A stretch of 64,000 nucleotides of DNA. Origin: Acidimicrobiales bacterium (lineage in GTDB: Bacteria > Actinomycetota > Acidimicrobiia > Acidimicrobiales > SZUA-35). Below the pieces are notes generated by a model. It had not been told where the DNA came from. It worked only from the letters and a program-made list of their open reading frames with translations, and did no database searches. Positions within the stretch are counted from its first letter, which is position 1. The number at the start of each line of letters is the position of its first letter. Where the stretch lies: positions 1,248,315 to 1,312,314 of the forward strand of contig CBDHES010000002.1 of the NCBI GenBank assembly GCA_965262175.1, given 5' to 3'. The position numbers and the translations under genes are program-made. Shown in pieces: positions 1 to 64,000 of the stretch.

Positions 1-1620
1 ATCGATCGCCTGGAGCGGACCGGCACCGAGTCGATGGAAGCCAACTGGATCAGGACCTGGCTCGACACGGTGTTCGAGCTGCCGTGGAGCGAGCGATCGA
101 TCGAGCGGCTCGATCTCGACGAGGCCCGATCGATCCTCGACGCCGACCACACGGGCCTGGACGAGGTCAAGGACCGACTCGTCGAGCACCTCGCCGTCCG
201 CAAGCTGCGGGCCGAGCGGGGCGTGACCGACGACGACGACCCGGCCGCCCGACGCCGGGGGGTGATCCTGGCCCTGGTCGGGCCGCCCGGCGTCGGCAAG
301 ACATCGCTCGGCGAGTCGATCGCCCGGTCGCTCGGCCGGTCGTTCGTCCGACTCGCCCTGGGCGGCATCCGCGACGAGGCGGAGATCCGGGGCCATCGCC
401 GCACGTATGTGGGAGCCCGGCCCGGACGGCTGGTCCGGGCCCTGATCGAGGCCGGCTCGATGAACCCGGTCGTCCTCCTCGACGAGATCGACAAGGTCTC
501 AGGTGGGTGGCAGGGCGACCCGTCGGCCGCCCTACTCGAGGTTCTCGACCCGGCCCAGAACCACTCGTTCCGCGACCACTACCTGGAGTTCGAGCTCGAC
601 CTGTCGGACGTGGTGTTCATCGCCACCGCCAACGTGTTGGAGACGATCCCCGGCCCGTTGCTCGATCGGCTGGAGCTGATCACCCTCGACGGCTACACCG
701 AGGCCGAGAAGGCGGCCATCGCCACCGACCACCTCCTACCCCGGCTCCTCCGGCGCAACGGCGTGGACGACGGCGAGCTGGTCTTCACCGACGATGCCAT
801 CACCACGATCGCCGCCGACTACACCCGGGAAGCCGGGGTCCGGCGGCTCGAGCGACTCCTCGACAAGGCGATCCGCAAGTCGACCCTGCGGATCCTCGAC
901 CGCACGAAGAGCACGGCGGCCGACGGCGATGGCGACACCGACCGCGACCGGGAGCCGATCGCCATCACGCCCGACGACCTCCGCGATCTGCTCGGCCGGC
1001 CATTGCCGTCGGAGCAGGTCGAGAACCGGATCGACCGGCCCGGGATCGCCACCGGGCTGGCGGTGACCGGCGCCGGCGGCGACGTCCTCTTCGTCGAGAC
1101 GGCGCTGGTCGACGGTGACGGCGACGCCATCCTCACCGGCCAGCTGGGCGACGTGATGAAGGAGTCGGCCACGATCGTCCGCTCGATCGTCGCCTCTCAG
1201 GGAGCGCGCCACGGCGTCGCCCTCCCCGAGGGCAAGCGGCTCCACGTCCACTTCCCCGCCGGGGCGGTCCCCAAGGACGGACCATCGGCCGGCGTGACGA
1301 TGACCACCGCCCTGGTCAGCCTCCTGTCGGGACGGCCGGTCCGGTCTGACGTGGCCATGACCGGTGAGGTGACGCTCCAGGGCCGGGTCCTCCCGATCGG
1401 CGGGGTCAAGCAGAAGGTGCTGGCGGCCCATCGGGCCGGGATCACCACGGTGCTGCTCCCCGAGGCCAACGGACCCGACCTGGACGACGTCCCGGCCGAG
1501 GTTCGGGAGGCGATGACGATCCACCTGGTGGGCGACATCGACCAGGTGCTGGGCCACGCCCTCGACGATGCCGTCGAGGGGCCCCCGGGCGACCCGGAAG
1601 GCCGCCCCGTGGCGGCCTGA
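1..1620 (+). CDS. lon: ATP-dependent Lon protease (endopeptidase La), 5'-truncated by the window edge; AAA+ and S16 protease domains present
   Basis: The frame is open from nt 1. Walker A is GPPGVGKTS and Walker B is VVLLDEID. The C-terminal S16 protease domain has the catalytic Ser motif PKDGPSAG followed by a Lys. The table ORF 34..1620 is the in-frame remainder. Confidence 0.9.
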   Translation: MDRLERTGTESMEANWIRTWLDTVFELPWSERSIERLDLDEARSILDADHTGLDEVKDRLVEHLAVRKLRAERGVTDDDDPAARRRGVILALVGPPGVGKTSLGESIARSLGRSFVRLALGGIRDEAEIRGHRRTYVGARPGRLVRALIEAGSMNPVVLLDEIDKVSGGWQGDPSAALLEVLDPAQNHSFRDHYLEFELDLSDVVFIATANVLETIPGPLLDRLELITLDGYTEAEKAAIATDHLLPRLLRRNGVDDGELVFTDDAITTIAADYTREAGVRRLERLLDKAIRKSTLRILDRTKSTAADGDGDTDRDREPIAITPDDLRDLLGRPLPSEQVENRIDRPGIATGLAVTGAGGDVLFVETALVDGDGDAILTGQLGDVMKESATIVRSIVASQGARHGVALPEGKRLHVHFPAGAVPKDGPSAGVTMTTALVSLLSGRPVRSDVAMTGEVTLQGRVLPIGGVKQKVLAAHRAGITTVLLPEANGPDLDDVPAEVREAMTIHLVGDIDQVLGHALDDAVEGPPGDPEGRPVAA

Positions 1621-2055
1621 CCAGCCCAAACCGGTGACGTGAAACAAGGGGCTGTCGGTGGAGACAACGACGTCGTATGATGGACGGTGAAGCTTTGGAT
1701 CTGGGGACCCCCAAGGCACCGCCATCGACCCGGGTGACCACCCGGGAACAACCGGCAACCCGCCGGGGTTCCCTCCTCTGAAGTCGCCAGTTCTACGGCG
1801 GTCGGGCCTGTCGCCCTACCCATCCCTCCGTGGTCCGACCGCCGTATCTCTCACACCGGGCGCCACTCCGCATCGATCGGGGTGGCGCCCGGAGCGGTTC
1901 CACGCCAGGGTGCTCCGGCCCACTACCGTGCGGTGACGGCTCACCCGATCGGCGCAATTCTTCGATGAAGATGACGAGAGCGGCGAAAAGGGGCAGAATC
2001 TGGTGCCCTCGTTCACGGGGCACCCGTCAACCACAGGGTAGGTAAAGGAGCGTTC
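1621..2055 (+). promoter_or_regulatory. Long 435-nt intergenic leader upstream of the CoxL-family gene, lower GC than the flanks, with several stable hairpins; candidate structured 5' UTR
   Basis: Hairpins seen include cccggg-tgacca-cccggg, ggcgcca...tggcgcc and cggagc...gctccg. An SD-like GGTAAAGGAG sits about 6 nt before the ATG at 2056. No coding frame with protein-like composition is present. Confidence 0.3.
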
Positions 2056-4359
2056 ATGGCAGCACAGGGCTCGATCCTCGGTAACTCGGTTCTTCGGCGA
2101 GAAGACCCGGCCCTCCTGACGGGTGGCGACACGTACTACGACGACATGAAGGTCGAGGGGCTGACGTACGTCCACTACGTCCGCTCCCCCTTCGCCCACG
2201 CCACCATCGACGGCATCGACGTCGCCGAGGCGTCGGGCATGCCCGGCATCGTGGCGGTCTACACCTCGGAGAACTTCGACGTCCCGGACTTCCAGGGCTT
2301 CCCGATGTTCCCCGCCGAGTTCAACCGGCCCTGCCTGGCCAAGGGCAAGGTCCGCTTCGTCGGCGACATCGTGGCCGCCGTCGTGGCCGAATCCCGCGAG
2401 GCGGCGGCCGACGCCGCCGAGGCGGTCATCGTCGACTACTCCCCCCTCCCCGCGCTGACCGACATGACCAAGGCCCTCGACGCCGACGCTCCGGTCCTGT
2501 TCGAAGCCGTCGGCTCCAACATGGTGATGCCCTCGATGCTCCCCGCCGAGGGCTTCGACGATGCCGACCCGCTGGTCGGCGCCGACCGCGTCGTCGAGGT
2601 GACGATGGAGTCCCAGCGCCTCGCCGGCGTGCCGATGGAGCCCAACGGCTGCGTGGCCATCCCCTCCGGTGACTCGATGGACATGTGGGTCTCGAGCCAG
2701 AACCCGATCGCCATCAAAGAGGTCTACGTCGGGATGACCGGCATCGCCGAGGACAAGCTCCGGGTCGTCGCTCCCCCCGCCGTCGGCGGCGGCTTCGGCC
2801 CCAAGGCCGGCGTCTACGTCGAGCACATCCTGGCCATGAAGGCCGCCCAGACCCTCGATCGCCCGGTCAAGTGGACCGAGGAGCGGAGCGAGAACATGGT
2901 GGCGATGATGCAGGGGCGGGGCATGGTGATGACCGCCAAGCTCGGCCTCAGCAACGACGGCACCTTCGTCGGCATCGACGCCGAGGTCATCGCCGACTGC
3001 GGCGCCTACCCCGGCATCGGTGGCGTGCTGCCGACCCTGACCCAGATGATGCTCCCCGGCGTCTACGAGTTCCCCAAGATGCGCTACCGCTCGTCGAGCG
3101 TCGTGACCAACACGACCACGATCGGCGCCTACCGGGGCGCCGGCCGGCCCGAGGCGACCCAGATCCTCGAGCGGGTCATCGACGTGGCGGCCGATGAGCT
3201 CGCCATCGACCCCGCCGAGCTGCGGCGGCGGAACTACCTCAAGCCCGAGGCCTTCCCCCTCACCACCCTCGGCGGGGCCAACTACGACTCCGGCGAGTAC
3301 GAGAAGACCCTCGACGCGGCCCTCCAGGCCTCCGACTATGCGTCGCTGCGGACCGAGCAGGAGCGGCGTCGGGCCGCCGGCGAGACCAAGCAACTCGGCA
3401 TCGGCGTCTCGACCTACGTCGAGGTCACCGCCCCGATCGGCCTCCACGTCGAGTGGGGTGCGGTCGAGGTCACCGAGGACGGCACCGCCGTCGCCCGGGT
3501 CGGCACCAGCGCTCACGGTCAGGGCCACGTCACCGCCTTCTCGATGATCGTGTCGGACATGCTCGGCATCCCGATGGAGAACGTGAAGCTCATCCAGTCC
3601 GACACCGACGAGATCCCCCGCGGTCAGGGCACGATGGGCTCGCGGTCGCTCCAGACCGCCGGCTCGGCGGTCCACGTCGCCAGCGAGACCGTCCTCGGCA
3701 AGGCCAAGACCCTCGCCGCCCACCTGCTGGAGGCCAACGAGGACGACATCGTCGTCGGCGACAACGGCCTCCAGGTCGCCGGTACCCCGACCTCGAACGT
3801 GTCGTGGGCCGATCTCGCCAAGGCCGCCAACGACGACTCGAAGCGGCCGGCCGGCATGGAGCCCGGCCTCAGCCACGAGCTCGACTTCGACGGTCAGGAC
3901 GCCACCTATCCCTTCGGCAGCCACGTCTCGGTGGTCGAGGTCGACACCGAGACCGGGGCGGTCGAGATGCTCCGCCACTTCGCGGTGGACGACTGCGGCC
4001 GGATCCTCAACCCGATGCTGGTCAACGGCCAGCAGCACGGCGGCATCGCCCAGGGTGCGGCCCAGGCGCTGTTCGAGGTCGTGGCCTACGACGCCGACGG
4101 CAACCCGATCACCTCCAACCTGATGGACTACGCCATCCCGTCGGCGGCCGAGCTGCCGTCGTTCGATGCCTCCAACACCGAGACCCCCAGCCCCCGGAAC
4201 CCCATGGGAGCCAAGGGCATCGGCGAGTCGGGCACGATCGGCTCCACCCCGGCGATCCACAACGCGGTGGTCGACGCCGTCTCCCACCTCGGCATCCGCC
4301 ACATCGACATGCCGCTCACCGCCCAGCGGGTGTGGGCGGCGATCCAGAACGCCCGCTGA
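2056..4359 (+). CDS. Xanthine dehydrogenase/aerobic CO dehydrogenase family molybdopterin-binding large subunit (CoxL-like, form II-type active-site loop)
   Basis: 767 aa. It carries the GAYRGAGRPEA motif typical of non-CO CoxL homologs, not the form I VAYRCSFR loop. An aldehyde-oxidase/XDH a/b-hammerhead region and a MoCo-binding region are recognisable. No CoxM or CoxS partner genes are adjacent. Confidence 0.85.
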   Translation: MAAQGSILGNSVLRREDPALLTGGDTYYDDMKVEGLTYVHYVRSPFAHATIDGIDVAEASGMPGIVAVYTSENFDVPDFQGFPMFPAEFNRPCLAKGKVRFVGDIVAAVVAESREAAADAAEAVIVDYSPLPALTDMTKALDADAPVLFEAVGSNMVMPSMLPAEGFDDADPLVGADRVVEVTMESQRLAGVPMEPNGCVAIPSGDSMDMWVSSQNPIAIKEVYVGMTGIAEDKLRVVAPPAVGGGFGPKAGVYVEHILAMKAAQTLDRPVKWTEERSENMVAMMQGRGMVMTAKLGLSNDGTFVGIDAEVIADCGAYPGIGGVLPTLTQMMLPGVYEFPKMRYRSSSVVTNTTTIGAYRGAGRPEATQILERVIDVAADELAIDPAELRRRNYLKPEAFPLTTLGGANYDSGEYEKTLDAALQASDYASLRTEQERRRAAGETKQLGIGVSTYVEVTAPIGLHVEWGAVEVTEDGTAVARVGTSAHGQGHVTAFSMIVSDMLGIPMENVKLIQSDTDEIPRGQGTMGSRSLQTAGSAVHVASETVLGKAKTLAAHLLEANEDDIVVGDNGLQVAGTPTSNVSWADLAKAANDDSKRPAGMEPGLSHELDFDGQDATYPFGSHVSVVEVDTETGAVEMLRHFAVDDCGRILNPMLVNGQQHGGIAQGAAQALFEVVAYDADGNPITSNLMDYAIPSAAELPSFDASNTETPSPRNPMGAKGIGESGTIGSTPAIHNAVVDAVSHLGIRHIDMPLTAQRVWAAIQNAR

Positions 4360-4386
4360 TCCCGATCAGCGGCTTCACCTTCTGAG

Positions 4387-5382
4387 ATGACGACCGACCC
4401 GGGCCACCCGACCATCACGGCGGGGGCCCGGGTCGGTCTCGTTCTGGCCGCCGGTGGGGTGGCCGGCTACGGCTTCCACGTCGGGGCCCTCGCCGCCCTG
4501 GAACGGGTGACGGGCTGGGATCCGCGGACGGCGACGGTGATCGCCGGCACCTCGTCGGGCTCGGTCGTCGCCACCACCCTGGCCACCGGAGTCGACTCGA
4601 TCGAACAGCGGGAACGGGTGCTGGCCACCGGCGAGCAGGCCGAGGTCGATCGACCGCTGCTCGAGTTGGTCGGTCGGGGCAGCTTCCGGCTGCCCCGGGT
4701 GTGGGCCGGCCCGGCTGCCCCCCGCCTGGTGGCGACCGAGCTCCGCCGCGGGCGGCGGCTCGATGTCGTCAACCTGGTCACCGGCGCGCTGCCCCGGGGG
4801 CGGGTGGCGACCCGACCCTTGGCCGACATCATCGCCCGGTTCCATCAGCCCGACGCGCCGTGGCCCCAGGGGCCGGACCGACAGCTCTGGATCCCGGCCA
4901 CCGACCTCCGGACCGGCGACCGGGTGGTGTTCGGCCGAGACCGGCTCGACGTGCCGCTGGCCGACGCGGTGCGGGCGAGCTGCGCCATCCCCGGCTTCTT
5001 CGCCCCAGCCGAGATCGACGGTCGGGCCTACGTCGACGGGGGCATCAGCTCGCTCGACAACACCGATCTGCTGGCCGATGCCGGCCTCGATGTGGTCATC
5101 GTCTCCTCCCCGATGCCGATCTCCCCGACGACGCTGGCCCGGTTCCCGGCGATGCGGCTGTTGCAGCGCCCACCCCGCAACCGGCTCCTGGCCAATCTCG
5201 ACCGGGTCGCCGCCACCGGCACCGAGGTGCTCGTCCTCGAACCCGATGCCGACGTGGTGCGGACCATGGGCTTCAACGCCCTCCGGGCGTCGCGGCTCCG
5301 ACCGATCGTCGACGCCGCCGACCGTTCGGTCAGCGCCCAGCTCCGATCGCCGGCCCCCGACCCGCGCTTCGCCTGCCCCTGA
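4387..5382 (+). CDS. Patatin-like phospholipase family protein
   Basis: Gly-rich oxyanion loop LAAGGVAGYGFHVG. Nucleophile elbow GTSSG (GxSxG). Catalytic Asp in YVDGGISS (DGG). Confidence 0.8.
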   Translation: MTTDPGHPTITAGARVGLVLAAGGVAGYGFHVGALAALERVTGWDPRTATVIAGTSSGSVVATTLATGVDSIEQRERVLATGEQAEVDRPLLELVGRGSFRLPRVWAGPAAPRLVATELRRGRRLDVVNLVTGALPRGRVATRPLADIIARFHQPDAPWPQGPDRQLWIPATDLRTGDRVVFGRDRLDVPLADAVRASCAIPGFFAPAEIDGRAYVDGGISSLDNTDLLADAGLDVVIVSSPMPISPTTLARFPAMRLLQRPPRNRLLANLDRVAATGTEVLVLEPDADVVRTMGFNALRASRLRPIVDAADRSVSAQLRSPAPDPRFACP

Positions 5383-5391
5383 TCGCCGAGG

Positions 5392-5889
5392 TCAGTACGG
5401 CTCGACGGCCGGGTGGTCATCGTCGCTGGCGCCGACCCGGCGGGCGGCGCTCTGACCGACCCGCCCGGTCGGCAGGTGGGCGCCGGCCTTGGCCAGCCCG
5501 AAGTGGTGCATGTTGCCGTAGACCGACTCGTAGGCCCCGGCCTCGACCCGGTAGGTCTCATGCCAGATGCCGACGTCGCCCGAGTCACCGATGGCCCGGT
5601 TGAACGCCCGCCACGCCGGCAGGTGGAGGTTGCCTCGGGCGTAGGCGTCGAGCTTGTCGAAGTCGGTCCAGTACTGGAGCGACATCGTCGTGCGACCGAA
5701 CCAGTTCTCGATGTGGAGACAGCCCAGCTCGGGGTCGGCCAGCAGCTCGGCCTGCATCGGGCGCATCGCCCGGGCCACCGGCAACCAACTCTTGACCTTC
5801 CACGGCTTGTTGATCCGCATCCCGATGAGGAAGACGACGAAGTCGCCGTCGACCGTGGCCGACCAACGGCCGGGGTGTACCTCGCTCAT
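5392..5889 (-). CDS. DUF4188-like small protein (monooxygenase-like fold), hypothetical
   Basis: 165 aa, protein-like composition. Resembles DUF4188 family members from memory (FVVFLIGMRINKPWK, WFGRTTMSLQYW). Needs an HMM check. Confidence 0.4.
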   Translation of the reverse strand: MSEVHPGRWSATVDGDFVVFLIGMRINKPWKVKSWLPVARAMRPMQAELLADPELGCLHIENWFGRTTMSLQYWTDFDKLDAYARGNLHLPAWRAFNRAIGDSGDVGIWHETYRVEAGAYESVYGNMHHFGLAKAGAHLPTGRVGQSAARRVGASDDDHPAVEPY

Positions 5890-5955
5890 GCCTCGACGCT
5901 ACGGCACGATCTTCGACCGATCATCATCCCCGGGTGCCATCCAGGGTCGTCCCGG

Positions 5956-5984
5956 GGGACGATCGTCCCGGCGGACGATCGTCC
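5956..5984. promoter_or_regulatory. Two tandem copies of the perfect 12-bp palindrome GGACGATCGTCC (centres ~16 bp apart) in the divergent promoter region between 5392..5889(-) and 6116..6949(+); candidate operator
   Basis: Direct reading: gggacgatcgtccc at ~5956-5969 and ggacgatcgtcc at ~5973-5984. A second direct repeat, cgtttcgaccg x2, lies at ~6058-6090. Confidence 0.35.
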
Positions 5985-6115
5985 CGGCGGCCCTCCGGCG
6001 GTGGTGTGCGACCCGGGCCGCCCGAACCGACCCGACCGGACCGGTCCGGGCGGCCGACGTTTCGACCGGCCGGCGTTTCGACCGACCGTCGGCCGGGCTG
6101 GAAAGATGAACCGCC

Positions 6116-6949
6116 ATGGGACGACTCGACGATCAGGTGACGGTGATAACCGGCGGGGCCAGCGGGATCGGCGCGGGCACAGCTCGCCGGTTCGTGGCGG
6201 AGGGGGCGAAGGTCCTCGTCGCCGACCTCGACGAGGACAAGGGGGCGGCCCTCGTCGATGAGCTTGGCGAGGCGGCGGCGTTCCTCCCGACCGATGTGTC
6301 GAAGGAGTCCGACGTGGCGGCGATGATCGCCGAGGCGACCGACCGCTGGGGCCGGCTCGACTGCCTGTTCAACAACGCCGGGTTCGGCGGGGCGCTCGGC
6401 CCGATCGCCTCGACGTCGGTAGAGGACTACGACCTCACGATGGACGTGCTCCTCAAGAGCGTCTTCCTCGGCATGAAGCACGCCGCCCCGGTGATGACCG
6501 CCCAGGGGTCGGGGTCGATCATCTCGACGGCCAGCGTGGCCGGGTTGCGGGCCGGTAACGCTCCCCACCTCTACAGCGTGGCCAAGTGCGCGGTGATCCA
6601 CCTGACCAAGTCGGTGGCGCTCGAGCTGGGCGAGCACGATGTCCGGGTCAACGCCATCTGCCCGGGGTTCATCGCCACCCCGCTGGCCGCCGGTCACCCC
6701 GGGGCCGACGAGGACCGGATCCAGAAGATGCGAGACGCCGGGGCCGGGGCCCAGGTGATGGGCCGGGTCGGCGAGCCGCTCGACATCGCCAACATGGCGC
6801 TGTTCCTGGCCAGCGAAGAATCACGGTGGATCACCGGCCAGGAGTTCGTCGTCGACGGAGGGTTCGAGGCCGGGCGCCCCTGGTCGCGGTGGCCGGCGTT
6901 CACCAAGATGGAGCGCCCGATTCGCCACCACCGACCCCCGGACCGCTGA
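6116..6949 (+). CDS. SDR family NAD(P)-dependent oxidoreductase
   Basis: TGGASGIG cofactor motif, NNAG, catalytic S...YSVAK (YxxxK), and a PG motif. Confidence 0.85.
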   Translation: MGRLDDQVTVITGGASGIGAGTARRFVAEGAKVLVADLDEDKGAALVDELGEAAAFLPTDVSKESDVAAMIAEATDRWGRLDCLFNNAGFGGALGPIASTSVEDYDLTMDVLLKSVFLGMKHAAPVMTAQGSGSIISTASVAGLRAGNAPHLYSVAKCAVIHLTKSVALELGEHDVRVNAICPGFIATPLAAGHPGADEDRIQKMRDAGAGAQVMGRVGEPLDIANMALFLASEESRWITGQEFVVDGGFEAGRPWSRWPAFTKMERPIRHHRPPDR

Positions 6950-6975
6950 CACCCCGCGTCGCTATCCTCGACGAC

Positions 6976-7500
6976 ATGGCCGTGACGCTCGACGCCGACC
7001 CCGACCGAGAACACCACGGGGCCGACGAGCGGGCACGAGAGATCGAGGCGGTTCTCGACGCCATGGAACACGCCGCCCCCGGAGCCAGAGCCGAGCACCT
7101 CGCCGGGGTCTACGTCTTGAACCGCCCCCACAGCCTCCATCAGCTGATCCAATCGATGCTGCTCCAGGCCGTGGCCGCCGTGCTCCCGCCGGCCGAAGCG
7201 GTCGTGACCGACTGCCGGGTCCGAGACGACACCATGTGGCTCGTGCCCGACCTGATCGTCGCCCCCCGGGTCCTGCTTGCCGAGGCGAAGCCGCAGCTGG
7301 AACCGGGCGAGGTGTCGCTCGTCGTCGAGATCCTGTCCCCGTCGACCGAGGCCACCGACCGCGGCGCCAAACGAGCCTTCTGCCAACGGCACCGAATCGA
7401 CTACTGGCTCGTCACCCCCACCACCGACGGCTGGACCCCGATCGAGCACCACCCCTACGGGGGCGGCACGATCCCGCCACCGGCCCCGCCGAACCCCTAG
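6976..7500 (+). CDS. Uma2 family (DUF820) PD-(D/E)xK restriction-endonuclease-like protein, paralog A
   Basis: Core reads VPDLIV...VVEILSPST...GAK...IDYWLV, matching the Uma2 D/E-K core. The real start is probably ATG 6976 (MAVTLDAD); the table ORF begins earlier at 6586. Confidence 0.6.
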   Translation: MAVTLDADPDREHHGADERAREIEAVLDAMEHAAPGARAEHLAGVYVLNRPHSLHQLIQSMLLQAVAAVLPPAEAVVTDCRVRDDTMWLVPDLIVAPRVLLAEAKPQLEPGEVSLVVEILSPSTEATDRGAKRAFCQRHRIDYWLVTPTTDGWTPIEHHPYGGGTIPPPAPPNP

Positions 7501-7517
7501 CCGGTACCCTCGACGAC

Positions 7518-8051
7518 ATGGCCGTGACGCTCGACGCCGACCCCGACCGGGAACACCACGGGGCCGACGAGCGGGCACGAGAGATCGAGGCGGTTCTCGA
7601 CGCCATGGAAGACGCCGCCCCCGGAGCCAGAGCCGAGCACCTCGCCGGGGTCTACGTCTTGAACCGCCCAGGGATCGTCCATCAGGCCACCGTGGCCGCG
7701 TTGATCGTCGCCCTCCGGCCCCTCATCCCGGCCGATCGGCGGGTGCTCCCCGATGTGCGGGTCGGCGCAGGAGAGGCCTGGATCGTGCCCGACCTCATCG
7801 TGGTGAGCGAGGCGACGGTGGCCGCGGCCCGGACGCCGGTCGAGCCCGGCCAGGTCGACCTCATGGTCGAGATCCTGTCCCCGTCGACCGAAGCCACCGA
7901 CCGCGGCGCCAAACGAGCCTTCTGCCAACGGCACCGAATCGACTACTGGCTCGTCACCCCCACCACCGACGGCTGGACCCCGATCGAGCACCACCCCTAC
8001 GGGGGCGGCACGATCCCGCCACCGGCCCCGCCCGTCGACCCGAGCACCTGA
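7518..8051 (+). CDS. Uma2 family (DUF820) PD-(D/E)xK endonuclease-like protein, paralog B (tandem mosaic duplicate of A)
   Basis: The first ~55 aa and last ~58 aa are nearly identical to paralog A at both nucleotide and protein level. The central ~65 aa diverge. Confidence 0.6.
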   Translation: MAVTLDADPDREHHGADERAREIEAVLDAMEDAAPGARAEHLAGVYVLNRPGIVHQATVAALIVALRPLIPADRRVLPDVRVGAGEAWIVPDLIVVSEATVAAARTPVEPGQVDLMVEILSPSTEATDRGAKRAFCQRHRIDYWLVTPTTDGWTPIEHHPYGGGTIPPPAPPVDPST

Positions 8052-8118
8052 GCCGACCGGGCGATCATCGCTGGCGGCTCGGCGACACCGGGCACCGGAG
8101 CCGGGCCGTGGCCGCCGA

Positions 8119-9354
8119 TCAGCTGCGGGGCACCTCGCTCCAGTTGACGTCCTTGTCGACCCGAGGCTCGCCGGGGAGACCGAGCACCTGCTCGCCGAGG
8201 ATGTTGCGCATGATCTCGCTGGTCCCGCCCTCGATCGAGTTGGCCCGGACCCGGAGGAACCCGTGGCCGACCCCGTTCTCGGCCCCGGTGGCCGAGAGCT
8301 CCTCCGGCCGCCGGAAGGTGTAGTCGTAGCCGACCATGCCCTTGGCGCCGGAGAACTCGACGGCCTTGGCCATGATCGCCTGGTTCAGCTCGGCGAACGC
8401 CAGCTTGGCCACCGAACCCTCTGGTCCGGGGTTGCCGGCCCGACGGTTGGCGCCGGCCCGCATCCCGGTCAACCGGAGGACCTCGGCGTCGACCCACAGC
8501 CGCATCAGGTCATCGCGCCGGACCGCCGTCCGGTCCTCGACCGGCAGGCCGTTCCAGACGTCGACCAGGGAGGCGATCGTCCCCGATCCCCGCTTGGGGG
8601 CACCGCCGCTCCCGATCGCCGTCCGCTCGTTCATCAGGGTCGTCAACGAGACCCGCCACCCCTCGCCGACATCGCCGATCCGGTTGGCGTCGGGGATCCG
8701 CACGTCGGTCAGGTAGACCTCGTTGAACTCCGCCTCGCCGGTGATCTGACGGAGCGGTCGAACCTCGACCCCCGGGCTCGTCATGTCGAGGGCGAAGTAC
8801 GTCATCCCCTTGTGCTTGGGGGTGTCCGGATTGGATCGGGTGACGAGCATCCCCCAGTCGGCGAGGTGGGCGATCGTGTTCCACACCTTCTGCCCGTTGA
8901 CCACCCACTCCTCGCCATCGGGGACGGCCTTGGTGGCCAACCCGGCGAAGTCGCTCCCGGCACCGGGCTCGCTGAACAGCTGACACCACCGCTCCTCGCC
9001 GGTGAACATCGGGCGGAGGAACCGCCGCTTGTGCTCATCGGTGCCGTGGGTGTGGATGGTCGGGCCGGCCAGGTTCAGGAAGAACCCGGCGGCCTCGGCC
9101 GGCTTGGCTCCAGCCGCCCGGAGCTGCTCCTCGACCATCTTCTGCAGCTGGGGCCGGACACCGAGACCCCCGAACCCCTCGTCGAAGTAGACCCAGGCCA
9201 GGCCGGCGTCGTAGCGGTGACCTCGAAACTCGCGGTTCGACATCGTGGCCGGATCGTGGTTGGCCAGCAGCTCGGCGACAGCGTCGGCGACGACCTTCGC
9301 TTCGGAATCGGCCGGAACGTCGATGCCCGTTGACGGGTCGAGGGTGTTGGTCAT
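8119..9354 (-). CDS. Acyl-CoA dehydrogenase family protein
   Basis: ACAD N-terminal, middle and C-terminal domain signatures (FSEPGAGSD, VNGQKVWNT, GG.SEI.RNI.GE). Confidence 0.85.
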   Translation of the reverse strand: MTNTLDPSTGIDVPADSEAKVVADAVAELLANHDPATMSNREFRGHRYDAGLAWVYFDEGFGGLGVRPQLQKMVEEQLRAAGAKPAEAAGFFLNLAGPTIHTHGTDEHKRRFLRPMFTGEERWCQLFSEPGAGSDFAGLATKAVPDGEEWVVNGQKVWNTIAHLADWGMLVTRSNPDTPKHKGMTYFALDMTSPGVEVRPLRQITGEAEFNEVYLTDVRIPDANRIGDVGEGWRVSLTTLMNERTAIGSGGAPKRGSGTIASLVDVWNGLPVEDRTAVRRDDLMRLWVDAEVLRLTGMRAGANRRAGNPGPEGSVAKLAFAELNQAIMAKAVEFSGAKGMVGYDYTFRRPEELSATGAENGVGHGFLRVRANSIEGGTSEIMRNILGEQVLGLPGEPRVDKDVNWSEVPRS

Positions 9355-9432
9355 GGGCTCATTGTCCCGGACCGGACCCCGGTGCGCCAAGCCACGACGA
9401 CCGGTTGACGACGACCAACCGTGTGACCTCGC

Positions 9433-9897
9433 GTGCTATGGCGCAGCCCTATCCTCGACCGGGTGGATGGGGACCATCTCTCGCTCCCACCGAGACTCCG
9501 ACGGCTGACCCAGTCGGGGGCGTGGAGCGCGGCCAGCGGGCCGCCCACCGAGGTGGTGGCGGTCGTCGACCCCGACGAGGTCGACCTCAACCTCTACGGG
9601 CCGCCGTTCCGCTCTCTCGCAACCGAGCTGGTGGAGCAGGAGCTGGCCGACTCGACCTTCTGGGCCGATCACGGCGCGATCGACCAGCTCGATCCTGGGC
9701 GAGCCCTCCTGATCGGCGACTTCGGCCTGGGCTCGGACTCGCCGATCATCCTCGACTACCGCCAGGGGCCGGACCCTGTGGTTCGCAAACTGGCGTGGGT
9801 CACCGTCGACGAGGGGACCGGTTGGTCGATCCACAACTCCTGGCCGATGATCGCCCGGTCGTTCGACGAGCTCGCCGACCGGCTCGGTCTTCCCTGA
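9433..9897 (+). CDS. Hypothetical protein, possibly SMI1/KNR4 (SUKH-1) family
   Basis: 154 aa with a GTG start. The C-terminal pattern LLIGDFGLGSDSPIILDYRQG...VVRKLAW...ARSFDELADRL resembles SUKH immunity-type proteins. Assignment is weak. Confidence 0.3.
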   Translation: MLWRSPILDRVDGDHLSLPPRLRRLTQSGAWSAASGPPTEVVAVVDPDEVDLNLYGPPFRSLATELVEQELADSTFWADHGAIDQLDPGRALLIGDFGLGSDSPIILDYRQGPDPVVRKLAWVTVDEGTGWSIHNSWPMIARSFDELADRLGLP

Positions 9898-9936
9898 CCC
9901 GGCCCGGACGCCGCTTCCGGCCACAGCACCGGATCG

Positions 9937-12666
9937 CTAGGGCGACGCCTCGGTCCGTACCGACCAGGCCACCGGGTGCTCGGGATCGTAGACGCACCAC
10001 GTCCCGGTCCTGACCGAGTGCGCCAGGTGCCGACCGAGGTCCTCGTCGTACTCGCCGACCCGCTTGATGGCGGCTCGGAGCCGCCAGGTCACGGCCGACC
10101 GGGCCCGTTCGGCGGCCGATCCGACCGACCGGGCCCGCCGACCGAGGCCGAGGCCGGCCGCGAGCTGGTCGACGAGTGCGTCGAGCTCGAGCTCGGCCCG
10201 GGCCGCCCGCTCGGGATCATTGGCGGCCCCCGCCTCGTCGATATCGGTCTGGAGGTCTCGGATGCGGGCCTGATACTCCCGGGTGGCCCGCTCATCGATC
10301 ATCGGCCCGGCGTCGCCGGTGTCGACGCCGCCCATCAGTTCCAGGGCGTGCACCTCGACCCCCGACCGCCCGATCAGGATGGCCAGGTCGGCGAGCCCCT
10401 TCATCGCCGGGAGGACGAGCGGCTCCCCCGAACCGAGACCGACCTCCCAACCGGCCGCCACCCGATGCCACCGCCCGTCGGCGACGCCTGCGGCGGCGAC
10501 CGGTCGACCATCGTGCTTCGCCTCGTCGCCGACGTCCGGGCCCACCTCGGCGACCAACGCCCGTCGAGCCGCCTCCAGGCGACCGACCCAGGATCCCGAG
10601 GGGCCGGCGATCGATGCCGGGCCGACCAACTCATCCAGCGCCGGATCGACGATCCCGGGCTCGAAGACGAACCCCTGGACGACCGGCGCCAGCCGCACCA
10701 GCTGGCGGGCCATCGTCTCATCGCCGTGGCGCAGCGCGAGCCAGGCCAGGAGGCGGAGCAGATGCACATGTGACTCCTGACGGAGGTCACCGAGCCGAGC
10801 GTGCTCCTCGATCGCCGCCAGGACGGTCGAAAGCGCCCCGTCCCATCCCCGTTGGTGGACCGCCAGCCACACCTCGAGACGGGTCAGCGCCGCCGCGCCA
10901 CTCGGATAGTCGACCCGGGCGAGCAGGTCGCGCACCACGTCGAGCTGCTGGCGAGCCCGGTCGGGGTGGCCGAGGATGAGCTCCGCACGGGCCGCCATCT
11001 CGACGGCCAGGATGAGGTTGAGGGTGTCGCCCTGCTCGGCGGCGTCGGCGACGATGGCTCCGACGTCGTCGAGGACGGCCCGATCCGGCCGGGCCGACAT
11101 CCGAGCGGAAACCAGGCTGATTCGAATCAGGTTCTCGTACGACGGGGCACCGAGCAGCTTCGCCGCCTCCAGCGAGCGCTCGAGGGCCCCGACCGCCTCG
11201 TCCCAGTTCCCGGCGTGGATGGCGGCGAAGGCGAGAACCCGGTTGCCCATGAACCGAGCCATCCGCTCGTCGGCATCGACCACGCCGTTGGCCACCCGGT
11301 TCGCCTCCCGGACCCGACCCACGAGGAGCAGGGCGGTGGCCCAGACCGCTCCGGTGGTGGCCCGCAGCGGTTCGGTGCCGCTCGGCCAACGCTCGAGCGA
11401 TCGCCGACCCACCGCCTCGATCTCGGCCGACCGGGAGTCGTGGGCCAACCCCCAGAGCGGCTGGTACAGGGCGAAGGCCCTGTCGCCGGTGGCGTCGCCG
11501 TCGATGCAGTGCTCGATCGCCGAGATGATGCTCCGGTAGACCGCCATCAACTGACCGAGCAACTCCCCCGACCACACCCCGAGCGACTGTTCGACGATGT
11601 CGTTGGCCCGAGCCGTCATCACCTCGACGAATCGATCGACCACCACCGGCAGGTCGTCGCCCAGGCGGTCGGCGGCGTAGGTCCGGAGGGTTTCGAGCAC
11701 GCGGTAGCGGAACGGCCCGCCGGCGGGTTCGACGACCACCAGCGACCGATCGACCAGGCCGGACAGCAGCTCGACCGTGGCGGTCTCGCCCGACCCTGCA
11801 GGACCGGCAACGGCATGGGCCAGGGCGACGTCGAAGCGACCGCGGAAGACGCCGAGCCGATTGAAGAAGAGACGCTCGCCGTCGTCGAGCAGCCGGTAGC
11901 TGGCGTCGATGGCGGCGGTGAGGCTGCGGTGTCGCCGCTCGCCGCGGCGACGACTCAACACGTCCAGCCGCTCCTCGATCAGGTCGAGCAGCGCCTCCGG
12001 GGGGATCGATCGGGTCCGGGCGGCGGCCAGCTCGATGGCCAGGGGCATCCCGTCCAGCCGGCGACACAGCACCCCGACGGTGGCCAGCGTCACGTCATCG
12101 TCGTCGAGGGTGGCACCGGCCGAGCGGGCCCGTTCCAGGAAGAGCGAGACCGCTGGTGACGCCGCCGGGTCGGCCGACTCGTCGGTGAGGGGCACCGCCA
12201 GTGGATCGACCGGGACGAGGTGCTCGCCGTCGAGGTCGAGCGGCTCGCGGCTGGTGGCCAGGAAGCTGATCTCCGGGTTCCGCTCCTGGAGGCGCATGAT
12301 CAGGTCGGCCACGCCGTCGAGGACGTGCTCGCAGTTGTCCAGGACCAGCAGAGACCGTCGGCCATCGAGCGCCGTCGCCAGCTCGCCGAGGTCGTCGAGC
12401 CCGAGCTGGGCGGCGGCGGCCGACGCGACATCGGTCGCCTCGTCCAGCGGGGCGAGCTCGATCACGGTGGCCTCGTCGGGGAACCGATCCCGGTCGAGCC
12501 GCTCGACCACCTCGAGCGCCAACCGGGTCTTGCCGACACCGCCCGGTCCGATCAACGTCACCAGAGCTCGCGTCCCGACCAGCGCCGAGACGGCGTCGAG
12601 CGCCGCCTCGCGTCCGATGAGCGCGGACCGGGCCACCATGGACGCAGTCTCGCATGGATCGGCCAC
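9937..12666 (-). CDS. STAND-class NTPase (NB-ARC/AAA P-loop at the extreme N-terminus) with a helical/TPR-like middle and an uncharacterised ~200-aa C-terminal domain; no LuxR or SARP DNA-binding domain recognised
   Basis: Walker A LIGPGGVGKTRLA and Walker B LLVLDNCEHV lie within the first 120 aa. A long Ala/Leu-rich helical repeat region follows. The C-terminus lacks a LuxR HTH signature. Confidence 0.7.
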   Translation of the reverse strand: MADPCETASMVARSALIGREAALDAVSALVGTRALVTLIGPGGVGKTRLALEVVERLDRDRFPDEATVIELAPLDEATDVASAAAAQLGLDDLGELATALDGRRSLLVLDNCEHVLDGVADLIMRLQERNPEISFLATSREPLDLDGEHLVPVDPLAVPLTDESADPAASPAVSLFLERARSAGATLDDDDVTLATVGVLCRRLDGMPLAIELAAARTRSIPPEALLDLIEERLDVLSRRRGERRHRSLTAAIDASYRLLDDGERLFFNRLGVFRGRFDVALAHAVAGPAGSGETATVELLSGLVDRSLVVVEPAGGPFRYRVLETLRTYAADRLGDDLPVVVDRFVEVMTARANDIVEQSLGVWSGELLGQLMAVYRSIISAIEHCIDGDATGDRAFALYQPLWGLAHDSRSAEIEAVGRRSLERWPSGTEPLRATTGAVWATALLLVGRVREANRVANGVVDADERMARFMGNRVLAFAAIHAGNWDEAVGALERSLEAAKLLGAPSYENLIRISLVSARMSARPDRAVLDDVGAIVADAAEQGDTLNLILAVEMAARAELILGHPDRARQQLDVVRDLLARVDYPSGAAALTRLEVWLAVHQRGWDGALSTVLAAIEEHARLGDLRQESHVHLLRLLAWLALRHGDETMARQLVRLAPVVQGFVFEPGIVDPALDELVGPASIAGPSGSWVGRLEAARRALVAEVGPDVGDEAKHDGRPVAAAGVADGRWHRVAAGWEVGLGSGEPLVLPAMKGLADLAILIGRSGVEVHALELMGGVDTGDAGPMIDERATREYQARIRDLQTDIDEAGAANDPERAARAELELDALVDQLAAGLGLGRRARSVGSAAERARSAVTWRLRAAIKRVGEYDEDLGRHLAHSVRTGTWCVYDPEHPVAWSVRTEASP

Positions 12667-12805
12667 GACCCAGGTCGTCGACCGAGCCCGAACCGGTGGG
12701 AACCGACCGGCAGGCGGTCACACGGTCCGAGATGTCGCCGGCCATGACCCCCTAGGCTCCGGGCGACGGAAGGCGGGGCTCGAAGCTCCGGGTGGGAGGA
12801 CGACG

Positions 12806-13387
12806 ATGGAGGCGCTGGTCGGGCTGGGGAGCGGGTTCGGGCTGTCGACCAGCGCCGGGCTCAACGCCTACATCCCGACGCTGATGGTGGCGGTCATGAC
12901 CCGCCTCGGGCTCATCGAGCTCGACGCACCCTACGACGCCCTCGGCAGCTGGTGGGCCATCGCGGCACTGTCCGGCCTGTTGGTGGTCGAGCTGTTCGTC
13001 GACAAGATCCCGGTCGTCGATTCGATCAACGACGTCATCCAGACCGTCGTCCGGCCCGGCGCAGGGGCGATCCTCTTCGCCGCCACCGCCGACCTCGACC
13101 CGACCCTCTCGGTGATCCTCGGGATCGTGCTCGCCGGTGGTGTCCACACCACCAAGATGGCGACCCGGCCGGTCGTCACCGCGGCCAGCGCCGGGACCGG
13201 CAACTGGTTGGTGTCGATCGTCGAGGACATCGTCGCCTTCGTCGTCGCCCTCCTGGCCATCCTCGCTCCCGTCGTGGCGGCGGTGCTGGTCATGGTGTTC
13301 TTCGTGTGGGTGATCCGGCTCTACCGCCGCCGCCGACGACGTCGTCGGGCCCGGGCCGAGCGACGAGGGCCGGCCCCCGCCGGTTGA
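12806..13387 (+). CDS. DUF4126 family membrane protein
   Basis: Four predicted TM helices and a poly-Arg C-terminal tail. The pattern GLNAYIPTL...VVELFVDKIPVVDS is characteristic of DUF4126. Confidence 0.6.
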   Translation: MEALVGLGSGFGLSTSAGLNAYIPTLMVAVMTRLGLIELDAPYDALGSWWAIAALSGLLVVELFVDKIPVVDSINDVIQTVVRPGAGAILFAATADLDPTLSVILGIVLAGGVHTTKMATRPVVTAASAGTGNWLVSIVEDIVAFVVALLAILAPVVAAVLVMVFFVWVIRLYRRRRRRRRARAERRGPAPAG

Positions 13388-13409
13388 GCGGACGGCCGAC
13401 CGGCGCCGC

Positions 13410-13991
13410 TCACTCCAGCCAGGCGAGGATCAACGATCGGAGCCGGTCGATCCCGGTCCCCGTCGCCGAGCTGACCCAGACCACGTCGCCGACGTCGAGA
13501 TCGCATCCGGCGGCCAGGTCCCGGGTGCGGCGGTGCCGCTTCGACGACTTGACCTTGTCGTGCTTGGTGGCGACCACGGTGTGGGGCAGGTCGTTGGCCC
13601 GGAGCCAGGCCAACATGTCGGTGTCGAGGTTGGTGGGGCCGATCGCCCCGTCGACGAGAACGATGACCATCGTCAGGCCCTCCCGCTCCAGGAGGTAGCG
13701 CTCGATCATGGCCTGCCACGACGCCCGGAGCTGCTTGGACGCCGCGGCGTAGCCGTAGCCGGGGAGGTCCATGACGCTGCCCCCGCCGTCGACCGCGAAC
13801 AGGTTGAGGAGCCGGGTCCGGCCGGGGGTGTTGCTGACCCGGGCCAGGTTCTTGCGGTTCCCGAGGGCGTTGACCAACGACGACTTGCCGACGTTGGAAC
13901 GGCCCACGATCGCCACCTCGGCCTCGCTGGGCGGGAGGGCGTCGACCGAGTCGCCGGACGTGATGAAGCTCATCTGCAGGGGGCGGGCCAT
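13410..13991 (-). CDS. engB: Ribosome biogenesis GTP-binding protein YihA/EngB
   Basis: G1 GRSNVGKSS, G3 DLPGYG, G4 TKHDK. 193 aa. The longer table ORF 13410..14777 is an upstream in-frame artefact. Confidence 0.85.
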   Translation of the reverse strand: MARPLQMSFITSGDSVDALPPSEAEVAIVGRSNVGKSSLVNALGNRKNLARVSNTPGRTRLLNLFAVDGGGSVMDLPGYGYAAASKQLRASWQAMIERYLLEREGLTMVIVLVDGAIGPTNLDTDMLAWLRANDLPHTVVATKHDKVKSSKRHRRTRDLAAGCDLDVGDVVWVSSATGTGIDRLRSLILAWLE

Positions 13992-14002
13992 CGCCGTCAG
14001 CG

Positions 14003-15223
14003 TCAGTCCCGCCACCGGACCAGCTCGGCGCTGATGTCGGCGATCTGCTGGATGCCGGTCAGGGCCATGGTCCGCTCCATCCCCTCGGCCAGGAACCGGA
14101 GCAGGTGGTCGACTCCCCGCTCCCCGGCCGCGCCGAGGGCGTACAGGTAGGGCCGACCCATCATGACCCCGTCGGCCCCCAGGGCCAGGGCCTTCACGAT
14201 GTCGGATCCCCGCCGAACGCCGCCGTCGCACAGGATGGTGATCTGCCCCCCGACCTCGTCGGCCACCGGTTGGACCAGCTCGACCACCGACGGCGCGTCG
14301 TCGAGCTGGCGGCCACCGTGGTTCGACAGGGCGATGCCGGCCACGCCGGCGTCGACCGCCAGCTTGGCGTCGGCCACGGTCTGGATCCCCTTGAGGACGA
14401 TCGGACCAGACCACACCGATTGCAGCCACTCGACGTCGGCCCATGACAGCGCCGGGTCGAACTGCTCGTTGATGTAGGTGCTGAGGTTGACTGCGGTCGA
14501 GCCGTCGCCGGCGTCGTTGTCGCCGGCGACGCTGGCAAAGGTGATCGGGTCGTTGCGGAGGAAGTCGAGCGTCCACGACGGATGGGCGATGCCGTCGATG
14601 ATGGTGTCGAGGCCGATCTTGGGAGGAAGGGTCATACCCCGCCGGACGTCGCGCTCCCGCCGGCCCAGCACCGCGGTGTCGACCGTGAGGACGATCGCCT
14701 CGTAGCCGGCGGCGGCCGCCCGATCGATCAGGTCCCGCACCAGGCCCCGATCCCGCCAGGTGTAGACCTGGAACCACTTCGGCCCGTCGGAGACCGTGGC
14801 GACCTCCTCGATCGACCGGGTCCCCATCGTCGACAGGGTGTAGGGGATCCCGGCCCGGGCCGCGGCCCGAGCCACCGCCAGCTCACCCTGAGGGTCGGCG
14901 ATTCGGGTGAAGCCGGTCGGTGACAACACGAGGGGCATGGGGAGCGGCCGATCGAACAGGGTGGACGTCGTGTCGACCTTGGAGACATCGCGCAGCACCC
15001 GAGGCTGGAACTCGATCCGCCCGAAGGAGGCGACGTTGCGGTCCAGGGTCCGCTCATCTTCGGCGCCACCGTCGATGTAGTCGAACACCCCGGCCGGAAG
15101 CCGCCGCTTGGCCAACCGGCGGAGGTCGGCCACGTCGGCCGCCCCGGCCAGGCGCCGCTCGACCGGGTCGAGCTCCACCGGCCGGAGCTGCACCACCGAC
15201 CGCACCGTTTCAACGATTCCCAT
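14003..15223 (-). CDS. FMN-dependent alpha-hydroxy acid dehydrogenase (LldD/glycolate oxidase family)
   Basis: TIM-barrel FMN motifs: SNHGGRQLD (catalytic His), CDGGVRRGSDIVKALALGA and VLTVDT. Confidence 0.85.
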   Translation of the reverse strand: MGIVETVRSVVQLRPVELDPVERRLAGAADVADLRRLAKRRLPAGVFDYIDGGAEDERTLDRNVASFGRIEFQPRVLRDVSKVDTTSTLFDRPLPMPLVLSPTGFTRIADPQGELAVARAAARAGIPYTLSTMGTRSIEEVATVSDGPKWFQVYTWRDRGLVRDLIDRAAAAGYEAIVLTVDTAVLGRRERDVRRGMTLPPKIGLDTIIDGIAHPSWTLDFLRNDPITFASVAGDNDAGDGSTAVNLSTYINEQFDPALSWADVEWLQSVWSGPIVLKGIQTVADAKLAVDAGVAGIALSNHGGRQLDDAPSVVELVQPVADEVGGQITILCDGGVRRGSDIVKALALGADGVMMGRPYLYALGAAGERGVDHLLRFLAEGMERTMALTGIQQIADISAELVRWRD

Positions 15224-15345
15224 CGCTCCATCGTACGCCCGGCCGCCCGCCGGATCGTCCGCCGCTCCACTACCGTGAACTCCTCGGTCGAGGCCATCAC
15301 GGCTGGGTCACCGATCGGAACGTCGGGCAAGGGTGGAGCGACAGG

Positions 15346-16050
15346 ATGAGCGACTTCCCGCAAGGGCAGGGCTGGTGGCAGGCGTCGGACGGGAAGTGGT
15401 ATCCCCCGAGCGGTCAGGCCTCGCCCTCCGCCGATCCCTCGTTGGCCGGGGCCGCACCGCCGTCGGGACCGCCGGCCCACGGCGCACCCCCTCCCGCCGG
15501 CGCACCCCCCTACGGCGGACCGGCCCCGGCCGGTGCCCCGCCCTACGGCCCGCCCCCGGCCGGCTACCCGGCCTACGGCGCCCCGCCGCCCAGGAAGAGC
15601 GGCGGACGGACGGTCTGGATCGTGCTGGCGGTGGTCCTCGGCCTCATCGTCCTCGGATGCGCCGGCTGTGTCGGCCTCGTCTACTGGGGAGCCGAACAGG
15701 CCGGGACGAGCCTCGGCGAGCTGATCGACGAGGCGACGCTCGACTTCACCGGCGCCGAACGGGCCGACGATCCAGCATCGTGTGACGTCATCGGCTTCCA
15801 GTTCGACGGCTCCGACGACTACCTGGTCGAGGCGACCCTGACCAACACCAGCGGCGTCCCGTCCCACTACCGGGTCGAGTACGAGCTCCTCGGTCCGGCG
15901 GACGACTTCCTCGGCAGCGACGAGGTCATCATCAGCAACGTCGACCCCGACCAGACGGTCCGCGACTCACCCCTCGGTGTCGTCGCCGGCACGGTCGCTC
16001 CCGAAGAGGTCTCCTGCTCGGTGACCGAGGTCTTGCGGATCGACGCCTGA
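15346..16050 (+). CDS. Hypothetical bitopic membrane protein: Pro-rich cytoplasmic N-terminus with a DUF2510-like GWWQASDGKWYPP motif, one TM helix, ~130-aa extracytoplasmic domain
   Basis: Real start taken as ATG 15346 within table ORF 14920..16050. One hydrophobic helix, TVWIVLAVVLGLIVLGCAGCVGLVYW. Confidence 0.5.
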   Translation: MSDFPQGQGWWQASDGKWYPPSGQASPSADPSLAGAAPPSGPPAHGAPPPAGAPPYGGPAPAGAPPYGPPPAGYPAYGAPPPRKSGGRTVWIVLAVVLGLIVLGCAGCVGLVYWGAEQAGTSLGELIDEATLDFTGAERADDPASCDVIGFQFDGSDDYLVEATLTNTSGVPSHYRVEYELLGPADDFLGSDEVIISNVDPDQTVRDSPLGVVAGTVAPEEVSCSVTEVLRIDA

Positions 16051-16154
16051 GCCGAGGCCAAACCGCACCAAATCGCCGCTGCTGGGCGTTCCCACCTGCC
16101 AAAACCGGGTCGCTCTTCCCATTCGACGTCGAGATCGTCCCAGTACCCTGCACG

Positions 16155-17480
16155 TTGGGCCAGGGCGTAGGAGGGCTGATGAGTCGGCTGTGGCAGAGGG
16201 TGAAACGTCGGGCTGGCCGCCCCGCAACGCACCACGTCCCGCCGATCTGGGTCCGGGACCTCGACCTGTTGGCCCCACCGACACGGATCATCGCCCCCCC
16301 GTCACCGCCCGGGCTCGGGCCCTACCGGTCGGCCTACGTGCTGCTCCGGGTCGGGAGCGAGCCGCTGACCTTCGCCACCTACGAGCTGAGCGACGGCGAG
16401 CTGGACGTCGATGCCGTGGTCGCCGAGGCAGAGCAGATCCACGGCGACCGGATCGCTGCCCTGGCCGAGCGGACCCTGTCCACCGCCATGGTAGCCGGCC
16501 ACGACCACGACTGCCCTCCGATCTCGGTCGTCATCGGAACTCGTGACCGTCCGGAGAAGCTCGGCCTGTCGATCGCCCAACTGCTCAAGCAGGACTACCC
16601 GGCCCCGTTCGAGGTGATCGTCGTCGAGAACGGTCGAGGACCGGGCTCGAGCGATGCGTCCGAACGCCTCGTCGCCGAGCGCTTCGGTGACGACGACCGG
16701 GTCCGGTACCGGTCGATCCCCCGCCCGGGCCTGTCACGGGCCCGCAACGCCGGCCTGGCCGAGGCGCGGTACCCGATCACCGCCTTCCTGTCCGATGACA
16801 TCCTGGTCGACAGCACCTGGATGGCCGCCGTGGCCCGCGGCTTCGCCCGTCACGACAGGGTGACGTGCGTCGTCGGTTACTGCCCCCAGCTCTACCTCGA
16901 CACCGAGACCCAGCAGTGCTTCGAGCATCAGCTGCGATGGAGCTCCGTCAACGGCTTCGAGCCCTTCCTGGCGAGCCGGGCCGCGGCCTCCGATCCGCTG
17001 TACCCGTACCGGATCGCCACCAGCAACGGCTCCAACATGAGCTTCGACACCGAGTACTTCCGGTCGGCTGGCGGCTTCGACGAGGCGCTCGGCCCCGGCA
17101 CCCGGGCCCGGGGCGGCGAGGATCTCGACGCCCCGATCCGGGCGCTGTTGGCCGGCGGCGACGTCGCCTTCGAGCCGGCGGCACTCGGGTGGCACGCCGA
17201 CGACCAGGCCGGCAAGCACTTCCGCTCGACCATGTACACCTACGGGCTGGGGTTGACCGCCTTCCTGACCAGCCACCTCCTCGATCCCCGGACCCGGGGA
17301 CCGCTGATGGCCCGCATCCCCCGAGGCGCCCGCTACCTGCTGCCGGCGTCGGTCGCCGAGATCGATGACCCGCTCGACGACGTGGCGATCAAACCGATCC
17401 ACCGGGCGGCCAACATCGTCGGTCGGATCATGGGCCCGATCGAGGTGATCCGCAGCCGGCGCGACGCCCGGGCGGCGTGA
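16155..17480 (+). CDS. Glycosyltransferase family 2 (GT-A fold) with a ~120-aa N-terminal extension
   Basis: PISVVIGTRDRP, the DxD-like FLSDDILVD, and a C-terminal GGEDLD region. Paralogous to 18986..20242. Confidence 0.75.
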   Translation: MGQGVGGLMSRLWQRVKRRAGRPATHHVPPIWVRDLDLLAPPTRIIAPPSPPGLGPYRSAYVLLRVGSEPLTFATYELSDGELDVDAVVAEAEQIHGDRIAALAERTLSTAMVAGHDHDCPPISVVIGTRDRPEKLGLSIAQLLKQDYPAPFEVIVVENGRGPGSSDASERLVAERFGDDDRVRYRSIPRPGLSRARNAGLAEARYPITAFLSDDILVDSTWMAAVARGFARHDRVTCVVGYCPQLYLDTETQQCFEHQLRWSSVNGFEPFLASRAAASDPLYPYRIATSNGSNMSFDTEYFRSAGGFDEALGPGTRARGGEDLDAPIRALLAGGDVAFEPAALGWHADDQAGKHFRSTMYTYGLGLTAFLTSHLLDPRTRGPLMARIPRGARYLLPASVAEIDDPLDDVAIKPIHRAANIVGRIMGPIEVIRSRRDARAA

Positions 17481-17508
17481 GATCCGATCGACGGACCGGA
17501 CCCCGACG

Positions 17509-18837
17509 TCAGGTCCTCACCCAGACCCGCACGTAGTCGACCCGCATCGTCGACGGGACCTGGACCCCGTGGGTGGCGGTGAGGCCGTAGTTGAGGATCA
17601 GGTAGTGCGGGTCGGGGGTCAGCCCGTCGCTGTAGCTCCCGACCAGTACCCCGTCGTAGTAGAAGTCGAGCCGGCCTGCCTGACGGTCGACCCCGAAGGT
17701 GTGCCAGCCGGTGGCGTCGCCCCCCTCCACACAGGTCGTGCGGGACCGGTGGTCGGCCGACGAGCCCCAGTGGTAGCTGAAGCACGGCCAGTTGGTCGAC
17801 AGACCCTCCATGATGTCGATCTCGCCCGTCGAGGGCCACTGGGCGCCGTTGGTCCACACCGCCGGCCAATTGTGGAGCCGACCCCCCGCCCCCGGGAGGT
17901 ACACCCGGGCTTCGACGTAGCCCCGGGTGTAGGCGAACGAGTTGCGGGTGTTGACCAACCCCGAGACGTAGCCGGCCACCGATCCGTCACGCCGCCGACA
18001 GGACGGATCACCGGTCTGCTGGGCGGTCAGCTCGAGCGCGCCACCGACCACCCGGACCTGCGACGAGTTGTAGCAGCTGAGCTCATCGACGTTGACCGGG
18101 GCGGTGAACCCCGAGCCGCTGAACCAGCCGGCTTCCCACCGGGAGGTGTCGAGGCTCGAGCCGTTGAACTCGTCGGCGAACACGAGATCCCATCGGCCGG
18201 GAACGCCGACCGGGCCCGGTCCACCACCGGGAGGCTGGGTGGCCGGCGGCTGGGTCGTCGGCGGTTGGGTCGTCGGTGGACGAGTCGACGGCGGACGGGT
18301 GGTCGGCGCCTCGGTCGACGGCGGGTCGGTCGCCGGTGGCCGGCCCGGATCGGGGTCCGGCGCCGGCGGTGCAGGGGCGGCCCCGGTCGTGCCGGTCGTG
18401 GCCGGCGGTTCGCCATCGGTCGAGCCGGGCGGGCCGTCGGCCCCGGACCCGGGGCCGGGATCGGCCTCGGGAACGCCGGGCGGCCCTGCCTCGCCGGCCG
18501 CCGTCCCGGATGTCGGCGGGGCGACCTCGCCCTCGCCGACCGATGGTGGCGCGTCGCTACCGGCCGCTTCCCCGACGACACCAGCGGCCCCCGAGCCGTC
18601 CACACCCTGGGCCGCTCCCGATGCGGGATCGACCGACGGTGGTTGGCCGGGAGCGGTCACCGTGTCGTAGGCCGCCGTCTCGTCGTCGACCACCCGCATC
18701 CGATCCGGCTCCTCGGCCTCCACACCGGCCGAGATCGCCTGCTGGGTCCGGGCTGCAGTCCCGCCGAGGACCGCCCCGAGCGCGAAGGTGGCCAGGATGC
18801 CGACGGCAATGATCATCCGGGTGATGGTCGGGCGCAT
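17509..18837 (-). CDS. Glycoside hydrolase family 16 (laminarinase/beta-glucanase-like), signal-anchored, with a Pro/Thr-rich linker
   Basis: Catalytic motif EIDIME (E-x-D-x-x-E). N-terminal hydrophobic anchor MRPTITRMIIAVGILATFALGAV, then a long P/T/G-rich spacer before the catalytic domain. Confidence 0.8.
   Translation of the reverse strand: MRPTITRMIIAVGILATFALGAVLGGTAARTQQAISAGVEAEEPDRMRVVDDETAAYDTVTAPGQPPSVDPASGAAQGVDGSGAAGVVGEAAGSDAPPSVGEGEVAPPTSGTAAGEAGPPGVPEADPGPGSGADGPPGSTDGEPPATTGTTGAAPAPPAPDPDPGRPPATDPPSTEAPTTRPPSTRPPTTQPPTTQPPATQPPGGGPGPVGVPGRWDLVFADEFNGSSLDTSRWEAGWFSGSGFTAPVNVDELSCYNSSQVRVVGGALELTAQQTGDPSCRRRDGSVAGYVSGLVNTRNSFAYTRGYVEARVYLPGAGGRLHNWPAVWTNGAQWPSTGEIDIMEGLSTNWPCFSYHWGSSADHRSRTTCVEGGDATGWHTFGVDRQAGRLDFYYDGVLVGSYSDGLTPDPHYLILNYGLTATHGVQVPSTMRVDYVRVWVRT
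18170..18420. repeat. Imperfect tandem nucleotide repeats (ggttgggtcgtcggcgg-type units) encoding the TTQPP/PT-rich linker of the GH16 protein
   Basis: Direct reading: ggctgggtcgtcggcggttgggtcgtcggtggacgagtcgacggcggacgggtggtcggc. The protein reads PPTTQPPTTQPPATQPP. Confidence 0.5.
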
Positions 18838-18985
18838 GTCCAAGAACTCCGCTCCCCGGTGCCCCCACCCGGAACGTACGAAACCGTCGCGTCCGGTCAC
18901 GTTACCCAACGATCTGGACCGATCCTGCCGATACCTTGGACAGGGAATGCCATGCGGGCAACATCCATCATGAAAGGGCGAGCTG

Positions 18986-20242
18986 ATGGTGGCCTCCCAC
19001 TATGTCGTCGAACGGCCGTACACCCCGGCCGAAGTGGCGACGATCGACCTAGCCGAACCCCTCCCCAGCTTCGAGCACGCCCCCCGGGCCCGCCTCGTCG
19101 CGCTGGTCAGAATCGGACCGCGCCCCCTCGGGGTCGTGGCGATCGACGACCGCCCGGGGCCAGACAAGCTCCGGGCCGCCATCGGTGACCAGCTCGATCT
19201 CGATCTGGACCTCGTTCTCGCGGGCGGCCCAACCATCGACCGAGCCGAGTCGGCGCCTCCATCCTCGAGGCCGTCGACGGCCATCGTCATCGCCACCCGC
19301 GATCGACCGGGCGAGCTGGCGAACTGCCTCGACTCCCTCCGCGACCTGACGCTCGTCCCCGACCAGGTCGTGGTCGTCGACAACGCCTCGGGCGACGACC
19401 GCACCCGGGCCGTCGTCGAAGGCTGGCGGGACGAGCGGCTCCCCTCGATCGACTACGTCGCCGAGCCGACCCCGGGATTGGCCCGGGCCCACAACACCGG
19501 CCTGACCCGGGTCACCACCGATGTCGCCGCCTTCACCGACGACGATGTGCTGGTCGACCGGTTCTGGCTGGCCGAGGTGATGGCCGGCTTCGACGGCGGC
19601 TCGGACGTCGGCTGCGTGACCGGCATGATCTTCCCCGCCGAGCTCGAGACGTGGGCCCAGCAGTGGGCCGAGGACAACATCGGCTTCAACAAAGGGTTCT
19701 CCCAGGCCCGATTCGATCTCGCAACCGACGGCGAGTTCGGTCCGCTCCACCCTTTCAACGCCGGCCGGATGGGCTCGGGCGCCAACATGTCGTTCCGGAT
19801 CGCAGCCCTCGACGAGATAGGCGGCTTCGATGAGGCGCTCGGGGCCGGAACCCTGGCCAAGGGCGGCGACGACCTCCACGCCTTCTACTCGGTCGTGGCC
19901 GCCGGCGGGACGCTCGTCTACCAGCCGTCGTCCATCGTCCATCACCACCACCATCGGACGATGGACGGCCTGCTCCGGCAGTACGAGGGCTACGGGACGG
20001 GCCTGACGGCCTACCTGACCAGCATCGTGGTCAACCGTCCCATCGCCGCCGCCAGCCTGGCCCGACGGTCGCCGGCCGGCGTGGCCTGGCTCCGGGATCG
20101 GGCCGGACCGGACGGCGACGCCGCCGGACGTGACGAAGATCCCGACGAGGAGATCCATCGTCAGCTCCGAGCGGCCCAGCGACGAGGCATGCTGAGGGGA
20201 CCCATGGCCTACCTCTCCAGCCTCCGCGCCAACGGCCGGTGA
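18986..20242 (+). CDS. Glycosyltransferase family 2 (GT-A fold) with N-terminal extension, paralog of 16155..17480
   Basis: TAIVIATRDRPGEL, VVVDNASGDD, FTDDDVLVD, GGDDLH. Same architecture as the upstream GT2. Confidence 0.75.
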   Translation: MVASHYVVERPYTPAEVATIDLAEPLPSFEHAPRARLVALVRIGPRPLGVVAIDDRPGPDKLRAAIGDQLDLDLDLVLAGGPTIDRAESAPPSSRPSTAIVIATRDRPGELANCLDSLRDLTLVPDQVVVVDNASGDDRTRAVVEGWRDERLPSIDYVAEPTPGLARAHNTGLTRVTTDVAAFTDDDVLVDRFWLAEVMAGFDGGSDVGCVTGMIFPAELETWAQQWAEDNIGFNKGFSQARFDLATDGEFGPLHPFNAGRMGSGANMSFRIAALDEIGGFDEALGAGTLAKGGDDLHAFYSVVAAGGTLVYQPSSIVHHHHHRTMDGLLRQYEGYGTGLTAYLTSIVVNRPIAAASLARRSPAGVAWLRDRAGPDGDAAGRDEDPDEEIHRQLRAAQRRGMLRGPMAYLSSLRANGR

Positions 20243-23200
20243 CGACGCTCACCCGAGATCAGTCCCCCGGCCCGGCCGAGCCCGACCCCGACGGTGTGCT
20301 CGCCGGGTCGCCGCCGAGCGACCCCTCGGCACCGGCAGATCGGGGTCTGGTCGGCCGGCTCCGGTTCCGCCCCGACCGCCAGTTCAGAGCCGGGATCGAC
20401 CTGGTCACCAGCTCGGCGATCGGGGCGGCGTTCGGGCTCTTGTTCTGGCTCGTGGCGGCTCGGGCCTTCGACGAGGCGACCGTGGGGGTCAACGCCGCCC
20501 TCATCAGCACGATGATGCTGGTGGCCGGGCTCTCCAGCCTCGGCCTGCCGACCGCGCTGGTCCGCTTCATCCCGGCCTTCGGCGGCCGATCGGGGGCCCT
20601 CATCGCCCGCTCCTACGCGGTTGCGGTGGCGATCACGGTGCTCCTCGCGACCGGCGTGGCCATCGGCCTCGGCCGATTCTACGAAGAGCTGACCCTCCTC
20701 CGGAGCCCAGTGGGGGTGGTCGCCTTCGTCGTCGCCTGCGCGGCATGGCAGGTGTTCGTGCTCCAGGACAGCGCCCTGGTCGGAATCGGCCAGACCCGGG
20801 TGGTCCCGGTCGAGAACGCGGTGTTCTCCATCGCCAAGCTGGCGATGTTGGCTGCGGCGGTCGTCGTGATCCCCCGGTGGGGCATCTTCGCCGCCTGGGT
20901 GGCGCCGCTGGCGGTGATCATCGTCGCCGTCAACCTGATCATCATCCGCCGGCTCCCGACGACCCGGGGCGATGCGGTCGAGGGGCTGGGTACCGGCGAT
21001 CTGGTCCGGTTCTCGATCTGGGAGCACGTCTCGGCGCTCACCTGGATCGGGGCGATCGGCGTCCTCCCGCTCGTCGTCCTGGCCCGGTTGGGCGACGAGG
21101 CCAACGCCTTCTATTCGCTGAGCTGGGCCATCGCCTACAACCTGATGCTGGTGTCGGCCAACATCGGGACCGCGTTCATCGCCGAAGCGGCCAACGACCC
21201 CGACCGGCTGGCCGCCCAGCGGTCGTCGGCCACCCGCCAGGCCGTGGTCCTGGTCGTACCGGCCGCGCTGGTGGCCGTCGTGCTGGCCCCCCAACTCCTC
21301 TCGGTCGTCGGGGGTCGATACGCCACCGAGGGGGTGACGGTCCTGCGGCTCCTGCTGTTGGCCGGCATCGCCCACATCCCGGTGGCGATAGCGATGGCGT
21401 CGCTCCGGGCCCAACGACGAGTGGGGGCGCTCGTCGGCGTGGCCTCCCTCGAGGTCGGCCTCGTCGGGGTGATCTCGGCCGTCGCCATCGGACCCCTGGG
21501 GGTTGCCGGGGTGGGGCTGGCGTGGCTGGTCGCGGAGTCGATCGTCGCCACGGCGTTGGTGGCCAGGCGGTTCCGCCACCGGCTGACCCCGATCGTCGAG
21601 CCGATCGGGCGCCGATTGGTCGACCTGGTCGCCGGGACCGACGCCCGCCGCCGGACCCGATTGGAGTGGGTCGGCCTGGTCGGCATTGCCGCCCAGGCGG
21701 TCATCATCGCCCTGATCGGGCTGTCGGAAGTCCGCGACGACCGTCTGAGCGACATCGGCCTGGTGTCGGTGGTGTCACCGCTGACCGTGGCCGCCATCCC
21801 CGTCGTGGTGGTGACCGCGGTGCTGGCCATCGACCGTCAGATCCTGCGCGAACGCCTGGCGGCGGCCCATGTGGCGGCGGTGGTGGCAGCCCTGTCGGCC
21901 GCGCCGTCGGTGGCGTACGAGACGGTGCGCTACCCGTGGGCGTTCAAACACATCGGGATCGTCGATTTCATCGTCCGCAACGGCCGGGTCGATCGGCACA
22001 TCGAAGAGCTGAACGTCTACCACAACTGGCCGGGGTTCTTCGGGGGCTACGCCTCGATCACGGCCCTCTCCGGGCTCGACAACGCCATCCCCCTGGCGCT
22101 GTGGGCGCCGGTGACGTTCAACATCATCCTCCTCGGGGGCCTGGCCCTCACCCTGCGCCAGCTGAGCTCGTCCCGCCGGGCGGTGTGGTTGGGCTGCCTG
22201 CTCTTCTTCCTCACCAACTGGATCGGCCAGGACTACTTCGCGCCCCAGGCCCTGGCCGTCGCGCTCTACCTCCTGATCGTCGGCACCGTGCTCCGCTACT
22301 ACCGACGCCACCGATCGGCGGATCCGTCGATCGTCTCCCATCTGGCGCTCGGCCTGGCGATCGTCGCCATGGTGATGAGCCACCAGCTCACGCCGTTCTT
22401 CCTGCTGGCGGCGCTGGCCGGTCTGGCCGTGATCGGCCAGATCCCCTATCGGCTCCCCGTGCTGGTCGCCGCGACCATCGGGGCCTGGGCGTTGATCGGT
22501 GCCCTCCCCTTCGTGGTCGCCAACGTGACGGTCTACCTCGAGACCCTCGGCTCGCCATCGTCCAACGCCGCCGGCTCGTTCGGTCTGGCCGCCGAGCGCA
22601 GCGAGGGGCAGGCACTGGTGGCGCTGGCCGGGCGGATCCTGATCGCCGCCGTCGGGGCCCTGGCCGTGGCCGGGGGGCTGCTCGCCTTCCGCCGACCCGA
22701 CCGGGACCTGGCGCCCTACGTGCTGGCCGCCGCGCCCGCCCCCGGGCTGTTCCTCGCCTTCGGCGGCGAGATCCTGTTCCGGGTGGTGCTGTTCACCCTG
22801 CCGATCCTGGCCCTGTTCGCCGCCCAGGCGTTGCTGAGCATCCGCCCCCACGCCCTCCGCCTGCTGGCCACGCTGTCGCTGTCGCTCGCCGCCCTCGTGC
22901 CGTTCAGCCTGGCGTACTACGGCAAGGACAGCTTCTACACGTTCTCCGCCGCCGAGGTGGAGCTGGTCGGTGACCTGGCCGAACAGGCGCCGACGACGTC
23001 GCTGCTGATCGAAGGCACCCGCAACTACCCGGCCCAGTACGTCGACTACGAGAAGTTCGTCTACGTTCCGATCAACCACGAGCCGACGACGACGATCACC
23101 CAGATCGAGGCCGATCCGGCCGAGGTGCTGTACGGGTGGATGACCGACGACGCCTTCGCCGCCGCCTACGTGCTGCTGACCGATTCCCAGCAGGCGGAGA

Positions 23201-23328
23201 CCGAGGCGGTCGGCTCGCTCCCGCCGACGTTCCTGCCGGCGCTGGAGCAGGCCCTACGGGACGACCCCCGGTTCACGGTGGCCCTCGAGAACGACGCCGG
23301 GGTCGTGTTCACCCTCGCCGACCGATGA
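20239..23328 (+). CDS. Large polytopic membrane protein: N-terminal Wzx/MOP-type polysaccharide flippase-like half fused to a C-terminal GT-C/Wzy-like polytopic half plus a ~150-aa soluble tail
   Basis: 1029 aa. The first ~480 aa have 12-14 TM helices in the style of a polysaccharide biosynthesis protein. The second half has a further ~10 TM helices with WPGFFGGY and NWIGQDYFAPQAL motifs. The start overlaps the upstream GT2 stop (ATGA). Confidence 0.6.
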   Translation: MTTLTRDQSPGPAEPDPDGVLAGSPPSDPSAPADRGLVGRLRFRPDRQFRAGIDLVTSSAIGAAFGLLFWLVAARAFDEATVGVNAALISTMMLVAGLSSLGLPTALVRFIPAFGGRSGALIARSYAVAVAITVLLATGVAIGLGRFYEELTLLRSPVGVVAFVVACAAWQVFVLQDSALVGIGQTRVVPVENAVFSIAKLAMLAAAVVVIPRWGIFAAWVAPLAVIIVAVNLIIIRRLPTTRGDAVEGLGTGDLVRFSIWEHVSALTWIGAIGVLPLVVLARLGDEANAFYSLSWAIAYNLMLVSANIGTAFIAEAANDPDRLAAQRSSATRQAVVLVVPAALVAVVLAPQLLSVVGGRYATEGVTVLRLLLLAGIAHIPVAIAMASLRAQRRVGALVGVASLEVGLVGVISAVAIGPLGVAGVGLAWLVAESIVATALVARRFRHRLTPIVEPIGRRLVDLVAGTDARRRTRLEWVGLVGIAAQAVIIALIGLSEVRDDRLSDIGLVSVVSPLTVAAIPVVVVTAVLAIDRQILRERLAAAHVAAVVAALSAAPSVAYETVRYPWAFKHIGIVDFIVRNGRVDRHIEELNVYHNWPGFFGGYASITALSGLDNAIPLALWAPVTFNIILLGGLALTLRQLSSSRRAVWLGCLLFFLTNWIGQDYFAPQALAVALYLLIVGTVLRYYRRHRSADPSIVSHLALGLAIVAMVMSHQLTPFFLLAALAGLAVIGQIPYRLPVLVAATIGAWALIGALPFVVANVTVYLETLGSPSSNAAGSFGLAAERSEGQALVALAGRILIAAVGALAVAGGLLAFRRPDRDLAPYVLAAAPAPGLFLAFGGEILFRVVLFTLPILALFAAQALLSIRPHALRLLATLSLSLAALVPFSLAYYGKDSFYTFSAAEVELVGDLAEQAPTTSLLIEGTRNYPAQYVDYEKFVYVPINHEPTTTITQIEADPAEVLYGWMTDDAFAAAYVLLTDSQQAETEAVGSLPPTFLPALEQALRDDPRFTVALENDAGVVFTLADR

Positions 23329-24149
23329 GGCCGTGGTTGGCGCTCTGGGCGCTGGCGATCACCGTCGTCGGCGGTGTGGCGGTCCTGGTCGGCGTGCCCC
23401 CGGTCGTCGGCCTTCCGGCGGTGATCGGCGCCCTCCTCGTCGCCCCCGCCCTCGCCGCGGCCCGCCATCTCCCCGACGAACGGGTCCTCGACCTGGTCGC
23501 CCTGGTGACCATGTTCTCGATCGGGCTCCTCGTCGTCGTCTCCGGGTTCCTGGCCCTGCTGTCGGCCTGGTCGGGGAGCACGGCGCTGTTCATCATCGGC
23601 CTCGTGACCGTCACCCTGGCCCTCGCTCCGACACCCGGATGGGCCGACCGCCTGACCGGCCTCCCGCCGGTCAGGGACGACGAGGTCACCGTCCGCGTCC
23701 TGTGGTTCGACGGCCGCCTCTTCTGCCAGCTGTCGGTCGATCGGGTCTCGGGGGCGATCGTCGGCCTCGACCTCGGCCGCCATCCGAACCCGGCGTGGGC
23801 CACCGCCATGCCGACCACGGCCGCCCGGGCCGGCGTGATCCACGGCCAGACGGCGATCGAGGCGCTGATCGAGCACCACCCGACCCGCCACCGCAGAGGG
23901 CGGCTGCTGATCGACATCGAGCGTCAGCCCCGGCTGAGCCGAACCGACGACGAGCTCTACCTCTGGCTCGGTCCCGACATCGACGACCGCAGCCTCGACG
24001 ACGCAACGATCCACCACTGGGTGGTGGGGACCGTCCGGGACCGGCCGGTCGCGTTCGGGCTCACCCGATCCCGGGAACCGGTGGTGATCCGGGTCGGGCC
24101 GGAGGGCGGCGAGCAGCCGTGGGGGGCCCGCAGCGAGGTCCGTACCTAG
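23325..24149 (+). CDS. Hypothetical membrane protein (4 N-terminal TM helices, soluble C-terminal domain), translationally coupled to 20239..23328
   Basis: ATG 23325 overlaps the upstream stop (ATGA). Hydrophobic N-terminus, protein-like composition. Confidence 0.45.
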   Translation: MRPWLALWALAITVVGGVAVLVGVPPVVGLPAVIGALLVAPALAAARHLPDERVLDLVALVTMFSIGLLVVVSGFLALLSAWSGSTALFIIGLVTVTLALAPTPGWADRLTGLPPVRDDEVTVRVLWFDGRLFCQLSVDRVSGAIVGLDLGRHPNPAWATAMPTTAARAGVIHGQTAIEALIEHHPTRHRRGRLLIDIERQPRLSRTDDELYLWLGPDIDDRSLDDATIHHWVVGTVRDRPVAFGLTRSREPVVIRVGPEGGEQPWGARSEVRT

Positions 24150-24159
24150 ACTCCGGGCC

Positions 24160-25152
24160 ATGTCGGACATCGAGCACGGATCCCTCGACACCAACGGGAT
24201 CACCATCCACTACGCCAGCCAGGGCGACGGTCCCCTCGTGGTGCTCTGCCACGGCTTCCCCGAATCGTGGTACTCCTGGCGCCATCAGCTCCCCGCACTG
24301 GCCGAGGCCGGCTACCGGGCGGTCGCCCCGTCGATGCGGGGCTACGGCAAGACGAGCGCCCCGACCGAGATCGAGCACTACTCGCTCCCCTACCTCGTCG
24401 GCGACATGGTCGGCCTGGTGCAGGGGTTGGGCGAGTCGTCGGCGGTGATCGTCGGCCACGACTGGGGCGCGCCGGTCGCCTGGTACTCGGCCCTGATGCG
24501 CCCCACCGTGTTCCGAGCCGTCGCCGGGCTCAGCGTGCCGGTGACCCCACCGATCGGAGGCCTGCCGGAACCGATGACGGTCAACGACCTGATGCGGCTG
24601 GAGGCGGGCGACGACCGGGACTACTACCGCCTCTACTTCCAGGAGCCGGGCAAGGCCGAGGCCGAGCTGGAGGCCGACATCGAGGCGTCGGTCCGGGGGT
24701 TCCTCTACACCATCTCCGGCGACGCGGTGGCCAACGGCGACCGGGCGACGCCGTGGGACGGTCACTTCCCGGCCGGCGAGCGGGCGGTCGACCAGCTCAT
24801 CGTGCCCGACACGCTCCCGCCGTGGCTGACCGACGATGACGTGGCGGTCTACGTCGAGGAGCTCAGAGCAAGCGGCTTCCGGGGCGGGCTGAACTGGTAC
24901 CGCAACATCGACCGGCTCCCCGGGGCGCTCGCGCCGTGGGTCGGCGCCACCATCGACCAGCCGTCGCTCTACATCGGCGGCTCGGCCGACCTGATCGCCG
25001 GCAACACCCCGGAGGCGATCGCCACCATGCAGGGGACGTTGGGCGACCTGCGCCACTGCGAGGTCATCGAAGGCGCCGGACACTGGATCCAGCAGGAGCA
25101 CCCGGAAGCGGTCAACGCGGCGTTGATCGCGTTCCTGGCCGGTCTCGGGTAG
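24160..25152 (+). CDS. Alpha/beta hydrolase fold protein (epoxide hydrolase/haloalkane dehalogenase-like)
   Basis: HGFPESWYSWRHQ, nucleophile elbow GHDWGA, and a C-terminal GAGHWIQQE catalytic His region. Confidence 0.85.
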   Translation: MSDIEHGSLDTNGITIHYASQGDGPLVVLCHGFPESWYSWRHQLPALAEAGYRAVAPSMRGYGKTSAPTEIEHYSLPYLVGDMVGLVQGLGESSAVIVGHDWGAPVAWYSALMRPTVFRAVAGLSVPVTPPIGGLPEPMTVNDLMRLEAGDDRDYYRLYFQEPGKAEAELEADIEASVRGFLYTISGDAVANGDRATPWDGHFPAGERAVDQLIVPDTLPPWLTDDDVAVYVEELRASGFRGGLNWYRNIDRLPGALAPWVGATIDQPSLYIGGSADLIAGNTPEAIATMQGTLGDLRHCEVIEGAGHWIQQEHPEAVNAALIAFLAGLG

Positions 25153-26068
25153 CGCCACCGGGCTCCGGCGGACCGTCGACGACCTTGCGGATCTCGCCGG
25201 TGATCACATCGGTGATCACGTCGTTGATGATCGACCGCCGGGCCCGGGAGATCCCCCATCGCTGACCGAGGACGTGGTTGACGGTCCCCCCGATCAACAG
25301 GACCTGGGCCGACAGCCAGATCCAGGTCAGGGCCAGGAGGCTGGCGCCGACCGCCGCGGTGACGTCGTTGGCTCCCGAACTCAGCGAGATGTACCACCCG
25401 TAGCCGCCCGACAGCAGGCGCCACAGCACCGCGGCGGTGATGGCGCCGGGGAGGTCGTACCGCCAGGCGCTGCGCCGCGACGGCCCGAAGTGCAGCAGGG
25501 TCGAGGCCCACGCCACCAACACCGCCATCCCGGCCACCCATCGGGCGCCGTCCTCGAAGATCCCGTCGGGGAACCGGTCCCACACCAGCCGATCGAGGAC
25601 CACCAGACCGACCGGCACCGTCAGGCTGCCCAGGCCGAGCAGGGTGGCCACGATCCGGGTGTGATACCAGGCCCGCCCGTGCTCGATCTCATAGATGTCG
25701 TCGAGGGCCCGCATCAACCCGGCGAAGCCTCGTCCCACCGACCACACGGCGACCAGGATCGAGACGGCCAACAGGCCGGAGTTGGGCCGCTGGTCGAACA
25801 GCGCCCCCACCGTGTCCTGCACGCCGCTGGCCTCGGCGGTGAACACCCGGGCCACGAAGGCCCGCACGTCGTCCTCGATCTCGGCCTGGAAGCCGATGCT
25901 GGCCACCCGTTCCAGGGGTCGGAGGGCCGCCAGGAGCGCGAGGGTGGCGGCGGGGAGCGAGACGAGAATCCAGAACGTGACCCCGGCCGCCAGATCGCCG
26001 ACCCCGCCCCGATACCAGCGCACGGCGACGGCGACGACGACATGGCGTACCGCGGCGAGACGCTTCAC
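25112..26068 (-). CDS. YihY/BrkB (virulence factor BrkB, formerly RNase BN) family membrane protein
   Basis: Six TM helices and a YihY-like pattern (GVTFWILVSLPA, AVLWRLLSGGYGWY). A GTG start at 26068 overlaps the stop of the upstream giant gene (GTGA). The table ORF extends further, to 26200. Confidence 0.7.
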   Translation of the reverse strand: MKRLAAVRHVVVAVAVRWYRGGVGDLAAGVTFWILVSLPAATLALLAALRPLERVASIGFQAEIEDDVRAFVARVFTAEASGVQDTVGALFDQRPNSGLLAVSILVAVWSVGRGFAGLMRALDDIYEIEHGRAWYHTRIVATLLGLGSLTVPVGLVVLDRLVWDRFPDGIFEDGARWVAGMAVLVAWASTLLHFGPSRRSAWRYDLPGAITAAVLWRLLSGGYGWYISLSSGANDVTAAVGASLLALTWIWLSAQVLLIGGTVNHVLGQRWGISRARRSIINDVITDVITGEIRKVVDGPPEPGGATRDRPGTRSTPR

Positions 26069-29000
26069 CCTGTCGAGGATGGACCGTGCCGGAGGGCCAC
26101 CGCTACCTCCTCGATCGCCGCCACCACCCGGGTGGTGGGGTCGCGATCGTCGCCCCCGAGACGTTGCTGGCGCCGGAACGTGGCGACGATGTCGTCCCAC
26201 CGCTCTCGGCCGGCGCCGTCCAGCCGACCCCGGAGCTCGTCGAGCTTGAGCAGGTTGGCCTCGGCGGCGCCGGTCAGCGACTGGGACTCGGCGAGGTAGT
26301 GCTCGTCGATGATCGCCTCCACTTCCGCCTCGGTCATCGCCGGGAGCAGCTTCGACGCCATCCGGACCATGTTGCGATAGGAGCCCTGGAGGAGGAACGG
26401 GGGCTCGGTCCGGTAGCGATCGTCGGTGGCGGCCGAGGCGATGTACTGCCGGTTGACCGCCAGGACGACCGCCTGAACCCGGCGGAGGTGGGCGATGACG
26501 GCGACGACCTCCCCCAGCTCGGCCGACGAGTAGGCGTGGGTCAGCCGGCTCTCGTCGACGTCGGCCAGTCCGGCCCGGAGCAACTCGTCGAGATCGGCCC
26601 GGTCCCGACCGACCAACGGCGCGAGGATCGGGTTGGCCCCGAGGGCGTTCTCCAGATAGCTGCGGGCGAAGAGCTCGTCGTTGCCGGACACCACGTCGCC
26701 GAGGTTGTAGGTGTCGGCCCGGTTGGCCAACATGTCAGGCACCCGGAACCGCTCGCCCGACTCGGTGTAGGGGTTGCCGGCCATCACGACGGCGAACCGC
26801 TTGCCCCGGAGGTCGAAGGTGGTCGCCTCGCCGTCGATGACCCCTTCGATCCGCCGCTGGGCGTCGCACAGCGAGATGAACCGCTGGAGCAGCTCGGGGC
26901 TGGTGTGCTGGATGTCATCGAGGTACAGCATCACGTTCGATCCGAGGGCGAAGGCCAGGTTGATCCGCTCGATCTCCCGGGCTGCGGTGGCGCTCGGGGC
27001 CCGGGCCGGATCGAGCGACGTGACCTCGTGGCCCAGGCCGGGGCCCGACACCTTGACCAGGGCCATGCCCAGGCGGTCGGCCACGTAGTCGACCAGGGTC
27101 GTCTTGCCGTAGCCGGGGGGCGACAGCAACATCAACAGGCCGCTCCGGGCTCCTGACGCGTCGTCGACGGTGCCGATCTGGCGGGCCAGGTTGTCGCCGA
27201 TCAACGGGAGGTAGATCCGGTCGATCAGCTGGTTGCGGACGAAGCCCTCGGGAACCCGGGGTTGGAGGTCGTCCAGTCGATAGGTGGTGGCCAGCCGCGC
27301 GAGGACCGCCCGTCGGGTGGCGGTGAACGCCCGGTGGGCGGGGATGGACTCGTGGCGGTGGTCGTCGACCGCGGCCAGCAGCTCGTCGACCCGGACCGCC
27401 AGCCGGCCGTCCGAGATCGTCGGGTGCTGACCGGCCAAGCCGTCGACGGCGACGGCCAGGTCGACGTCGATCGACCGTCGGGCCAGTTCGGGGGTGACGA
27501 GCTCGGTGACGACGTCGTCGACCAGCTCCGGGGGACAGTCCCGGGCGACGTAGCCGGCGATCAGGGCCCGGGTCCCGTCGGGGTCGGCGTCGAGATGGGT
27601 CAGGGCGGCGGCCACCGCAGCCTGTCCGGCGACCTCGACCGCTCGGGCCGAGGCCAGCCCGGGGCGGGCGAAGACGGGGCCACCGCCGCCGGTGGCTCCG
27701 GCCGGGGCCGGGACGACCAGCTCGGCCATCAGGTACCGGGCGTCGGTGGGGGCCAGGTCGACGTCTCGGCGGAGGTCGTCGGCCAGCTCGGCGATCGCCT
27801 CCGGGCCGACGTCGAGCTCGGCTGCGGCCCGACCCCGGGCCGCCCAACGGGTCCGGGCGGCGTCATCGAGGTGGCGGGCCCAGGCCCAGATCGCTCGGCT
27901 CCGGGCCGCGGCGGTGGTCACCAGGGGCCCGGCGGCCAGCGCCGGGCCGGCCAGGGCGGTCAACAACCGGGCCGCGTCGAGATCGTGGACGCCTCGGTCA
28001 TAGCCCTCGTCGAGCCGGTGGTCGACCGCGTCGCGGACCAGTCGCAGGGCGGTCTCGCTCGGGTCGGCCCCTCGACCGTCACCCCCGGCCACGGCCTCCA
28101 GGACGTCCCGTCCCTCCGGGGCGGGCCGACGGAGCAGGTCGAGGAGGAGGTCTCCGGCCAGGAACGCCGCCCGGTACAGCGCCGGGGTCTCCGATGGCAG
28201 CGGCCGATCCCACAGCTCCCGATGCCCGACCAGGTCGGGGTCGTCGACCGCGACCCGGAGGTCGGTGCCCGACAGGACCGCTTCGAGCCGGTCGCCGTCG
28301 TTGACCACGGTCAGCTCTCGGGGCCGGCTCTCGACGCTGAACCGGTGCCGGCCGAGGCGGATCGCGTCCCCGTCGTAGAGGTCGATCCGGTCCCGGACCG
28401 CCCGGAGGGCGCCGTCCCGGACGGCCCCCAGTCGAGACTGGAGCTCGTCGGCCCGGACCGGCTCGCCCAGGTCCCGGAGCTGGTCGACCAGGCTCCGGAC
28501 CCGTCCCACCATCGGGTCGGCGGCGAAGAACCCGTTGACCTCGTCGACCCCGGGGAGGTCGGCGCCCCGATCGGCGACCCGGTCGAGGGTCCGGGCGCCG
28601 GCCGTCACCAACCGGTCGGCGGTCCGCTGGCGCTCGTCGATCAGCTGCTGGCGCTTTCCCCCGATCGTCTCCAGGAGCTGATCCCGGCGGGCGGCCAGCT
28701 CATCGAGCTGGGCGTCGGTCCGAGGCCCCGAGGATTCGAGCTGCTCCAGCTGGAGGAGCAGGCGGGCCAGGGCGTCGTCGCACGCCTCGGGGGTGTCGAC
28801 CCGGGCCACCACCGCAGCCAGGGTCTGGCCGTAGAGCCCGAGCTCGGTGGCGAAGGCGGCGCCGGTCTCGGCCTCGATCAGGGTCGCGGTTCGCCCTTCG
28901 AGGGCGGCTCGGACCCGGTTCAACTCGGCCAGCACGCCCGACACCTGCTCCAGGACCGCGGTGCGGTCCCGGGGGTCGGCCACCACGAGATCGCCGACGG

Positions 29001-31020
29001 TGGCTGCCACCAGCTCCATGGCGTCGGCGACGCCGTCGAGCTCGGCTCGTACGTCGCCCGCCGCCACCGACGAGTCGATCGCCGGCACCCGGGCCTCGAT
29101 GGCCGCCAGGTCGTCGTGGTAGTGGACGAAGGCTCCGTCGCTGGCCAGGTGCTCGGCCGCCTTGCGGGCCAGGTCATCGTTGGCATCGGTGGCCCGGGCC
29201 ACCAGCGCCGCCACCGCTTCCCCGTCGACCTCCCGCATCTCGGTGATGGTCTGCAGGTGGCCGAGCCGGTCCCGGATGGCGTCGAGGGCGGCGATGAAGT
29301 CCTCGGTCCGGGCCGGCCGGGACCGGCGGAGCTCGTCGAGGAACCGATCGAGGTCATCGGTGGCCTCGGCCACCGCGGCGGCCGCCGCCGCTCGGACCTC
29401 CTGGAGCCGCTCGAACTCGTCGATGACCGCCTCGGCGGCCATGCGGATGTCGTGGACCGGCGCCGCCAGGTCCCCGAAGGCGGTGTCGCCGATCCAGTGG
29501 TGGGTGTCGAGGACCCGGCCGGCCGAGCCGAGCAGGTCGCCGTAGACCTCGACCGAGGGCTCGAGGTCGGCCACCAGCCTGGTGAGCGACAGGGCGTCGG
29601 CGATGCCGGCCACCAGGCCCGGGTTCCCGACCCGGTCGAGGGGTCCACCCCGGCGGTGGTTGTCGGCGTACCAGTCGTCGGAGCAGAACGGTGTCGACCA
29701 GATCTGGACCGGGTGGACCCGGGTCGGTTCGGGTTCCTCCCGGAACGCGGCCATCGTCCCGTCGTCGAACAGGCAGTAGCCGTGGCACCAGATCGGGGTC
29801 GTCACGTCCTGGCGGACCAGGTTGTAGGGCAGGAGGATCGAGCGACCGTCCGACTGCTGGTGGAACACGTAGAGGACGTCCTCCCCGTTCGGGGACCGGA
29901 CGACCTCCAGCAGCTGCATGTCGGTCGGATCGAGGTCGAAGGTCCGGACCTCGCCGGTCCGGAGGTAGATCCCCTCGGGGAAGATCAGACCCTGGCCCTC
30001 GGGGAGCCGACGGAAGGCCTGACCCAGGGCGTCGAGGCGGAGCGCGGTTCGGGTCAGGAGGTTGACCACGAAGTGGCGCCGGGTCTGTTCCCGGTAGGGC
30101 AGCACCCGGATCAGGACCAGGTCGGCGCCGGCCAGGGCGTAGGAGATCTCACAGTCCTGGAGGCTCTGGTCGGCATCGAGCAGCCGTTCCGAGATCAGCA
30201 GCTCGCCGTCGTCGGTGGCGTCGGGGAGACGGAGGTCGAGGGTCCCCCCGAGGGGGTCGACGAAGACCCGACCGTCGATCGCCACGTAGCGGTTGGCGAC
30301 GTGATCGACCCGGGTCGTGGCGGCCCACTCGACGTCCTGGTGCGGGGGAAATCGGTGGTCCCGGTCGCCCCGATCGTCGGCGTAGGCCAGCTCGCCGCCC
30401 GGCCCCACCGTCCACCGCAGGACCCGGATGTCGGTGACCCCGGTCCCGGTCCGGAACACCGCCAGGAGCTTGTCGCCCCGGCGGTAGACCTGCTGGACCC
30501 GAGCGTCCTTGAAGTAGGTGTGGAGCTCGACGAAGTCCCGCCGGAACCGATCGTCATCGAGAGCCGAACCCGCCAGGCCTTCGGGGTTTGGGCTGAGGAC
30601 GATGGTGTCGGTGTCGTCGATCAGGTGGTGGACGCTGAAGACGTCCTCGGGTCGGAGCTCGCCCCGGACCCCGGCCTGGGCGTTGTAGGCCAGCACCATC
30701 TGGTCGCCGACCGCCTCGATGTCGCGGGGGACGACGTTGTTGTCGGTCCGGACCCGCTCCGTGGCCACCAGCTCGAGGTTGGCCGCCCCGTAGGTCTCGA
30801 TCCGCCGCTGGTTGAGGGCCTCGGCCCGACCGGCCAGCTCGGAGGCCGCCGCCTCGAGGCGACCCCGGAGCAGGCGGTAGGTGCTGGCCCCGACGGCGGC
30901 GGGCCCGCCGCCGTCACCGTTGGGGGACGGGTTGGACTCGCCGCCGTCGGCGGCCTCAGCGAGCCCGGCGGCCTCGCCGAGCCCGGCGGCCTCGGCGGCC
31001 GACGCTGCGGTGTCGGCCAT
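26065..31020 (-). CDS. Giant 1651-aa cytoplasmic protein with a C-terminal MoxR/AAA_5-type AAA+ ATPase domain and long predicted alpha-helical/coiled-coil regions; function unknown
   Basis: Walker A LLMLLSPPGYGKTTLV, Walker B VMLYLDDIQ, sensor-1/NP motif FAVVMAGNPYT, and an RFRVPDMLANR arginine region, all in the last ~350 aa. No TM segments. Its start overlaps the flotillin stop (TGATG) and its stop overlaps the yihY start (GTGA). Confidence 0.7.
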   Translation of the reverse strand: MADTAASAAEAAGLGEAAGLAEAADGGESNPSPNGDGGGPAAVGASTYRLLRGRLEAAASELAGRAEALNQRRIETYGAANLELVATERVRTDNNVVPRDIEAVGDQMVLAYNAQAGVRGELRPEDVFSVHHLIDDTDTIVLSPNPEGLAGSALDDDRFRRDFVELHTYFKDARVQQVYRRGDKLLAVFRTGTGVTDIRVLRWTVGPGGELAYADDRGDRDHRFPPHQDVEWAATTRVDHVANRYVAIDGRVFVDPLGGTLDLRLPDATDDGELLISERLLDADQSLQDCEISYALAGADLVLIRVLPYREQTRRHFVVNLLTRTALRLDALGQAFRRLPEGQGLIFPEGIYLRTGEVRTFDLDPTDMQLLEVVRSPNGEDVLYVFHQQSDGRSILLPYNLVRQDVTTPIWCHGYCLFDDGTMAAFREEPEPTRVHPVQIWSTPFCSDDWYADNHRRGGPLDRVGNPGLVAGIADALSLTRLVADLEPSVEVYGDLLGSAGRVLDTHHWIGDTAFGDLAAPVHDIRMAAEAVIDEFERLQEVRAAAAAAVAEATDDLDRFLDELRRSRPARTEDFIAALDAIRDRLGHLQTITEMREVDGEAVAALVARATDANDDLARKAAEHLASDGAFVHYHDDLAAIEARVPAIDSSVAAGDVRAELDGVADAMELVAATVGDLVVADPRDRTAVLEQVSGVLAELNRVRAALEGRTATLIEAETGAAFATELGLYGQTLAAVVARVDTPEACDDALARLLLQLEQLESSGPRTDAQLDELAARRDQLLETIGGKRQQLIDERQRTADRLVTAGARTLDRVADRGADLPGVDEVNGFFAADPMVGRVRSLVDQLRDLGEPVRADELQSRLGAVRDGALRAVRDRIDLYDGDAIRLGRHRFSVESRPRELTVVNDGDRLEAVLSGTDLRVAVDDPDLVGHRELWDRPLPSETPALYRAAFLAGDLLLDLLRRPAPEGRDVLEAVAGGDGRGADPSETALRLVRDAVDHRLDEGYDRGVHDLDAARLLTALAGPALAAGPLVTTAAARSRAIWAWARHLDDAARTRWAARGRAAAELDVGPEAIAELADDLRRDVDLAPTDARYLMAELVVPAPAGATGGGGPVFARPGLASARAVEVAGQAAVAAALTHLDADPDGTRALIAGYVARDCPPELVDDVVTELVTPELARRSIDVDLAVAVDGLAGQHPTISDGRLAVRVDELLAAVDDHRHESIPAHRAFTATRRAVLARLATTYRLDDLQPRVPEGFVRNQLIDRIYLPLIGDNLARQIGTVDDASGARSGLLMLLSPPGYGKTTLVDYVADRLGMALVKVSGPGLGHEVTSLDPARAPSATAAREIERINLAFALGSNVMLYLDDIQHTSPELLQRFISLCDAQRRIEGVIDGEATTFDLRGKRFAVVMAGNPYTESGERFRVPDMLANRADTYNLGDVVSGNDELFARSYLENALGANPILAPLVGRDRADLDELLRAGLADVDESRLTHAYSSAELGEVVAVIAHLRRVQAVVLAVNRQYIASAATDDRYRTEPPFLLQGSYRNMVRMASKLLPAMTEAEVEAIIDEHYLAESQSLTGAAEANLLKLDELRGRLDGAGRERWDDIVATFRRQQRLGGDDRDPTTRVVAAIEEVAVALRHGPSSTG

Positions 31021-32981
31021 CAGTCCTCGGCGGAGTGGCCGATCCGCCGAAGCAGGTCGGCCACGGTCAGATCACGGATGCCGTCCGACCCCAGGCCGGC
31101 GATCGCCTCGGCCAGGGTCGCCACGAGGTCCTTGTCGCCGTTCTGATAGGGGCCGAGGACGCCGGTCGCCACGTTCGACGACTCGACCAGCCCGTCGAGC
31201 CGCTTGCCGTTGCCGATGGCTCCGATCAGGGAGTCGACGAACATGTCGGAACCGCCGACGATGTCGATGTCGGCCGCTTCCAGACCGGCCTTGAGGGCCT
31301 CGGCCTGGGCGGTTGCGACCCCGATCGAAGCATCGACCTCGGCCAGGCGGACCTGGGTGTCGGCGTCCAGCTGGCGGATGAACTCCTCGTGCTCCCGCCC
31401 GACGCCCTCCAGCTCCTTCATCGCCTGGGCCTTCTCGGCCAAACCGCTCGCCTCGCCCCGCAGCTTGGCCTCGATGACGGCCGCCTCGGCGAGACCGGCC
31501 TCCCGCAGCTTCAGCGCCTCGGCCTCGCCGACCTGGCGGATGGCGGTGGCTCGGGCTTCCTCGACCTTGACGTCGGCCAGGCCCAGCTTCTCGTTGGCCA
31601 CCGCGGCGGCCTCCTGCACCTCGACCTCGGCCAGCCCGGGGGCCGCCGTCTCGGCCTGGATACCCTCGGCCCGCTTGATCTGGGCCTGGGCGGCGTAGTC
31701 GGAGGCCTCCAACTCGGCCTTGGCGAGGACGATCTGCTCGTTGGCCATGTGGGCGGCGGCCGATTCGGCGGCTTCGGCCGCCTTGATGTCCTTCACCAGG
31801 GCCGCCTGGGCGTCGGCCTCGGCGCTGATGATGACCGAGTCCCGCGAGCGGTTGGCGTCCTCGACCACCCGGAGGGTCTTGATCTCCTCCTCCTGGACGG
31901 CCACGGTCTTCTCGACCGCCACCCGGTCCCGGCGGATGTCGGCGATGGCCGACTTCTCCTCTTCAAGACTCTTCTCGGCCGACAGGGTTTCGACCCGGCG
32001 GCTCATCTCCTCGAGCTCCCGGGCCTTCTCGACCCGCTCGTGCTCGATGGCGATGACCCGCTCCCGGTTCTTGCCGGCGACGTCGATCTCCCGCTGGAGG
32101 TTCTCCCGCTCGATGCCGAGCTTCTGCTCGACCTCCAGCTTCGCCATCTCGGTCTTGAGCCGCTCCTCGGCCTCGACCTGGGCGGTGGTCGCCTCCTCCC
32201 GGAGCCGGACCGAGGTGACCTCACGGGCGTGGCGGGACTCGGCGTCGGCCTGCTGGCGCTCCAGCTCCAACACGGCCTCGCGGGTCTCGACGTTCTTGGC
32301 CGTGATCTGCTTCTGCTCGTCGTTCGACGCCACGTTGGTCGCCACGTGTTCGATGGCCGTCAACTCGGTGATCTTCCGGATGCCCTGGGCATCGAGGATG
32401 TTGTCCTCGTCGAGCTGCGAGAGCGGGGTCTGCTCGAGGTAGTCGATGGCCACGTCCTCCAGGGCGTAGCCGTTGAGGTCGGTGCCGATGACCGAGATGA
32501 TCCGGTCCCGGAACATGGCCCGCTCGGTGTACAGCGAGACGAACTCCATCTGCTTGCCGACCGTCTTGAGGGCCTCGGAGAACTTGGCGGCGAACAGCTC
32601 CTCCAGGGTCACCGGGTCCGACGCCCGCTCGGTGCCGATGGCCTGGGCGACCTTGATGACATCTTCCTCGGCCTTGTTGACCCGGACGAAGAAGTTGACC
32701 TTGATGTCGGCCCGGATGTTGTCCTGGCAGATCAGACCCTCCCGGCCCCGCCGGTCGATCTCGATCGTCTTGACCGAGATGTCCATGATCTCGGCCTTGT
32801 GGAGGATCGGGACGACGACCCGGCCGGTGAACGACACCAGGACCCTGCGGGTGGTGCTGATCACCATCGCCTTGCCCTGGGGGACCTTGCGGTACAGCCG
32901 GGACACGGCGAGCCCGACCGCGAGCACGACCGCCAGCAGCACCAGCACCGCGACGACCACCGTGATGATGATTGGATTCAT
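31020..32981 (-). CDS. Flotillin family (SPFH/band 7) protein, YqiK/FloT-like
   Basis: N-terminal TM helix, an SPFH domain, then a long Glu/Ala-rich coiled-coil typical of flotillins (EAEERLKTEMAKLEVEQKLGIERENLQREI). Real start ATG 32981 within table ORF 31020..33380. Confidence 0.85.
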   Translation of the reverse strand: MNPIIITVVVAVLVLLAVVLAVGLAVSRLYRKVPQGKAMVISTTRRVLVSFTGRVVVPILHKAEIMDISVKTIEIDRRGREGLICQDNIRADIKVNFFVRVNKAEEDVIKVAQAIGTERASDPVTLEELFAAKFSEALKTVGKQMEFVSLYTERAMFRDRIISVIGTDLNGYALEDVAIDYLEQTPLSQLDEDNILDAQGIRKITELTAIEHVATNVASNDEQKQITAKNVETREAVLELERQQADAESRHAREVTSVRLREEATTAQVEAEERLKTEMAKLEVEQKLGIERENLQREIDVAGKNRERVIAIEHERVEKARELEEMSRRVETLSAEKSLEEEKSAIADIRRDRVAVEKTVAVQEEEIKTLRVVEDANRSRDSVIISAEADAQAALVKDIKAAEAAESAAAHMANEQIVLAKAELEASDYAAQAQIKRAEGIQAETAAPGLAEVEVQEAAAVANEKLGLADVKVEEARATAIRQVGEAEALKLREAGLAEAAVIEAKLRGEASGLAEKAQAMKELEGVGREHEEFIRQLDADTQVRLAEVDASIGVATAQAEALKAGLEAADIDIVGGSDMFVDSLIGAIGNGKRLDGLVESSNVATGVLGPYQNGDKDLVATLAEAIAGLGSDGIRDLTVADLLRRIGHSAED

Positions 32982-32998
32982 GGTTCCCCTCTCTTGCG

Positions 32999-33616
32999 CT
33001 ATCGCAGGACGTCGACGTCGGGTGACACCAGGAACACCCCGTCGTCGACGTCGACGACGAGGGCCCGATCGCCCGAGGCGAGTTGGTTGCTGTCGAGGCA
33101 GCGGATCTGGACGAGGTGCGAGCCACCATCGGCGTCGGTGACCTCCCCCTGACCGAAGCCGGCATCGACCCGGCCGGTTCGCACGGTGCAGATACGACCG
33201 ACGAGGTCGCGATGCCCGGGGGGCGAGGGGGGCGAGAAGATCGGGCCGAGCACCTGGCCGACGCGGCCGGCGATGATCACGCCGACGATCAGGGCCACGA
33301 CGAGCGTGACGACGCCGACGGCAAGGCCGACGGCCCCGTCGACGCCGATGGCCAGCGACGCGATCGTGGTGATGACCCACCCGACGAGCGAGATGACGGT
33401 GACCACCAGGCTGAGCGGCATCAGGTGCAGATCGAGGCCGGTCAACAGCGCCCCGAAGCCCCCGACGCCGTCGCCGTCGAGCTCCACGCCACCGTCGGCG
33501 TCGCCGCCCTCCATGCCCAGAGCCGAGGTGACCGCCCAGTAACAGAGCGACACGGCGAGGGCGACGGTGAACACGACCGCGGGAAAGCTGGTGATCGCTG
33601 CCAGGAACTCGGTCAC
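32999..33616 (-). CDS. NfeD-like (YqiJ/YuaF-type) membrane protein with a C-terminal OB-fold, flotillin partner
   Basis: Three to four TM helices, then GRICTVRTGRVDAGFGQGEVTDADGGSHLVQIR...GDRALVVDVDDGVFLV, an NfeD-type beta-barrel motif. Immediately upstream of the flotillin gene, as in yqiJ-yqiK and yuaF-floT. Confidence 0.65.
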   Translation of the reverse strand: MTEFLAAITSFPAVVFTVALAVSLCYWAVTSALGMEGGDADGGVELDGDGVGGFGALLTGLDLHLMPLSLVVTVISLVGWVITTIASLAIGVDGAVGLAVGVVTLVVALIVGVIIAGRVGQVLGPIFSPPSPPGHRDLVGRICTVRTGRVDAGFGQGEVTDADGGSHLVQIRCLDSNQLASGDRALVVDVDDGVFLVSPDVDVLR

Positions 33617-33775
33617 TCCACCTACCTCTTCTTTCCCTCCGCCGCCCGGTCAGGTTGCCACACCGGTCGCGGCTCGTCTCGTCATGAACGTCGCCAGATG
33701 GGCGGTTGGTTCCCGATTCGGCCGGGATCCCCGACCACCCTGGATCGTTGCCGCAGGTCCGGTAGGGTCGGATCG

Positions 33776-34462
33776 ATGGGACCCCGATCCCCGTTCACCA
33801 ACCGCCGGGCCGGCGAGGCGTTCCTCGTCGACCCCCCGGGCGGCGTCCAGGGTCCCGGCGTGCTGGTCCTCCACAGCTGGTGGGGCCTCAACCAGTGGGT
33901 GCGGGACTTCTGCCGCCGGCTGGCCGCCGAGGGCTACACGACGTTGGCCCCCGACATGTTCGATGGGGTCCAACCGATGACCGAGGCCGAAGGGGAGGCG
34001 GTGCTGGCCGGTGTCGACCCCGACGAGCTGTCGGGTCTGGTGATGTCGTCGGCCCACACGCTCCGGGCCGCGACCGCCAAACCCGATCGACCGATCGCGG
34101 TGGTCGGGTTCTCGATGGGAGCGTCGCTGGCGTTGTGGCTCTCGGCCCGGTTGACCACCGCCATTCGGGCCGCGGTGGCGTTCTACGGTGCCCAGTCGAT
34201 CGACTTCGACGCCTCGAATGCCATCTATCAGGGCCACTTCGCCTCCGATGATCACATCGTCAGCGACGACGACCGTGTGACCACCGAGGCGTTCATCCGC
34301 CTCGGTGGTCGTTCGACCGAGTTCTTCCTCTACGAGGGCACCCGTCACTGGTTCTTCGAGGATGGCAAGACCCACGACCCCGAGGCCGCCGAGCTGGCCT
34401 GGACCCGCACGATCGAGTTCCTCGACCGGCACCTCACGATCGATCTGACCGACCCGGCGTGA
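33776..34462 (+). CDS. Dienelactone hydrolase family protein
   Basis: VLVLHSWWGLN, nucleophile GFSMGAS, and a C-terminal His region. Real start ATG 33776 within the longer table ORF. Confidence 0.8.
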   Translation: MGPRSPFTNRRAGEAFLVDPPGGVQGPGVLVLHSWWGLNQWVRDFCRRLAAEGYTTLAPDMFDGVQPMTEAEGEAVLAGVDPDELSGLVMSSAHTLRAATAKPDRPIAVVGFSMGASLALWLSARLTTAIRAAVAFYGAQSIDFDASNAIYQGHFASDDHIVSDDDRVTTEAFIRLGGRSTEFFLYEGTRHWFFEDGKTHDPEAAELAWTRTIEFLDRHLTIDLTDPA

Positions 34463-36285
34463 CCCGACGGGCGGGCGGCTCCCGCCCGTCGAGCCCCATG
34501 GGGCATCATGGATGGGTGTGGGTCGGGGGTCTGCAGCCGGTTGAGGGGCGCTCCGGGTCGGCGTCGTGGGCCGTCGTGGCGCTGCTGCTCCGCCCCGTGC
34601 TCGTCTTCGGGGTCGCCACCGCGCTCGGTCACCACCTCGCCTCCCGCTCGGACGCCTACGAACCCTCCGGCGAGAGCTACCTCGACTGGATCGGTCGGTT
34701 CTGGCGGATCGACGAGATGGTCGACGGCTTCGAGCCCGTGCTGCAACTCATCGGCGGCGGGACCGTGGTGGCGACGATCGGGGGCCTCCTCTTGGGGTCG
34801 GTGGCCGGCTCCCGGCTGGGCCGGGCCTCCCAGGGCCTGTGGGTACCGCTCGTCTCGGCGATCGGGCCGCTCGCTTCGGTGCTCGCCGCCTACGTGGCGG
34901 TCGAACGGCTGAGCCTGGCGCCGGCCGGGGCGGTCTCGGTGCTCGACGACCCCGTGGAAGCCGTTCGCCGCCTCGCCGCCCCGGCGGTGGCGGTCGCGGT
35001 GCCTCTCATGCCGGCGTTGGCCACCATGTGGTCCCGGGCTGCGCCGGCCAGCGAGCACTACGGCGCCGCCGCGGCCGGTTCGCTCCTCGCCGACCGAAGC
35101 GAACCCCACCGGGGGTGGCGGTTCGGGTTCCCGGTCGCCGGCCTCATCGCCGGGGTGGTGGTGGCGGCCGTGGCCTTCGACCGGGTCGACGTCGGTCGCC
35201 CGCTGGCCGAGCGCCCGGCTCTGGCCCTCGACGTGCTGGGGCTCGTCGCCGCCGGGGCGGCGGTGGTGACCCTCGTCGTCGACATCGTCGGGCTGCGTCC
35301 GGTCCGCCCCACCCGACCCAGTCCGGCCGCTCTCCGGCTGGCCCGCTACTCGACGACGCCGTCGTCGCCGACCCTCCTGGTGTTGGCGGCGGTCGGTGCC
35401 ATCGGCCTGATCGTCGCCTCGGTCCTCCGGTGGGGTCGGGGCGGCGACGGCTCGGTCGACCGGGCGCTCGGTGCGCTCGGGCCGCTGCTCGCTTCGGCGG
35501 TCGTGGCCGGTGCGGTGGCCACCGTCGTCGCCGTCGGGCTCGTCGTCGCCCACCAGCGGCTCGGGCCGGCCGGCCAGGTGGTGCCGGGGGCGGTCATCGA
35601 CGCGCTGTGGTGGCCGCTGGTGCCGATGGTGGCGGTGACGGCCGCCGCCTACCCACCCGGAGGTCCGGGACCCAACGCGGCGATGCTGGTGGTGGTGACC
35701 GTCGGCCTGATCCCGGTCGGCTACCGAGCGGTCCGTCGGGAGCCGCTGTCGGCCGACGTCGGCGGGATGGTCCGGGTCGTCGGGGCCGGATTCCTGGTGG
35801 CCGCGGCGGCGCTCACCGCCCTGACCGCGGCGTCGTTCCTCCTGCCGACCACCACGACGCCGTCCCTCGGCCATCAGGTCATCGATGGCCTGGGTCGGCT
35901 CGGCACCAACCTGGGGGCGGCGCTGACACCGGCCGCCGTCGTGGCCGCCGCCCTGCTCGTCCTCAACGGGCTGGGAACGAGCCTGATCCGCCTCGGGTGG
36001 CAGGCGACCGCCGACCGGCAGATCGCCGATCTGGAGGAGCCGGAAGATCTCCTGCTGGGGGCCGGCCCCGGTCCCGAACGGCCCGTCGGGCTGCACGTAC
36101 CCCACGCCGGGCCGGCGACGGCCCCGGGGTTCGGCGGGCTGGCAACGGCGCCCGGGTTCGGCGGGCTGGCCGAGCCCGATGCCAGCGAGGTGGACACCGC
36201 GGTGTTCGACGAGCCGGTCGCCGTCGAGGAGTGGCCCCGCCACCCGCCGCCGATCTCGGGTCCCGATCGAGATCACCACCGGTGA
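34459..36285 (+). CDS. Hypothetical polytopic membrane protein (~14 TM helices), first gene of the ABC exporter operon
   Basis: Highly hydrophobic protein, Ala/Val/Leu/Gly-rich. Its GTG start overlaps the DLH stop (GTGA). The antisense ORF 34345..36336 is rejected as an artefact. Confidence 0.5.
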   Translation: MTRRAGGSRPSSPMGHHGWVWVGGLQPVEGRSGSASWAVVALLLRPVLVFGVATALGHHLASRSDAYEPSGESYLDWIGRFWRIDEMVDGFEPVLQLIGGGTVVATIGGLLLGSVAGSRLGRASQGLWVPLVSAIGPLASVLAAYVAVERLSLAPAGAVSVLDDPVEAVRRLAAPAVAVAVPLMPALATMWSRAAPASEHYGAAAAGSLLADRSEPHRGWRFGFPVAGLIAGVVVAAVAFDRVDVGRPLAERPALALDVLGLVAAGAAVVTLVVDIVGLRPVRPTRPSPAALRLARYSTTPSSPTLLVLAAVGAIGLIVASVLRWGRGGDGSVDRALGALGPLLASAVVAGAVATVVAVGLVVAHQRLGPAGQVVPGAVIDALWWPLVPMVAVTAAAYPPGGPGPNAAMLVVVTVGLIPVGYRAVRREPLSADVGGMVRVVGAGFLVAAAALTALTAASFLLPTTTTPSLGHQVIDGLGRLGTNLGAALTPAAVVAAALLVLNGLGTSLIRLGWQATADRQIADLEEPEDLLLGAGPGPERPVGLHVPHAGPATAPGFGGLATAPGFGGLAEPDASEVDTAVFDEPVAVEEWPRHPPPISGPDRDHHR

Positions 36286-36366
36286 CGACCCCACCCCTGG
36301 GACCGACTTCGGTGGATATCGCCGTCGCGACGCCAATCCGGGCCGCCAGCCGGTAATAGTGGGGCG

Positions 36367-37299
36367 ATGTCATCGTCGCCGGTGCTCATCCAGGCCCGAG
36401 GGGTCACCAAGAGCTACGGCCGGCACCGGGTCCTGGAAGGGGTCGACTTCGACATCGCCGAGGGCGTGACCGGGCTCCTCGGGGCCAACGGCAGCGGGAA
36501 GACGACCCTGCTGGGCATGATCCTCGGCCTCCACCCGGTCGACGACGGCTCGCTCCGGGTCTACGGCCGCGACCCGTGGTCCGACGGCGCCGAGGTGCGG
36601 GCCCTGACCGGCTACGCCCCCGAGCACCACACGTTGCCACCCGATCTCCGGGCCGACGAGTTCGTCCGCCACATCGCCGAGCTGCACGGGCTTCCGCCGG
36701 CCGAGGCGACCACCCGAGCCAGCGATGCCCTGTGGTTGGTCGACCTGGGCGAGGAGCGGTTCCGTCCGCTTGGCACGATGAGCACCGGGCAACGCCAGCG
36801 GGTGAAGCTGGCCCAGGCCATCGCCCACGACCCTCGCCTGGTCCTCCTCGACGAGCCGACCGACGGGCTCGACCCGGTCCAGCGCCACGCCATGCTCGAG
36901 TTGATCAGGAAGGTGGCGATCGGGTTCGGGATCAACGTCCTGCTGTCGTCCCATCTGCTCGACGAGGTCGAGCAGATCTGCGACAACGTCGTCATCATCG
37001 GCGAGGGCAAGGCGCTGGCGTCGGGAGCCCTGGCCGACCTCCAGGGCGGATCGGAGGGCGAGCTGACCCTGGTCGTCGACGGTACCGAAGGCCAGGTCCA
37101 GGCGGTGGTCGACCACCTCCTGGCCCGGGGGCTGGCCGTCGACGTGTCGGGCCGTCACCTGTCGATCACGATCGGCGACGACCTCGACGCCGCCCTCGAC
37201 GTGGCCCGTGACGCCTGCGTGACCGCCGAAGCCGGCATCGTCCGGCTCGGTCGGAGTCGGCTCAGCCTCGAAGATGTCTTCCTGGAGCGGCTGGGATGA
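36367..37299 (+). CDS. ABC transporter ATP-binding protein
   Basis: Walker A GANGSGKTT, signature STGQRQRV, Walker B LVLLDEPTDGLD, and an H-loop. Confidence 0.85.
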   Translation: MSSSPVLIQARGVTKSYGRHRVLEGVDFDIAEGVTGLLGANGSGKTTLLGMILGLHPVDDGSLRVYGRDPWSDGAEVRALTGYAPEHHTLPPDLRADEFVRHIAELHGLPPAEATTRASDALWLVDLGEERFRPLGTMSTGQRQRVKLAQAIAHDPRLVLLDEPTDGLDPVQRHAMLELIRKVAIGFGINVLLSSHLLDEVEQICDNVVIIGEGKALASGALADLQGGSEGELTLVVDGTEGQVQAVVDHLLARGLAVDVSGRHLSITIGDDLDAALDVARDACVTAEAGIVRLGRSRLSLEDVFLERLG

Positions 37300-38162
37300 C
37301 CGAGGCCCGGATCTTCGACCAGGGCTACCGCCGCTACGACGGCCCCCGGACCGGAACCACCGGCGCCATCCGGTCGCTGGTGAAGCACAGCGTCCGCCAC
37401 GCACTCGGCCTCGGCCGCAAGACCCAACACAAGGTGGTCCCGATCGGGATCATCGTCATGGCCTACCTCCCGGCGGCGGTGTTCATCGGTGCCGCCGCCC
37501 TGATCCCGGTCGACACCGAGGAGTTCCTTCCCTCCTACGCCGAGTACTACGGCTTCGTCGCGGCCACGATCTATCTCCTGGCGGGGTTCACCGCGCCGGA
37601 GCTGCTGTGCTCCGATCGGCGCAGCGGTCTGCTCGGTGTCTACCTGGCCTCCCCCCTCAACCGGACCCGCTACCTCCAGGGCAAGGCGATCGGCGTGTTC
37701 CTGATCCTGCTTCTGGTGACGCTGGGTCCCCCGCTGCTGATGCTGATCGCCTTCAGCCTCCAGAACATGGGGCCGGACGGGTTCGTCGAGTGGATCAGGG
37801 TGTTCGGCCGGATCGTCGCCTCCTCGGCGGTGATCGGCGTGTTGTACACCGCGATCGGGCTGGGGATCAGCGCCACCACCGACCGCATCCCGGTGGCGAC
37901 GGCGACGATCATGGCCCTCATCCCCGGGTCGGCCGTCGTCACCGACCTCCTGGTCGACGAGGCCGGGGTCGACCCGGCCGTCCGCCTGTTGAACCTGCTG
38001 TTCCTCCCCCGGGCCATCGTGTTCCGCATCCACGACGAGCTGGGCGGGTGGCCGACGAGGGAGAACCCGACCTGGACCCTGTGGGCGGCGCTGGCCGCCT
38101 GGACGTTGGTCTCCCTCACCTGGGTCTGGTTCCGGTACCGGACCCTGCTGGTGCGGCGATGA
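37296..38162 (+). CDS. ABC-2 type transporter permease
   Basis: Six TM helices. ATGA overlap with the upstream ATPase gene. Confidence 0.65.
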   Translation: MTEARIFDQGYRRYDGPRTGTTGAIRSLVKHSVRHALGLGRKTQHKVVPIGIIVMAYLPAAVFIGAAALIPVDTEEFLPSYAEYYGFVAATIYLLAGFTAPELLCSDRRSGLLGVYLASPLNRTRYLQGKAIGVFLILLLVTLGPPLLMLIAFSLQNMGPDGFVEWIRVFGRIVASSAVIGVLYTAIGLGISATTDRIPVATATIMALIPGSAVVTDLLVDEAGVDPAVRLLNLLFLPRAIVFRIHDELGGWPTRENPTWTLWAALAAWTLVSLTWVWFRYRTLLVRR

Positions 38163-39202
38163 CCGGCCCGCCGATCGACGTGGAGAAACCAGGCCCGGTC
38201 GGCCCGGGGCCGGCCGGGCCCGGGCCAGCCCCGACCGCCCCCGGTCCCGGTGCCCCGCCCGCCCCGTGGCCCCCGCCCGGGGCGACGCTGGCCGCCCAGG
38301 CGGTGTCGAAGTCGTTCGGGAGTCTGGTGGCGGTCTCGGACGTGACGTTCGCCGTCGGTCCGGGGGTGACGGCCCTCCTCGGCCCCAACGGGGCCGGCAA
38401 GTCGACGCTGATCCGGCTGCTGTGCGGCCTGACCCCGCCGTCGACCGGGCGGGTCTGGGTGGCCGGCGGCGATCCCCGGCGCGACCGTCGATCGCGGGCC
38501 CGGATCGGCCTCGTGCCCCAGCAGGATGGCGTGTTCGAACGGGAACGGGCCCTCGACGTGGTCGCCCTCGCCGCCACCCTGTCCCACCTACCCGACCCGA
38601 TCGATCGGGCCCGGGCGGCCCTCAACACCGTCGAGCTCGACCCCGACGAGGCCCGCCCGGTCGGCGCCTACTCCAAGGGCATGCGGCAGCGGGTCAAGAT
38701 CGCTCAGGCGATCGTCCACGGCCCCGAGGTCGTCGTCCTCGACGAGCCCCTCAACGGGCTCGACCCTCGCCAGCGGCGAGCGATGATCGAGCTGTTCCAG
38801 CGTCTCGGGGCCGAGGGACGGACGGTGCTCGTGTCGAGCCACGTCCTGGAGGAGGTCGAGCGGTTCGGGTCCGACGTGGTCGTCGTCGCTCGGGGCCGAT
38901 TGGCGGCCCAAGGCGACTTCCGGGCGATCCGGGACCTGATGGACGATCAGCCCCGCCGGATCCGGATCGGCTGCGACCGGGCCCCCGAGGTCGCCGCCCT
39001 CCTCCTCCAGTGGGGATCGATCACCGGGTGCACGGTGCTGGGGGCCAGCCAGCTGGAGGTGACCTCGGTCGACGCCCGGACCTTCCGCCGCCACCTCCCG
39101 GCGGCGTGCCATCGGCTCGGCATCCGCCTCCACGACGTGACCCCCCTCGACGAAGACCTCGACAGCGTCTTCCGATACCTGGTCGGAGGGCCGCAGGTAT
39201 GA
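38159..39202 (+). CDS. ABC transporter ATP-binding protein (second ATPase of the operon) with a Pro/Gly-rich N-terminal extension
   Basis: Walker A GPNGAGKST, signature YSKGMRQRV, Walker B VVVLDEPLNGLD. ATGA overlap with the upstream permease gene. Confidence 0.85.
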   Translation: MTGPPIDVEKPGPVGPGPAGPGPAPTAPGPGAPPAPWPPPGATLAAQAVSKSFGSLVAVSDVTFAVGPGVTALLGPNGAGKSTLIRLLCGLTPPSTGRVWVAGGDPRRDRRSRARIGLVPQQDGVFERERALDVVALAATLSHLPDPIDRARAALNTVELDPDEARPVGAYSKGMRQRVKIAQAIVHGPEVVVLDEPLNGLDPRQRRAMIELFQRLGAEGRTVLVSSHVLEEVERFGSDVVVVARGRLAAQGDFRAIRDLMDDQPRRIRIGCDRAPEVAALLLQWGSITGCTVLGASQLEVTSVDARTFRRHLPAACHRLGIRLHDVTPLDEDLDSVFRYLVGGPQV

Positions 39203-40005
39203 CGTCCCCGACCGAACCACCGGCCCCGGCGCCATCCCCGATCGACGACGGCGGCCACCACCCACCCGGCCCGGCGGTGCCGACCACCGTGCTGTGGGCC
39301 CTCTACCGGCTCTTGCTCCGGTCCCAGCTGACCCGCGGCAAACTGATCCTGGTCGGCGTGATGGGGGCGATGGCCATCCTGTTGGCGGCCCTGATCGGGG
39401 CCGACGCCATCGACGACCGGGATCGGCTCGAAGCGATCGTCGGCTCGCTGTGGTTCTTCGGCCTGGGGCTGATGGTCCCGATCCTGTGCCTCGTGCTGTC
39501 GACGTCGGCCCTCGGCCAGCTCGTCGAGGACGAGATCCTGGTCTACCTCTGGCTCCGACCGATCCCCCGCTGGGTCCTGGCGCTGGCCGCCTGGCTCTCG
39601 GCGGCGACGGTGGCCATCCCGCTCACCGTGCTCCCCCTGACCGTGGCCACCGCCGTCGGCACCCGGCTCGATCCGACCGCCACCGCAGCGATGGCAGCCT
39701 CGGTGGCGATGGCCTCCCTCGTCTACAGCGCGCTGTTCGTCCTGCTCGGACTCGTCGTCCGCCGGTCGCTGATCGTCGGGATGATCTACGTCTTCATCTG
39801 GGAGTTCTTCGTGGCCCGGGTCGGTCAGGGGGCGGCCCGACTGTCGATCAACACCTACCCCAGCTCGATCCTGGCCCGGATGACCGATGTCGAGCTACCG
39901 CTGGCCGACCGGCTCATGTCGACCGCCATCATCACCCCGATCGTCGTGGCGATCGTCGCCGTGGCGATCACCGGGTGGTGGCTGAACCGCACCGACGTGG
40001 CCTGA
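39199..40005 (+). CDS. ABC-2 type transporter permease (second permease)
   Basis: Six TM helices. ATGA overlap with the upstream ATPase gene. Confidence 0.6.
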   Translation: MTSPTEPPAPAPSPIDDGGHHPPGPAVPTTVLWALYRLLLRSQLTRGKLILVGVMGAMAILLAALIGADAIDDRDRLEAIVGSLWFFGLGLMVPILCLVLSTSALGQLVEDEILVYLWLRPIPRWVLALAAWLSAATVAIPLTVLPLTVATAVGTRLDPTATAAMAASVAMASLVYSALFVLLGLVVRRSLIVGMIYVFIWEFFVARVGQGAARLSINTYPSSILARMTDVELPLADRLMSTAIITPIVVAIVAVAITGWWLNRTDVA

Positions 40006-40047
40006 CCGATCTCGCTCCGGTCCCCTACCGGTGGGTACCGTCGAGCG

Positions 40048-41382
40048 ATGCGGTTCCGCTCGGTCCACGACCGTGACATCGCCCGGTTGGCGGTGCCGGC
40101 CTTCGGAACCCTGATCGCCGGCCCGGCCTACGTCCTGGCCGACACCGCCATCGTCGGTCACCTCGGCACGGTCGAGCTGGCCGGCCTCGCCCTGGCGTCG
40201 ACGGTGCTGCTGACGGTGCACGGGTTGATGATCTTCCTGGCCTACGGGACCACGTCGACCGTTGCCCGGCTGATCGGCGCCGGTGACGAGGCCAGCGCGG
40301 CCCGGCTCTCGGTCCAGGGGCTGTGGTTGGCGGCGGCCCTCGGGGTCGGGTTCACCGCGGTGTCGATCGCCGCCGCCCGGCCCTTGATCCGGATCCTGGG
40401 CGGGGTGGGGCCGGAGCTCGACGCCGGGGTGACCTACCTCCAGGTGTCGGCCCTCGGTCTCCCGTTCCTGTTGCTGACCCTGGCCGGGTCCGGCGCCTTC
40501 CACGGCCGGCAGAACACCCGGACGCCGCTGGTCCTGGCGGTGCTGGGCAACGCCGCCAACCTGGTCATCGAGATCGTGCTGATCTACGGGTTCGGGTTCG
40601 GGATCGGCGCCTCGGCCGCTGCGACCGTCGTCGCCCAGGTCGGGGTCGGCCTGATCTACGGGCACCGGGTGTTGGGCTGGGCCCGGGCGCTCGACGTCGC
40701 CTTCGCCCCCGACCGGGCGCTGATCGGCGATCTCCTCCGCGCCGGTCGGCCGCTGATGATCCGGACCCTGGCCCTGCGGGGGTCGTTCACCTTCTCGACG
40801 GCGGTGGCGGCCCGGATCGGGGTGGTCGAGGTCGGTGCCCACCAGATCGGGCTGGAGATCTGGTCGACCCTGGCCCTGGCCCTCGACGCGGTGGCCATCG
40901 CCGGCCAGGCCCTGACCGGGCGGTGGTTGGGGGCCGGCGAAGTCGAACGAGCCCGGGACGCAGCCCGCCGGATGATCGAGCTCGACGTGGCGGTCGGCGT
41001 GGTGGTCGGTGCGGCGTTGCTGGCGGCCCGGGAGCCGATCGCCCGGATCTTCACCGACGATCCCGAGGTGATCGCCGCCACGGTGTTCATCCTGTGGTGG
41101 GTGGCGATCTCGGCCCCGATCAACGGCTACGTGTTCGCCCTCGACGGCATCCTGATCGGGGCCGGCGATCTCGCCTACCTCGGCTGGTCGATGGTGGCGG
41201 TGTCGGTCGTGTTCGCCGGGCTCGGGACCGCCGTGCTGACCACCGGGGCCGGCCTGGGCTGGTTGTGGACGGCGCTGTGCGCCTACATGGCCCTCCGGGC
41301 GGTGGCCGTCGGCTGGCGGTGGCGAGGGGAAGCGTGGTTGGTCGCCGGCCGACCGGCCTCGGAGCCCGACGCCGCCACCTGA
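40048..41382 (+). CDS. MATE family efflux transporter (DinF/NorM-like)
   Basis: 12 TM helices. The N-terminal IARLAVPAFGTLIAGPAYVLADTAIVGHLG pattern is typical of MATE. Confidence 0.8.
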   Translation: MRFRSVHDRDIARLAVPAFGTLIAGPAYVLADTAIVGHLGTVELAGLALASTVLLTVHGLMIFLAYGTTSTVARLIGAGDEASAARLSVQGLWLAAALGVGFTAVSIAAARPLIRILGGVGPELDAGVTYLQVSALGLPFLLLTLAGSGAFHGRQNTRTPLVLAVLGNAANLVIEIVLIYGFGFGIGASAAATVVAQVGVGLIYGHRVLGWARALDVAFAPDRALIGDLLRAGRPLMIRTLALRGSFTFSTAVAARIGVVEVGAHQIGLEIWSTLALALDAVAIAGQALTGRWLGAGEVERARDAARRMIELDVAVGVVVGAALLAAREPIARIFTDDPEVIAATVFILWWVAISAPINGYVFALDGILIGAGDLAYLGWSMVAVSVVFAGLGTAVLTTGAGLGWLWTALCAYMALRAVAVGWRWRGEAWLVAGRPASEPDAAT

Positions 41383-41400
41383 CCGGGAGCCGGCCCGAAC

Positions 41401-42870
41401 CTAGCCCCCGGCGGCGGACCGCTTGGCCGCCAGGAGCTGGGCCACGACCTTGCCGTCGGCCTGGCCACGGGTCGCCTTCATCACCTGGCCGGTGAAGAAC
41501 CCCTGGAGCTTGCCCCGTGTCTTGTCGTCGCCCCCGACGAACCGCTCCCACTCGTCGGCGCTGTCGGCGATGATGCCGTCGAGGACCGCCTCCAACTCGG
41601 AGGTGTCCATCGCCTCGAAGCCTCGGGCCTCGGCGATCGCCGCCGGCTCGGTCCCCGTCTCGACCATCTCGGCCAGCACCTGCTTGGCCTGGGTGGCGGT
41701 CAACGACCCCGAGGTCTCCATCTCGATCAAGGCCGCGAAGTGACCCGGATCGAGGTCGGCGGCCCCGTCGACCGCCAGGTTGTTGGCGACGTGGGTCGCC
41801 ACCCGGTCGGGGTCGGCCCCAGCGTCGATCGCCGCCCCGGCCAGCTCGTCGAGGCCCCGGAGGACCACCATGGCCGCGCCGTCGGGAGCCACGCCGGCGT
41901 CGATCAGGGTCTGGCGCCGGTCCCGGGGAAGCGCCGGCAGGGCGGCCCGGATCTCCTCGACCCACGCCGGATCGGGCTCGATCGGCACCAGGTCGGGATC
42001 GGGGAAGTAGCGGTAGTCCTCGGCCTCCTCCTTCGACCGACCGGGCCGGGTCCGGCCGGCCTCCTCGTCCCAGTGGCGGGTCTCCTGGATCGGCCGCTCG
42101 CCGGCCTCGTACAGCTCGACGTGTCGCTTGGCCTCGTATTCGATGGCCCGACCCAGCGATCGGAGCGAGTTGACGTTCTTGATCTCGCACCTGGTCCGGA
42201 GCTCATCGGCCCCCGAGGGGCGCACCGACACGTTGGCGTCGACCCGCAGCGACCCCTCCTCCATCTTCCCGTCGCTCGCTCCCACCGCGACCAGGATCGA
42301 CCGCAACTCCTCGACGTACTCCTTGGCCTGCTCCGGGCCCCGGATGTCGGGGTGGCTGACGATCTCCACCAGGGGCACCCCGGCCCGGTTGTAGTCGACG
42401 AGGGAGTAGTCGGCATCGCTGATCCGCCCCGACGCCCCGACGTGGGTCGTCTTGCCGGTGTCCTCCTCGAGGTGGGCCCGCTCGACGCGGATCGTCGACC
42501 CCGACGGCAGCTCGAGGCGGCCATCGACGTTGAGCGCCTCCTCGTACTGGCTGATCTGGTAGTCCTTCGGCATGTCGGGGTAGAAGTAGTTCTTCCGGGC
42601 GAAGACGCACCGTTGGATGGTGCAGTCGAGGGCCAGTCCGATGCGGATGGCCAGCTCGATGGCTCGACCGTTGACCACCGGCAGGGTGCCGGGCAGCCCG
42701 AGGCACACCGGGTGGACGTTGGTGTTGGGCTCGCCGCCGAACACGTTGCGGGCCGGGGAGAACATCTTGGTCTCGGTGGCCAGCTCGGCGTGGACCTCGA
42801 GCCCGATCACGAACTCCCAGTCGCCGGGGAGCAGGGCCGACTCGTCGACGGCGGTGTCGGTCGTGGTCAT
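41401..42870 (-). CDS. gatB: Asp-tRNA(Asn)/Glu-tRNA(Gln) amidotransferase subunit B
   Basis: GatB N-terminal catalytic domain (VIGLEVHAEL, KNYFYPDMPKDYQISQ) and a C-terminal GatB/YqeY domain. Real start ATG 42870 overlaps the gatA stop (ATGA). Confidence 0.9.
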   Translation of the reverse strand: MTTTDTAVDESALLPGDWEFVIGLEVHAELATETKMFSPARNVFGGEPNTNVHPVCLGLPGTLPVVNGRAIELAIRIGLALDCTIQRCVFARKNYFYPDMPKDYQISQYEEALNVDGRLELPSGSTIRVERAHLEEDTGKTTHVGASGRISDADYSLVDYNRAGVPLVEIVSHPDIRGPEQAKEYVEELRSILVAVGASDGKMEEGSLRVDANVSVRPSGADELRTRCEIKNVNSLRSLGRAIEYEAKRHVELYEAGERPIQETRHWDEEAGRTRPGRSKEEAEDYRYFPDPDLVPIEPDPAWVEEIRAALPALPRDRRQTLIDAGVAPDGAAMVVLRGLDELAGAAIDAGADPDRVATHVANNLAVDGAADLDPGHFAALIEMETSGSLTATQAKQVLAEMVETGTEPAAIAEARGFEAMDTSELEAVLDGIIADSADEWERFVGGDDKTRGKLQGFFTGQVMKATRGQADGKVVAQLLAAKRSAAGG

Positions 42871-44318
42871 GACGGGGCCACCTCCTCCAGGGCTCGGGCG
42901 GCCCGGAACATGTCGATCTCCCCCAAGGCCGGCGCCATCACCTGAACCCCGATCGGCAGGCCGGCGTCGTCGGCTCCGAACGGGACCGAGATCGCCGGGT
43001 GGCCGGTGAGGTTGGACGGGATGGTGCACACGTCGTTGAGGTACATGGTGAGCGGGTCGGCCTTCGCCCCCAGCTCGAACGCCACGCAGGGGGAGGTCGG
43101 GCACAGGAGGAGGTCGTGGTCGGCGTAGACCTCCTCGAACTGGCGGATCATCACCGTCCGGACCCGCTGGGCCCGACCGTAGAAGGCGTCCCAGTAGCCG
43201 GCCGACAGGGCGTAGGTGCCGAGCATGATCCGCCGTTTGACCTCGTCGCCGAAGCCGGCGGTCCGGGAGGCGGCCATCATCGAGGCGGTGTTGGGGCCGT
43301 CGCGCCGGAGCCCGTAGCGGACGCCGTCGTAGCGGGCGAGGTTCGACGACGCCTCGGCCGGGGCGATCATGTAGTACGCCGACAGGCCGGCCACCGTCGA
43401 GGGGACCGACACCGACTCGACCTTCGCCCCTGCGGCAGAGAGCCGTTCTGCGGCTTCGGTGGTCCGGGCCAGGACCTCGGGCTCGAACCCGTCGAGGCCC
43501 TGCCCGCTGAGCTCGTCGATGATCCCGATCCGCAGCCCGTCGACCCCGTCGTCGAGATGGGCCGCCAGCTCCGGTGCTGGTCGGGGGATGGAGGTCGAGT
43601 CGCGGGGGTCGTGACCGCCGATGACCTCCAGCGCCGCTGCCGCGTCGGCCACCGAGGTGGTGAACGGACCGATCTGATCGAGGGAGCTGGCGAAGGCGAT
43701 CAACCCGTAGCGGCTGACCCCGCCGTAGGTCGGCTTCACCCCGACGACCCCACAGAGCGAGGCCGGCTGGCGGATCGAGCCGCCGGTGTCGGAGCCGAAC
43801 GCCAGGGGGACGAACCCGGCGGCCACCGCAGCGGCCGAACCGCCCGAGGAGCCACCGGGGACCCGGGTCGGGTCGTGGGGGTTGCGGGTCGGCCCGAACG
43901 CCGAGTTCTCGGTCGACGAGCCCATGGCGAACTCGTCGAGGTTGGTCTTGCCGATCACGATCGCCCCCGCCGCGCCCAACCGTTCGACGACCGTCGCGTC
44001 GTAGGGGGGCGTCCATCCCTCGAGGATCCGCGACGAGCAGGTGGTCGGCACGCCTCGGGTGCAGAAGTTGTCCTTCAGGGCGACCGGGACCCCGGCCAGG
44101 GGCCCGGGGTCGTCGCCGGCCGCCACCGCGGCGTCGACGGCCGCCGCGGCGGCCCGGGCCTCGTCGACCATGACGTGGTTGAAGGCGTTGAGCTCGCCGT
44201 CGCCGGCCTCGATGCGGGCCAGGTGATCGTCGATGACCTCGACGGCTCCGACATCGCCGGCCCGCACGGCGGCGGCCAGCTCGATCGCCGTCCGCACCGG
44301 GCTGGACGCCGGGCTCAC
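42867..44318 (-). CDS. gatA: Glu-tRNA(Gln) amidotransferase subunit A (amidase signature family)
   Basis: Amidase signature GGSSGGSAAAVAAG and the Ser-cisSer-Lys triad region. GTG start at 44318 overlaps the gatC stop (GTGA). Confidence 0.9.
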   Translation of the reverse strand: MSPASSPVRTAIELAAAVRAGDVGAVEVIDDHLARIEAGDGELNAFNHVMVDEARAAAAAVDAAVAAGDDPGPLAGVPVALKDNFCTRGVPTTCSSRILEGWTPPYDATVVERLGAAGAIVIGKTNLDEFAMGSSTENSAFGPTRNPHDPTRVPGGSSGGSAAAVAAGFVPLAFGSDTGGSIRQPASLCGVVGVKPTYGGVSRYGLIAFASSLDQIGPFTTSVADAAAALEVIGGHDPRDSTSIPRPAPELAAHLDDGVDGLRIGIIDELSGQGLDGFEPEVLARTTEAAERLSAAGAKVESVSVPSTVAGLSAYYMIAPAEASSNLARYDGVRYGLRRDGPNTASMMAASRTAGFGDEVKRRIMLGTYALSAGYWDAFYGRAQRVRTVMIRQFEEVYADHDLLLCPTSPCVAFELGAKADPLTMYLNDVCTIPSNLTGHPAISVPFGADDAGLPIGVQVMAPALGEIDMFRAARALEEVAPS

Positions 44319-44644
44319 GGCTCCTCCCCGAGGGCGGGGGGAACCCGGAACAGGCCGTCTTCGATGGCCGGGGCGGCTTGCAGCGCCTCGTCTCGTACCC
44401 CGGCCGGGGCCTCGATCTCGTCGGGCCGGAAGACGTTCACCAGGTGGTACGGGTGGGCGGTGGGCGGCACCCCTTCGACGTCGATCGCCTGCAGCTCCCG
44501 GGCCCGATCGAGCACCGCGGCGAGCTGACCGGTGAACCGGTCGAGCTCGTCGTCCCGCAGGTCGAGCAGGGCCAGCTGGGCGACCTTGGCCACGTCGTCC
44601 CGGGTGAGGGCGACGCTCGCGGTTTCGGCGGGCTCTTCGGTCAC
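44315..44644 (-). CDS. gatC: Asp/Glu-tRNA amidotransferase subunit C
   Basis: 109 aa. Position and size fit the first gene of a gatCAB operon. Confidence 0.8.
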   Translation of the reverse strand: MTEEPAETASVALTRDDVAKVAQLALLDLRDDELDRFTGQLAAVLDRARELQAIDVEGVPPTAHPYHLVNVFRPDEIEAPAGVRDEALQAAPAIEDGLFRVPPALGEEP

Positions 44645-44698
44645 ACCCCAAGGCTAAGCACCGAGGCCCGCCCCTCCACGCCGGTGCCGACCGCTACC

Positions 44699-45133
44699 GT
44701 GGCGGGCGTGTCTGCCTATCCGTTCCTGTCCGCCGAGTGGATCGAGGCGGCCCGACAGCTCCGGGCCCGCCACGCCGACGACCTCCCCAGCCCACCGGCC
44801 GAGGTTCGCCTGAACGTCGTGGTGACCGACATCCCCCACCGGGACGGCGACCTCCAGGGCCACATCGACACGACCGACGGCCAGGGCGTGATCATCGAGG
44901 AGGGTCACCTGGACGAGGTCGACCTGACCGTCACCCTCGACTACGGGACCGCCCGGTCGGCGTTCATCGAGCGGGACCAGCAGGCGGTGATGCAGGCGTT
45001 CCTCGGGGGGAAGATCCTCGTCGACGGCGACGCCAGCGGGCTGCTGGCCCTCCAGGCGGCGCCGCCCGAGCCCGACGAGCGGGCCGCGTCGATCTACGCC
45101 GAGATGCTGGCCTTCACCGCCGACGACGCCTGA
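44699..45133 (+). CDS. SCP2 sterol-binding domain protein
   Basis: C-terminal SCP2-like pattern (MQAFLGGKILVDGDASGLL). The start is uncertain, GTG 44684 or 44699. Confidence 0.5.
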   Translation: MAGVSAYPFLSAEWIEAARQLRARHADDLPSPPAEVRLNVVVTDIPHRDGDLQGHIDTTDGQGVIIEEGHLDEVDLTVTLDYGTARSAFIERDQQAVMQAFLGGKILVDGDASGLLALQAAPPEPDERAASIYAEMLAFTADDA

Positions 45134-45200
45134 TCGGCCACGCTGATCGGCCGCGCTGCTCGACCGGCGGCGGCACCGGTCCCGGCGGGCCAGCTCGGGC

Positions 45201-48200
45201 CTAGGGGGCGGGCTCGGTCCGGAGGTCGACGGGACTGGTCCGCCGGTGGATCTCGCCCTCGGCCGGTGCCGTCGAGACGACGACGCCATCGTCGGGCCCG
45301 GTGATCGTGCCGGCCACGAAGCCGGCCCGTTCGAGGGCGGCCACGGCATCGGTCACGTCCAGGCCGACGACGTCGGGGACCTCGCCCCGCCGAGCCCCGG
45401 ACGACACCACGATCGTCACCTCGTCGCCGGGGGCCACCATCGCCCCCACCGGAGGATCGGTGTCGACCACGACCCCGGCCTCGTACCGATCGGAGTGCGC
45501 CGAGGCCTCCGACACCGACAGACCCAGCTCGGCGGCCAGCTCGGCGGCCTCCTCCCCGGACCGGCCGACGAGGTCGGGCAACGGTTCGACGCTCCCCCGA
45601 TCGTCGGGCCCTTCGGCGGCACCGCCTTCGGACGGCTCGGTCACGTCGCCGTCGTCGGCGTCGGCAGTGTCGCCGTCGGCAGTCGGCGTCGGCGTCGGCG
45701 TCGGGGAGTACGGCATCGCCAGGGTCGGGTGCGACGGAGACGACGATCGTCAGCCGTTCGCCCTCGGCCAGCTCGACGCCGGGGCCCGGCTGCTGGTCGA
45801 CGACGAGGCCGGGGGCCAGGTCGTTCTCGGGCCGCTCGGTCATCGACAGCTGCCAGTTGTTGCGGAGCGCGTCGACCTCGACGTCGCCGACCGGGCCACC
45901 GATGTAGTCGCCGACGGTCGCAGGGCCTGCGGTGTCGCCGGCCTCCGAGGTGACCGCCGAGACCGACGTCTCGGTCTCCGCCGTCTCGCCGGGGAGCCCG
46001 GTGCCGGTGAGGTAGTAGGCGACGACGCCGGCGACCACGGCGATGAGGACCACGACGAGGGCCGAGACCAGCCATCGGCGCCGTGAGCCGGTGGTCGGTC
46101 CGGTCCAGGCCGGATCGGGGGCCTCGCCCAGTCGGGCCGATTGGAGCCGGATCGATGCCGCGGCGACCGGGGTCGTCGGTTGCTCCCCGGTGTCGCCGGA
46201 GAGCCGGGTCAGCCGGACCGGCCGTGGGGTCTCCGAACCTCGGACCCGGGCCCGGGGGCGGCGGCGGCCGCTGTCATCGGCCTCGGGAGCCGGACCGGTG
46301 GCGGGGTCGTCGGTCCGCCGTTCGGCCAACTCGAACATCGACCGACCGTCCGATCGGGGCGGGATCGTCGGTTCCGGCTCGGTCGACGGTGGGCGCTCCG
46401 GCTCGGCGAACGGCGACCGATCGACGGGCGCCGGCAACGGGGCCGGCCACGCTGGTGCGCCTGGGCTCGAACCGTCGAGGTCGCGCTGGGGCAGCCAGGC
46501 CGGCGGGGGCTCGACCGACCCGTCGCCCTCATGGGGTGGTGGCCAGGGCGGCGACGCCGTTGCCGGCGTGTCGTCGCCAGGGGCGGCGATCACCAGTCCG
46601 TCGCCGGTGTCGATCTCCACCACGATCTCGGCGAAGGGGTCGGCCGCGACGGTGGGGTGGACCGGGTCGACCTGGCGGTCGGGGTCGGCAGGGCGGGCGG
46701 TGTCGGCAACCTGGTCGGTGCCGGCGAGCCGGTCGGTGTCGGCAATGCGGTCGGGGTCGGCAGGGTCGGCAAGCCGGCGGAGTCGGCAGGGTGGGCGGTG
46801 CCGTCTGGCTCGACGGTCGACTCGTACCGCCGATCGTCGAGCGGGTGCCATCGGGGCTCCGACCAGGGACCCTCGGTCCCGGCGTCGGACCAGTCGGCGG
46901 TCGACGGGTCGAGCTTGGAGTGATCCAGCCACGACGGGGCGCTCGGTGCCCGTTCGAGCGCGTCCAGGTCCAGGTCCGGGTCCAGGCCGGAGCGGCGGTT
47001 GAGCTCGGCTGGTTCGGCCGGCGCGGCCGGTCCGGCGAGCGGTTGGCCGGCGGCACCGATCACCTCGACACCATCGTCGTCGTCGGGCCCGTCGCCGTCC
47101 TGGTCGTGGTCGGGCATCGGCGGAGGCGGCCAGTCGGTCGAGGCCGACGACCGGTCTCGACCATGCTCATCGCCGAGGACGGTCAGCTCGGGGGCCGGCC
47201 ACGACCCGATGACCTCCGGCGGCGCGCCGAAGGGGCCGTGGGTGTGCGACGGGCGCTGGATCACCTGCGACTTGAGGCCCTCGGCAGCCACCAGGTCCTC
47301 GTCGAGGTCGGCGCCGACCCCGGAGGAGCGGCCGGCAAGGAGATCGAGGTCGGCCAGACGCCAGGTGTCGAGGCCGAGATCGACCACCGGGTCCTCGCCG
47401 GCTGGCGGGCGGGGGATCGGGATGATCGGGGGCGGTGACACCGGCTGGACGGTGGGGTCGCCTCGGGGGCGATCGTCCAGCTCGGTGACCGGGATGAGCG
47501 GCAACCGTTCGGGGCGGGGCAGCGAGCGGGCGGCAGCGGTCAGGGATTCGACGAGCTCGGTGGTCGACGGTCGGAGCGCCGGATCCGCTCGCCCGGCTGG
47601 TCGGAGCGCCTCGCCGAGCGCCCCGAGCGGCCCGAAGCCGTCGAGGTCCTGATCCTGGCGCAGGCGAAGGGTCGCCACCGCGGTCTCGCCCACCAGCGGC
47701 ACCCGGCCGGTGACCGCCTCGAGGATGGTGACGGCGAGGGAGTAGGCGTCGGCCCGACCGTCGACCGGATCGCCGTCGGCCTGTTCCGGTGCGGCGTAGC
47801 GGGCCGTCCCGATCAGGACCCCGCCCGGATCGGTCCACGTCGACTCGGCGATCGCCCGGGCGATGCCGAAGTCGGCGATCCGCAGGCGGCCCTCCTCACC
47901 GAACAGGAGGTTGCCCGGTTTGATGTCCCGGTGGACCCATCCCAGCTGGTGGGCGTAGCTCAGCCCCCGCGCCACCTGGAGGGCGACCAGGAGCCCCTGG
48001 GACGGGGTGAGCAGCGCCGGGCCCCGCTCGATCATGTCGAGCAGGCTGCCGCCGAGCAGGACCTCGGTGACCAGGTAGGCGGTCGGGTCCTCCCCCCAGT
48101 CGTGGACGGTGAGGAGGTTGGGGTGGCTCAGCTGGGCCGCCGCCTGGGCCTCGGCCCGGAATCGGCGGCGGAACCTCGGATCGTCGCTGAGGCCGACCCG

Positions 48201-48374
48201 GAGGCGCTTCACCGCCACCTGCCGGCCGAGCGACAGGTCCTCGGCGAGGAACACCCGGGACGATGAGCCCTCGCCGATCGCCGCCAAGAGACGGTACCGA
48301 CCCCCGAGGACCCGGCCCGCGACCTCGTTGTCGATCGATCTTGGTGGATCCTGATGGTGGTGGGATGCAGGCAT
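45201..48374 (-). pseudogene. PknB-like Ser/Thr protein kinase with TM helix and three PASTA domains, interrupted by two frameshifts (kinase frame ends 46590; TM+PASTA1 frame 45720-46800; PASTA2-3 frame 45201..45716)
   Basis: Kinase motifs VAVKRL, HRDIKPGNLL, DFG, and an APE-like AAPEQ. The TM helix is WLVSALVVVLIAVVAGVVAYYL. PASTA repeats are present in the two other frames. Both frame changes fall in GTCGGC(A) tandem tracts. Confidence 0.55.
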
Positions 48375-48430
48375 GCCGTCGTCTCAAGAGGTCGTGGCCC
48401 GCCGTATCCGCTCTTGAGGATATTGGTTGG

Positions 48431-48988
48431 ATGTCCCCGACCGAACCTCCGGTTGGCACAATGAGCGTCGTGGTGACGGTCCGACAGCAACGCCTGGTGA
48501 CGTGGGGTCTCGCTCTGGTGGCGACGATGGCCCTGGTCCTCGCCATCGCCTTCCAGGGCGATCGGACCATCGAGGACGACGAGCCGATCGTCGACCGACC
48601 GGCCGGTGCCGGCGGCGACGGAGGGGCCACCGCCAGCCCCCGACCGATCAATCCGATCGAGGGGTTCCTGCCCCGATCGGGCGAGGGCAGCGGCTGCCAG
48701 GAGCCGGTCGGGGTCGACCTGATCACCGGCTACGCCGCCACCCTGACGATCAACGGCATCCGGATCACCCCCGAGGAGATGAACGTGAACCTCGATGACG
48801 ACGGGCAGATCTCCCAGGAGATCACGGCGTCCCGGTCGTTGTCCCAGTTCACCTTCGGCCCCGAGCCGGACTGCCCCAACGGTCGGGTGCTCCGCCCGAC
48901 CGACAACGTGATGCAGGCCTGTGTGTACCGGCTGGAGGATGGCCCCGAGTCCTGCACCGTCGCCGAGTACGTGTTCGACGTCGCCTGA
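48431..48988 (+). CDS. Hypothetical protein with N-terminal signal/anchor and a Cys-containing C-terminal domain
   Basis: Start uncertain. Hydrophobic segment LVTWGLALVATMALVLAIAF. Divergent from the kinase gene. Confidence 0.35.
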   Translation: MSPTEPPVGTMSVVVTVRQQRLVTWGLALVATMALVLAIAFQGDRTIEDDEPIVDRPAGAGGDGGATASPRPINPIEGFLPRSGEGSGCQEPVGVDLITGYAATLTINGIRITPEEMNVNLDDDGQISQEITASRSLSQFTFGPEPDCPNGRVLRPTDNVMQACVYRLEDGPESCTVAEYVFDVA

Positions 48989-49006
48989 CCGAAGGGACGG
49001 GCGACC

Positions 49007-51109
<2,103 letters not shown>

Positions 51110-51141
51110 CTACTGGGCCCGTCGATGGGCACAATGGACCG

Positions 51142-52044
51142 GTGAACCCCGCTTCGCTCGTCGCCCGGGCCGGTCTCTGGCCGCTGCGCGTCCTGTGGTT
51201 CCTGGCTCCGGTGGCCGCCGGGCCCGGTCTGACCCAGGCCCTCGACCGCTTCGACGACCCCGGGCCCCTGATCGGCGAGATCGGGCTGTGGTCGGCCTGG
51301 TTCGTCGGCCTGGTCGCCACGCTGGTGCCGACCGCACTGAGCCTGACGGCGATCCGTGTCCTCACCCCGGCCGTGGCCGCCCTGGCGATGATGGCCGGCG
51401 TGCTCGGCGGGGCGTGGCCCCGGTCGCTGCTCCTCGCCCTCGTCTACGGGGCGCTGGTGACCGGGGTCTGCTACGTGCCGATCGTCGGCGACCGGATGGT
51501 CAACGGGGCGGCCTACGGGTCGGAGCGGCGGATGACGCTTCGACCACCGGCCTTCGCCCTCCTCGGGCCCATTCAGCTGGCGTGGGTCGTCACGTTCGCC
51601 GGGGCGGTCACCGGCCCCCTCGTCCTCGCCTCGGGCCGCTACGTGGTCGGCGCGGCCGCCGCCGTGGTCGGGGCGGGAGCGGTCTGGGCCGGGTTCCGGG
51701 TGCTCCACCAGCTGTCACGGCGGTGGATCGTGTTCGTGCCGGCCGGATTCGTGATCCACGATCACGTGGTCCCGGCCGAGTCGATCCTGCTCCGTCGGTC
51801 GACGATCACCTCGCTCGGCGCGGCCCAAGCCGGCACCACCGCCGTCGACCTCACCGGCGGGGCCTACGGCCTGGCCCTCGAGGTGGTCCTCGACGAGCCG
51901 GTGCCGTTCACCCGACGGGCCCGGGGGCAGGTCGAGACCGTGTCGGCCGACCGGCTCACGTTCGCCCCCACGCTGCCGGGAGCGATCCTGGCTGAGGCCC
52001 GGATCCGGGCCATCACCATCGCCACCGCCGATCCGGTGGCGTGA
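51142..52044 (+). CDS. Hypothetical membrane protein
   Basis: Five to six TM helices. The GTG start is chosen to avoid overlapping ligA; the table ORF begins at 51037. Confidence 0.4.
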   Translation: MNPASLVARAGLWPLRVLWFLAPVAAGPGLTQALDRFDDPGPLIGEIGLWSAWFVGLVATLVPTALSLTAIRVLTPAVAALAMMAGVLGGAWPRSLLLALVYGALVTGVCYVPIVGDRMVNGAAYGSERRMTLRPPAFALLGPIQLAWVVTFAGAVTGPLVLASGRYVVGAAAAVVGAGAVWAGFRVLHQLSRRWIVFVPAGFVIHDHVVPAESILLRRSTITSLGAAQAGTTAVDLTGGAYGLALEVVLDEPVPFTRRARGQVETVSADRLTFAPTLPGAILAEARIRAITIATADPVA

Positions 52045-52048
52045 CCTC

Positions 52049-53710
52049 TCAGCCGTCGGGCAACGGCGCCACGAGCAATCGATCACCCGAACCGTCGACC
52101 GAGATGGCGTGGAGCACGAGTCGGCCGCCGGCGACAACCACGTCGGCCAATCGGTGACCGGCGTCGTCGGGAGGGACGGTCCAGGCCCAGGAATCGCCGG
52201 ACGTCGACGCCACCACGGCCCACGACTCGATGGCCGGATCGGGGTCGGTGTCGACCATGAACGCCGTCGCCGGACCGGGCCGAGTCCACCCGCCGAACAC
52301 GACCTGCCACGTCGGCTCGGGGAACAGCCCGACGAGCTCAGCCCCATCCGGCGCAAGCCGATGGAGAACCGGTCGGCCGTCGTACTCGGTGATGGCGACC
52401 CCGAACTCATCACCGGACGACAACACCACGGTGCCGGGAATCGACCGGTCGATCCACCGATCGCTGTCGACCGGACGGAAGCTCAGCTCGGTCCCCCCGG
52501 CCGGGGCGGCGGCGGCCACGATCGTCCCCAGCTCACCGATGGCGATCTGGTGGATCATCCCGGGGATCTCTCTGACCGGCACAACCTCGCCCTCGTCGAC
52601 CACATAGATGACGGTGCGCGTTCGATCCTCGCCAGGGACCCCCATCTCGAGGGCGAAGTCGGCCGGAGGGACACCAAGGTCGGCCGCCGTGACCGCGAAG
52701 GTCCGCCGATCGCTGACCGAGAAGCACTCCCCGTCGGTCCGGGCGGCGGCACTGACCGTGATCGACAGGACGTCGGCGTCGCCTCGGACGTCGCAGAAGA
52801 TGTCGTCGTCGGTGAGGTACCCGCGCTCGACCAGCAACCCCGGGAGGTCGAGCCGGGGGATGTAGGACCTGGCGACGATCAGCTCGTCGACGGTCCCGGC
52901 CACCACCGGCTCGTTGACCCCTTGGGCGACGAGGTGGTCCTCGGCCAGGTCGGGCAGATCGGGAAGACGCAGCGGGAACGGGTCGACGAGGCCTCGCTCG
53001 GGATCGAGCGTCCAGATCCACGTTCCCCACGTGTCCTCATCGGTTCCGACCGTGACGGCGATCGGCGCCTCGGGGTCGGTTGCCGGTAGCGGCAGGAGCC
53101 GATGCCCCTCGGGCAGATCGATCGGCGTCCACCCGTCGTCGGCCGACCACGACAACCCACGATCGAACGTGCCGATCACCACCCGGTCGCCGACCGACCC
53201 CAACAGCTCCATGCCTCCGCCCGACACCACGCTGTCGGGCAGCGGCACCTCGGTCCACTCCAGCTCGGGCCGGGCCGAGATCTGGGGGACGTCGACCCCG
53301 TCCTCGATCGGGGTGACCGGAGGGATCGTCACACGGGCCGGAGCGGGCTCGATGGTCGTCGTGGTCGACCGACCGGTCGATGTCGTGATCGGGTCGGGAT
53401 TGGTGACCTCGGTGGCGTCGAGCCGGTCGATGTCGTCGTCGTTACCGACGATGGCCGTCGCACCGGCCACCCCGATGACGGCGGCTGCGGCCGCGGCGAC
53501 GGCGGGAGCGGCCCAGCGGGCGGGGGGCCGGCGGCGGCGGGGTTCGGCGCGGCGGGTGATGACCGTGTCGAGGGCGGGAACGACGACCGGATCGGATTCG
53601 ACCCGCCGTCGGATCGCCTCACCGAGCTGGGCGCCGAGCCCGGCGTCGTCGGCGGCGATCGCTCGGTCGTTCCCCGATGGGGTGGTGGGCCGGTCGTCGG
53701 AGCGGCTCAT
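52049..53710 (-). CDS. Anti-sigma-factor-like membrane protein: short cytoplasmic N-terminus, one TM helix, ~440-aa extracytoplasmic domain
   Basis: Immediately downstream of and overlapping (ATGA) the ECF sigma gene. TM helix WAAPAVAAAAAAVIGVAGATAIV. Confidence 0.5.
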   Translation of the reverse strand: MSRSDDRPTTPSGNDRAIAADDAGLGAQLGEAIRRRVESDPVVVPALDTVITRRAEPRRRRPPARWAAPAVAAAAAAVIGVAGATAIVGNDDDIDRLDATEVTNPDPITTSTGRSTTTTIEPAPARVTIPPVTPIEDGVDVPQISARPELEWTEVPLPDSVVSGGGMELLGSVGDRVVIGTFDRGLSWSADDGWTPIDLPEGHRLLPLPATDPEAPIAVTVGTDEDTWGTWIWTLDPERGLVDPFPLRLPDLPDLAEDHLVAQGVNEPVVAGTVDELIVARSYIPRLDLPGLLVERGYLTDDDIFCDVRGDADVLSITVSAAARTDGECFSVSDRRTFAVTAADLGVPPADFALEMGVPGEDRTRTVIYVVDEGEVVPVREIPGMIHQIAIGELGTIVAAAAPAGGTELSFRPVDSDRWIDRSIPGTVVLSSGDEFGVAITEYDGRPVLHRLAPDGAELVGLFPEPTWQVVFGGWTRPGPATAFMVDTDPDPAIESWAVVASTSGDSWAWTVPPDDAGHRLADVVVAGGRLVLHAISVDGSGDRLLVAPLPDG

Positions 53711-54195
53711 CGGATCACCTTCCGCAGGTCGGCGAGGCCCCGGCTGATGAGGCTCTTGGCCGTGCCGGGCCGTATCGACATGGCGGCTGCGATCTCGTTC
53801 ATCGAGAACCCGCCGTAGAACCGGAGCACGAGAGCCGTCTTCTTCCGCTCCGACAGGTGGTCGAGGGCGTCGAGCAGGAAGTGGTGCTCACCATCGAGCC
53901 GGTCGGGGGCCGCCTCGGCGGCGGCGTGACGGCGCCGGACCTCCCGCCGCCGTAGCTCCTGGCGGCAGCCGTGGACGACCGAGGTCCGGAGGTAGCCGGC
54001 CGGGTTGTCGACGGTGTCGAACCGCTGCCACAGCCGCCCGAAGCACTCCTGGACCACCTCCTCGGCGATCGCCCGCTCGTCGACCAGGGCCGTGGCCAAC
54101 AACACCATCGGGCCGTACCGGTCGGCGAAGAGGCACTCGAAGGTGACCGGCACTGCCCGATCGGCGTCGGCCCAGACGGTCACCTCACCACCCAT
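53707..54195 (-). CDS. ECF-type RNA polymerase sigma-70 factor
   Basis: Region 2 (FECLFADRYGPMVLLATALV...AEEVVQECFGRLW) and a region 4 HTH (LSERKKTALVLRFYGGFSMNEIAAAMSIRPGTAKSLISRGLADLR). Confidence 0.8.
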   Translation of the reverse strand: MGGEVTVWADADRAVPVTFECLFADRYGPMVLLATALVDERAIAEEVVQECFGRLWQRFDTVDNPAGYLRTSVVHGCRQELRRREVRRRHAAAEAAPDRLDGEHHFLLDALDHLSERKKTALVLRFYGGFSMNEIAAAMSIRPGTAKSLISRGLADLRKVIR

Positions 54196-54276
54196 ACACC
54201 CTGTCTGATGCCGGGCGGACCCGATCGGTTGCGGGGGCGACCCGATTTCGGAGGCGGGCCGGGCGCCGCTGGTCGG

Positions 54277-55998
54277 CTACCGGCGACCCCGGAGGAGCGC
54301 CCCGGGTCGGGCCCCGGTCGGCTCCCCGTCCCGCCACGTCGGCACGCCCGACACGACGGTCGCGTCGTAGCCCTCGGCCCGCTGGACGAGGCGGGGAGCG
54401 CCGGCCGGGAGGTCATACACCATCCGGGGGCTGTCCAAGGCGAGGCGGTCGAAGTCGATGACGTTGAGGTCGGCCTTCTTGCCGGGGACCAGCTGACCGC
54501 GGTCGCCCAGCCCGTAGACGGCGGCGGTGTCGCTGGTCTGGAGCTTGACCGCCTCTTCGAGATCGAGGCGGGGGCCGCGGGTCCGGTCCCGGACCCAGTG
54601 GGTCAACAGGAAGGTCGGGGTCGAGGCGTCGCAGATCAGCCGGCAGTGAGCCCCGCCGTCGCTCAGGCTGAGGAACGCGCCGTGGTGGCGGAGCCGCTCG
54701 AAGGTGGGGTCGAGCGTGTGGCCGGCGAAGTCGGTGAGGGGGAAGAAGAGCAACGCCTGCCCGTCATCGGCGAGGAGGAGGTCATAGCAGTACTCGTAGG
54801 GGTCCCGACCCGACGCCGTGGCGAGCGCCGCCACCGACGTGGCCGGATCCGGTTCGTAGTCGGGCGTCGACCCGAGCGGGTACATCTTGTGGAACCCGTG
54901 GACGATGTCGTGGTTGAAGCGGCCGGTGAACCCGCTCTCCTCGGCCAGGATCGCCGCCTTGACCTCCGGACGTCGGAGGTGAGCCACCCGCTCGGGCAGA
55001 GGCCGATCGGCGACCGCCTCGTAGGCCGGGTGACGCTTGAAGGGGTGGAGCGAGGTCTCGAGCCCGAGCAGCAGCCCGGCCGGGCGGCCGGCGGTCTGGG
55101 CCAGGACCCGCCCCGGGCCGTCGATCGGGGCCGACGACAGCTCGAGCAGGTCCCGCCACTGGTCGGGGTGACGGTCGGCCTGGGTCAGGGCGTAGGTCAC
55201 GGTGAGGCCGTGGTCGGCGGCCAGGGTCCGCATCCAGGCGATGTCGTCGCCGAACCGGCCTTCGAGGCCGCCGAGCCCGATGTCCGATGCCACCTCGACC
55301 ACGCCGCCGCCGGCTTCGGCCACCGCCCGGCCGAGGGCCACGATCTCGTCGGCCCCGGCGAAGGTGCCGGGGACCGGTTCGCCGTCGAGGGCCCGGTGGA
55401 GCATCGTCCGCGACGACGTGAACCCGAGGGCGCCGGCCTCGATCCCCTGGCGGACGATGGCCGCCATCCGGGCGAGGTCGTCGGCCGTGGGGGCCTCGTT
55501 CCGGGCGCCCCGCTCGCCCATGACGTAGGCCCGGACCGAGCCGTGGGGCACCTGGGTGGCGATGTCCATCACCCGTGGCATCGCCGCCAAGGCGTCGAGG
55601 TACTCGGGGAAGGTCTCCCACCGCCAGTCGATCCCGTCGGCCAGGGCCGCACCGGGGATGTCCTCCACGCCCTCCATCAGCTGAATGAGCCACTCGTGCT
55701 CATCGGGCCGGGCCGGGGCGAAGCCCACCCCGCAATTCCCGAAGACGGTGGTGGTGACCCCGTGCCACGACGACGGGGTCAGCTCGGGATCCCAGGTGGC
55801 CTGGCCGTCGTAGTGGGTGTGGACGTCGACGACGCCGGGGGTGACGAGCCGGTCGGTGGCATCGATCTCCTCCCGTCCGGGGCCCACCCCGGGCTCGACG
55901 GCGGTGATGGTGCCGCCGTCGACGGCGACGTCGGCGCTCCGGCGTTCGGTCCCCGTTCCGTCGACGACGACGCCGTTGCGAATGACCAGATCGTGCAT
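54277..55998 (-). CDS. N-acyl-D-amino-acid deacylase (D-aminoacylase) family amidohydrolase
   Basis: Metal-binding DVHTHYDG and FGNCGVGFAP, plus the D-aminoacylase-family C-terminal region. Real start ATG 55998 (MHDLVIRNG). Confidence 0.8.
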   Translation of the reverse strand: MHDLVIRNGVVVDGTGTERRSADVAVDGGTITAVEPGVGPGREEIDATDRLVTPGVVDVHTHYDGQATWDPELTPSSWHGVTTTVFGNCGVGFAPARPDEHEWLIQLMEGVEDIPGAALADGIDWRWETFPEYLDALAAMPRVMDIATQVPHGSVRAYVMGERGARNEAPTADDLARMAAIVRQGIEAGALGFTSSRTMLHRALDGEPVPGTFAGADEIVALGRAVAEAGGGVVEVASDIGLGGLEGRFGDDIAWMRTLAADHGLTVTYALTQADRHPDQWRDLLELSSAPIDGPGRVLAQTAGRPAGLLLGLETSLHPFKRHPAYEAVADRPLPERVAHLRRPEVKAAILAEESGFTGRFNHDIVHGFHKMYPLGSTPDYEPDPATSVAALATASGRDPYEYCYDLLLADDGQALLFFPLTDFAGHTLDPTFERLRHHGAFLSLSDGGAHCRLICDASTPTFLLTHWVRDRTRGPRLDLEEAVKLQTSDTAAVYGLGDRGQLVPGKKADLNVIDFDRLALDSPRMVYDLPAGAPRLVQRAEGYDATVVSGVPTWRDGEPTGARPGALLRGRR

Positions 55999-56027
55999 GG
56001 CTGACCCCCTGATGCGTCTGCGCTCGT

Positions 56028-57221
56028 GTGCAGCTCCAAGCAATGACGGTGACGTCAACGCTAGTGCCGACCGTCGGGGCGGGCCCATTCCCACCCGACG
56101 GCGGCGACCGCTCACGGCGACCAGGGAACGGCCGACGGAACGCCATGAGCAGGTGGCGACCGAGGGCCCGACCGGGGGGAGCGACGAGCCCGACCGGGGC
56201 GACGCCCCCGGCGCCGGGCTGGTGGGACGGGCCACCGGAGGTGATCGACGACGAGTTCATCGCCCTGGCCGACTGCTACCAGCTGTCGGACCGGGCCCTC
56301 GGCCGACTCCACCGGTTCCTCGCCCAGCACCCCGAGGCACCGTCGCGTATGGCCCACGACATGCGGACGATGCTCGATGATCTCGACCCGGGCCACAAGG
56401 CCCGCCAGGTGTTCGACGACTTCGATCACGCCTCGTTGGCCGATCACCTCGGCCGGCTCTACACGTCGGCCCTCGACCGTCACGCCTTGGACTACATCAA
56501 GGTCCGGTTCAGCGAGCGGACCTACAGCCCCGACCAGATGGGGACCACCCTCCCCTACCTGTTCACGGTGGCCCGGACCGTCCACGACCTGGCGATCGAG
56601 TCCGACCTCGATCGGGACCGGGCCGCCAACCTGTGGTTCACCACCACCAAGGTCGGTGCCTGTATCGCCATGGTGGCGATGCGGGTTTTCGTGTGGGCCC
56701 GCGACGACCACCTGCTCAACCTCCAGCGGGTCGCCGACTGCAGCGGCGACCTCGCCGAGGTCGGTGCGGTGCTCCGAACGGCGACCCTCGACCAGGACCA
56801 CGGCCTCGACCACAACGTCGAGCACGCCCGGCGGGAGCTGGCGGATCTCGAGGGGCTGACCGCTCAGGTGGTGAGCACCGTCGACGCCATCCGGCTCCTG
56901 GCCGACCAGACGAACCTCCTGGCGCTCAACGCCAGCATCGAGGCCAGCCGGGCCGGGGACCACGGTCGAGGGTTCACCGTGGTGGCCAACGAGGTGAAGT
57001 CGTTGGCGGCCAACACCAAGGACGCCCTCCAGGAGATCGAGGGGCTGACCGCCCGGATCACGACCGGGGTCGACGATGCCATCGACCACATGGAGCGCGT
57101 CCGCACCTCGGCCACCTCGGTGGCCGAGAGCGCGACGTCGATCGCCAGCCTCAGCGACCAGCTCCAGGATCTGTCCCGCATCGCTGACGAAGAGGCGGTC
57201 AGGGCCCACCTGGCGACCTGA
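56028..57221 (+). CDS. Soluble methyl-accepting chemotaxis protein-like sensor: MCP signalling domain with an N-terminal ~200-aa sensor domain, possibly globin-coupled-sensor-like; no TM helices
   Basis: Highly conserved MCP core [31 protein letters not shown]. The start is uncertain: 56028, or more likely 56142. Confidence 0.7.
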
Positions 57222-57280
57222 CCCGGCGGTCGGGTCGAGGTCGAGGTGTCGGCGGCGAGACGGCGAGCTGCCCGATCAGA

Positions 57281-57547
57281 TCAGGCGGCGACCGGCCGGA
57301 GCTCGGGCTCGTCGGCCCGGACGGTGCGGAACACGTCGACGGCGAAGGCGGTGTTCATCACCAGCACGCTGATGAACATGATCACGTACAGGCGGGGCTC
57401 GGGTTGGCGGATCCCCAGCTCCACATAGGTGAGGCCGATGGCACCGACCAGCCAGGCGACGGCGAGCAGCTGCTTGGTTCCGGCGATCAGATACCCCACT
57501 CCGGGGAGGAAGAAGTTGGCGAGGGCGGCGATGGTGGCACGGGACAT
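57281..57547 (-). CDS. Small hypothetical membrane protein (2 TM helices)
   Basis: ORF with two hydrophobic helices. Weak support. Confidence 0.3.
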   Translation of the reverse strand: MSRATIAALANFFLPGVGYLIAGTKQLLAVAWLVGAIGLTYVELGIRQPEPRLYVIMFISVLVMNTAFAVDVFRTVRADEPELRPVAA

Positions 57548-57683
57548 GGTCGGCTCCTTTCGGTTGGTTGGTTCGACCATGACCTGATTGTCCGGGGGTT
57601 CGGGCCCGGGGAGAATGGCCAGGCGTCGCCCCTGCTTGCGCGATCGTCCACGGTGTCCCCGGCGGCGTGGTGCGGGGGTCGGC

Positions 57684-58604
57684 CTAGGCCGCCAGCGACG
57701 CCCGGTACTCGCTCGGCCGCATCCCGGTCTGGCGGAGGAAGGCGTTGGAGAAGCTGGCCTCGGTGGCGTAACCGACCGCCCGGGCGGTCGTGGCGACGGT
57801 CTCCCCGTCCCGCAGGTGACGGGTGGCGAGGTGCATCCGGCAGCGGGTCAGGTACTCGGTCGGCGGCTCACCGACCACCTCACGGAACCGGGCGAAGAAC
57901 GACGAGCGGGACATGCCGACCTCGGAGGCCAGCCCGGCGGCCGTCCATCCCCGGTCGGGCTCGTGGTGGATCAGGCCCAGCGCCCGGGCCAGGGCCGGAT
58001 CGTGCAGCGCGGCCAGCCACCCCCGGCCGGTCGGGCCGAGCTGCTCGACGTATCGGCGGATGACCTGGATCACGAGGACATCGGTCAGCCGGGACGAGGC
58101 GGTGGCCGAGCCTGCCGCCCGGGACTGGACCTCGCTGGCCAGGAGCTCGATGATCACCGGGACCCGCCCGGCCAGATCGTCGTCGCCGACGACGTGGATC
58201 ACCGGCGGGAGCAGCGAGACCAAGGGGTGGATCTCGCTGTCGTCGACGTGGACGGTGCCGCACAGGAGGCTCGTGTGGGGGCCGTCGCCCTCCACCGCCA
58301 GCACCTCCATGCCGTCGGGGCCGGGGCTGGTGTGCATCACGTCGCGAGGGGTCGGCGATCGGGACGGGTCGTCACACATGATGTGGTCGGTCCCCATCGG
58401 GAGGTAGACGACGTCGCCCTTGGTGACCGGGATCGGGGGCTGACCCTCGACCACCAGATAGCAGTCGCCCTCGACGACGGCGTGAAAGACCCCGACCTCG
58501 AGCGGACCGGAGGAGATCCCCCACGGCGCCTTCAGCTCGGCCCGGGAGAACAGCGCACCCTGCATCCTCATCGTCTCCAGGGCGGCCGAGACCGGATCAT
58601 CCAT
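57684..58604 (-). CDS. AraC family transcriptional regulator with N-terminal cupin-like sensor domain
   Basis: C-terminal double HTH (GWTAAGLASEVGMSRSSFFARFRE...ARAVGYATEASFSNAFLRQTGMRPSEYR). Real start ATG 58604. Confidence 0.75.
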   Translation of the reverse strand: MDDPVSAALETMRMQGALFSRAELKAPWGISSGPLEVGVFHAVVEGDCYLVVEGQPPIPVTKGDVVYLPMGTDHIMCDDPSRSPTPRDVMHTSPGPDGMEVLAVEGDGPHTSLLCGTVHVDDSEIHPLVSLLPPVIHVVGDDDLAGRVPVIIELLASEVQSRAAGSATASSRLTDVLVIQVIRRYVEQLGPTGRGWLAALHDPALARALGLIHHEPDRGWTAAGLASEVGMSRSSFFARFREVVGEPPTEYLTRCRMHLATRHLRDGETVATTARAVGYATEASFSNAFLRQTGMRPSEYRASLAA

Positions 58605-58730
58605 GCCGTCGATGCTATGGCCGGTTTGGACGCTCGGACAAGAGGCTCGGCCACTGGCGTATTCCGCCATCGGGCCTCCGTTCCTAGGTTCGTCTTCAGC
58701 AGCCATGAACCGACCGAGAAGGAGAAACGC

Positions 58731-59195
58731 ATGGCCACGACCAGCGGCTACCTCACCAATTTCCTGAGCCGGCGATTGCCCGGCGTGACCAAATGGGCCA
58801 CCCGCCGCCAGGTGCATCAGTACCGGGCCAGCGGCGGCGCCAAGGGCAACCAGATCGCCGGCGCTCCGGTGTTCGTGCTCGACGTCGTCGGGCGCCGAAG
58901 CGGCGAGTCTCGACCGGTGGCCTTGATGGAGGTCCGAGACGGTGACGACCTGGTCGTCGCCGGCTCCAACGCCGGTCATCCCGAGACCCCCAACTGGTAC
59001 CGCAACCTGATGGCCGCCGGGGCGGCCCACGTCGAGGTCGGGACCGAGCGGTGGCCGGTGACGGCCCGCCAGGTCGACGACGAGCACGACCGGAGCCGCT
59101 ACTGGCAGCTCCTGGTCGACACCTTCGAGAACTTCGATTCGTACGAGCAACTCACCGACCGGCAGATCCCGGTCGCCGTTCTGAGCAGGGCCTGA
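58731..59195 (+). CDS. Deazaflavin (F420)-dependent nitroreductase family protein (PNPOx-like)
   Basis: NWYRNL motif and overall Ddn-family pattern. SD GAAGGAG 8 nt upstream of the ATG. Divergent from the AraC gene. Confidence 0.7.
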   Translation: MATTSGYLTNFLSRRLPGVTKWATRRQVHQYRASGGAKGNQIAGAPVFVLDVVGRRSGESRPVALMEVRDGDDLVVAGSNAGHPETPNWYRNLMAAGAAHVEVGTERWPVTARQVDDEHDRSRYWQLLVDTFENFDSYEQLTDRQIPVAVLSRA

Positions 59196-59196
59196 C

Positions 59197-59616
59197 ATGA
59201 CCATGAGCACCACCACCATCGACGCCGCGGCCATCGCCGCCGACATCGCCGCCCGGTTCGAGCGGGCCTGGAACGCCGGCGACGGCGCGGCCTACACCGA
59301 ACCGCTGACCCCCGACGCCGACTACGTGACCATCCAGGGTCTCCACCTCGACGACCGGGACGACATGACGGCCGGCATCGCCGAGCTGTACGCCACGATC
59401 TACCGGGACAGCACGATGGCGATCGAACCGACACGGGTTCGTCTCCTCGGCCCGGGAACGATCGTGGCACAGCTCCGCCACGTCCTCACCTGCCCGGTCG
59501 GTCCGCTGGCCGGCACGACCACGACCCTGGCGACGGTCGTGATCGTCGACACCGACGACGGGTGGCGGGTCGCCGCCCTCCACAACACCGTCGTCGCCCC
59601 TCCCCCAGAGGAGTAG
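59197..59616 (+). CDS. SnoaL-like/NTF2-fold (DUF4440/SgcJ-like) protein
   Basis: 139 aa. ERAWNAGDGAAY...WRVAALHNT pattern. Stop-start overlap with the upstream gene (TGACATGA). Confidence 0.55.
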   Translation: MTMSTTTIDAAAIAADIAARFERAWNAGDGAAYTEPLTPDADYVTIQGLHLDDRDDMTAGIAELYATIYRDSTMAIEPTRVRLLGPGTIVAQLRHVLTCPVGPLAGTTTTLATVVIVDTDDGWRVAALHNTVVAPPPEE

Positions 59617-59635
59617 CCGAACCGCCCCGACAAAG

Positions 59636-59713
59636 CAGCCGCCCTAGCGGGCGTGCCGCCGGGCAGCCGCCCTAGCGGGCGTGCCGCCGGGCAGCCGCCC
59701 TAGCGGGCGGCTG
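59636..59713. repeat. 2.8 tandem copies of a 28-bp unit (cagccgccctagcgggcgtgccgccggg) between convergent genes; the last copy forms a 9-bp-stem hairpin (cagccgccc-tagc-gggcggctg); bidirectional terminator-like
   Basis: Direct reading. The hairpin overlaps the TAG stop of the tsaC-like gene. Confidence 0.5.
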
Positions 59714-60677
59714 CCTTGGTGAGGCGGTCGAGGACGGCGGGGCGGAGGGGACCCTTCGGCGGGGGGACGGCGAGGAGTCGCTCGACCCCGAGCCGGTCGG
59801 CGTCCCGCAAGGTCTCGTACAACCGGGCGGCGTAGCCCGCGGCGTCGGCCGGCAACCGCCACGACGGTTGGTGGTCGACCACCGCGGGAGCCATCACCCC
59901 GACGGTGTCGTCCAGTTCACCGGCCCGTTCGAGGGCAGCGATCTTCGCCGCCAACCGTCCCCGGTCGGTCACCACCTCGACCGCGGCGTCGGGGGCGTAG
60001 TGGGACGCCAACATCCCCGGGGCTCGGGCCGGGCCGTCCCGGCCGTCGACCACCACCTCTCCGAGGGCATCCTCCAGCTGGAGCCGGGTGATCGCCCCGG
60101 GGCGGAGGAGCGCTGGGCGGGGTCCGATGAGGTCGACGATCGTCGACTCGATCCCCACCGTCGTCGGCCCACCGTCGAGCACGATGTCGACCAGGCCGTC
60201 GAGATCGTCGAGCACGTGGGCCGCGGTGGTCGGGCTGACCCGGCCGAAGGTGTTGGCCGATGGGGCCACGACCGCCGAACCGAACCCCGACAGCAAGGCC
60301 AGGGCGACCGGATGGTCGGGCACCCGGAGCCCGATCGTCGCCTTCCCCCCGACCGCCTCCGAGGAGGCCCGGGCCGTCCGGGGGACGATCACGGTGAGCG
60401 GACCGGGCCAGAACGCCTCGGCCAGCGCCATGGTCCGGGTGGCGATCGCACCGGACAGGCGACCCCAGTCGGCCACGTGGTCGGCCGATGCCAGGTGGGC
60501 GATCAGCGGGTGTCCGACCGGGCGTCCCTTGGCGGCGAAGACCCGGGCCGAGGCGGGTCCGCTGGCGGCGTCGGCTCCCAGCCCGTACACGGTCTCGGTC
60601 GGGAAGGCGACCAGGCCCCCCGCCCGCAACATCTCGATCCCCAGCTCGACCCGCTCGGTGACGACGGTGACCGTCAC
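59700..60677 (-). CDS. tsaC: L-threonylcarbamoyladenylate synthase (Sua5/YwlC/TsaC family, with Sua5-type C-terminal domain)
   Basis: GGLVAFPTETVYGLGADA and SANTFGRVSPT motifs. GTG start at 60677 overlaps the mnmA stop (GTGA). Confidence 0.8.
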   Translation of the reverse strand: MTVTVVTERVELGIEMLRAGGLVAFPTETVYGLGADAASGPASARVFAAKGRPVGHPLIAHLASADHVADWGRLSGAIATRTMALAEAFWPGPLTVIVPRTARASSEAVGGKATIGLRVPDHPVALALLSGFGSAVVAPSANTFGRVSPTTAAHVLDDLDGLVDIVLDGGPTTVGIESTIVDLIGPRPALLRPGAITRLQLEDALGEVVVDGRDGPARAPGMLASHYAPDAAVEVVTDRGRLAAKIAALERAGELDDTVGVMAPAVVDHQPSWRLPADAAGYAARLYETLRDADRLGVERLLAVPPPKGPLRPAVLDRLTKAAAR

Positions 60678-61798
60678 GTCCCCGCCGCCGACGACCCCGA
60701 CGCGGCGGCCATCGCCCCGCCGACGACCAGGTCGCCGTCGTAGGCGACGATCGACTGGCCGGCCGCCACCCGCTGCTGGGGCTCGTCCCACCGAATGGTG
60801 CTGCCATCGAGGCGCCCCGGCCGGGTCGGACCGTGGGCCGAGCACTGGAACGCCAGCGGCCCGTCGACGGGACCGTGTGACCAGGCGACGTCGGTCACCG
60901 GCTGCTCCTCGACCAGGAGCGCCCCCCGGTGACCGACGGTGACGGTCCGGGCTGCGGTGTCGACGTCCACCACGTAGCGGCGCTGGGCGTCGCCGCCGAG
61001 ATCGAGGCCCCTCCGCTGGCCGATCGTGACGAGCTGCACCGACGGGACCTCCCCCACCCGGTTCCCGTCGAGATCGACGACGGTGGCGGGAGCGAGGGGG
61101 ATTCGATCGCCGAGGAACGCCTGCCGGCCGCCGACCGAGTGGATGAAGCAGACGTCCTGGCTGTCGGGCTTGTCGGCCGTCACCAGACCGTGGGCCGCCG
61201 CCAGCCGTCGGACCTCGTCCTTGGTCAGGTCACCGATGGGGAGCAGGAGCCGGGTCAACTGGGCCTGGTCGAGCATGTGGAGCACGTAGGACTGGTCTTT
61301 GGCCCGGTCGGCTCCTCGGCCGATCCGGGCCACGCCGCCGTCGTCGATCACGACCCGGGCGTGGTGGCCGGTGGCCACGGTGGTGAAGCCGAGCGCGTCG
61401 GCTCGGCGGAGCAGCTTGTCGAACTTGATGTGACGGTTGCACTCGACGCACGGGTTGGGGGTCAACCCGTCGGCGTGGGCCCGGACGTAGGGCTCGACGA
61501 CGTGGGCGTCGAAGTCGTCGCCGAAGTTGAACACGTGGTGGTCGATACCGATGCGGCGGGCCGCCCGCCGGGCGTCGTCGACGTCGGACACCGAGCAGCA
61601 ACCGGAGTCGCTCTCGCCACCCCAGAGCTTGAGGGTGACCCCGACGACGTCGTGGCCGGCCTCGACGAGGAGGGCGGCGGCGACCGACGAGTCGACCCCG
61701 CCCGACATCGCCACCATCACCGGCCCGGTCGGCCCGGTCGGCCCCTCGGCCGGGGGTGTCCTGCCGGGCCCCGTCGACGGGGTCGGGTCGGTGGTCAT
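60674..61798 (-). CDS. mnmA: tRNA 2-thiouridine(34) synthase (tRNA-specific 2-thiouridylase)
   Basis: PP-loop VAMSGGVDSS and the catalytic Cys pair (NPCVECN...CF). ATG 61798 overlaps the upstream desulfurase stop (ATGA). Confidence 0.85.
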   Translation of the reverse strand: MTTDPTPSTGPGRTPPAEGPTGPTGPVMVAMSGGVDSSVAAALLVEAGHDVVGVTLKLWGGESDSGCCSVSDVDDARRAARRIGIDHHVFNFGDDFDAHVVEPYVRAHADGLTPNPCVECNRHIKFDKLLRRADALGFTTVATGHHARVVIDDGGVARIGRGADRAKDQSYVLHMLDQAQLTRLLLPIGDLTKDEVRRLAAAHGLVTADKPDSQDVCFIHSVGGRQAFLGDRIPLAPATVVDLDGNRVGEVPSVQLVTIGQRRGLDLGGDAQRRYVVDVDTAARTVTVGHRGALLVEEQPVTDVAWSHGPVDGPLAFQCSAHGPTRPGRLDGSTIRWDEPQQRVAAGQSIVAYDGDLVVGGAMAAASGSSAAGT

Positions 61799-62961
61799 CG
61801 GCGCTCCCGGAGCCGGGTAACCGCGGCGGGCACGGCGGCCAGCACGGCGTCGACGTCGTCGTCGGTCGTGGCGTAGCCGAGCGACAACCGAAGCGACCCG
61901 GCGGCCAACTCCCGGGGCACGCCCATGGCCGCCAGCACGTGGCTCGGGTCCATCGCCCCGCTGGCACACGACGACGCGGCCGACGCCATGATGTCCTGCT
62001 TCTCGAGGAGGAACAGCAGCGCCTCGCTCTCGATCCCTTCGAAACAGAGGTGGGCGAGGTTGGCCGTCTTGTGGCGCCGGTCGGGGGCGCCATCGCCCAC
62101 CGAGCCGGCCACGCCGCTCTCGACGACACCGTCGAGCTGGGCGCTGATGCCGTCGACGAGGCGGTCCCGGAGGGCGGCGACCCGGGGAACGGCGTCGGGC
62201 CGGGCGGCCACGGTCTCCGCCGCGGCCGCCGCCATCCCGACGATGCCGGCGACGTTCTGGGTGCCGCCTCGACGGTCCCGCTCCTGGCCACCGCCTCGGA
62301 ACAGGGGCGCCAGGGTGGCCCGGTCCCGGACGACGAGGGCACCGGTGCCCTTCGGTCCCCCGAACTTGTGGGCGCTGACCGAGATGAGGTCACAGCCGGC
62401 CGCGACGTCGGCCACGTCGACCCAACACAGCGCCTGGACGGCATCGGTGTGGACGAGCGCCTCGGGCTGGACCCGGCGGACCACCTCGACCACCTCGGCG
62501 AGGGGCTGGAGGATGCCGGTCTCGTTGTTGGCCACCATCACCGAGACGATCGCCACCGGCCCGATGGCCTCGTCGCCGAGGACCGACGCCAGGTGATCGA
62601 GATCGATCCGCCCGTCGGACCCGACCCGGACGACCGGCCCGCCGAGGTGCTCGACGGGGTCGAGGACGGCGTGATGCTCGACCGCCGAGCACACCGGGAC
62701 CCCGCCTCGGGCGTCGACGACGCCCCTGATCGCCAGATTGTCGGCCTCGGTCCCCCCGGCGGTGAACACGATCTGGCCCGGCTCGGCGCCGAGGACCTCG
62801 GCCATGGTGTCGCGGGCGTCATCGAGGGCGTGGTTGGCCGACCGGGCCAACCGGTGGGCCCCCGACGGGTTCCCGTAGTGCTGGGTGAAGTACGGGACCA
62901 TGGTCTCGACCACGGCCGGGCGGACCGGGGTCGTGGCGGCGTTGTCGAGGTAGTGGACCAT
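61795..62961 (-). CDS. Cysteine desulfurase (IscS/NifS family, class V aminotransferase)
   Basis: PLP-lysine motif SVSAHKFGGPKG, catalytic Cys loop SSCASGA, and an N-terminal YLDNAATTP. Confidence 0.88.
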   Translation of the reverse strand: MVHYLDNAATTPVRPAVVETMVPYFTQHYGNPSGAHRLARSANHALDDARDTMAEVLGAEPGQIVFTAGGTEADNLAIRGVVDARGGVPVCSAVEHHAVLDPVEHLGGPVVRVGSDGRIDLDHLASVLGDEAIGPVAIVSVMVANNETGILQPLAEVVEVVRRVQPEALVHTDAVQALCWVDVADVAAGCDLISVSAHKFGGPKGTGALVVRDRATLAPLFRGGGQERDRRGGTQNVAGIVGMAAAAAETVAARPDAVPRVAALRDRLVDGISAQLDGVVESGVAGSVGDGAPDRRHKTANLAHLCFEGIESEALLFLLEKQDIMASAASSCASGAMDPSHVLAAMGVPRELAAGSLRLSLGYATTDDDVDAVLAAVPAAVTRLRERR

Positions 62962-62970
62962 GGGTCCAGG

Positions 62971-63954
62971 TTACTGGCGACCACGGATCGGCCCGGCCGG
63001 GCCGGGCCACGGAGCGCTCGGCGGCGCGACCGGCGGCGGCGCACCACCCCACGGGCCGCCAGGAGGACCACCCCACGGGCCGCTCGGGGGCGCGACCGGC
63101 GGCGCCGCACCACCCCACGGACCGCCAGGAGGACCACCCCACGGGCCGCCCGACGGGCCGCCCGACGGCGCGACCGGCGGCGCCGCACCACGCCACGGGC
63201 CGCCCAGGGGCGGGGGAGGGTGGGACGGCGGGGCGGCGCCGGGGCGGTTGCCGGGCAACGGCGGCCCGACACCGTGGACGACCGGCGGGGGGACCCCATC
63301 GGGCCAGTGCCGAGCCTGGTGGGCGTTGAGCACCGCGAGGAGGAACGGCTCGGCCCCGAGGCCCCTCGGCCGGACGGCCCCGATGGCCACCGCCACCCGG
63401 TCGGCGACCTGCTCGGTCATGGCGTACCGGGCCTCGGGCCGCATCTCGGTGATCCGCAGCATCAGCTCGCGGATCAGGGCGTACTGCCGGGCGGTGAGGG
63501 CGCCGGTGTCGAGGACACCGGCCAGCCCGGCGGTCTCGGCCGTGGTCGGGAAGTAGACCGGCCACTGGCCGACCCGGGGCACCCGGATCACGATCGTCCC
63601 CGCCGCCAGGTCGCCGAGGCGCTGGCTCCGGGCGGTCAGCAGTGCGAACGCCAGCGCCAGCAGACCGCCCGGGCTGGGGACGAAGAAGTCGAAGGTCGCG
63701 ATCATCGACCGGATGGCGCTGTGGCGGAGGCGGACGGGGCCGCCCTCGGTGGTCAGGACCCGGATCCCGAGAGCCGCCTTGCCGATCGTCCGCCCGTTCC
63801 ACCAGGTCTCGAGGATGATCGGATAGCCGTAGAAGATGGCGAACGCCAGGACGACGAGCACGATCGTGGCCAGCGTGGTGCTGGCGGCGGACACGATCCC
63901 GGTGAGGATCAGCCCGATGAACAGGGCCGTGAACTGGATGGTGACGTCGAGCAT
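62971..63954 (-). CDS. RDD family membrane protein with a C-terminal Pro/Gly/Trp-rich repetitive tail; N-terminus may extend beyond the window
   Basis: RDD-domain pattern (TIGKAALGIRV...DLAAGTIVIR) with TM helices. The tail repeats GGPWGGAAPPVAPPSGPW. Confidence 0.6.
   Translation of the reverse strand: MLDVTIQFTALFIGLILTGIVSAASTTLATIVLVVLAFAIFYGYPIILETWWNGRTIGKAALGIRVLTTEGGPVRLRHSAIRSMIATFDFFVPSPGGLLALAFALLTARSQRLGDLAAGTIVIRVPRVGQWPVYFPTTAETAGLAGVLDTGALTARQYALIRELMLRITEMRPEARYAMTEQVADRVAVAIGAVRPRGLGAEPFLLAVLNAHQARHWPDGVPPPVVHGVGPPLPGNRPGAAPPSHPPPPLGGPWRGAAPPVAPSGGPSGGPWGGPPGGPWGGAAPPVAPPSGPWGGPPGGPWGGAPPPVAPPSAPWPGPAGPIRGRQ
63010..63250. repeat. Imperfect ~60-nt tandem repeats encoding the GGPWGG/APPVAPP tail of the RDD protein
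   Basis: Direct reading: repeated caccccacgggccgccaggaggaccaccccacgggccg units. Confidence 0.5.
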
Positions 63955-64000
63955 CTTGGCCAGCGTGCGGGAGGCGATGCCGGCCGCCCGAAATCGGAGG

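What the first reader, a model, noticed from the sequence alone, without database searches (positions are those of the whole stretch)
6961..8051. Mosaic tandem duplication of Uma2-family PD-(D/E)xK endonuclease genes with identical ends and a swapped central cassette
Two adjacent ~530-bp genes share near-identical 5' ~170 nt and 3' ~180 nt, including the surrounding ribosome-binding context (ctcgacgacATGgccgtgacgctcgacgcc). Their central ~190 nt, encoding ~65 aa between the N-terminal helix and the PD...E.K catalytic core, are unrelated at nucleotide level. This pattern (conserved flanks, variable middle) is what recombination-driven cassette switching or recent gene conversion produces. Uma2/DUF820 proteins are poorly characterised putative nucleases. 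A diversifying central region would most plausibly be a specificity determinant.
Basis: seen in the sequence. Interest (0 to 1): 0.55.

Follow-up and report, generated by a model that had tools for sequence, protein, structure and literature searches.

The report
Mosaic tandem pair of Uma2 genes
Two neighbouring copies of a poorly understood nuclease-like gene have almost identical ends but very old, different middles, which is the usual footprint of recombination between gene copies and not a new switching system.

Summary
Gene A (6976-7500) and gene B (7518-8051) are intact, co-oriented Uma2/PF05685 genes in a 542-bp tandem repeat. Compared base by base, gene positions 1-152 differ at 2 sites, 349-515 at 1 site, and 153-348 at 92 of 196 sites (Fisher p 5.5e-42). 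The centres are not unrelated. They align without gaps at 53% nt identity (34±4% for random in-frame pairs) and 35% aa identity, and both keep the catalytic His and PD motif. Synonymous divergence is about 0.05 in the ends and about 1 in the centre, so the centre did not diverge in place after a recent duplication. Trees disagree by segment. In the C-terminal end A and B are sisters (99-100% bootstrap). In the centre they are not (1-3%), and B's centre groups with a different clade (76-90%). All other related loci recovered carry one copy, including a syntenic SDR-Uma2-ACAD locus. The best reading is a lineage-specific tandem pair made mosaic by homologous recombination or gene conversion. Nothing supports programmed cassette switching: no further cassettes, no recombinase, direct orientation, no DGR signature. 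A role of the centre in specificity is plausible but untested. Tandem Uma2 paralogues and partial gene conversion are both already known, so interest is low to moderate.

The parts
6951..7492 (+). Repeat unit 1 of the 542-bp tandem duplication. It starts 2 nt after the stop codon of the SDR gene and contains gene A.
   Evidence: the repeat finder families D1 and D2 have a spacing of 542.
6976..7500 (+). Gene A, a Uma2-family PD-ExxS...K nuclease-like protein of 174 aa. Catalytic residues are H55 (7138-7140), D92 (7249-7251), E118 (7327-7329) and K132 (7369-7371). Its last two codons and stop are supplied by the duplication junction.
   Evidence: 49.0 bits; AF2 pLDDT 76.5; fold matches 3ot2, 9y1l, 6okh, 1wdj. 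Residue mapping follows PMC551604.
6966..7127 (+). 5' near-identical block of copy A: 10 nt upstream of the ATG plus codons 1-51. It has 2 mismatches to 7508-7669.
   Evidence: dS 0.055.
7128..7323 (+). Divergent centre of copy A (codons 51-116). It covers the core helix with H55, the first core strands, the PD strand and the loop before the ExxS strand. This is the 'A-type' centre, loosely allied to P0003 and P0011.
   Evidence: An exhaustive phmmer search found only itself and P0011 (41% identity).
7324..7490 (+). 3' near-identical block of copy A (codons 117-172). It has 1 mismatch to 7866-8032.
   Evidence: dS 0.047 and dN 0.
7491..7517 (+). Duplication junction: the end of gene A (N-P-stop) plus the 17-nt spacer. 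It is partly similar to the SDR-A intergenic region. It carries GGTACCCTC, which is also found upstream of the single-copy orthologue in L001.
7518..8051 (+). Gene B, a Uma2-family protein of 177 aa. Catalytic residues are H55 (7680-7682), D92 (7791-7793), E118 (7869-7871) and K132 (7911-7913).
   Evidence: 49.9 bits; AF2 pLDDT 77.2.
7670..7865 (+). Divergent centre of copy B. This is the 'B-type' centre, which groups with the P0004/P0005/L008/P0012-14 clade.
   Evidence: bootstrap 76-90%.
8033..8051 (+). Unique 3' tail of gene B (VDPST-stop) beyond the repeat. It is presumably the original 3' end of the gene.
6936..6950 (+). 3' end of the SDR gene. It shares a CCG-rich patch with the 3' end of the Uma2 gene (7478-7492) and is the likely site of the illegitimate crossover that created the duplication (inference).

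Best explanation
A locus that carries one Uma2-family nuclease-like gene between an SDR gene and an acyl-CoA dehydrogenase gene in the nearest available relative carries a 542-bp tandem pair here. The pair is a recombinational mosaic. The two 196-nt centres belong to two anciently separated sequence types of this small subfamily. The two ends (about 162 and 167 nt) were made nearly identical recently by gene conversion between the copies, that is, concerted evolution restricted to the ends. The highly diverged centre would block heteroduplex extension, and may additionally be kept different by selection. This would explain why the breakpoints sit at the edges of the two most conserved motifs, VYVLNRP and VEILSPST. 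Both genes are intact and both carry the complete predicted catalytic set (H55, P91-D92, E118, K132). They are predicted to adopt the same restriction-endonuclease-like fold. The organism therefore most likely makes two isoforms that share an N-terminal hairpin and a C-terminal half and differ in the first half of the core around the active site. Shown: the mosaic, the saturated synonymous divergence of the centre, the conflict between segment trees, the intactness of both copies, and the single-copy state elsewhere. Inferred: the direction and order of the recombination events, a functional difference between the isoforms, and nuclease activity itself. As a side-effect, the two pairs of direct repeats make the array prone to RecA-mediated collapse into a single A-type or B-type gene, or to amplification.
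For: Mismatches cluster sharply: 92 of 196 in the centre against 3 of 319 in the ends, Fisher p 5.5e-42. dS is 0.055 and 0.047 in the ends and 0.97 in the centre. Of the 23 residues conserved in the centre, 9 use different codons. GC3 is native in both centres. In segment trees, the C end puts A and B together at 99-100% bootstrap. The centre puts them together at only 1-3%, and groups B with the P4/P5/L8 clade at 76-90%. L001 is syntenic (SDR tail 84% aa, ACAD 86% aa, ACAD dS 0.51) and holds a single Uma2 gene. All other related loci (L002-L011) are also single copy. The 15 nt just beyond the perfectly identical upstream block match at only 10 of 15. This is as diverged as the centre and favours an older duplication with later conversion of limited tracts. 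Both proteins score equally against Pfam, keep the catalytic residues and give equivalent AF2 models. The fold matches all solved Uma2 structures.
Against: An old duplication requires the second copy to have been lost in the L001 lineage and in every other sampled lineage. Two separate conversion tracts with almost the same age (2 synonymous differences each) are needed, whereas one whole-unit duplication would explain both ends at once. The upstream argument rests on 15 nt. The A-type grouping (A + P3 + P11) has only 57-58% bootstrap. Only one genome carries the pair, so there are no population data. Neither expression nor activity of either copy is known.
Confidence: 0.55

Rival explanations
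1. A recent duplication of the whole 542-bp unit made both copies identical. The centre of one copy was then replaced by homologous recombination with a divergent Uma2 gene (another paralogue in the genome or incoming foreign DNA), with crossovers in the conserved VYVLNRP and VEILSPST motifs.
For: A single duplication explains why both ends have the same small divergence (dS 0.055 and 0.047). It also explains why the syntenic relative has one copy. The breakpoints coincide with the most conserved motifs of the subfamily. B's centre is phylogenetically foreign to the A/P3 lineage. The family is reported to undergo horizontal transfer (PMC551604; PMC3424549).
Against: No donor exists in the window. 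None was found in 5.8 billion clustered proteins or 1.84 billion representatives. The nearest centre to A is 41% identical, and the nearest to B is 46%. The homology available for crossovers in the motifs is short. The junction-proximal upstream 15 nt match at only 10 of 15, which is not expected so soon after a duplication.
Confidence: 0.3
2. The two centres diverged in place after a recent duplication, through very fast positive selection on a specificity-determining region.
For: The centre is the least conserved segment in the subfamily: dN against the syntenic orthologue is 0.62-0.65, compared with 0.075 for the neighbouring ACAD gene. dN/dS in the A-B centre is 0.67.
Against: Synonymous sites in the centre are saturated (dS 0.97 against 0.05 in the ends), and 9 of 23 conserved residues use different codons. 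Transversions outnumber transitions 70 to 22. B's centre groups with other lineages and not with A.
Confidence: 0.03
3. The pair is a programmed diversity system (cassette switching, phase variation or a diversity-generating retroelement) that swaps the central module to change nuclease specificity.
For: The architecture of conserved ends and a variable middle resembles HsdS target-recognition-domain shuffling (my own knowledge). Uma2 proteins are weakly similar to a PADLOC defence candidate, PDC-S03.
Against: There are only two copies, both full-length and in direct orientation. No further cassette occurs in 64 kb. No recombinase or reverse transcriptase lies among the neighbours. The mismatches are not A-specific. 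Recombination between direct repeats deletes rather than switches. No related locus has more than one copy.
Confidence: 0.03
4. It is an assembly artefact: two alleles of a single-copy gene in a mixed population were stitched into a tandem array.
For: Repeats of about 165 nt are near short-read length. Only one contig in the public collections carries these proteins.
Against: The junction 7491-7517 is a unique sequence that would not arise from a simple allelic bubble. The ends differ at 3 sites, as expected of two real copies. The source contig is 3.08 Mb, which implies a high-contiguity assembly.
Confidence: 0.05

Closest known systems
Tandem and clustered paralogues of the Uma2 / COG4636 / DUF820 (PF05685) family in cyanobacteria and Thermus
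   Same: It is the same protein family with the same PD-ExxS...K active-site variant and conserved His. Tandem duplications were catalogued by Feder & Bujnicki 2005 (PMC551604). Makarova et al. [quoted passage not shown] Function is equally unknown in those cases.
   Different: This pair comes from a high-GC (72%) genome with actinobacterial-type neighbours. It belongs to a very small subfamily of about a dozen sequences in 5.8 billion. The sharp mosaic of identical ends with an ancient centre was not described in the papers I read.
Partial gene conversion / concerted evolution between bacterial paralogues, for example the PE_PGRS duplicated pair and other M. tuberculosis loci (PMC1762029, PMC13061034), prokaryotic concerted evolution (PMC6053082), and tufA/tufB (my own knowledge)
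   Same: The paralogues are more alike than orthologues over part of their length. There are sharp tract boundaries and the segment phylogenies conflict.
   Different: Here the homogenised parts are the two ends and the unconverted part is the middle. The direction and donor cannot be determined from one genome.
Type I restriction HsdS subunits with variable target-recognition domains flanked by conserved regions (my own knowledge)
   Same: Conserved flanks that can act as recombination substrates surround a variable module in a nuclease-associated protein.
   Different: HsdS domains are known DNA-recognition modules. Switching systems use inverted copies plus a recombinase or several silent copies. 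None of this is present here, and the variable Uma2 segment includes part of the catalytic core itself.
Chimeric genes formed by deletion between paralogues (PMC13626634, abstract seen)
   Same: Direct repeats inside adjacent paralogues are substrates for recombination that yields a single hybrid gene. That is the predicted fate of this array.
   Different: The collapse has not happened in this genome. The single-copy state in L001 could be either the ancestral or the collapsed form.

Membership tests
Uma2 / PF05685 (COG4636, DUF820) | Score above the Pfam gathering threshold | tested here: met
   49.0 and 49.9 bits against a cut-off of 27
Uma2 / PF05685 (COG4636, DUF820) | PD-EXX-K active-site variant with conserved His (H43, D83, E111, K127 of all3650; PMC551604) | tested here: met
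   H55, P91-D92, E118 and K132 are invariant in A, B and all relatives aligned
Uma2 / PF05685 (COG4636, DUF820) | Restriction-endonuclease-like fold matching solved family members | tested here: met
   By sequence profile: 6okh at 3.6e-20 and 9y1l at 4.3e-18. Foldseek with the model of A: 3ot2, 9y1l, 6okh and 1wdj as top hits, probability 1.00. The model of B was not fold-searched; it has the same secondary-structure order
Uma2 / PF05685 (COG4636, DUF820) | Nuclease activity | not testable with these tools
   No member has a published activity in the papers read
Gene conversion / concerted evolution between paralogues | Paralogues more similar to each other than to orthologues over part of the gene, with significant clustering of differences | tested here: met
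   The ends are 99% identical between A and B, against 59-89% aa identity to the syntenic orthologue. Max chi-square is 171 against a null maximum of 27.8
Gene conversion / concerted evolution between paralogues | Phylogenetic conflict between segments | tested here: met
   Support for an (A,B) clade is 99-100% in the C end and 1-3% in the centre
Gene conversion / concerted evolution between paralogues | Identified donor and direction of conversion | tested here: inconclusive
   No donor found. Only one genome carries the pair
Programmed cassette switching (shufflon, silent-cassette or DGR type) | Additional silent cassettes or inverted copies | tested here: not met
   tblastn of the window finds only A and B, both in direct orientation
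Programmed cassette switching (shufflon, silent-cassette or DGR type) | Adjacent site-specific recombinase or reverse transcriptase; adenine-specific mutation pattern | tested here: not met
   The neighbours are patatin, monooxygenase-like, SDR, ACAD, an unknown protein and an AAA-domain regulator. Mismatches are spread over all bases
Restriction-modification system | Cognate methyltransferase next to the nuclease | tested here: not met
   No methyltransferase among the six neighbouring genes
PADLOC candidate defence system PDC-S03 | Significant match to the system's protein models | tested here: inconclusive
   E-values are 4e-9 to 1e-3 and cover only part of the models. No description of the system was found in the literature

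The most novel reading that the evidence does not exclude
Uma2 nucleases are modular. The first half of the core (helix with His, first core strands, PD strand, following loop) would be an exchangeable specificity module that exists as ancient allelic classes. These classes would be shuffled between lineages by recombination in the conserved VYVLNRP and VEILSPST motifs. This genome would have captured two classes in tandem, possibly to form heterodimers or to cover two targets. The evidence does not exclude this. B's centre and, weakly, P0011's centre are placed incongruently with their ends. The locus has also diverged far more than its neighbours.
Probability: 0.1. Interest if true: 0.6.

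Novelty: new member of a known kind. Interest (0 to 1): 0.3.

Why it matters
It gives a clean, quantified example of segment-limited concerted evolution in a bacterial tandem gene pair. It also marks residues 52-116 of this Uma2 subfamily as the part that tolerates or needs change while the catalytic residues stay fixed. The Uma2 family is large and widespread and has no demonstrated function. A natural pair that differs only in one defined module is a ready-made domain-swap experiment for asking what that module recognises. Beyond that, the locus is ordinary: tandem Uma2 paralogues and gene conversion are both well known.

Tried and rejected
- Both scans of GTDB species genomes, one with protein A and one with a 5-sequence alignment, found no relative. 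The source organism stayed unidentified.
- An exact look-up of protein A in the contig index found nothing, and the cluster look-up gave no accession or name.
- The single metagenome scan gave only three loci, two of them identical to P0004.
- The three word-indexed protein searches and one exhaustive HMMER search with A's centre found no candidate donor for either centre.
- NCBIfam had no model for either protein.
- No paper mentions PDC-S03.
- The sigma-70 promoter and intrinsic-terminator scan found nothing useful around the pair.
- RNA folds of the junction, the A upstream region and the B-ACAD spacer were no better than shuffles.
- Rfam and tRNA scans of the window were empty.
- A DGR-type origin of the variable centre was rejected because mismatches are not adenine-specific.
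- In-place fast evolution was rejected because synonymous sites are saturated.
- Positive selection could not be assessed for A against B because dS is saturated. In the less diverged P4/P5/L8 clade, dN/dS is ≤ 0.25 in all segments.

Full report
**What is there.** The region holds two complete ORFs on the + strand. Gene A is 6976-7500 (174 aa) and gene B is 7518-8051 (177 aa), separated by 17 nt. Both match Pfam Uma2 (PF05685, 'putative restriction endonuclease') at 49.0 and 49.9 bits against a gathering score of 27. They sit between a short-chain dehydrogenase gene (6116-6949, +) and a convergent acyl-CoA dehydrogenase gene (8119-9390, -). The wider neighbours are a patatin-like protein, a monooxygenase-like protein, an unannotatable 154-aa ORF and a large AAA-domain regulator. 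There is no methyltransferase, recombinase, reverse transcriptase or obvious antitoxin. The window is 71.7% G+C.

**Checking the observation.** The two genes are in register at a period of 542 bp, and they are the longest direct repeats in the window.

| Gene positions | Length | Mismatches |
|---|---|---|
| 1-152 | 152 nt | 2 |
| 153-348 | 196 nt | 92 |
| 349-515 | 167 nt | 1 |

- A two-breakpoint maximum chi-square scan picks exactly 153-348. Its chi-square is 171 against a maximum of 27.8 in 300 permutations, and Fisher p is 5.5e-42.
- Perfect identity extends 10 nt upstream of each ATG. The next 15 nt match at 10 positions.
  - The centres are homologous, not unrelated. They align in frame with no gap at 53% identity, against 34 ± 4% for random in-frame pairs from genes of this window, and share 23 of 65 residues.
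  - The centre is the first half of the nuclease core, not a linker ahead of it.

**Anatomy of the proteins.** Feder and Bujnicki (PMC551604) defined the family's active site as PD-EXX-K plus a conserved His (H43, D83, E111, K127 in all3650). These correspond here to H55, P91-D92, E118 and K132. All are invariant in A, B and every relative aligned.

- AlphaFold2 models of A and B have the same order of secondary-structure elements and similar confidence (pLDDT 76.5 and 77.2), with the centre at 80-92.
- The model of A matches the four solved Uma2 structures best (3ot2, 9y1l, 6okh, 1wdj), followed by NucC and Hjc-type nucleases. The sequence profile also finds 6okh and 9y1l. None of these structures has an assigned function.
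- The divergent centre (residues about 52-116) covers the core helix 53-69 with H55, strands 74-77 and 81-83, the PD strand 93-97 and the loop up to the ExxS strand.
- The shared ends supply the N-terminal helix and hairpin, E118, K132 and the C-terminal strands.
- Neither copy looks like a pseudogene. Copy A has only exchanged the last five codons of the ancestral 3' end (VDPST) for two codons that come from the junction.

**Age of the segments.** Nei-Gojobori estimates are as follows.

| Segment | dS | dN |
|---|---|---|
| 5' end | 0.055 | 0.009 |
| Centre | 0.97 | 0.66 |
| 3' end | 0.047 | 0 |

- Nine of the 23 residues conserved in the centre use different codons.
- Transversions outnumber transitions 70 to 22, and the mismatches involve all four bases.
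- Both centres have native GC3 (0.91 and 0.92).
- The centre therefore cannot have diverged in place after a recent duplication, and a diversity-generating retroelement is excluded.

**Relatives.** This subfamily is very small.

- Three searches of 5.8 billion clustered proteins and one metagenome scan returned about a dozen members.
- An exhaustive HMMER search of 1.84 billion representatives with A's centre alone returned only itself and P0011, at 41% identity.
- The most informative relative is L001. It has the same SDR-Uma2-ACAD arrangement, with the SDR tail 84% and ACAD 86% identical in protein and ACAD dS at 0.51. It carries one Uma2 gene.
- Every other related locus recovered also holds a single copy.
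- Some of those loci lie in mobile or defence-type surroundings: McrBC plus an ISL3 transposase in L009, a PIN toxin gene in L010, and bacA fragments in L011.
- The tandem state is therefore specific to the lineage of the window.

**Conflict between segments.** Against the syntenic orthologue P0003, the three segments behave very differently.

| Segment vs P0003 | aa identity | dN | Comment |
|---|---|---|---|
| N-terminal end | 85-89% | 0.05-0.07 | pS 0.30, like the genomic background |
| C-terminal end | 59% | 0.31 | |
| Centre | 34-36% | 0.62-0.65 | about 8 times the ACAD value of 0.075 |

- Neighbour-joining trees with 500 bootstraps place A and B together in the C-terminal end (99-100%).
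- In the centre they are together in only 1-3% of replicates. There B groups with the P0004/P0005/L008/P0012-14 clade (76-90%), and A groups loosely with P0003 and P0011 (57-58%).
- A's centre is as far from B's (35%) as from a remote outgroup (29-31%).
- The two centres therefore represent sequence types that separated before the sampled subfamily diversified. The ends coalesce at about one tenth of the divergence from the L001 organism.

**How the pair arose (inference).** The repeat unit runs from about 6951, two bases after the SDR stop codon, to 7492.

- The 3' end of the SDR gene and the 3' end of the Uma2 gene share a CCG-rich patch (CC.CCGG.CCGC.GA.ACCCC, 16 of 21). This is a plausible site for the illegitimate crossover that made the duplication.
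- Two histories fit the mosaic.
  - An older duplication, or capture of a second allele, followed by recent gene conversion confined to the ends. The diverged centre would block heteroduplex extension.
  - A recent whole-unit duplication followed by replacement of one centre from an unknown donor.
- I slightly prefer the first. The 15 nt just outside the perfectly identical upstream block are as diverged as the centre. Also, B's upstream spacer keeps the GGTACCCTC seen upstream of the L001 orthologue while A's does not.
- The second history explains the equal age of both ends and the single copy in L001 more economically.
- One genome cannot decide between them. I give them about 0.55 and 0.30.

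**What it probably does (inference).** Uma2 proteins are predicted Mg-dependent nucleases of unknown substrate.

- The literature proposes selfish elements, solo toxins or restriction-like defence genes. It already records tandem duplications and 'cassettes of paralogous genes' (PMC551604, PMC2701414, PMC3424549, PMC9716671).
- A and B hit the PADLOC candidate PDC-S03 only weakly.
- The pair most likely yields two isoforms with a common scaffold and catalytic residues but a different surface around the active site.
- Whether that changes substrate or partner specificity is untested.
- In the P4/P5/L8 clade, where divergence looks vertical, all segments are under purifying selection (dN/dS ≤ 0.25). 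The centre's dN is only 1.3-2.5 times that of the ends. The centre is therefore less constrained, not demonstrably under diversifying selection.

**Cassette switching.** The evidence does not support a programmed switch.

- There are only two full-length, direct copies, with no further cassette in 64 kb and no recombinase nearby.
- Crossing-over between the 162-nt or the 167-nt direct repeats would delete one copy or amplify the array. It would leave a B-type gene, or an A-centre gene with B's tail.
- That instability is a testable prediction. It may also explain single-copy relatives.

**Artefact check.** Three observations argue against a mis-assembled allelic bubble: the unique junction sequence, the three point differences between the ends, and the 3.08-Mb source contig.

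**Verdict.** This is a real and statistically unambiguous mosaic tandem pair of Uma2 genes produced by homologous recombination or gene conversion. It is a good illustration and a convenient natural domain swap for a family with no known function, but it is not a new kind of system. Novelty: new member of a known kind. Interest: 0.3.

Noticed in passing
window 5890-6115 (repeats at 5947-5990 and 6051-6088): The divergent intergenic region between the monooxygenase-like gene (5392-5889, -) and the SDR gene (6116-6949, +) holds about 2.8 tandem copies of a 16-nt palindrome (TCGTCCCGGCGGACGA, 96% matches). It also holds 2.4 copies of a second 16-nt unit (CGGCCGACGTTTCGAC). These look like operator sites for a regulator.
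   Followed up: partly
window 59635-59709: A perfect 28-nt tandem repeat of 2.7 copies (GCAGCCGCCCTAGCGGGCGTGCCGCCGG) lies between two convergent ORFs (59197-59616 + and 59700-60845 -). Each unit contains a GC-rich hairpin (GCCGCCC-TAG-CGGGCGGC), so this may be a stack of terminator-like stem-loops.
   Followed up: partly
window 63007-63216: Three copies of a 66-nt unit (92% and 76% identical to the first) lie inside overlapping long ORFs. This is probably a proline/glycine-rich repeat in a protein.
   Followed up: no
window 18233-18340: A 15-nt unit (GGCTGGGTCGTCGGC) is repeated 7.2 times at 75% matches. It is in frame for a 5-residue peptide repeat if coding.
   Followed up: no
L009 1-5480; L010 1120-2229; L011 1732-3566: Single-copy relatives of the Uma2 pair sit in mobile or defence-type contexts. 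In L009 the gene lies directly after McrB/McrC genes and an ISL3 transposase. In L010 it lies next to a PIN-domain gene. In L011 it lies between a bacA gene and a bacA fragment, as if inserted there.
   Followed up: partly
window 6976-8051 versus L001 134-634: Between the window and the syntenic L001 locus, the Uma2 gene has diverged far more than its neighbours. The centre's dN is 0.62-0.65 and the C end's is 0.31, against 0.075 for the adjacent acyl-CoA dehydrogenase. The N-terminal end tracks the background. The orthologous comparison is therefore itself mosaic.
   Followed up: yes
window 9433-9897 (+): A 154-aa ORF between the acyl-CoA dehydrogenase gene and the large AAA-domain regulator has no Pfam match.
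   Followed up: no

Follow-up and report, generated by a model that had tools for sequence, protein, structure and literature searches.

At the bacterial cytoplasmic membrane, SPFH-family scaffolds can be coupled to AAA+ machines, as in the HflK/HflC-FtsH complex, where an SPFH cage surrounds an AAA+ protease. The function of bacterial flotillins is still debated, single flotillin mutants often being mild, and we know of no AAA+ partner for any flotillin. MoxR-type ATPases characteristically have a partner with a VWA domain and serve a defined client enzyme. The closest described relatives of the locus considered here are the two-gene SPFH2-NfeD2 operons yqiJ-yqiK of E. coli and yuaF-floT of B. 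subtilis (Hinderhofer et al., 2009, PMC2636767) and a longer operon outlined in mSystems (Ravi et al., 2024, PMC11237479), in which a YqiJ/YuaF gene is followed by a Band-7/flotillin gene and by the gene of an ATPase with a beta-propeller, a coiled coil and an AAA+ domain, with or without a CesT/Tir-PspA pair. Abbreviated operons without PspA were reported there to be “more widely distributed”, and the ATPase was given one sentence, with no AAA+ clade, linkage count or specific mechanism. The ATPase is mentioned neither by Hinderhofer et al. (2009) nor in a 2026 survey of SPFH proteins of P. aeruginosa; our literature searches found no experimental study of any member of the flotillin-ATPase operon, and nothing relevant on DUF3686/PF12458 or on flotillin together with DNA repair ATPase or MoxR.

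The window analyzed in this work, a 64,000-nucleotide stretch of an Acidimicrobiales contig, carries the following block of genes:

32999..33616, minus strand: NfeD-like membrane protein of putative YqiJ/YuaF (NfeD2) type, 205 aa, from its open reading frame and translation
32982..32998, minus strand: spacer of ~18 nt between the stop of the NfeD-like gene and the flotillin ATG, with a Shine-Dalgarno-like GAGAGGGGA, read directly from the sequence
31020..32981, minus strand: flotillin-like, putative SPFH protein, 653 aa
26065..31020, minus strand: giant soluble AAA+ ATPase of the DUF3686 family, 1651 aa, named “DNA repair ATPase” in databases
25112..26068, minus strand: polytopic membrane protein of the YihY/BrkB family, 318 aa

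The four reading frames lie where the initial annotation had placed them and are chained as it claimed: past the 18-nt spacer, the TGA of the flotillin-like gene and the start ATG of the giant gene have one base in common (TGATG), and the TGA of the latter overlaps the GTG start of yihY/brkB (GTGA). The block is flanked by a divergent dienelactone hydrolase gene upstream and a convergent alpha/beta hydrolase gene downstream, and a scan of the operon for promoters and terminators gave nothing above shuffled controls. The order of YqiJ/YuaF-like, flotillin and ATPase genes on one strand is that reported by Ravi et al. (2024), and in keeping with the ATPase architecture given there, the window protein, as modelled, runs from a helix at aa 47-77 through a beta-rich domain and a helical region to a C-terminal AAA+ module. 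The window differs from the full form of that operon in lacking the CesT/Tir (YjfI)-PspA pair, and from the operon in general in its translationally coupled YihY/BrkB gene, which is absent from that paper. A profile made only of five gammaproteobacterial PspA sequences detected no PspA in the window, nor in the loci from outside the Gammaproteobacteria. Because the CesT/Tir-PspA pair was not found, the window operon appears to fit the PspA-less “abbreviated” form, and since both the operon and this form were described by Ravi et al. (2024), the view that the locus represents an undescribed system had to be given up.

As in the yqiJ-yqiK and yuaF-floT pairs, the gene of a short NfeD-like membrane protein immediately precedes that of a flotillin-type SPFH protein, which is anchored at its N-terminus and has an E/A-rich coiled coil; in difference to these pairs, both window proteins are too divergent for Pfam thresholds alone. 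In the NfeD-like protein, several hydrophobic segments of the N-terminal part (aa 2-128) are followed by a beta-rich domain of ~60 aa at the C-terminal end (aa 138-196), and the protein shares with the NfeD2 (YqiJ/YuaF) proteins the multi-pass N-terminal membrane region and the gene position directly 5' of a flotillin-type SPFH gene. Its match to YqiJ_OB was weak (E = 0.004, 17.5 bits at a Pfam cutoff of 25.4), those of its orthologs to YqiJ_OB or YqiJ_N were all sub-threshold, and its profile gave no meaningful match among PDB sequences; the alignment of the NfeD-like proteins (A5) revealed a conserved motif, G-R-x-C-T-V-R-T-G-R-V...F-G-Q...V-Q-V-R...G-D, in the beta-rich C-terminal part. The flotillin-like protein consists of a membrane anchor made by one N-terminal hydrophobic segment (aa 1-31), a divergent SPFH region, a coiled coil (aa ~231-565, 59% E/A/K/R/Q) and a conserved C-terminal tail. 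It gave no Pfam match, even at E = 10, and nothing meaningful among PDB sequences, also with a profile. Homologs at 58-59% identity, named flotillin, SPFH or YqiK, match PF01145, and this Band_7 model recognized 6 of 24 close homologs (57-74% identity, best E = 1.4e-8); the putative SPFH identity of the window protein rests on these close homologs.

Searches with the ATPase returned more than 2,600 matches, which fall into 574 clusters at 50% identity and, where full-length, measure 1600-1900 aa, and the protein is encoded in at least 584 GTDB species. Flotillin lies directly upstream of the ATPase gene, on the same strand, in all 77 related loci with enough upstream DNA, which makes the ATPase an obligate third gene here, in distinction from the two-gene operons; tblastn found the NfeD-like gene 5' of flotillin in 68 of the 77, and ORF clustering placed it there in 75 loci. 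The linked loci span at least six phyla (Actinomycetota, Myxococcota, Acidobacteriota, Planctomycetota, a Clostridia MAG, Gammaproteobacteria), the identities to the window proteins co-vary (r = 0.87 for ATPase and flotillin, 0.82 for ATPase and NfeD), and with two flotillin homologs as the starting point the ATPase was again found downstream. Throughout these phyla, the core trio has been inherited and ordered as a single unit, and all-against-all ORF clustering of 82 loci gave no conserved partner gene beyond them, including downstream. The same-strand adjacency in 77 of 77 loci across phyla supports a functional tie of the ATPase to flotillin/NfeD. The neighbourhood survey proposed in the initial annotation accordingly confirmed the linkage to flotillin and NfeD and failed to confirm that to YihY, and the situation in which the giant ATPase would normally be encoded away from flotillin/NfeD was not encountered. 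The genes form a conserved three-gene membrane module, to which YihY was appended in this lineage; that its ATPase acts on the flotillin scaffold in membrane maintenance or repair is in our judgement about as likely as not.

The fourth protein matched PF03631 (E = 2.7e-33) and TIGR00765 (68.9 bits, E = 5.8e-19, slightly under the cutoff of 73.15) and has several hydrophobic segments, in keeping with a polytopic topology. Outside the window, its gene stands 3' of the ATPase gene on the same strand in just two loci, those of the closest relatives, L085 (67% identity, gap of ~110 nt) and L004 (62% identity, gap of ~400 nt); no downstream yihY was found in L001, L086 and L087, likewise at ~60% identity, or in 78 more distant loci. 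Because of this restriction to two relatives, YihY is best taken as a lineage-specific neighbour outside the conserved core, as judged from gene order, and not as the component of the system it had been thought to be. In this lineage YihY/BrkB could nevertheless act as a fourth component, a membrane client or effector (e.g., channel-like) of the flotillin-ATPase machine, since the GTGA overlap implies co-translation and the same-strand position recurs in L085 and L004; we consider this unlikely, as the overlap is unique to the window, the gene is missing from all other loci, where no other conserved downstream partner was seen, and other lineages place PLD, TelA or rhomboid genes at the same position.

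The giant ATPase is organized as follows:

29497..30840, minus strand: DUF3686 domain (aa 61-508, E = 1.9e-154), with a long N-terminal helix at aa 47-77 and strands at aa 83-442
27271..29679, minus strand: long alpha-helical region (aa ~448-1250) of helical bundles and solenoid-like repeats, with a small beta insert at aa ~886-925
28888-29133, minus strand: DUF7902 (aa 630-711), inside the helical region
26701..27135, minus strand: AAA+ ATPase core (aa 1296-1440), with invariant sensor-1 N1416, invariant R1434 and a pre-sensor-1 beta-hairpin at aa ~1390-1403
27097-27123, minus strand: invariant Walker A, SPPGYGKTT, with lysine K1306
26905-26931, minus strand: Walker B, MLYLDDIQH, with invariant D1368-D1369
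26068..26700, minus strand: C-terminal helical lid and extension (aa 1441-1651), with the invariant block RTEPPF..QGSYRN

R1549 within this block is a candidate sensor-2 residue, and a scan of the protein for hydrophobic segments found none. AlphaFold2 models of both halves (pLDDT 86-89) show a protein built of a beta-propeller-like head, a helical arm of ~800 aa and one AAA+ module. An origin of the 1651-aa frame by frameshift or assembly error was rejected: the records contain a protein of 1651 aa identical to it, its length and Pfam architecture recur in more than 100 homologs of 1600-1900 aa, and the models are unbroken and confident. The DUF3686 domain models as a divergent beta-propeller-like fold, to which the Foldseek propeller matches were weak. 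The propeller and alpha-solenoid arrangement is loosely reminiscent of membrane-coat and IFT proteins. Several details of the initial annotation are revised by these data. The ~1200 aa said to lack recognizable domains contain both DUF3686 and DUF7902; their description as helical or coiled-coil holds for aa ~448-1250 and fails for the beta-rich aa 83-442; and the arginine of its “RF” motif (R1424) is not conserved, the invariant one being R1434. The modelling suggested there for finding cryptic domains did bring out the propeller-like domain, the helical region and the AAA+ module, the first with the weak matches just mentioned.

The assignment of the C-terminal part to MoxR/AAA_5-type ATPases agrees with the models: the solved structures nearest to the AAA+ module are the MoxR ATPases CbbQ and NorQ, followed by dynein and midasin, which supports a structural placement among MoxR/dynein/midasin-type AAA+ proteins. 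At the sequence level, AAA_5 (PF07728) was matched with 22.3 bits (cutoff 22.0, E = 1.5e-4), a generic AAA model scored higher (26 bits), and matches among PDB sequences, with the protein alone or as a profile, were confined to the P-loop region, so that similarity to MoxR, dynein and midasin proteins is limited to that region. The nucleotide-binding motifs, as compared across the family, are intact and invariant. Every family member has D-D in Walker B in place of the usual D-E, and hydrolysis could therefore be slow or regulatory. From this relationship it might be proposed that the protein is a maturation chaperone for cofactor insertion or assembly of a specific membrane complex, like CbbQ, NorQ and RavA, with flotillin as its platform. 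We find this distinctly unlikely: no VWA/MIDAS protein is encoded in the operon, neither a VWA protein nor any conserved client gene was seen in the window or at ~80 loci, the flotillin and NfeD-like proteins being the sole invariant partners, and the 1,250-aa propeller-plus-helical N-terminal extension, together with a single AAA+ module and the invariant D-D, sets the protein apart from MoxR proteins of ~250-500 aa.

The accessory genes of other lineages point to the envelope. In Gammaproteobacteria, YjfI-PspA precedes the core, and TerB-like, TelA, PLD or rhomboid genes occur in the vicinity: DUF2170 (YjfI) and PspA/IM30 are directly upstream in four loci (L078, L079, L082 and L083), in L053 PspA is accompanied by a weaker DUF2170-like ORF, and on the megaplasmid pQBR103 the module comes after a yjfKLMC-like cluster. 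The full form of Ravi et al. (2024) is reproduced in our Pseudomonas, Lysobacter, Solilutibacter and Pseudoalteromonas loci, including the PLD hydrolase named by these authors. The co-oriented position directly behind the gene of PspA/IM30, the bacterial ESCRT-III, resembles Vps4/ESCRT-III and suggests an AAA+ remodeller near an ESCRT-III-type polymer in Gammaproteobacteria; this analogy has been drawn for PspA-associated ATPases in general (Ravi et al., 2024).

An abortive-infection-type module had also been suggested. In an anti-phage system of this kind, the ATPase would sense infection and the membrane proteins would be the effectors. In favour of this reading, the distribution of the operon over many phyla is patchy, copies are borne by pQBR103 and by Streptomyces and Deinococcus plasmids, in one Pseudomonas locus a hydrolase of the PLD family and an SF1 helicase bearing a restriction-endonuclease-like domain lie downstream, and the ATPase matched LmuB of PADLOC-DB v2 weakly (E = 1e-4), in the coiled-coil region only. 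This match is not meaningful and the other three proteins had none at all, 50,697 phage records contained no match, the core lacks a nuclease, protease, TIR, Sir2 or pore-toxin effector, and the recurrent neighbours are envelope-stress genes (PspA, YjfI, TelA, TerB-like), the window flanks being ordinary hydrolases; a defence function is accordingly improbable. That the protein is a DNA repair ATPase adjoining flotillin by chance is hardly credible, the argument for it being its name (“ATPase involved in DNA repair” for Pfam DUF3686, “DNA repair ATPase” as the NCBI product), for which no paper using or backing it was found, while no DNA-binding, nuclease or helicase domain was detected in the ATPase, the RuvB matches cover ~35 residues round the P-loop only (16 bits at cutoffs of 282-299, E ~0.004) and the gene context is membrane-related in 77 of 77 loci. 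The name “DNA repair ATPase” is not supported here; this misleading label now stands on thousands of database entries.

Returning to the membrane module, the ATPase would most likely be an ATP-driven remodeller of flotillin assemblies, or of their cargo, during membrane stress. Flotillin and the NfeD-like protein would build an oligomeric scaffold at the cytoplasmic face of the membrane, on which the ATPase, probably a ring oligomer like its structural relatives, might dock via the propeller and the helical arm. The flotillin assembly itself, or else proteins or PspA-type polymers located there, might then be remodelled, taken apart or recycled at the expense of ATP, and such remodelling would serve membrane maintenance or repair under envelope stress. 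The role in membrane stress and remodelling, envisaged from the beginning, fits the accessory genes found elsewhere (PspA, YjfI, TerB-like, TelA, PLD, rhomboid). It has the same logic as HflK/C-FtsH, an SPFH-family oligomeric scaffold with an AAA+ machine; in difference to FtsH, the window ATPase has neither a protease domain nor a membrane anchor and is of the MoxR/dynein-like and not the classical AAA clade, and its SPFH partner is flotillin-type with cytoplasmic orientation, whereas HflK/C faces the periplasm. Though alike in logic to both HflK/C-FtsH and Vps4, the ATPase belongs to neither family. Against a remodeller it may be held that the Walker B D-D is compatible with slow or regulatory hydrolysis, that MoxR-class ATPases typically serve the maturation of complexes with VWA partners, which is a different job, that PspA was not detected in the window with the gammaproteobacterial profile, and that the flotillin-like and NfeD-like proteins of the window are below Pfam thresholds.

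More tentatively, and with the balance against it, the DUF3686 protein may be a dedicated flotillin motor: a ring of MoxR/dynein-class AAA+ modules, whose beta-propeller and alpha-solenoid arms would grip the cytoplasmic dome of flotillin/NfeD and, at the cost of ATP, open it, take it apart or change its shape. If so, flotillin microdomains would be actively cycled machines and not passive scaffolds, and might work together with PspA, the bacterial ESCRT-III, in repairing or vesiculating the membrane.

The window's own copy adds little beyond the lineage-specific YihY gene. The operon as a family gives flotillin a strictly linked, predicted enzymatic partner with a mutable Walker A lysine, and its carriers include the much-studied megaplasmid pQBR103 as well as strains of Streptomyces, Myxococcus and Pseudomonas that are experimentally tractable. 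Whether flotillin assemblies are actively remodelled, and for what purpose, is made directly testable by this operon.

The ORF listing and direct translation bore out the arrangement read in the initial annotation, that is, four consecutive minus-strand genes with an 18-nt spacer followed by TGATG and GTGA overlaps. The operon and its surroundings in the window, the G+C content of which is about 71%, are as follows:

33616..32999, minus strand, NfeD-like gene (205 aa)
18-nt spacer, minus strand, between the NfeD-like and flotillin-like genes, containing GAGAGGGGA
32981..31020, minus strand, flotillin-like gene (653 aa), its TGA having one base in common with the next ATG (TGATG)
31020..26065, minus strand, giant ATPase gene (1651 aa), its TGA overlapping the next GTG (GTGA)
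26068..25112, minus strand, YihY/BrkB gene (318 aa)
24160-25152, plus strand, alpha/beta hydrolase gene, converging on yihY with a ~40-nt overlap of the 3' ends
~33818-34462, plus strand, dienelactone hydrolase gene, divergent from the NfeD-like gene
36367-37299, plus strand, gene of an ABC-transporter ATPase with a NIL domain, further upstream of the operon

The operon is bordered by the divergent dienelactone hydrolase gene upstream and the convergent alpha/beta hydrolase gene downstream, and its flanking genes are ordinary. A consensus scan for promoters and terminators of the operon gave no signal exceeding shuffled controls.

The 1651-aa reading frame is genuine: an assembly or frameshift artefact, which the initial annotation had considered, is ruled out by the database record of an identical protein, by the relatives, consistently 1600-1900 aa long with unchanged Pfam architecture, and by confident AlphaFold2 models of both halves (aa 1-800 and aa 780-1651, pLDDT 85.7 and 88.9, respectively). 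Hydrophobicity analysis detected no hydrophobic segments in the giant protein, which is predicted to be soluble. Its ~1200 N-terminal residues had been described as devoid of recognisable domains; this was wrong, as Pfam recognized DUF3686 (aa 61-508, E=1.9e-154) and DUF7902 (aa 630-711, E=1e-18) there, while aa 1296-1419 gave weak matches to AAA and AAA_5. The model of aa 1-800 shows a disordered tip and, at aa 47-77, a long helix; residues 83-442 then form a domain rich in beta strands, which is followed by helical bundles. In the model of aa 780-1651 there are further repeats of helices, along with a small beta insert and a single AAA+ module. Overall, the modelled protein has the shape of a propeller-like head with a helical arm of ~800 aa. 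DUF3686 is best read, at the level of these models, as a divergent propeller-like domain, because Foldseek weakly matched the N-terminal domain to beta-propellers, namely the DCAF1 WD40 domain (E=6e-6, target TM-score 0.40), propeller-solenoid proteins (IFT-A, WDR11), trilobed protease and paraoxonase.

The ATPase belongs to the MoxR/dynein structural class, its catalytic motifs being intact, and the MoxR-type assignment made from the sequence was right. Within an alignment of 16 sequences, with identity down to 28%, the Walker A motif SPPGYGKTT, the sensor-1 residue N1416, the arginine R1434 and the C-terminal block RTEPPF..QGSYRN are invariant (16/16). The Walker B motif (LDDIQH, window 26905-26931), likewise invariant, carries Asp-Asp in all 16 of these diverse members, where AAA+ proteins usually have Asp-Glu. 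The arginine of the ‘RF’ pair singled out earlier corresponds to R1424, which is not invariant in this alignment.

The flotillin-like protein possesses a single N-terminal anchor (aa 1-31) as judged by hydrophobicity, and a coiled-coil region (aa 231-565) composed of E/A/K/R/Q by 59%. It matched no Pfam model and no PDB sequence; its homologs at 57-74% identity bear the names flotillin, SPFH or YqiK, and 6 of 24 such homologs reach PF01145. The NfeD-like protein combines multi-pass hydrophobic N-terminal segments with a beta-rich C-terminal domain and has sub-threshold Pfam matches only, to YqiJ_OB and YqiJ_N. By analogy with the well-established YqiK/FloT and YuaF, the bulk of both membrane-anchored proteins is presumably cytoplasmic. 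The YihY protein is a clear member of PF03631.

Relatives of the ATPase are encoded by at least 584 species, as revealed by a scan in which each GTDB species was represented by one genome and an alignment of diverse family members served as the query. Gene neighbourhoods were compared in the best 80 of these loci, which span Actinomycetota, Myxococcota, Acidobacteriota, Planctomycetota, a Clostridia MAG and Gammaproteobacteria (Pseudomonas, Pseudoalteromonas, Lysobacter, Solilutibacter). A flotillin gene lies immediately 5' of the ATPase gene on the same strand in 77/77 loci whose upstream DNA extends for 2.5 kb or more, preceded by an NfeD-like gene in 68 loci by tblastn and 75 by ORF clustering. 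The identities to the window proteins co-vary (r=0.87 for ATPase/flotillin, r=0.82 for ATPase/NfeD), and the reverse look-up from two flotillin homologs (Streptomyces, Microtetraspora) found the ATPase downstream. The linkage to flotillin and NfeD proposed initially was therefore upheld, while that to YihY was not: yihY follows the ATPase gene only in L085 (67% identity, gap ~110 nt, flanking synteny as in the window) and L004 (62% identity, gap ~400 nt), and is absent from L001, L086 and L087 (~60% identity) and from all the other loci. Since only the two closest relatives share the downstream yihY, and all-against-all clustering of flanking ORFs disclosed no further conserved partner genes, the conserved unit consists of three genes, obligately associated, and YihY is a lineage-specific addition; that it is an integral fourth component in the window lineage appears unlikely.

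Two related loci deviate in their gene calls. The flotillin gene of L085, an ENA metagenome contig and the closest relative at 67% identity, is split by the gene calls into two pieces of 82 and 417 aa (2042-4001), with tblastn matches in different frames; it is a frameshifted pseudogene, or else the contig is misassembled there. In the Acidimicrobiia-like L086, a called 167-aa gene lies between flotillin and the ATPase and overlaps the ATPase start (1400-4008), and the NfeD-like tblastn match (648-1280), upstream of flotillin, coincides with no called plus-strand gene; the gene calls or the gene order are locally unlike those of the window.

Where the window has the TGATG overlap, many related loci have a spacer of 60-260 nt containing a near-perfect GC-rich hairpin of 9-16 bp, mostly 12-16 bp (e.g., CCGGAGCCGCCGCACAGGGGACGGCGGCUCCGG), the MFE values lying between -26 and -49 kcal/mol, for example (locus coordinates):

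~7500-8000, hairpin spacers in L030, L043, L047, L048 and L063 (Streptomyces)
~7500-8000, hairpin spacers in L071 (Planctomycetota), L062 (Pseudoalteromonas) and L083 (Solilutibacter)

In the window, as in about 10 further loci, the stop and start codons overlap instead. The hairpin may act as an intra-operon attenuator or mRNA-stabilising element setting the scaffold-to-motor ratio, and more scaffold than motor would be expected.

Accessory genes were found around gammaproteobacterial loci. In four of these, DUF2170 (YjfI) and PspA/IM30 genes lie directly upstream on the same strand, and a fifth (L053, Pseudoalteromonas) has PspA with a weaker DUF2170-like ORF. The genes downstream of the ATPase are variable, including PLD-family hydrolases, rhomboid and TelA. 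Individual loci carry the following:

L078 ~7550-7790 and L082 ~7560-7830 (Pseudomonas, Lysobacter), small ORF of ~80-100 aa between flotillin and ATPase, with a TerB match below threshold (E=5.8e-5, 23.8 bits vs cutoff 24.4)
L078 13184-17157, rhomboid, PLD-like hydrolase and SF1 helicase with a restriction-endonuclease-like C-terminus, downstream of ATPase
L079 13164-13853, PLD-like hydrolase, downstream of ATPase
L082 14017-15114 and L083 13540-14982, TelA, downstream of ATPase
L084 (pQBR103, NC_009444.1 86507-97641), three-gene module on the P. fluorescens SBW25 megaplasmid

The pQBR103 module directly follows DUF2491, DUF350, DUF1190 and glutathionylspermidine-synthase genes (E. coli yjfK-L-M-C-like); immediately downstream, the other strand carries a gene of the MvaT/MvaU family. 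The ATPase family occurs in 13 PLSDB records.

All the recurrent neighbours are indicative of the membrane or of envelope stress, and not one suggests a part in phage defence or DNA repair. The ATPase could alternatively be a MoxR-style maturation chaperone for some client, but neither a VWA partner nor a client gene was found, and we regard this role as distinctly unlikely. A phage defence module is quite improbable, given that PADLOC returned nothing for the operon but a weak coiled-coil match and that the family was found in no phage record. The annotated function in DNA repair is least credible of all: the product name ‘DNA repair ATPase’, spread across the family (e.g., PQBR_RS00470 and the names of P0042-P0120), was apparently taken from the Pfam description of DUF3686, and the domains and neighbours found provide no support for it.

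The literature search on DUF3686/PF12458, or on flotillin with ‘DNA repair ATPase’ or MoxR, yielded no relevant paper, and neither the classic survey of SPFH/NfeD operons (PMC2636767) nor a 2026 study of P. aeruginosa SPFH proteins mentions the ATPase. Operons of CesT/Tir-PspA with three further genes, one of them for the YqiJ/YuaF 3TM protein, and at times with an additional PLD hydrolase, were described by Ravi, Anantharaman, ... Aravind, Gennaro (mSystems, 2024; PMC11237479), and their Table S3 example from Dokdonia donghaensis has a gene order identical to that of the window. The window operon thus belongs to an operon type already described computationally, and is not the undescribed system it had been taken for.

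We propose that the flotillin-like and NfeD-like proteins would form an oligomeric scaffold on the cytoplasmic side of the membrane, on which the ATPase, probably a ring oligomer as in its structural relatives, would dock via the propeller and the arm, spending ATP to remodel or recycle either the scaffold itself or the clients or PspA polymers that it retains, in the course of membrane maintenance or repair. In our estimation, this reading has an even chance of being correct. Its logic parallels that of HflK/C-FtsH and ESCRT-III-Vps4, although the window ATPase is in neither family, lacking a protease domain, an MIT domain and a membrane anchor and falling into another AAA+ clade. Of the initial interpretation, the linkage, the class assigned to the ATPase and the membrane-related theme stand, whereas the novelty, the part given to YihY and the lack of recognisable domains do not. 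The system has already been noted in print, and the only contribution of the window instance to it is a local YihY gene; the linkage of the module is unusually strict, and through its ATPase flotillin biology becomes cleanly accessible to experiment.

Follow-up and report, generated by a model that had tools for sequence, protein, structure and literature searches.

Gene architecture of the kinase locus

Three ORFs on the minus strand of the window (the whole 64,000-nt stretch of DNA analyzed here) share pieces of one PASTA Ser/Thr kinase gene (Table 1). In agreement with the sequence-only reading, the ORF list, the GC3 frame plot and codon usage all showed that the kinase domain, linker, transmembrane (TM) helix and three PASTA domains can be read only with two frame changes. 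Specifically, the homology-independent GC3 plot placed the coding frame successively in frames 2, 0 and 2, with switches near 46790 and at 45740-45700, and change-point analysis of codon usage concurred on this order. No single uninterrupted ORF spans the locus; the kinase frame stops at 46592-46590.

Table 1. Coordinates of the ORFs, gene segments, domains, motifs, repeat arrays and lesions at the kinase locus (positions of the window).
Feature	Position	Strand	Details
ORF A	46590-48374	minus	594 aa; Pfam Pkinase, 136 bits
Middle-frame ORF	45094-46932	minus	one PASTA, 28 bits (Pfam PF03793)
ORF C	45201-45716	minus	171 aa; two PASTA stretches, 94 bits (Pfam PF03793)
Native 5' part	46773-48374	minus	frame p mod 3 = 2; ATG at 48374; 534 codons
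Hanks-type protein kinase domain	47553-48296	minus	PF00069, 1.4e-39, residues 27-232; PF07714, residues 30-274
Kinase catalytic motifs	VAVK 48207-48218; HRDIKPGN 47910-47933; DFG 47865-47873; APE 47784-47792	minus	
Linker motifs common to orthologues	SWPAPELTVLG 47172-47204; DWPPPPMP 47112-47135; SWLDHSKLDP 46905-46934	minus	
Out-of-frame tail of ORF A (594 aa)	46590-46772	minus	60 PT/R/S-rich codons; TGA stop 46590-46592
Middle segment	45682-46773	minus	frame p mod 3 = 0; Pfam PASTA 1.9e-06
Conserved RPVRLTRL linker motif	46201-46224	minus	middle segment
Single TM helix	46009-46074	minus	repaired residues 764-789; hydropathy KD19 = 2.87
PASTA1	45736-45918	minus	middle segment
3' segment	45201-45680	minus	frame 2 again; Pfam PASTA 4.2e-27, two stretches; stop 45201-45203
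PASTA2	45399-45581	minus	3' segment
PASTA3	about 45210-45383	minus	3' segment
Imperfect tandem array with minus-strand GCCGAC cores	46674-46803		TRF
Lesion 1	46771-46781	minus	net -1 shift (loss of 1 nt or gain of 2)
Hexamer (GACGCC)n array merging into 15-nt ACTGCCGACGNCGAC repeat	45653-45704		TRF
Lesion 2	45681	minus	net +1 shift; one extra base

The native 5' part comprises the kinase domain and a long low-complexity cytoplasmic linker, and its N-terminus and linker motifs align with those of the closest orthologue, P0002. The catalytic Lys, HRD, DFG and APE motifs that define Hanks-type kinases were all located, and ORF A covers positions 2-215 of the NCBIfam model NF033483. The tail of ORF A runs in a frame abundant in the rare codons TTG, AGG, AGA, ACA and GCA. 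The middle segment, which carries the rest of the linker, the TM helix, PASTA1 and the beginning of an acidic (DA)n linker, aligns with residues 826-1003 of P0002 and has a GC3 of 0.83-1.0 in frame 0. Hydropathy analysis revealed that WLVSALVVVLIAVVAGVVA (KD 2.87) is the sole strongly hydrophobic 19-residue stretch and that it occurs only in the middle frame, placing one hydrophobic segment between the kinase and sensor domains. Translation of the middle part in the kinase frame, i.e., a compensated frameshift, was ruled out by stops at 46592, 46211, 45842 and 45752. The 3' segment also includes acidic linker and is 50% identical to P0002 residues 1028-1168, while ORF C covers NF033483 positions 365-492; the C-terminal PASTA repeats (Pfam PF03793) thus number one in the middle frame and two in ORF C.

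This layout (N-terminal Hanks kinase, single TM helix, C-terminal PASTA domains) is that of PknB of Mycobacterium tuberculosis (Rv0014c), PrkC of Bacillus subtilis and Stk1/StkP. PASTA kinases sense muropeptides or lipid II and control cell-wall synthesis and division, and by analogy the window kinase would be expected to do the same. It differs from PknB in its twice-interrupted reading frame and in a cytoplasmic linker of ~490 aa, compared with tens of residues in PknB, and from PknB, PrkC and Stk1 in its ligA/gatCAB genomic context. The best NCBIfam match is NF033483 (PknB_PASTA_kin). The repaired protein scored 321.7 bits, comparable to intact orthologues at 327-405 bits (P0002, 327.5; P0006, 369.7; P0025, 404.9) and, like all of these, under the 450-bit equivalog cut-off; NF033483 is therefore the best-matching family, yet the whole lineage falls outside the curated equivalog.

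Orthologues and the ancestral state of the gene

Comparison with related sequences shows that the gene was ancestrally one ORF of ~1057 codons rather than naturally separate genes. ORF A and ORF C match different parts of one model, NF033483, which points to a single ancestral gene. The same follows from the orthologues: P0002 (1171 aa) is intact and collinear with all three segments, and the orthologues in the ligA-kinase-gatCAB context are single ORFs. The neighborhood of P0002 (locus L025) reads ligA-x-kinase-x-gatC-gatA, as in the window, and ligA lies directly upstream of the kinase at 22 related loci. The ligA-linked orthologues compared (P0002, P0003, P0006-P0009, P0012 and P0013; locus L025) are uninterrupted ORFs of 920-1241 aa whose kinase domains are 64-77% identical to that of the window, and the linker motifs SWLDxSKLDP, WPPPPMP and RPVRLTRL are common to the window copy and its orthologues. 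Intact orthologues thus occupy the matching genomic position, as would be expected for a pseudogene. P0002 also matches the window copy in its order of PASTA1, acidic linker and two more PASTA domains; where relatives carry a fourth PASTA domain the window copy has the acidic linker, leaving three in total. The P0002 linker contains GGRWDDD repeats, and linker repeats in this family evolve fast.

Two arrangements in which the DNA as written would be functional were weighed against this picture: naturally separate kinase and PASTA genes, and programmed ribosomal frameshifting or transcriptional slippage (-1, then +1). A middle-frame GTG shares bases with the stop codon of ORF A (GTGA, 46593-46590), so that translational coupling is possible in principle, ORF C starts at an ATG of its own, and a comparable break-up occurs at another locus, L001 (see below). 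However, kinase and PASTA domains lie within a single ORF at the 13 syntenic loci where the gene is complete and within one protein in 119 of the 120 best homologues, so the separate orthologous genes that the sequence-only reading had named as a counter-case were not what we found. Moreover, the middle-frame product would continue into ~200 Arg-rich nonsense codons, to 45094, and ORF C lacks a signal peptide or TM helix, so its PASTA domains would remain cytoplasmic. We found no in-frame X_XXY_YYZ heptamer from 46900 to 46590, around lesion 1, and no Rfam match within the window; neither a slippery site with a stimulatory element nor conservation of the shift in orthologues, the marks of programmed frameshifting, was present. 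A functional arrangement of either kind is thus very improbable.

The orthologue in L001 (JACJWE010000003.1), an independent Acidimicrobiia metagenome-assembled genome (MAG), is also broken, with its reading passing from frame 1 to 3 to 2. Its neighbors are intact ORFs of 690, 769, 484 and 420 aa, and, as in the window, an ORF with the kinase alone precedes separate PASTA ORFs amid these intact genes. Its breaks, however, are at positions other than those in the window copy and do not compensate each other, which also speaks against a functional arrangement, and the 3'-most lesion falls in plain, non-repetitive sequence. L001 is a large MAG contig and holds the only other broken copy among the matches listed. 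This second broken copy suggests that the kinase gene may be dispensable in some lineages.

Among the homologues and related loci, no relative exceeded ~65% identity overall, or 80% within the kinase domain, and the collections searched held no second sequence of the species; the 12 window proteins looked up were singletons at 90% identity. A search of JGI metagenomes, with low-complexity tracts removed from the query, returned relatives with identities of at most 60%, none of them a contig of the same species, and a search of genome contigs with the repaired protein, whose patterns included the low-complexity PDADADAD, gave no close relative among the matches listed. Likewise, exact look-up of three guessed starts of the middle-frame gene product found none in the protein collection.

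Two small lesions within imperfect coding repeats

We placed the lesions, with signs of -1 and +1, at 46781-46771 and at base 45681, respectively. The first lies inside the 46600-46800 interval proposed from the letters alone; the second switch was also real but lies ~20 nt below the proposed 45700-45720. Both fall, as had been noticed, in GCCGAC-type repeats (TRF arrays 46674-46762 and 45653-45704), where GC content is 77% and 75% around lesions 1 and 2, respectively.

At the first site, TRF reported a period of 18 nt over 46674-46762 (4.9 copies, score 101, 0% indels), with degenerate extensions of periods 9 and 26 containing indels that reach 46803. The GCCGAC cores anticipated at this tract were there, but they form an imperfect 9/18-nt array rather than a 6/7-nt tandem. 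The frame dependence of the encoded linker held as well: the array natively encodes an (A-D-x-D-R-x)n-like linker and, in the wrong frame, an LPTPTx repeat. The PT-rich frame was considered as the native one at this tract and rejected, since rare codons abound in it and codon usage favors the AD frame by 16-27 lnL per 60 nt. Cores of GCCGAC, GCCGGC or GTCGAC start at 46671, 46689, 46707, 46725, 46743, 46761 and 46770, spaced by 18 or 9 nt, whereas direct reading of the sequence puts the next upstream core at 46787, 17 nt off instead of the expected 18. Frame is restored across the lesion if base 46773 is counted twice (ggc|ctt). This position was set by the break in repeat spacing, the codon-usage profile being flat over 46783-46741.

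The second array (period 6, 8 copies, score 61; alternatively period 15, 3.8 copies, with indels) encodes the acidic linker DADADAD...TADGDTADADDGD between PASTA1 and PASTA2. The extra base is a T on the minus strand, corresponding to the A of plus-strand gtcggcAgtcggc, and is equally describable as an 'ac' lost from gacact; GAC spacing here is 7, compared with 6 or 9 in the rest of the tract. The codon-usage change point was best at 45682-45679, ~9 lnL above the runner-up at 45736-45730. At this tract, a native PT-rich frame was disfavored by ~9-20 lnL, a figure that leans on a few repeated codons.

Neither lesion shows a repeat-unit or slippery-site mechanism, which bears on the earlier suggestion of repeat-mediated phase variation, i.e., GTCGGC(A) slippage reversibly turning in-frame reading of the sensor domain on and off. 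In its favor, both lesions lie within tandem repeats, the product is a surface-exposed sensor, and the family has fast-evolving linker repeats such as those of P0002. Contingency loci of Neisseria and Haemophilus likewise change frame within repetitive DNA of surface-protein genes; their switching depends, however, on homopolymers or on many perfect copies of a unit whose length is not a multiple of 3. All real periods in the window tracts (6, 9, 15 and 18 nt) are divisible by 3, so adding or removing a unit preserves frame, and the repeats are imperfect and few. The lesions alter spacing by 1 nt (17 vs 18; 7 vs 6 or 9) rather than copy number, and neither a perfect non-triplet array nor a whole-unit frame change was found. 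In addition, no homopolymer of 5 or more occurs at lesion 1 or lesion 2, recovery of the protein would require two independent switches in phase, and orthologues read in a single frame. We therefore set phase variation aside as having only a slim chance of being correct. The other two proposed causes, assembly slippage and a genuine pseudogene, both fit the data: the kinase gene is an ordinary broken gene, through recent mutation or assembly error, and not a genetic switch.

Recent mutation or consensus error

The DNA as written would yield only a 594-aa soluble fragment, made up of the kinase domain, a stretch of the linker and 60 nonsense residues at the end, from which the membrane anchor and peptidoglycan-sensing PASTA module would be severed. 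If this reflects the organism, one PknB/PrkC-type gene (kinase, ~490-aa disordered cytoplasmic linker, TM helix, PASTA1, acidic linker and PASTA2-3) would have acquired two very small indels, each at a site where imperfect GCCGAC/GAC repeats can misalign. The first indel may have relaxed selection and so allowed the second through; two lesions in one gene are compatible with such a course. We give a real recent mutation in the organism's DNA as the source of both indels about an even chance. The main alternative, somewhat short of even, is a consensus or assembly artefact, in which the organism keeps an intact gene of ~1057 codons and the indels arose while GC-rich imperfect repeats were assembled or polished; co-assembled strains differing in linker repeat length could have worsened such errors.

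The state of the rest of the window bears on both. Reading frame is kept throughout the 50 other coding segments (55,092 nt), in which the Pfam domains found are mostly covered end to end, and all 188 of their homopolymers of at least 5 nt, like all 15 in the kinase gene, are in frame; TRF returned 33 rows with a score of at least 50 in the window, and none of the other coding repeats checked breaks the frame. These neighboring segments, homopolymers and coding repeats favor real lesions over generic error, as does the broken orthologue in the independent MAG L001. An artefact would have to strike none of the other 55 kb of coding DNA, and neither lesion lies at a homopolymer, the usual site of long-read error; a uniform low error rate would be unlikely to put two errors into one gene, and, given two errors, the chance of both landing in the kinase gene is ~0.05. 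The 3'-most lesion of L001, in non-repetitive sequence, also counts against an artefact.

The opposite case is also substantial. Both lesions are 1-nt in scale and lie in low-complexity GC-rich repeats, where errors of consensus, polishing and strain heterogeneity concentrate, and the two shifts cancel, which we counted against real inactivation. Conservation and synteny of the gene throughout the class lower the prior for genuine loss, and the gene is intact in all short contigs holding the complete gene, whereas the sole other broken copy among the matches listed sits on a large MAG contig. The window comes from a single contig of 3,076,076 bp (3.08 Mb) without annotation or named proteins, probably a long-read assembly. 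Assembly artefacts account for many of the putative pseudogenes in public genomes (Cooley & Wright 2024, PMC11017572), a high base rate. With its small indels and intact orthologues the window gene resembles both frameshifted bacterial pseudogenes and artefactual ones, and it poses the choice between true lesion and assembly error that Cooley & Wright discuss, but the rest of the window carries no raised frameshift load, which argues against a generally poor assembly.

We then looked past the first lesion for decay. GC3 remains at 0.83-1.0, PASTA identity to orthologues (40-52%) is within the family range, and deviations in conserved columns are unremarkable, with 36 of 119 relatives having at least as many; GC3, codon usage, PASTA identity and conserved columns thus gave no sign of relaxed selection in these segments, by a test that is insensitive to very recent inactivation. 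Any inactivation or truncation would therefore have to be very recent, and the fully functional look of these segments is predicted equally by an artefact. On balance, we judge real indels slightly more likely than consensus errors. A further reading takes the indels as real and not as dead ends: misalignment-prone linker repeats in the conserved ligA-linked PASTA kinase of Acidimicrobiia would repeatedly, perhaps reversibly, detach the cytoplasmic kinase from its membrane anchor and peptidoglycan sensor, as the break-ups in the two independent assemblies (the window and L001) might reflect. This is a long shot, as is its corollary that some lineages or subpopulations would have a constitutively soluble kinase.

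These findings matter chiefly in practice. We recommend a single annotation for the locus, that of one frameshifted PASTA kinase gene and, until reads have been checked, a candidate pseudogene; neither an entry as a soluble kinase with separate small 'PASTA proteins' nor a citation as phase-variable is appropriate. Should the lesions be artefacts, they would mark GC-rich imperfect coding repeats out as sites of residual error in an otherwise clean assembly. If they are real, a kinase whose conservation and synteny extend across Acidimicrobiia would only just have been deprived of its sensor half in this lineage, and the locus would offer a modest but useful natural experiment on the dispensability of PASTA sensing.

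Reading frames and ancestry of the kinase gene

The window has a GC content of ~71–75%, and its genes and their closest protein relatives indicate Acidimicrobiia. The sequence-only reading had held that its (−)-strand PASTA Ser/Thr kinase gene (48374 to 45201) reads as kinase, linker, transmembrane (TM) helix and three PASTA domains only with two frame changes, which we found to be correct because the ORFs, Pfam domains, hydrophobic stretch, GC3 and codon usage agree. Specifically, the single strongly hydrophobic stretch in the kinase gene (WLVSALVVVLIAVVAGVVAYYL, 46009–46074) lies in the second frame, and the homology-free coding signal of a GC3 frame plot passes from frame 2 to frame 0 (position modulo 3) near 46790 and returns to frame 2 at about 45740–45700. 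Both switches were reproduced when codon usage was modeled on 18 of the window's intact genes. The translation with both frame changes corrected (the repaired protein) is 1057 aa long.

Coordinates of the kinase gene segments, their repeat tracts and other genes discussed in the text
Feature	Coordinates	Strand	Description
ORF A	46590–48374	minus	594 aa; Pfam protein kinase domain (1.4e-39)
Long ORF, second frame	45094–46932	minus	Pfam: one PASTA domain
ORF C	45201–45716	minus	171 aa, same frame as ORF A; Pfam: two PASTA domains (4.2e-27)
Tract 1	46674–46803		Imperfect array with GCCGAC cores (TRF and sequence reading)
Tract 2	45653–45704		(GACGCC)n hexamer array merging into a 15-nt repeat (TRF)
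ligA	49007–51100		
gatCAB	41401–44644		
DUF4440 gene	59197–59613	plus	One flank of the 28-nt repeat
Sua5/TsaC gene	59703–60710	minus	Other flank of the 28-nt repeat

The possibility that kinase and PASTA proteins are naturally separate genes does not hold, because homologs, synteny, collinearity and a full-length family model all point to single ORFs. ORF A is a singleton (P0001) in the protein collection, and all 119 matches that follow it among the best 120 listed carry Pkinase and PASTA in one protein, with the closest relatives (P0002, P0003, P0006–P0009, P0012 and P0013; 920–1241 aa) having similarly long linkers. P0002, the closest ortholog, matches all three segments of the window in the same order: the first frame holds the counterparts of its DWPPPPMP and SWLDxSKLDP motifs, the second frame those of its RPVRLTRL motif, TM helix and PASTA1, and the third segment those of its acidic linker and of two PASTA domains. 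Its locus (ligA, small divergent gene, kinase, small convergent gene, gatC, gatA) shares this neighborhood with the window. Among the related loci compared, ligA lies immediately upstream of the kinase at 22, and at the 13 with a complete gene, kinase and PASTA occupy one ORF. ORF A and ORF C match separate portions of one NCBIfam model (NF033483, PknB_PASTA_kin), for which the repaired protein scores 321.7 bits versus 327–405 bits for intact orthologs, all below the equivalog cut-off (450 bits). These comparisons show that the kinase gene was originally one gene.

The two lesions, ~1.09 kb apart, are a net −1 shift (lesion 1, upstream) and a net +1 shift (lesion 2, downstream). In tract 1, TRF reports a period of 18 nt with 4.9 copies and 0 indels at 46674–46762, and degenerate 9- and 26-nt periodicities with indels farther upstream. 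By sequence reading, cores start at 46671, 46689, 46707, 46725, 46743, 46761 and 46770, a spacing of 18 or 9 nt, and each encodes Ala-Asp in frame 0; the upstream neighbor at 46787 is 17 nt off and encodes Ala-Asp in frame 2. This spacing and frame change therefore place lesion 1 within tccgccggctt (46781–46771), and reading base 46773 twice restores the frame. The codon-usage signal alone is flat across 46783–46741, and frame 0 is clearly preferred from 46760 downward (16–27 lnL per 60 nt). In tract 2, successive GAC spacings are 6, 6, 6 and then 7, and the codon-usage change point falls at 45682–45679, ~9 lnL above the next alternative. Skipping base 45681 restores ...PDADADAD continuing into ADGDTADADDGD...; this base, T on the (−) strand, is the A of the (+)-strand gtcggcA unit named in the sequence-only reading.

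Origin of the two lesions

Repeat-mediated phase variation, also proposed from the sequence, found no support, whether from the repeat periods or from the scale of the lesions. The genuine periodicities at the lesions are 6, 9, 15 and 18 nt, so slippage by a unit leaves the frame unchanged, and the lesions are 1-nt breaks of repeat spacing, not changes in copy number. Neither lesion contains a homopolymer of at least 5 nt, a search of lesion 1 for an in-frame X_XXY_YYZ heptamer returned none, and Rfam gave 0 matches across the window. The middle-frame product would continue into ~200 Arg-rich nonsense codons, and ORF C carries no export signal. Taken together, regulated or functional split readings appear very improbable. 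Translation of the middle segment in the kinase frame is excluded by stops at 46592, 46211, 45842 and 45752. At 46590–46593 (GTGA), the TGA of the 594-aa ORF overlaps a middle-frame GTG codon, an arrangement that could mimic, or serve as, a translational-coupling restart; at such GC content, it is probably a coincidence.

We give a real, very recent disruption of the kinase gene roughly an even chance. A local consensus error is a substantial possibility, short of even chances: artifacts account for many of the pseudogenes claimed in public genomes (PMC11017572), the source assembly probably derives from long reads, both lesions lie within GC-rich repeats (77% and 75% GC), the segments downstream of the lesions show no decay, and the gene is conserved and syntenic throughout the class. 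Against a generic error, however, the frame is kept throughout the 50 remaining coding segments (55,092 nt), with their Pfam domains mostly covered end to end, and homopolymers of at least 5 nt are in frame in 188 of 188 cases there and 15 of 15 in the kinase gene, as are other coding repeats (e.g., in the Pro-rich protein starting near 15345). Moreover, two hits in one gene would be expected from relaxed selection after the first, and the orthologous gene of an independent MAG, Acidimicrobiia bacterium HK-STAS-ACTI-1 (locus L001), is also broken, its frames running 1 to 3 to 2. As for representation of the genome itself, 12 of 12 window proteins are singletons at 90% identity, found on one contig of 3,076,076 bp (NCBI/ENA), and a metagenome scan returned nothing closer than 60% identity.

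In L001 (JACJWE010000003.1, 5950–8330), frame 1 encodes the kinase domain, frame 3 encodes the TM helix plus three PASTA domains, and frame 2 encodes the final PASTA domain. The sequence at the lesion near 8175 (tctttgagggcc) is non-repetitive, and neighboring ORFs of 690, 769, 484 and 420 aa are intact.

Other repeats and genes in the window

Two further coding repeats, a 66-nt unit (2.5 copies, 63007–63171) in the low-complexity 3′ part of an ORF with an RDD-family gene and in-frame 30–33-nt Pro/Gly/Ala-rich units in the 5′-terminal part of a gene for a membrane protein (15345–15600), show no frame break, unlike the kinase gene. A perfect intergenic 28-nt tandem repeat (GCAGCCGCCCTAGCGGGCGTGCCGCCGG; 2.7 copies, 100% match) occupies 59635–59709, and a 13-nt direct repeat (CTGATCGGCCACG; 2.5 copies) occupies 45130–45162, at the 67-nt gap between the kinase-gene stop (45201) and that of a convergent 146-aa gene (45133). 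Two adjoining tandem Uma2-family genes (putative restriction endonucleases; 7090–8048, [+] strand) in different frames look like paralogs, not one frameshifted gene, because each spans most of the Pfam model.

The (−)-strand region 26086–33583 includes a gene whose 1640-aa product combines DUF3686 ("ATPase involved in DNA repair"; full-length match, 515 bits), DUF7902 and an AAA domain and gives a weak PADLOC LmuB match (E = 1e-4). The 650- and 193-aa proteins directly upstream on the same strand have no Pfam, NCBIfam or PADLOC match, and the three genes may form an uncharacterized DNA-repair or defense module. Large ORFs of 992, 273 and 900 aa (20347–24140 [+] and 9940–12639 [−]) have no PADLOC match and no or minimal Pfam matches (AAA_22 in the 900-aa protein).

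Relation to known PASTA kinases

The phenomenon is an ordinary frameshifted gene, a broken member of a known kinase type. The window kinase has the architecture of PknB/PrkC/Stk1-type PASTA kinases but differs from textbook members in its cytoplasmic linker of ~490 aa bearing short conserved motifs, in having three PASTA domains, the place of a fourth being taken by an acidic linker, in its ligA/gatCAB context, and in falling, like its intact orthologs, under the NCBIfam equivalog cut-off. Long disordered linkers between kinase domain and TM helix, as at 46200–47400 (− strand) in the window, are common to ligA-linked Acidimicrobiia PASTA kinases (the window gene and the eight relatives from P0002 to P0013 named above); shorter orthologs in the same synteny have stop-to-stop ORFs of ~650–890 codons. 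The linkers of the ligA-linked kinases carry the motifs SWPAPxxTV[IL]G, WPPPPMP, SWL[DE]xSK[LI]DP and RPVR[LVI][TS]R[LV], of which we know of no description and which may be docking or phosphorylation sites.
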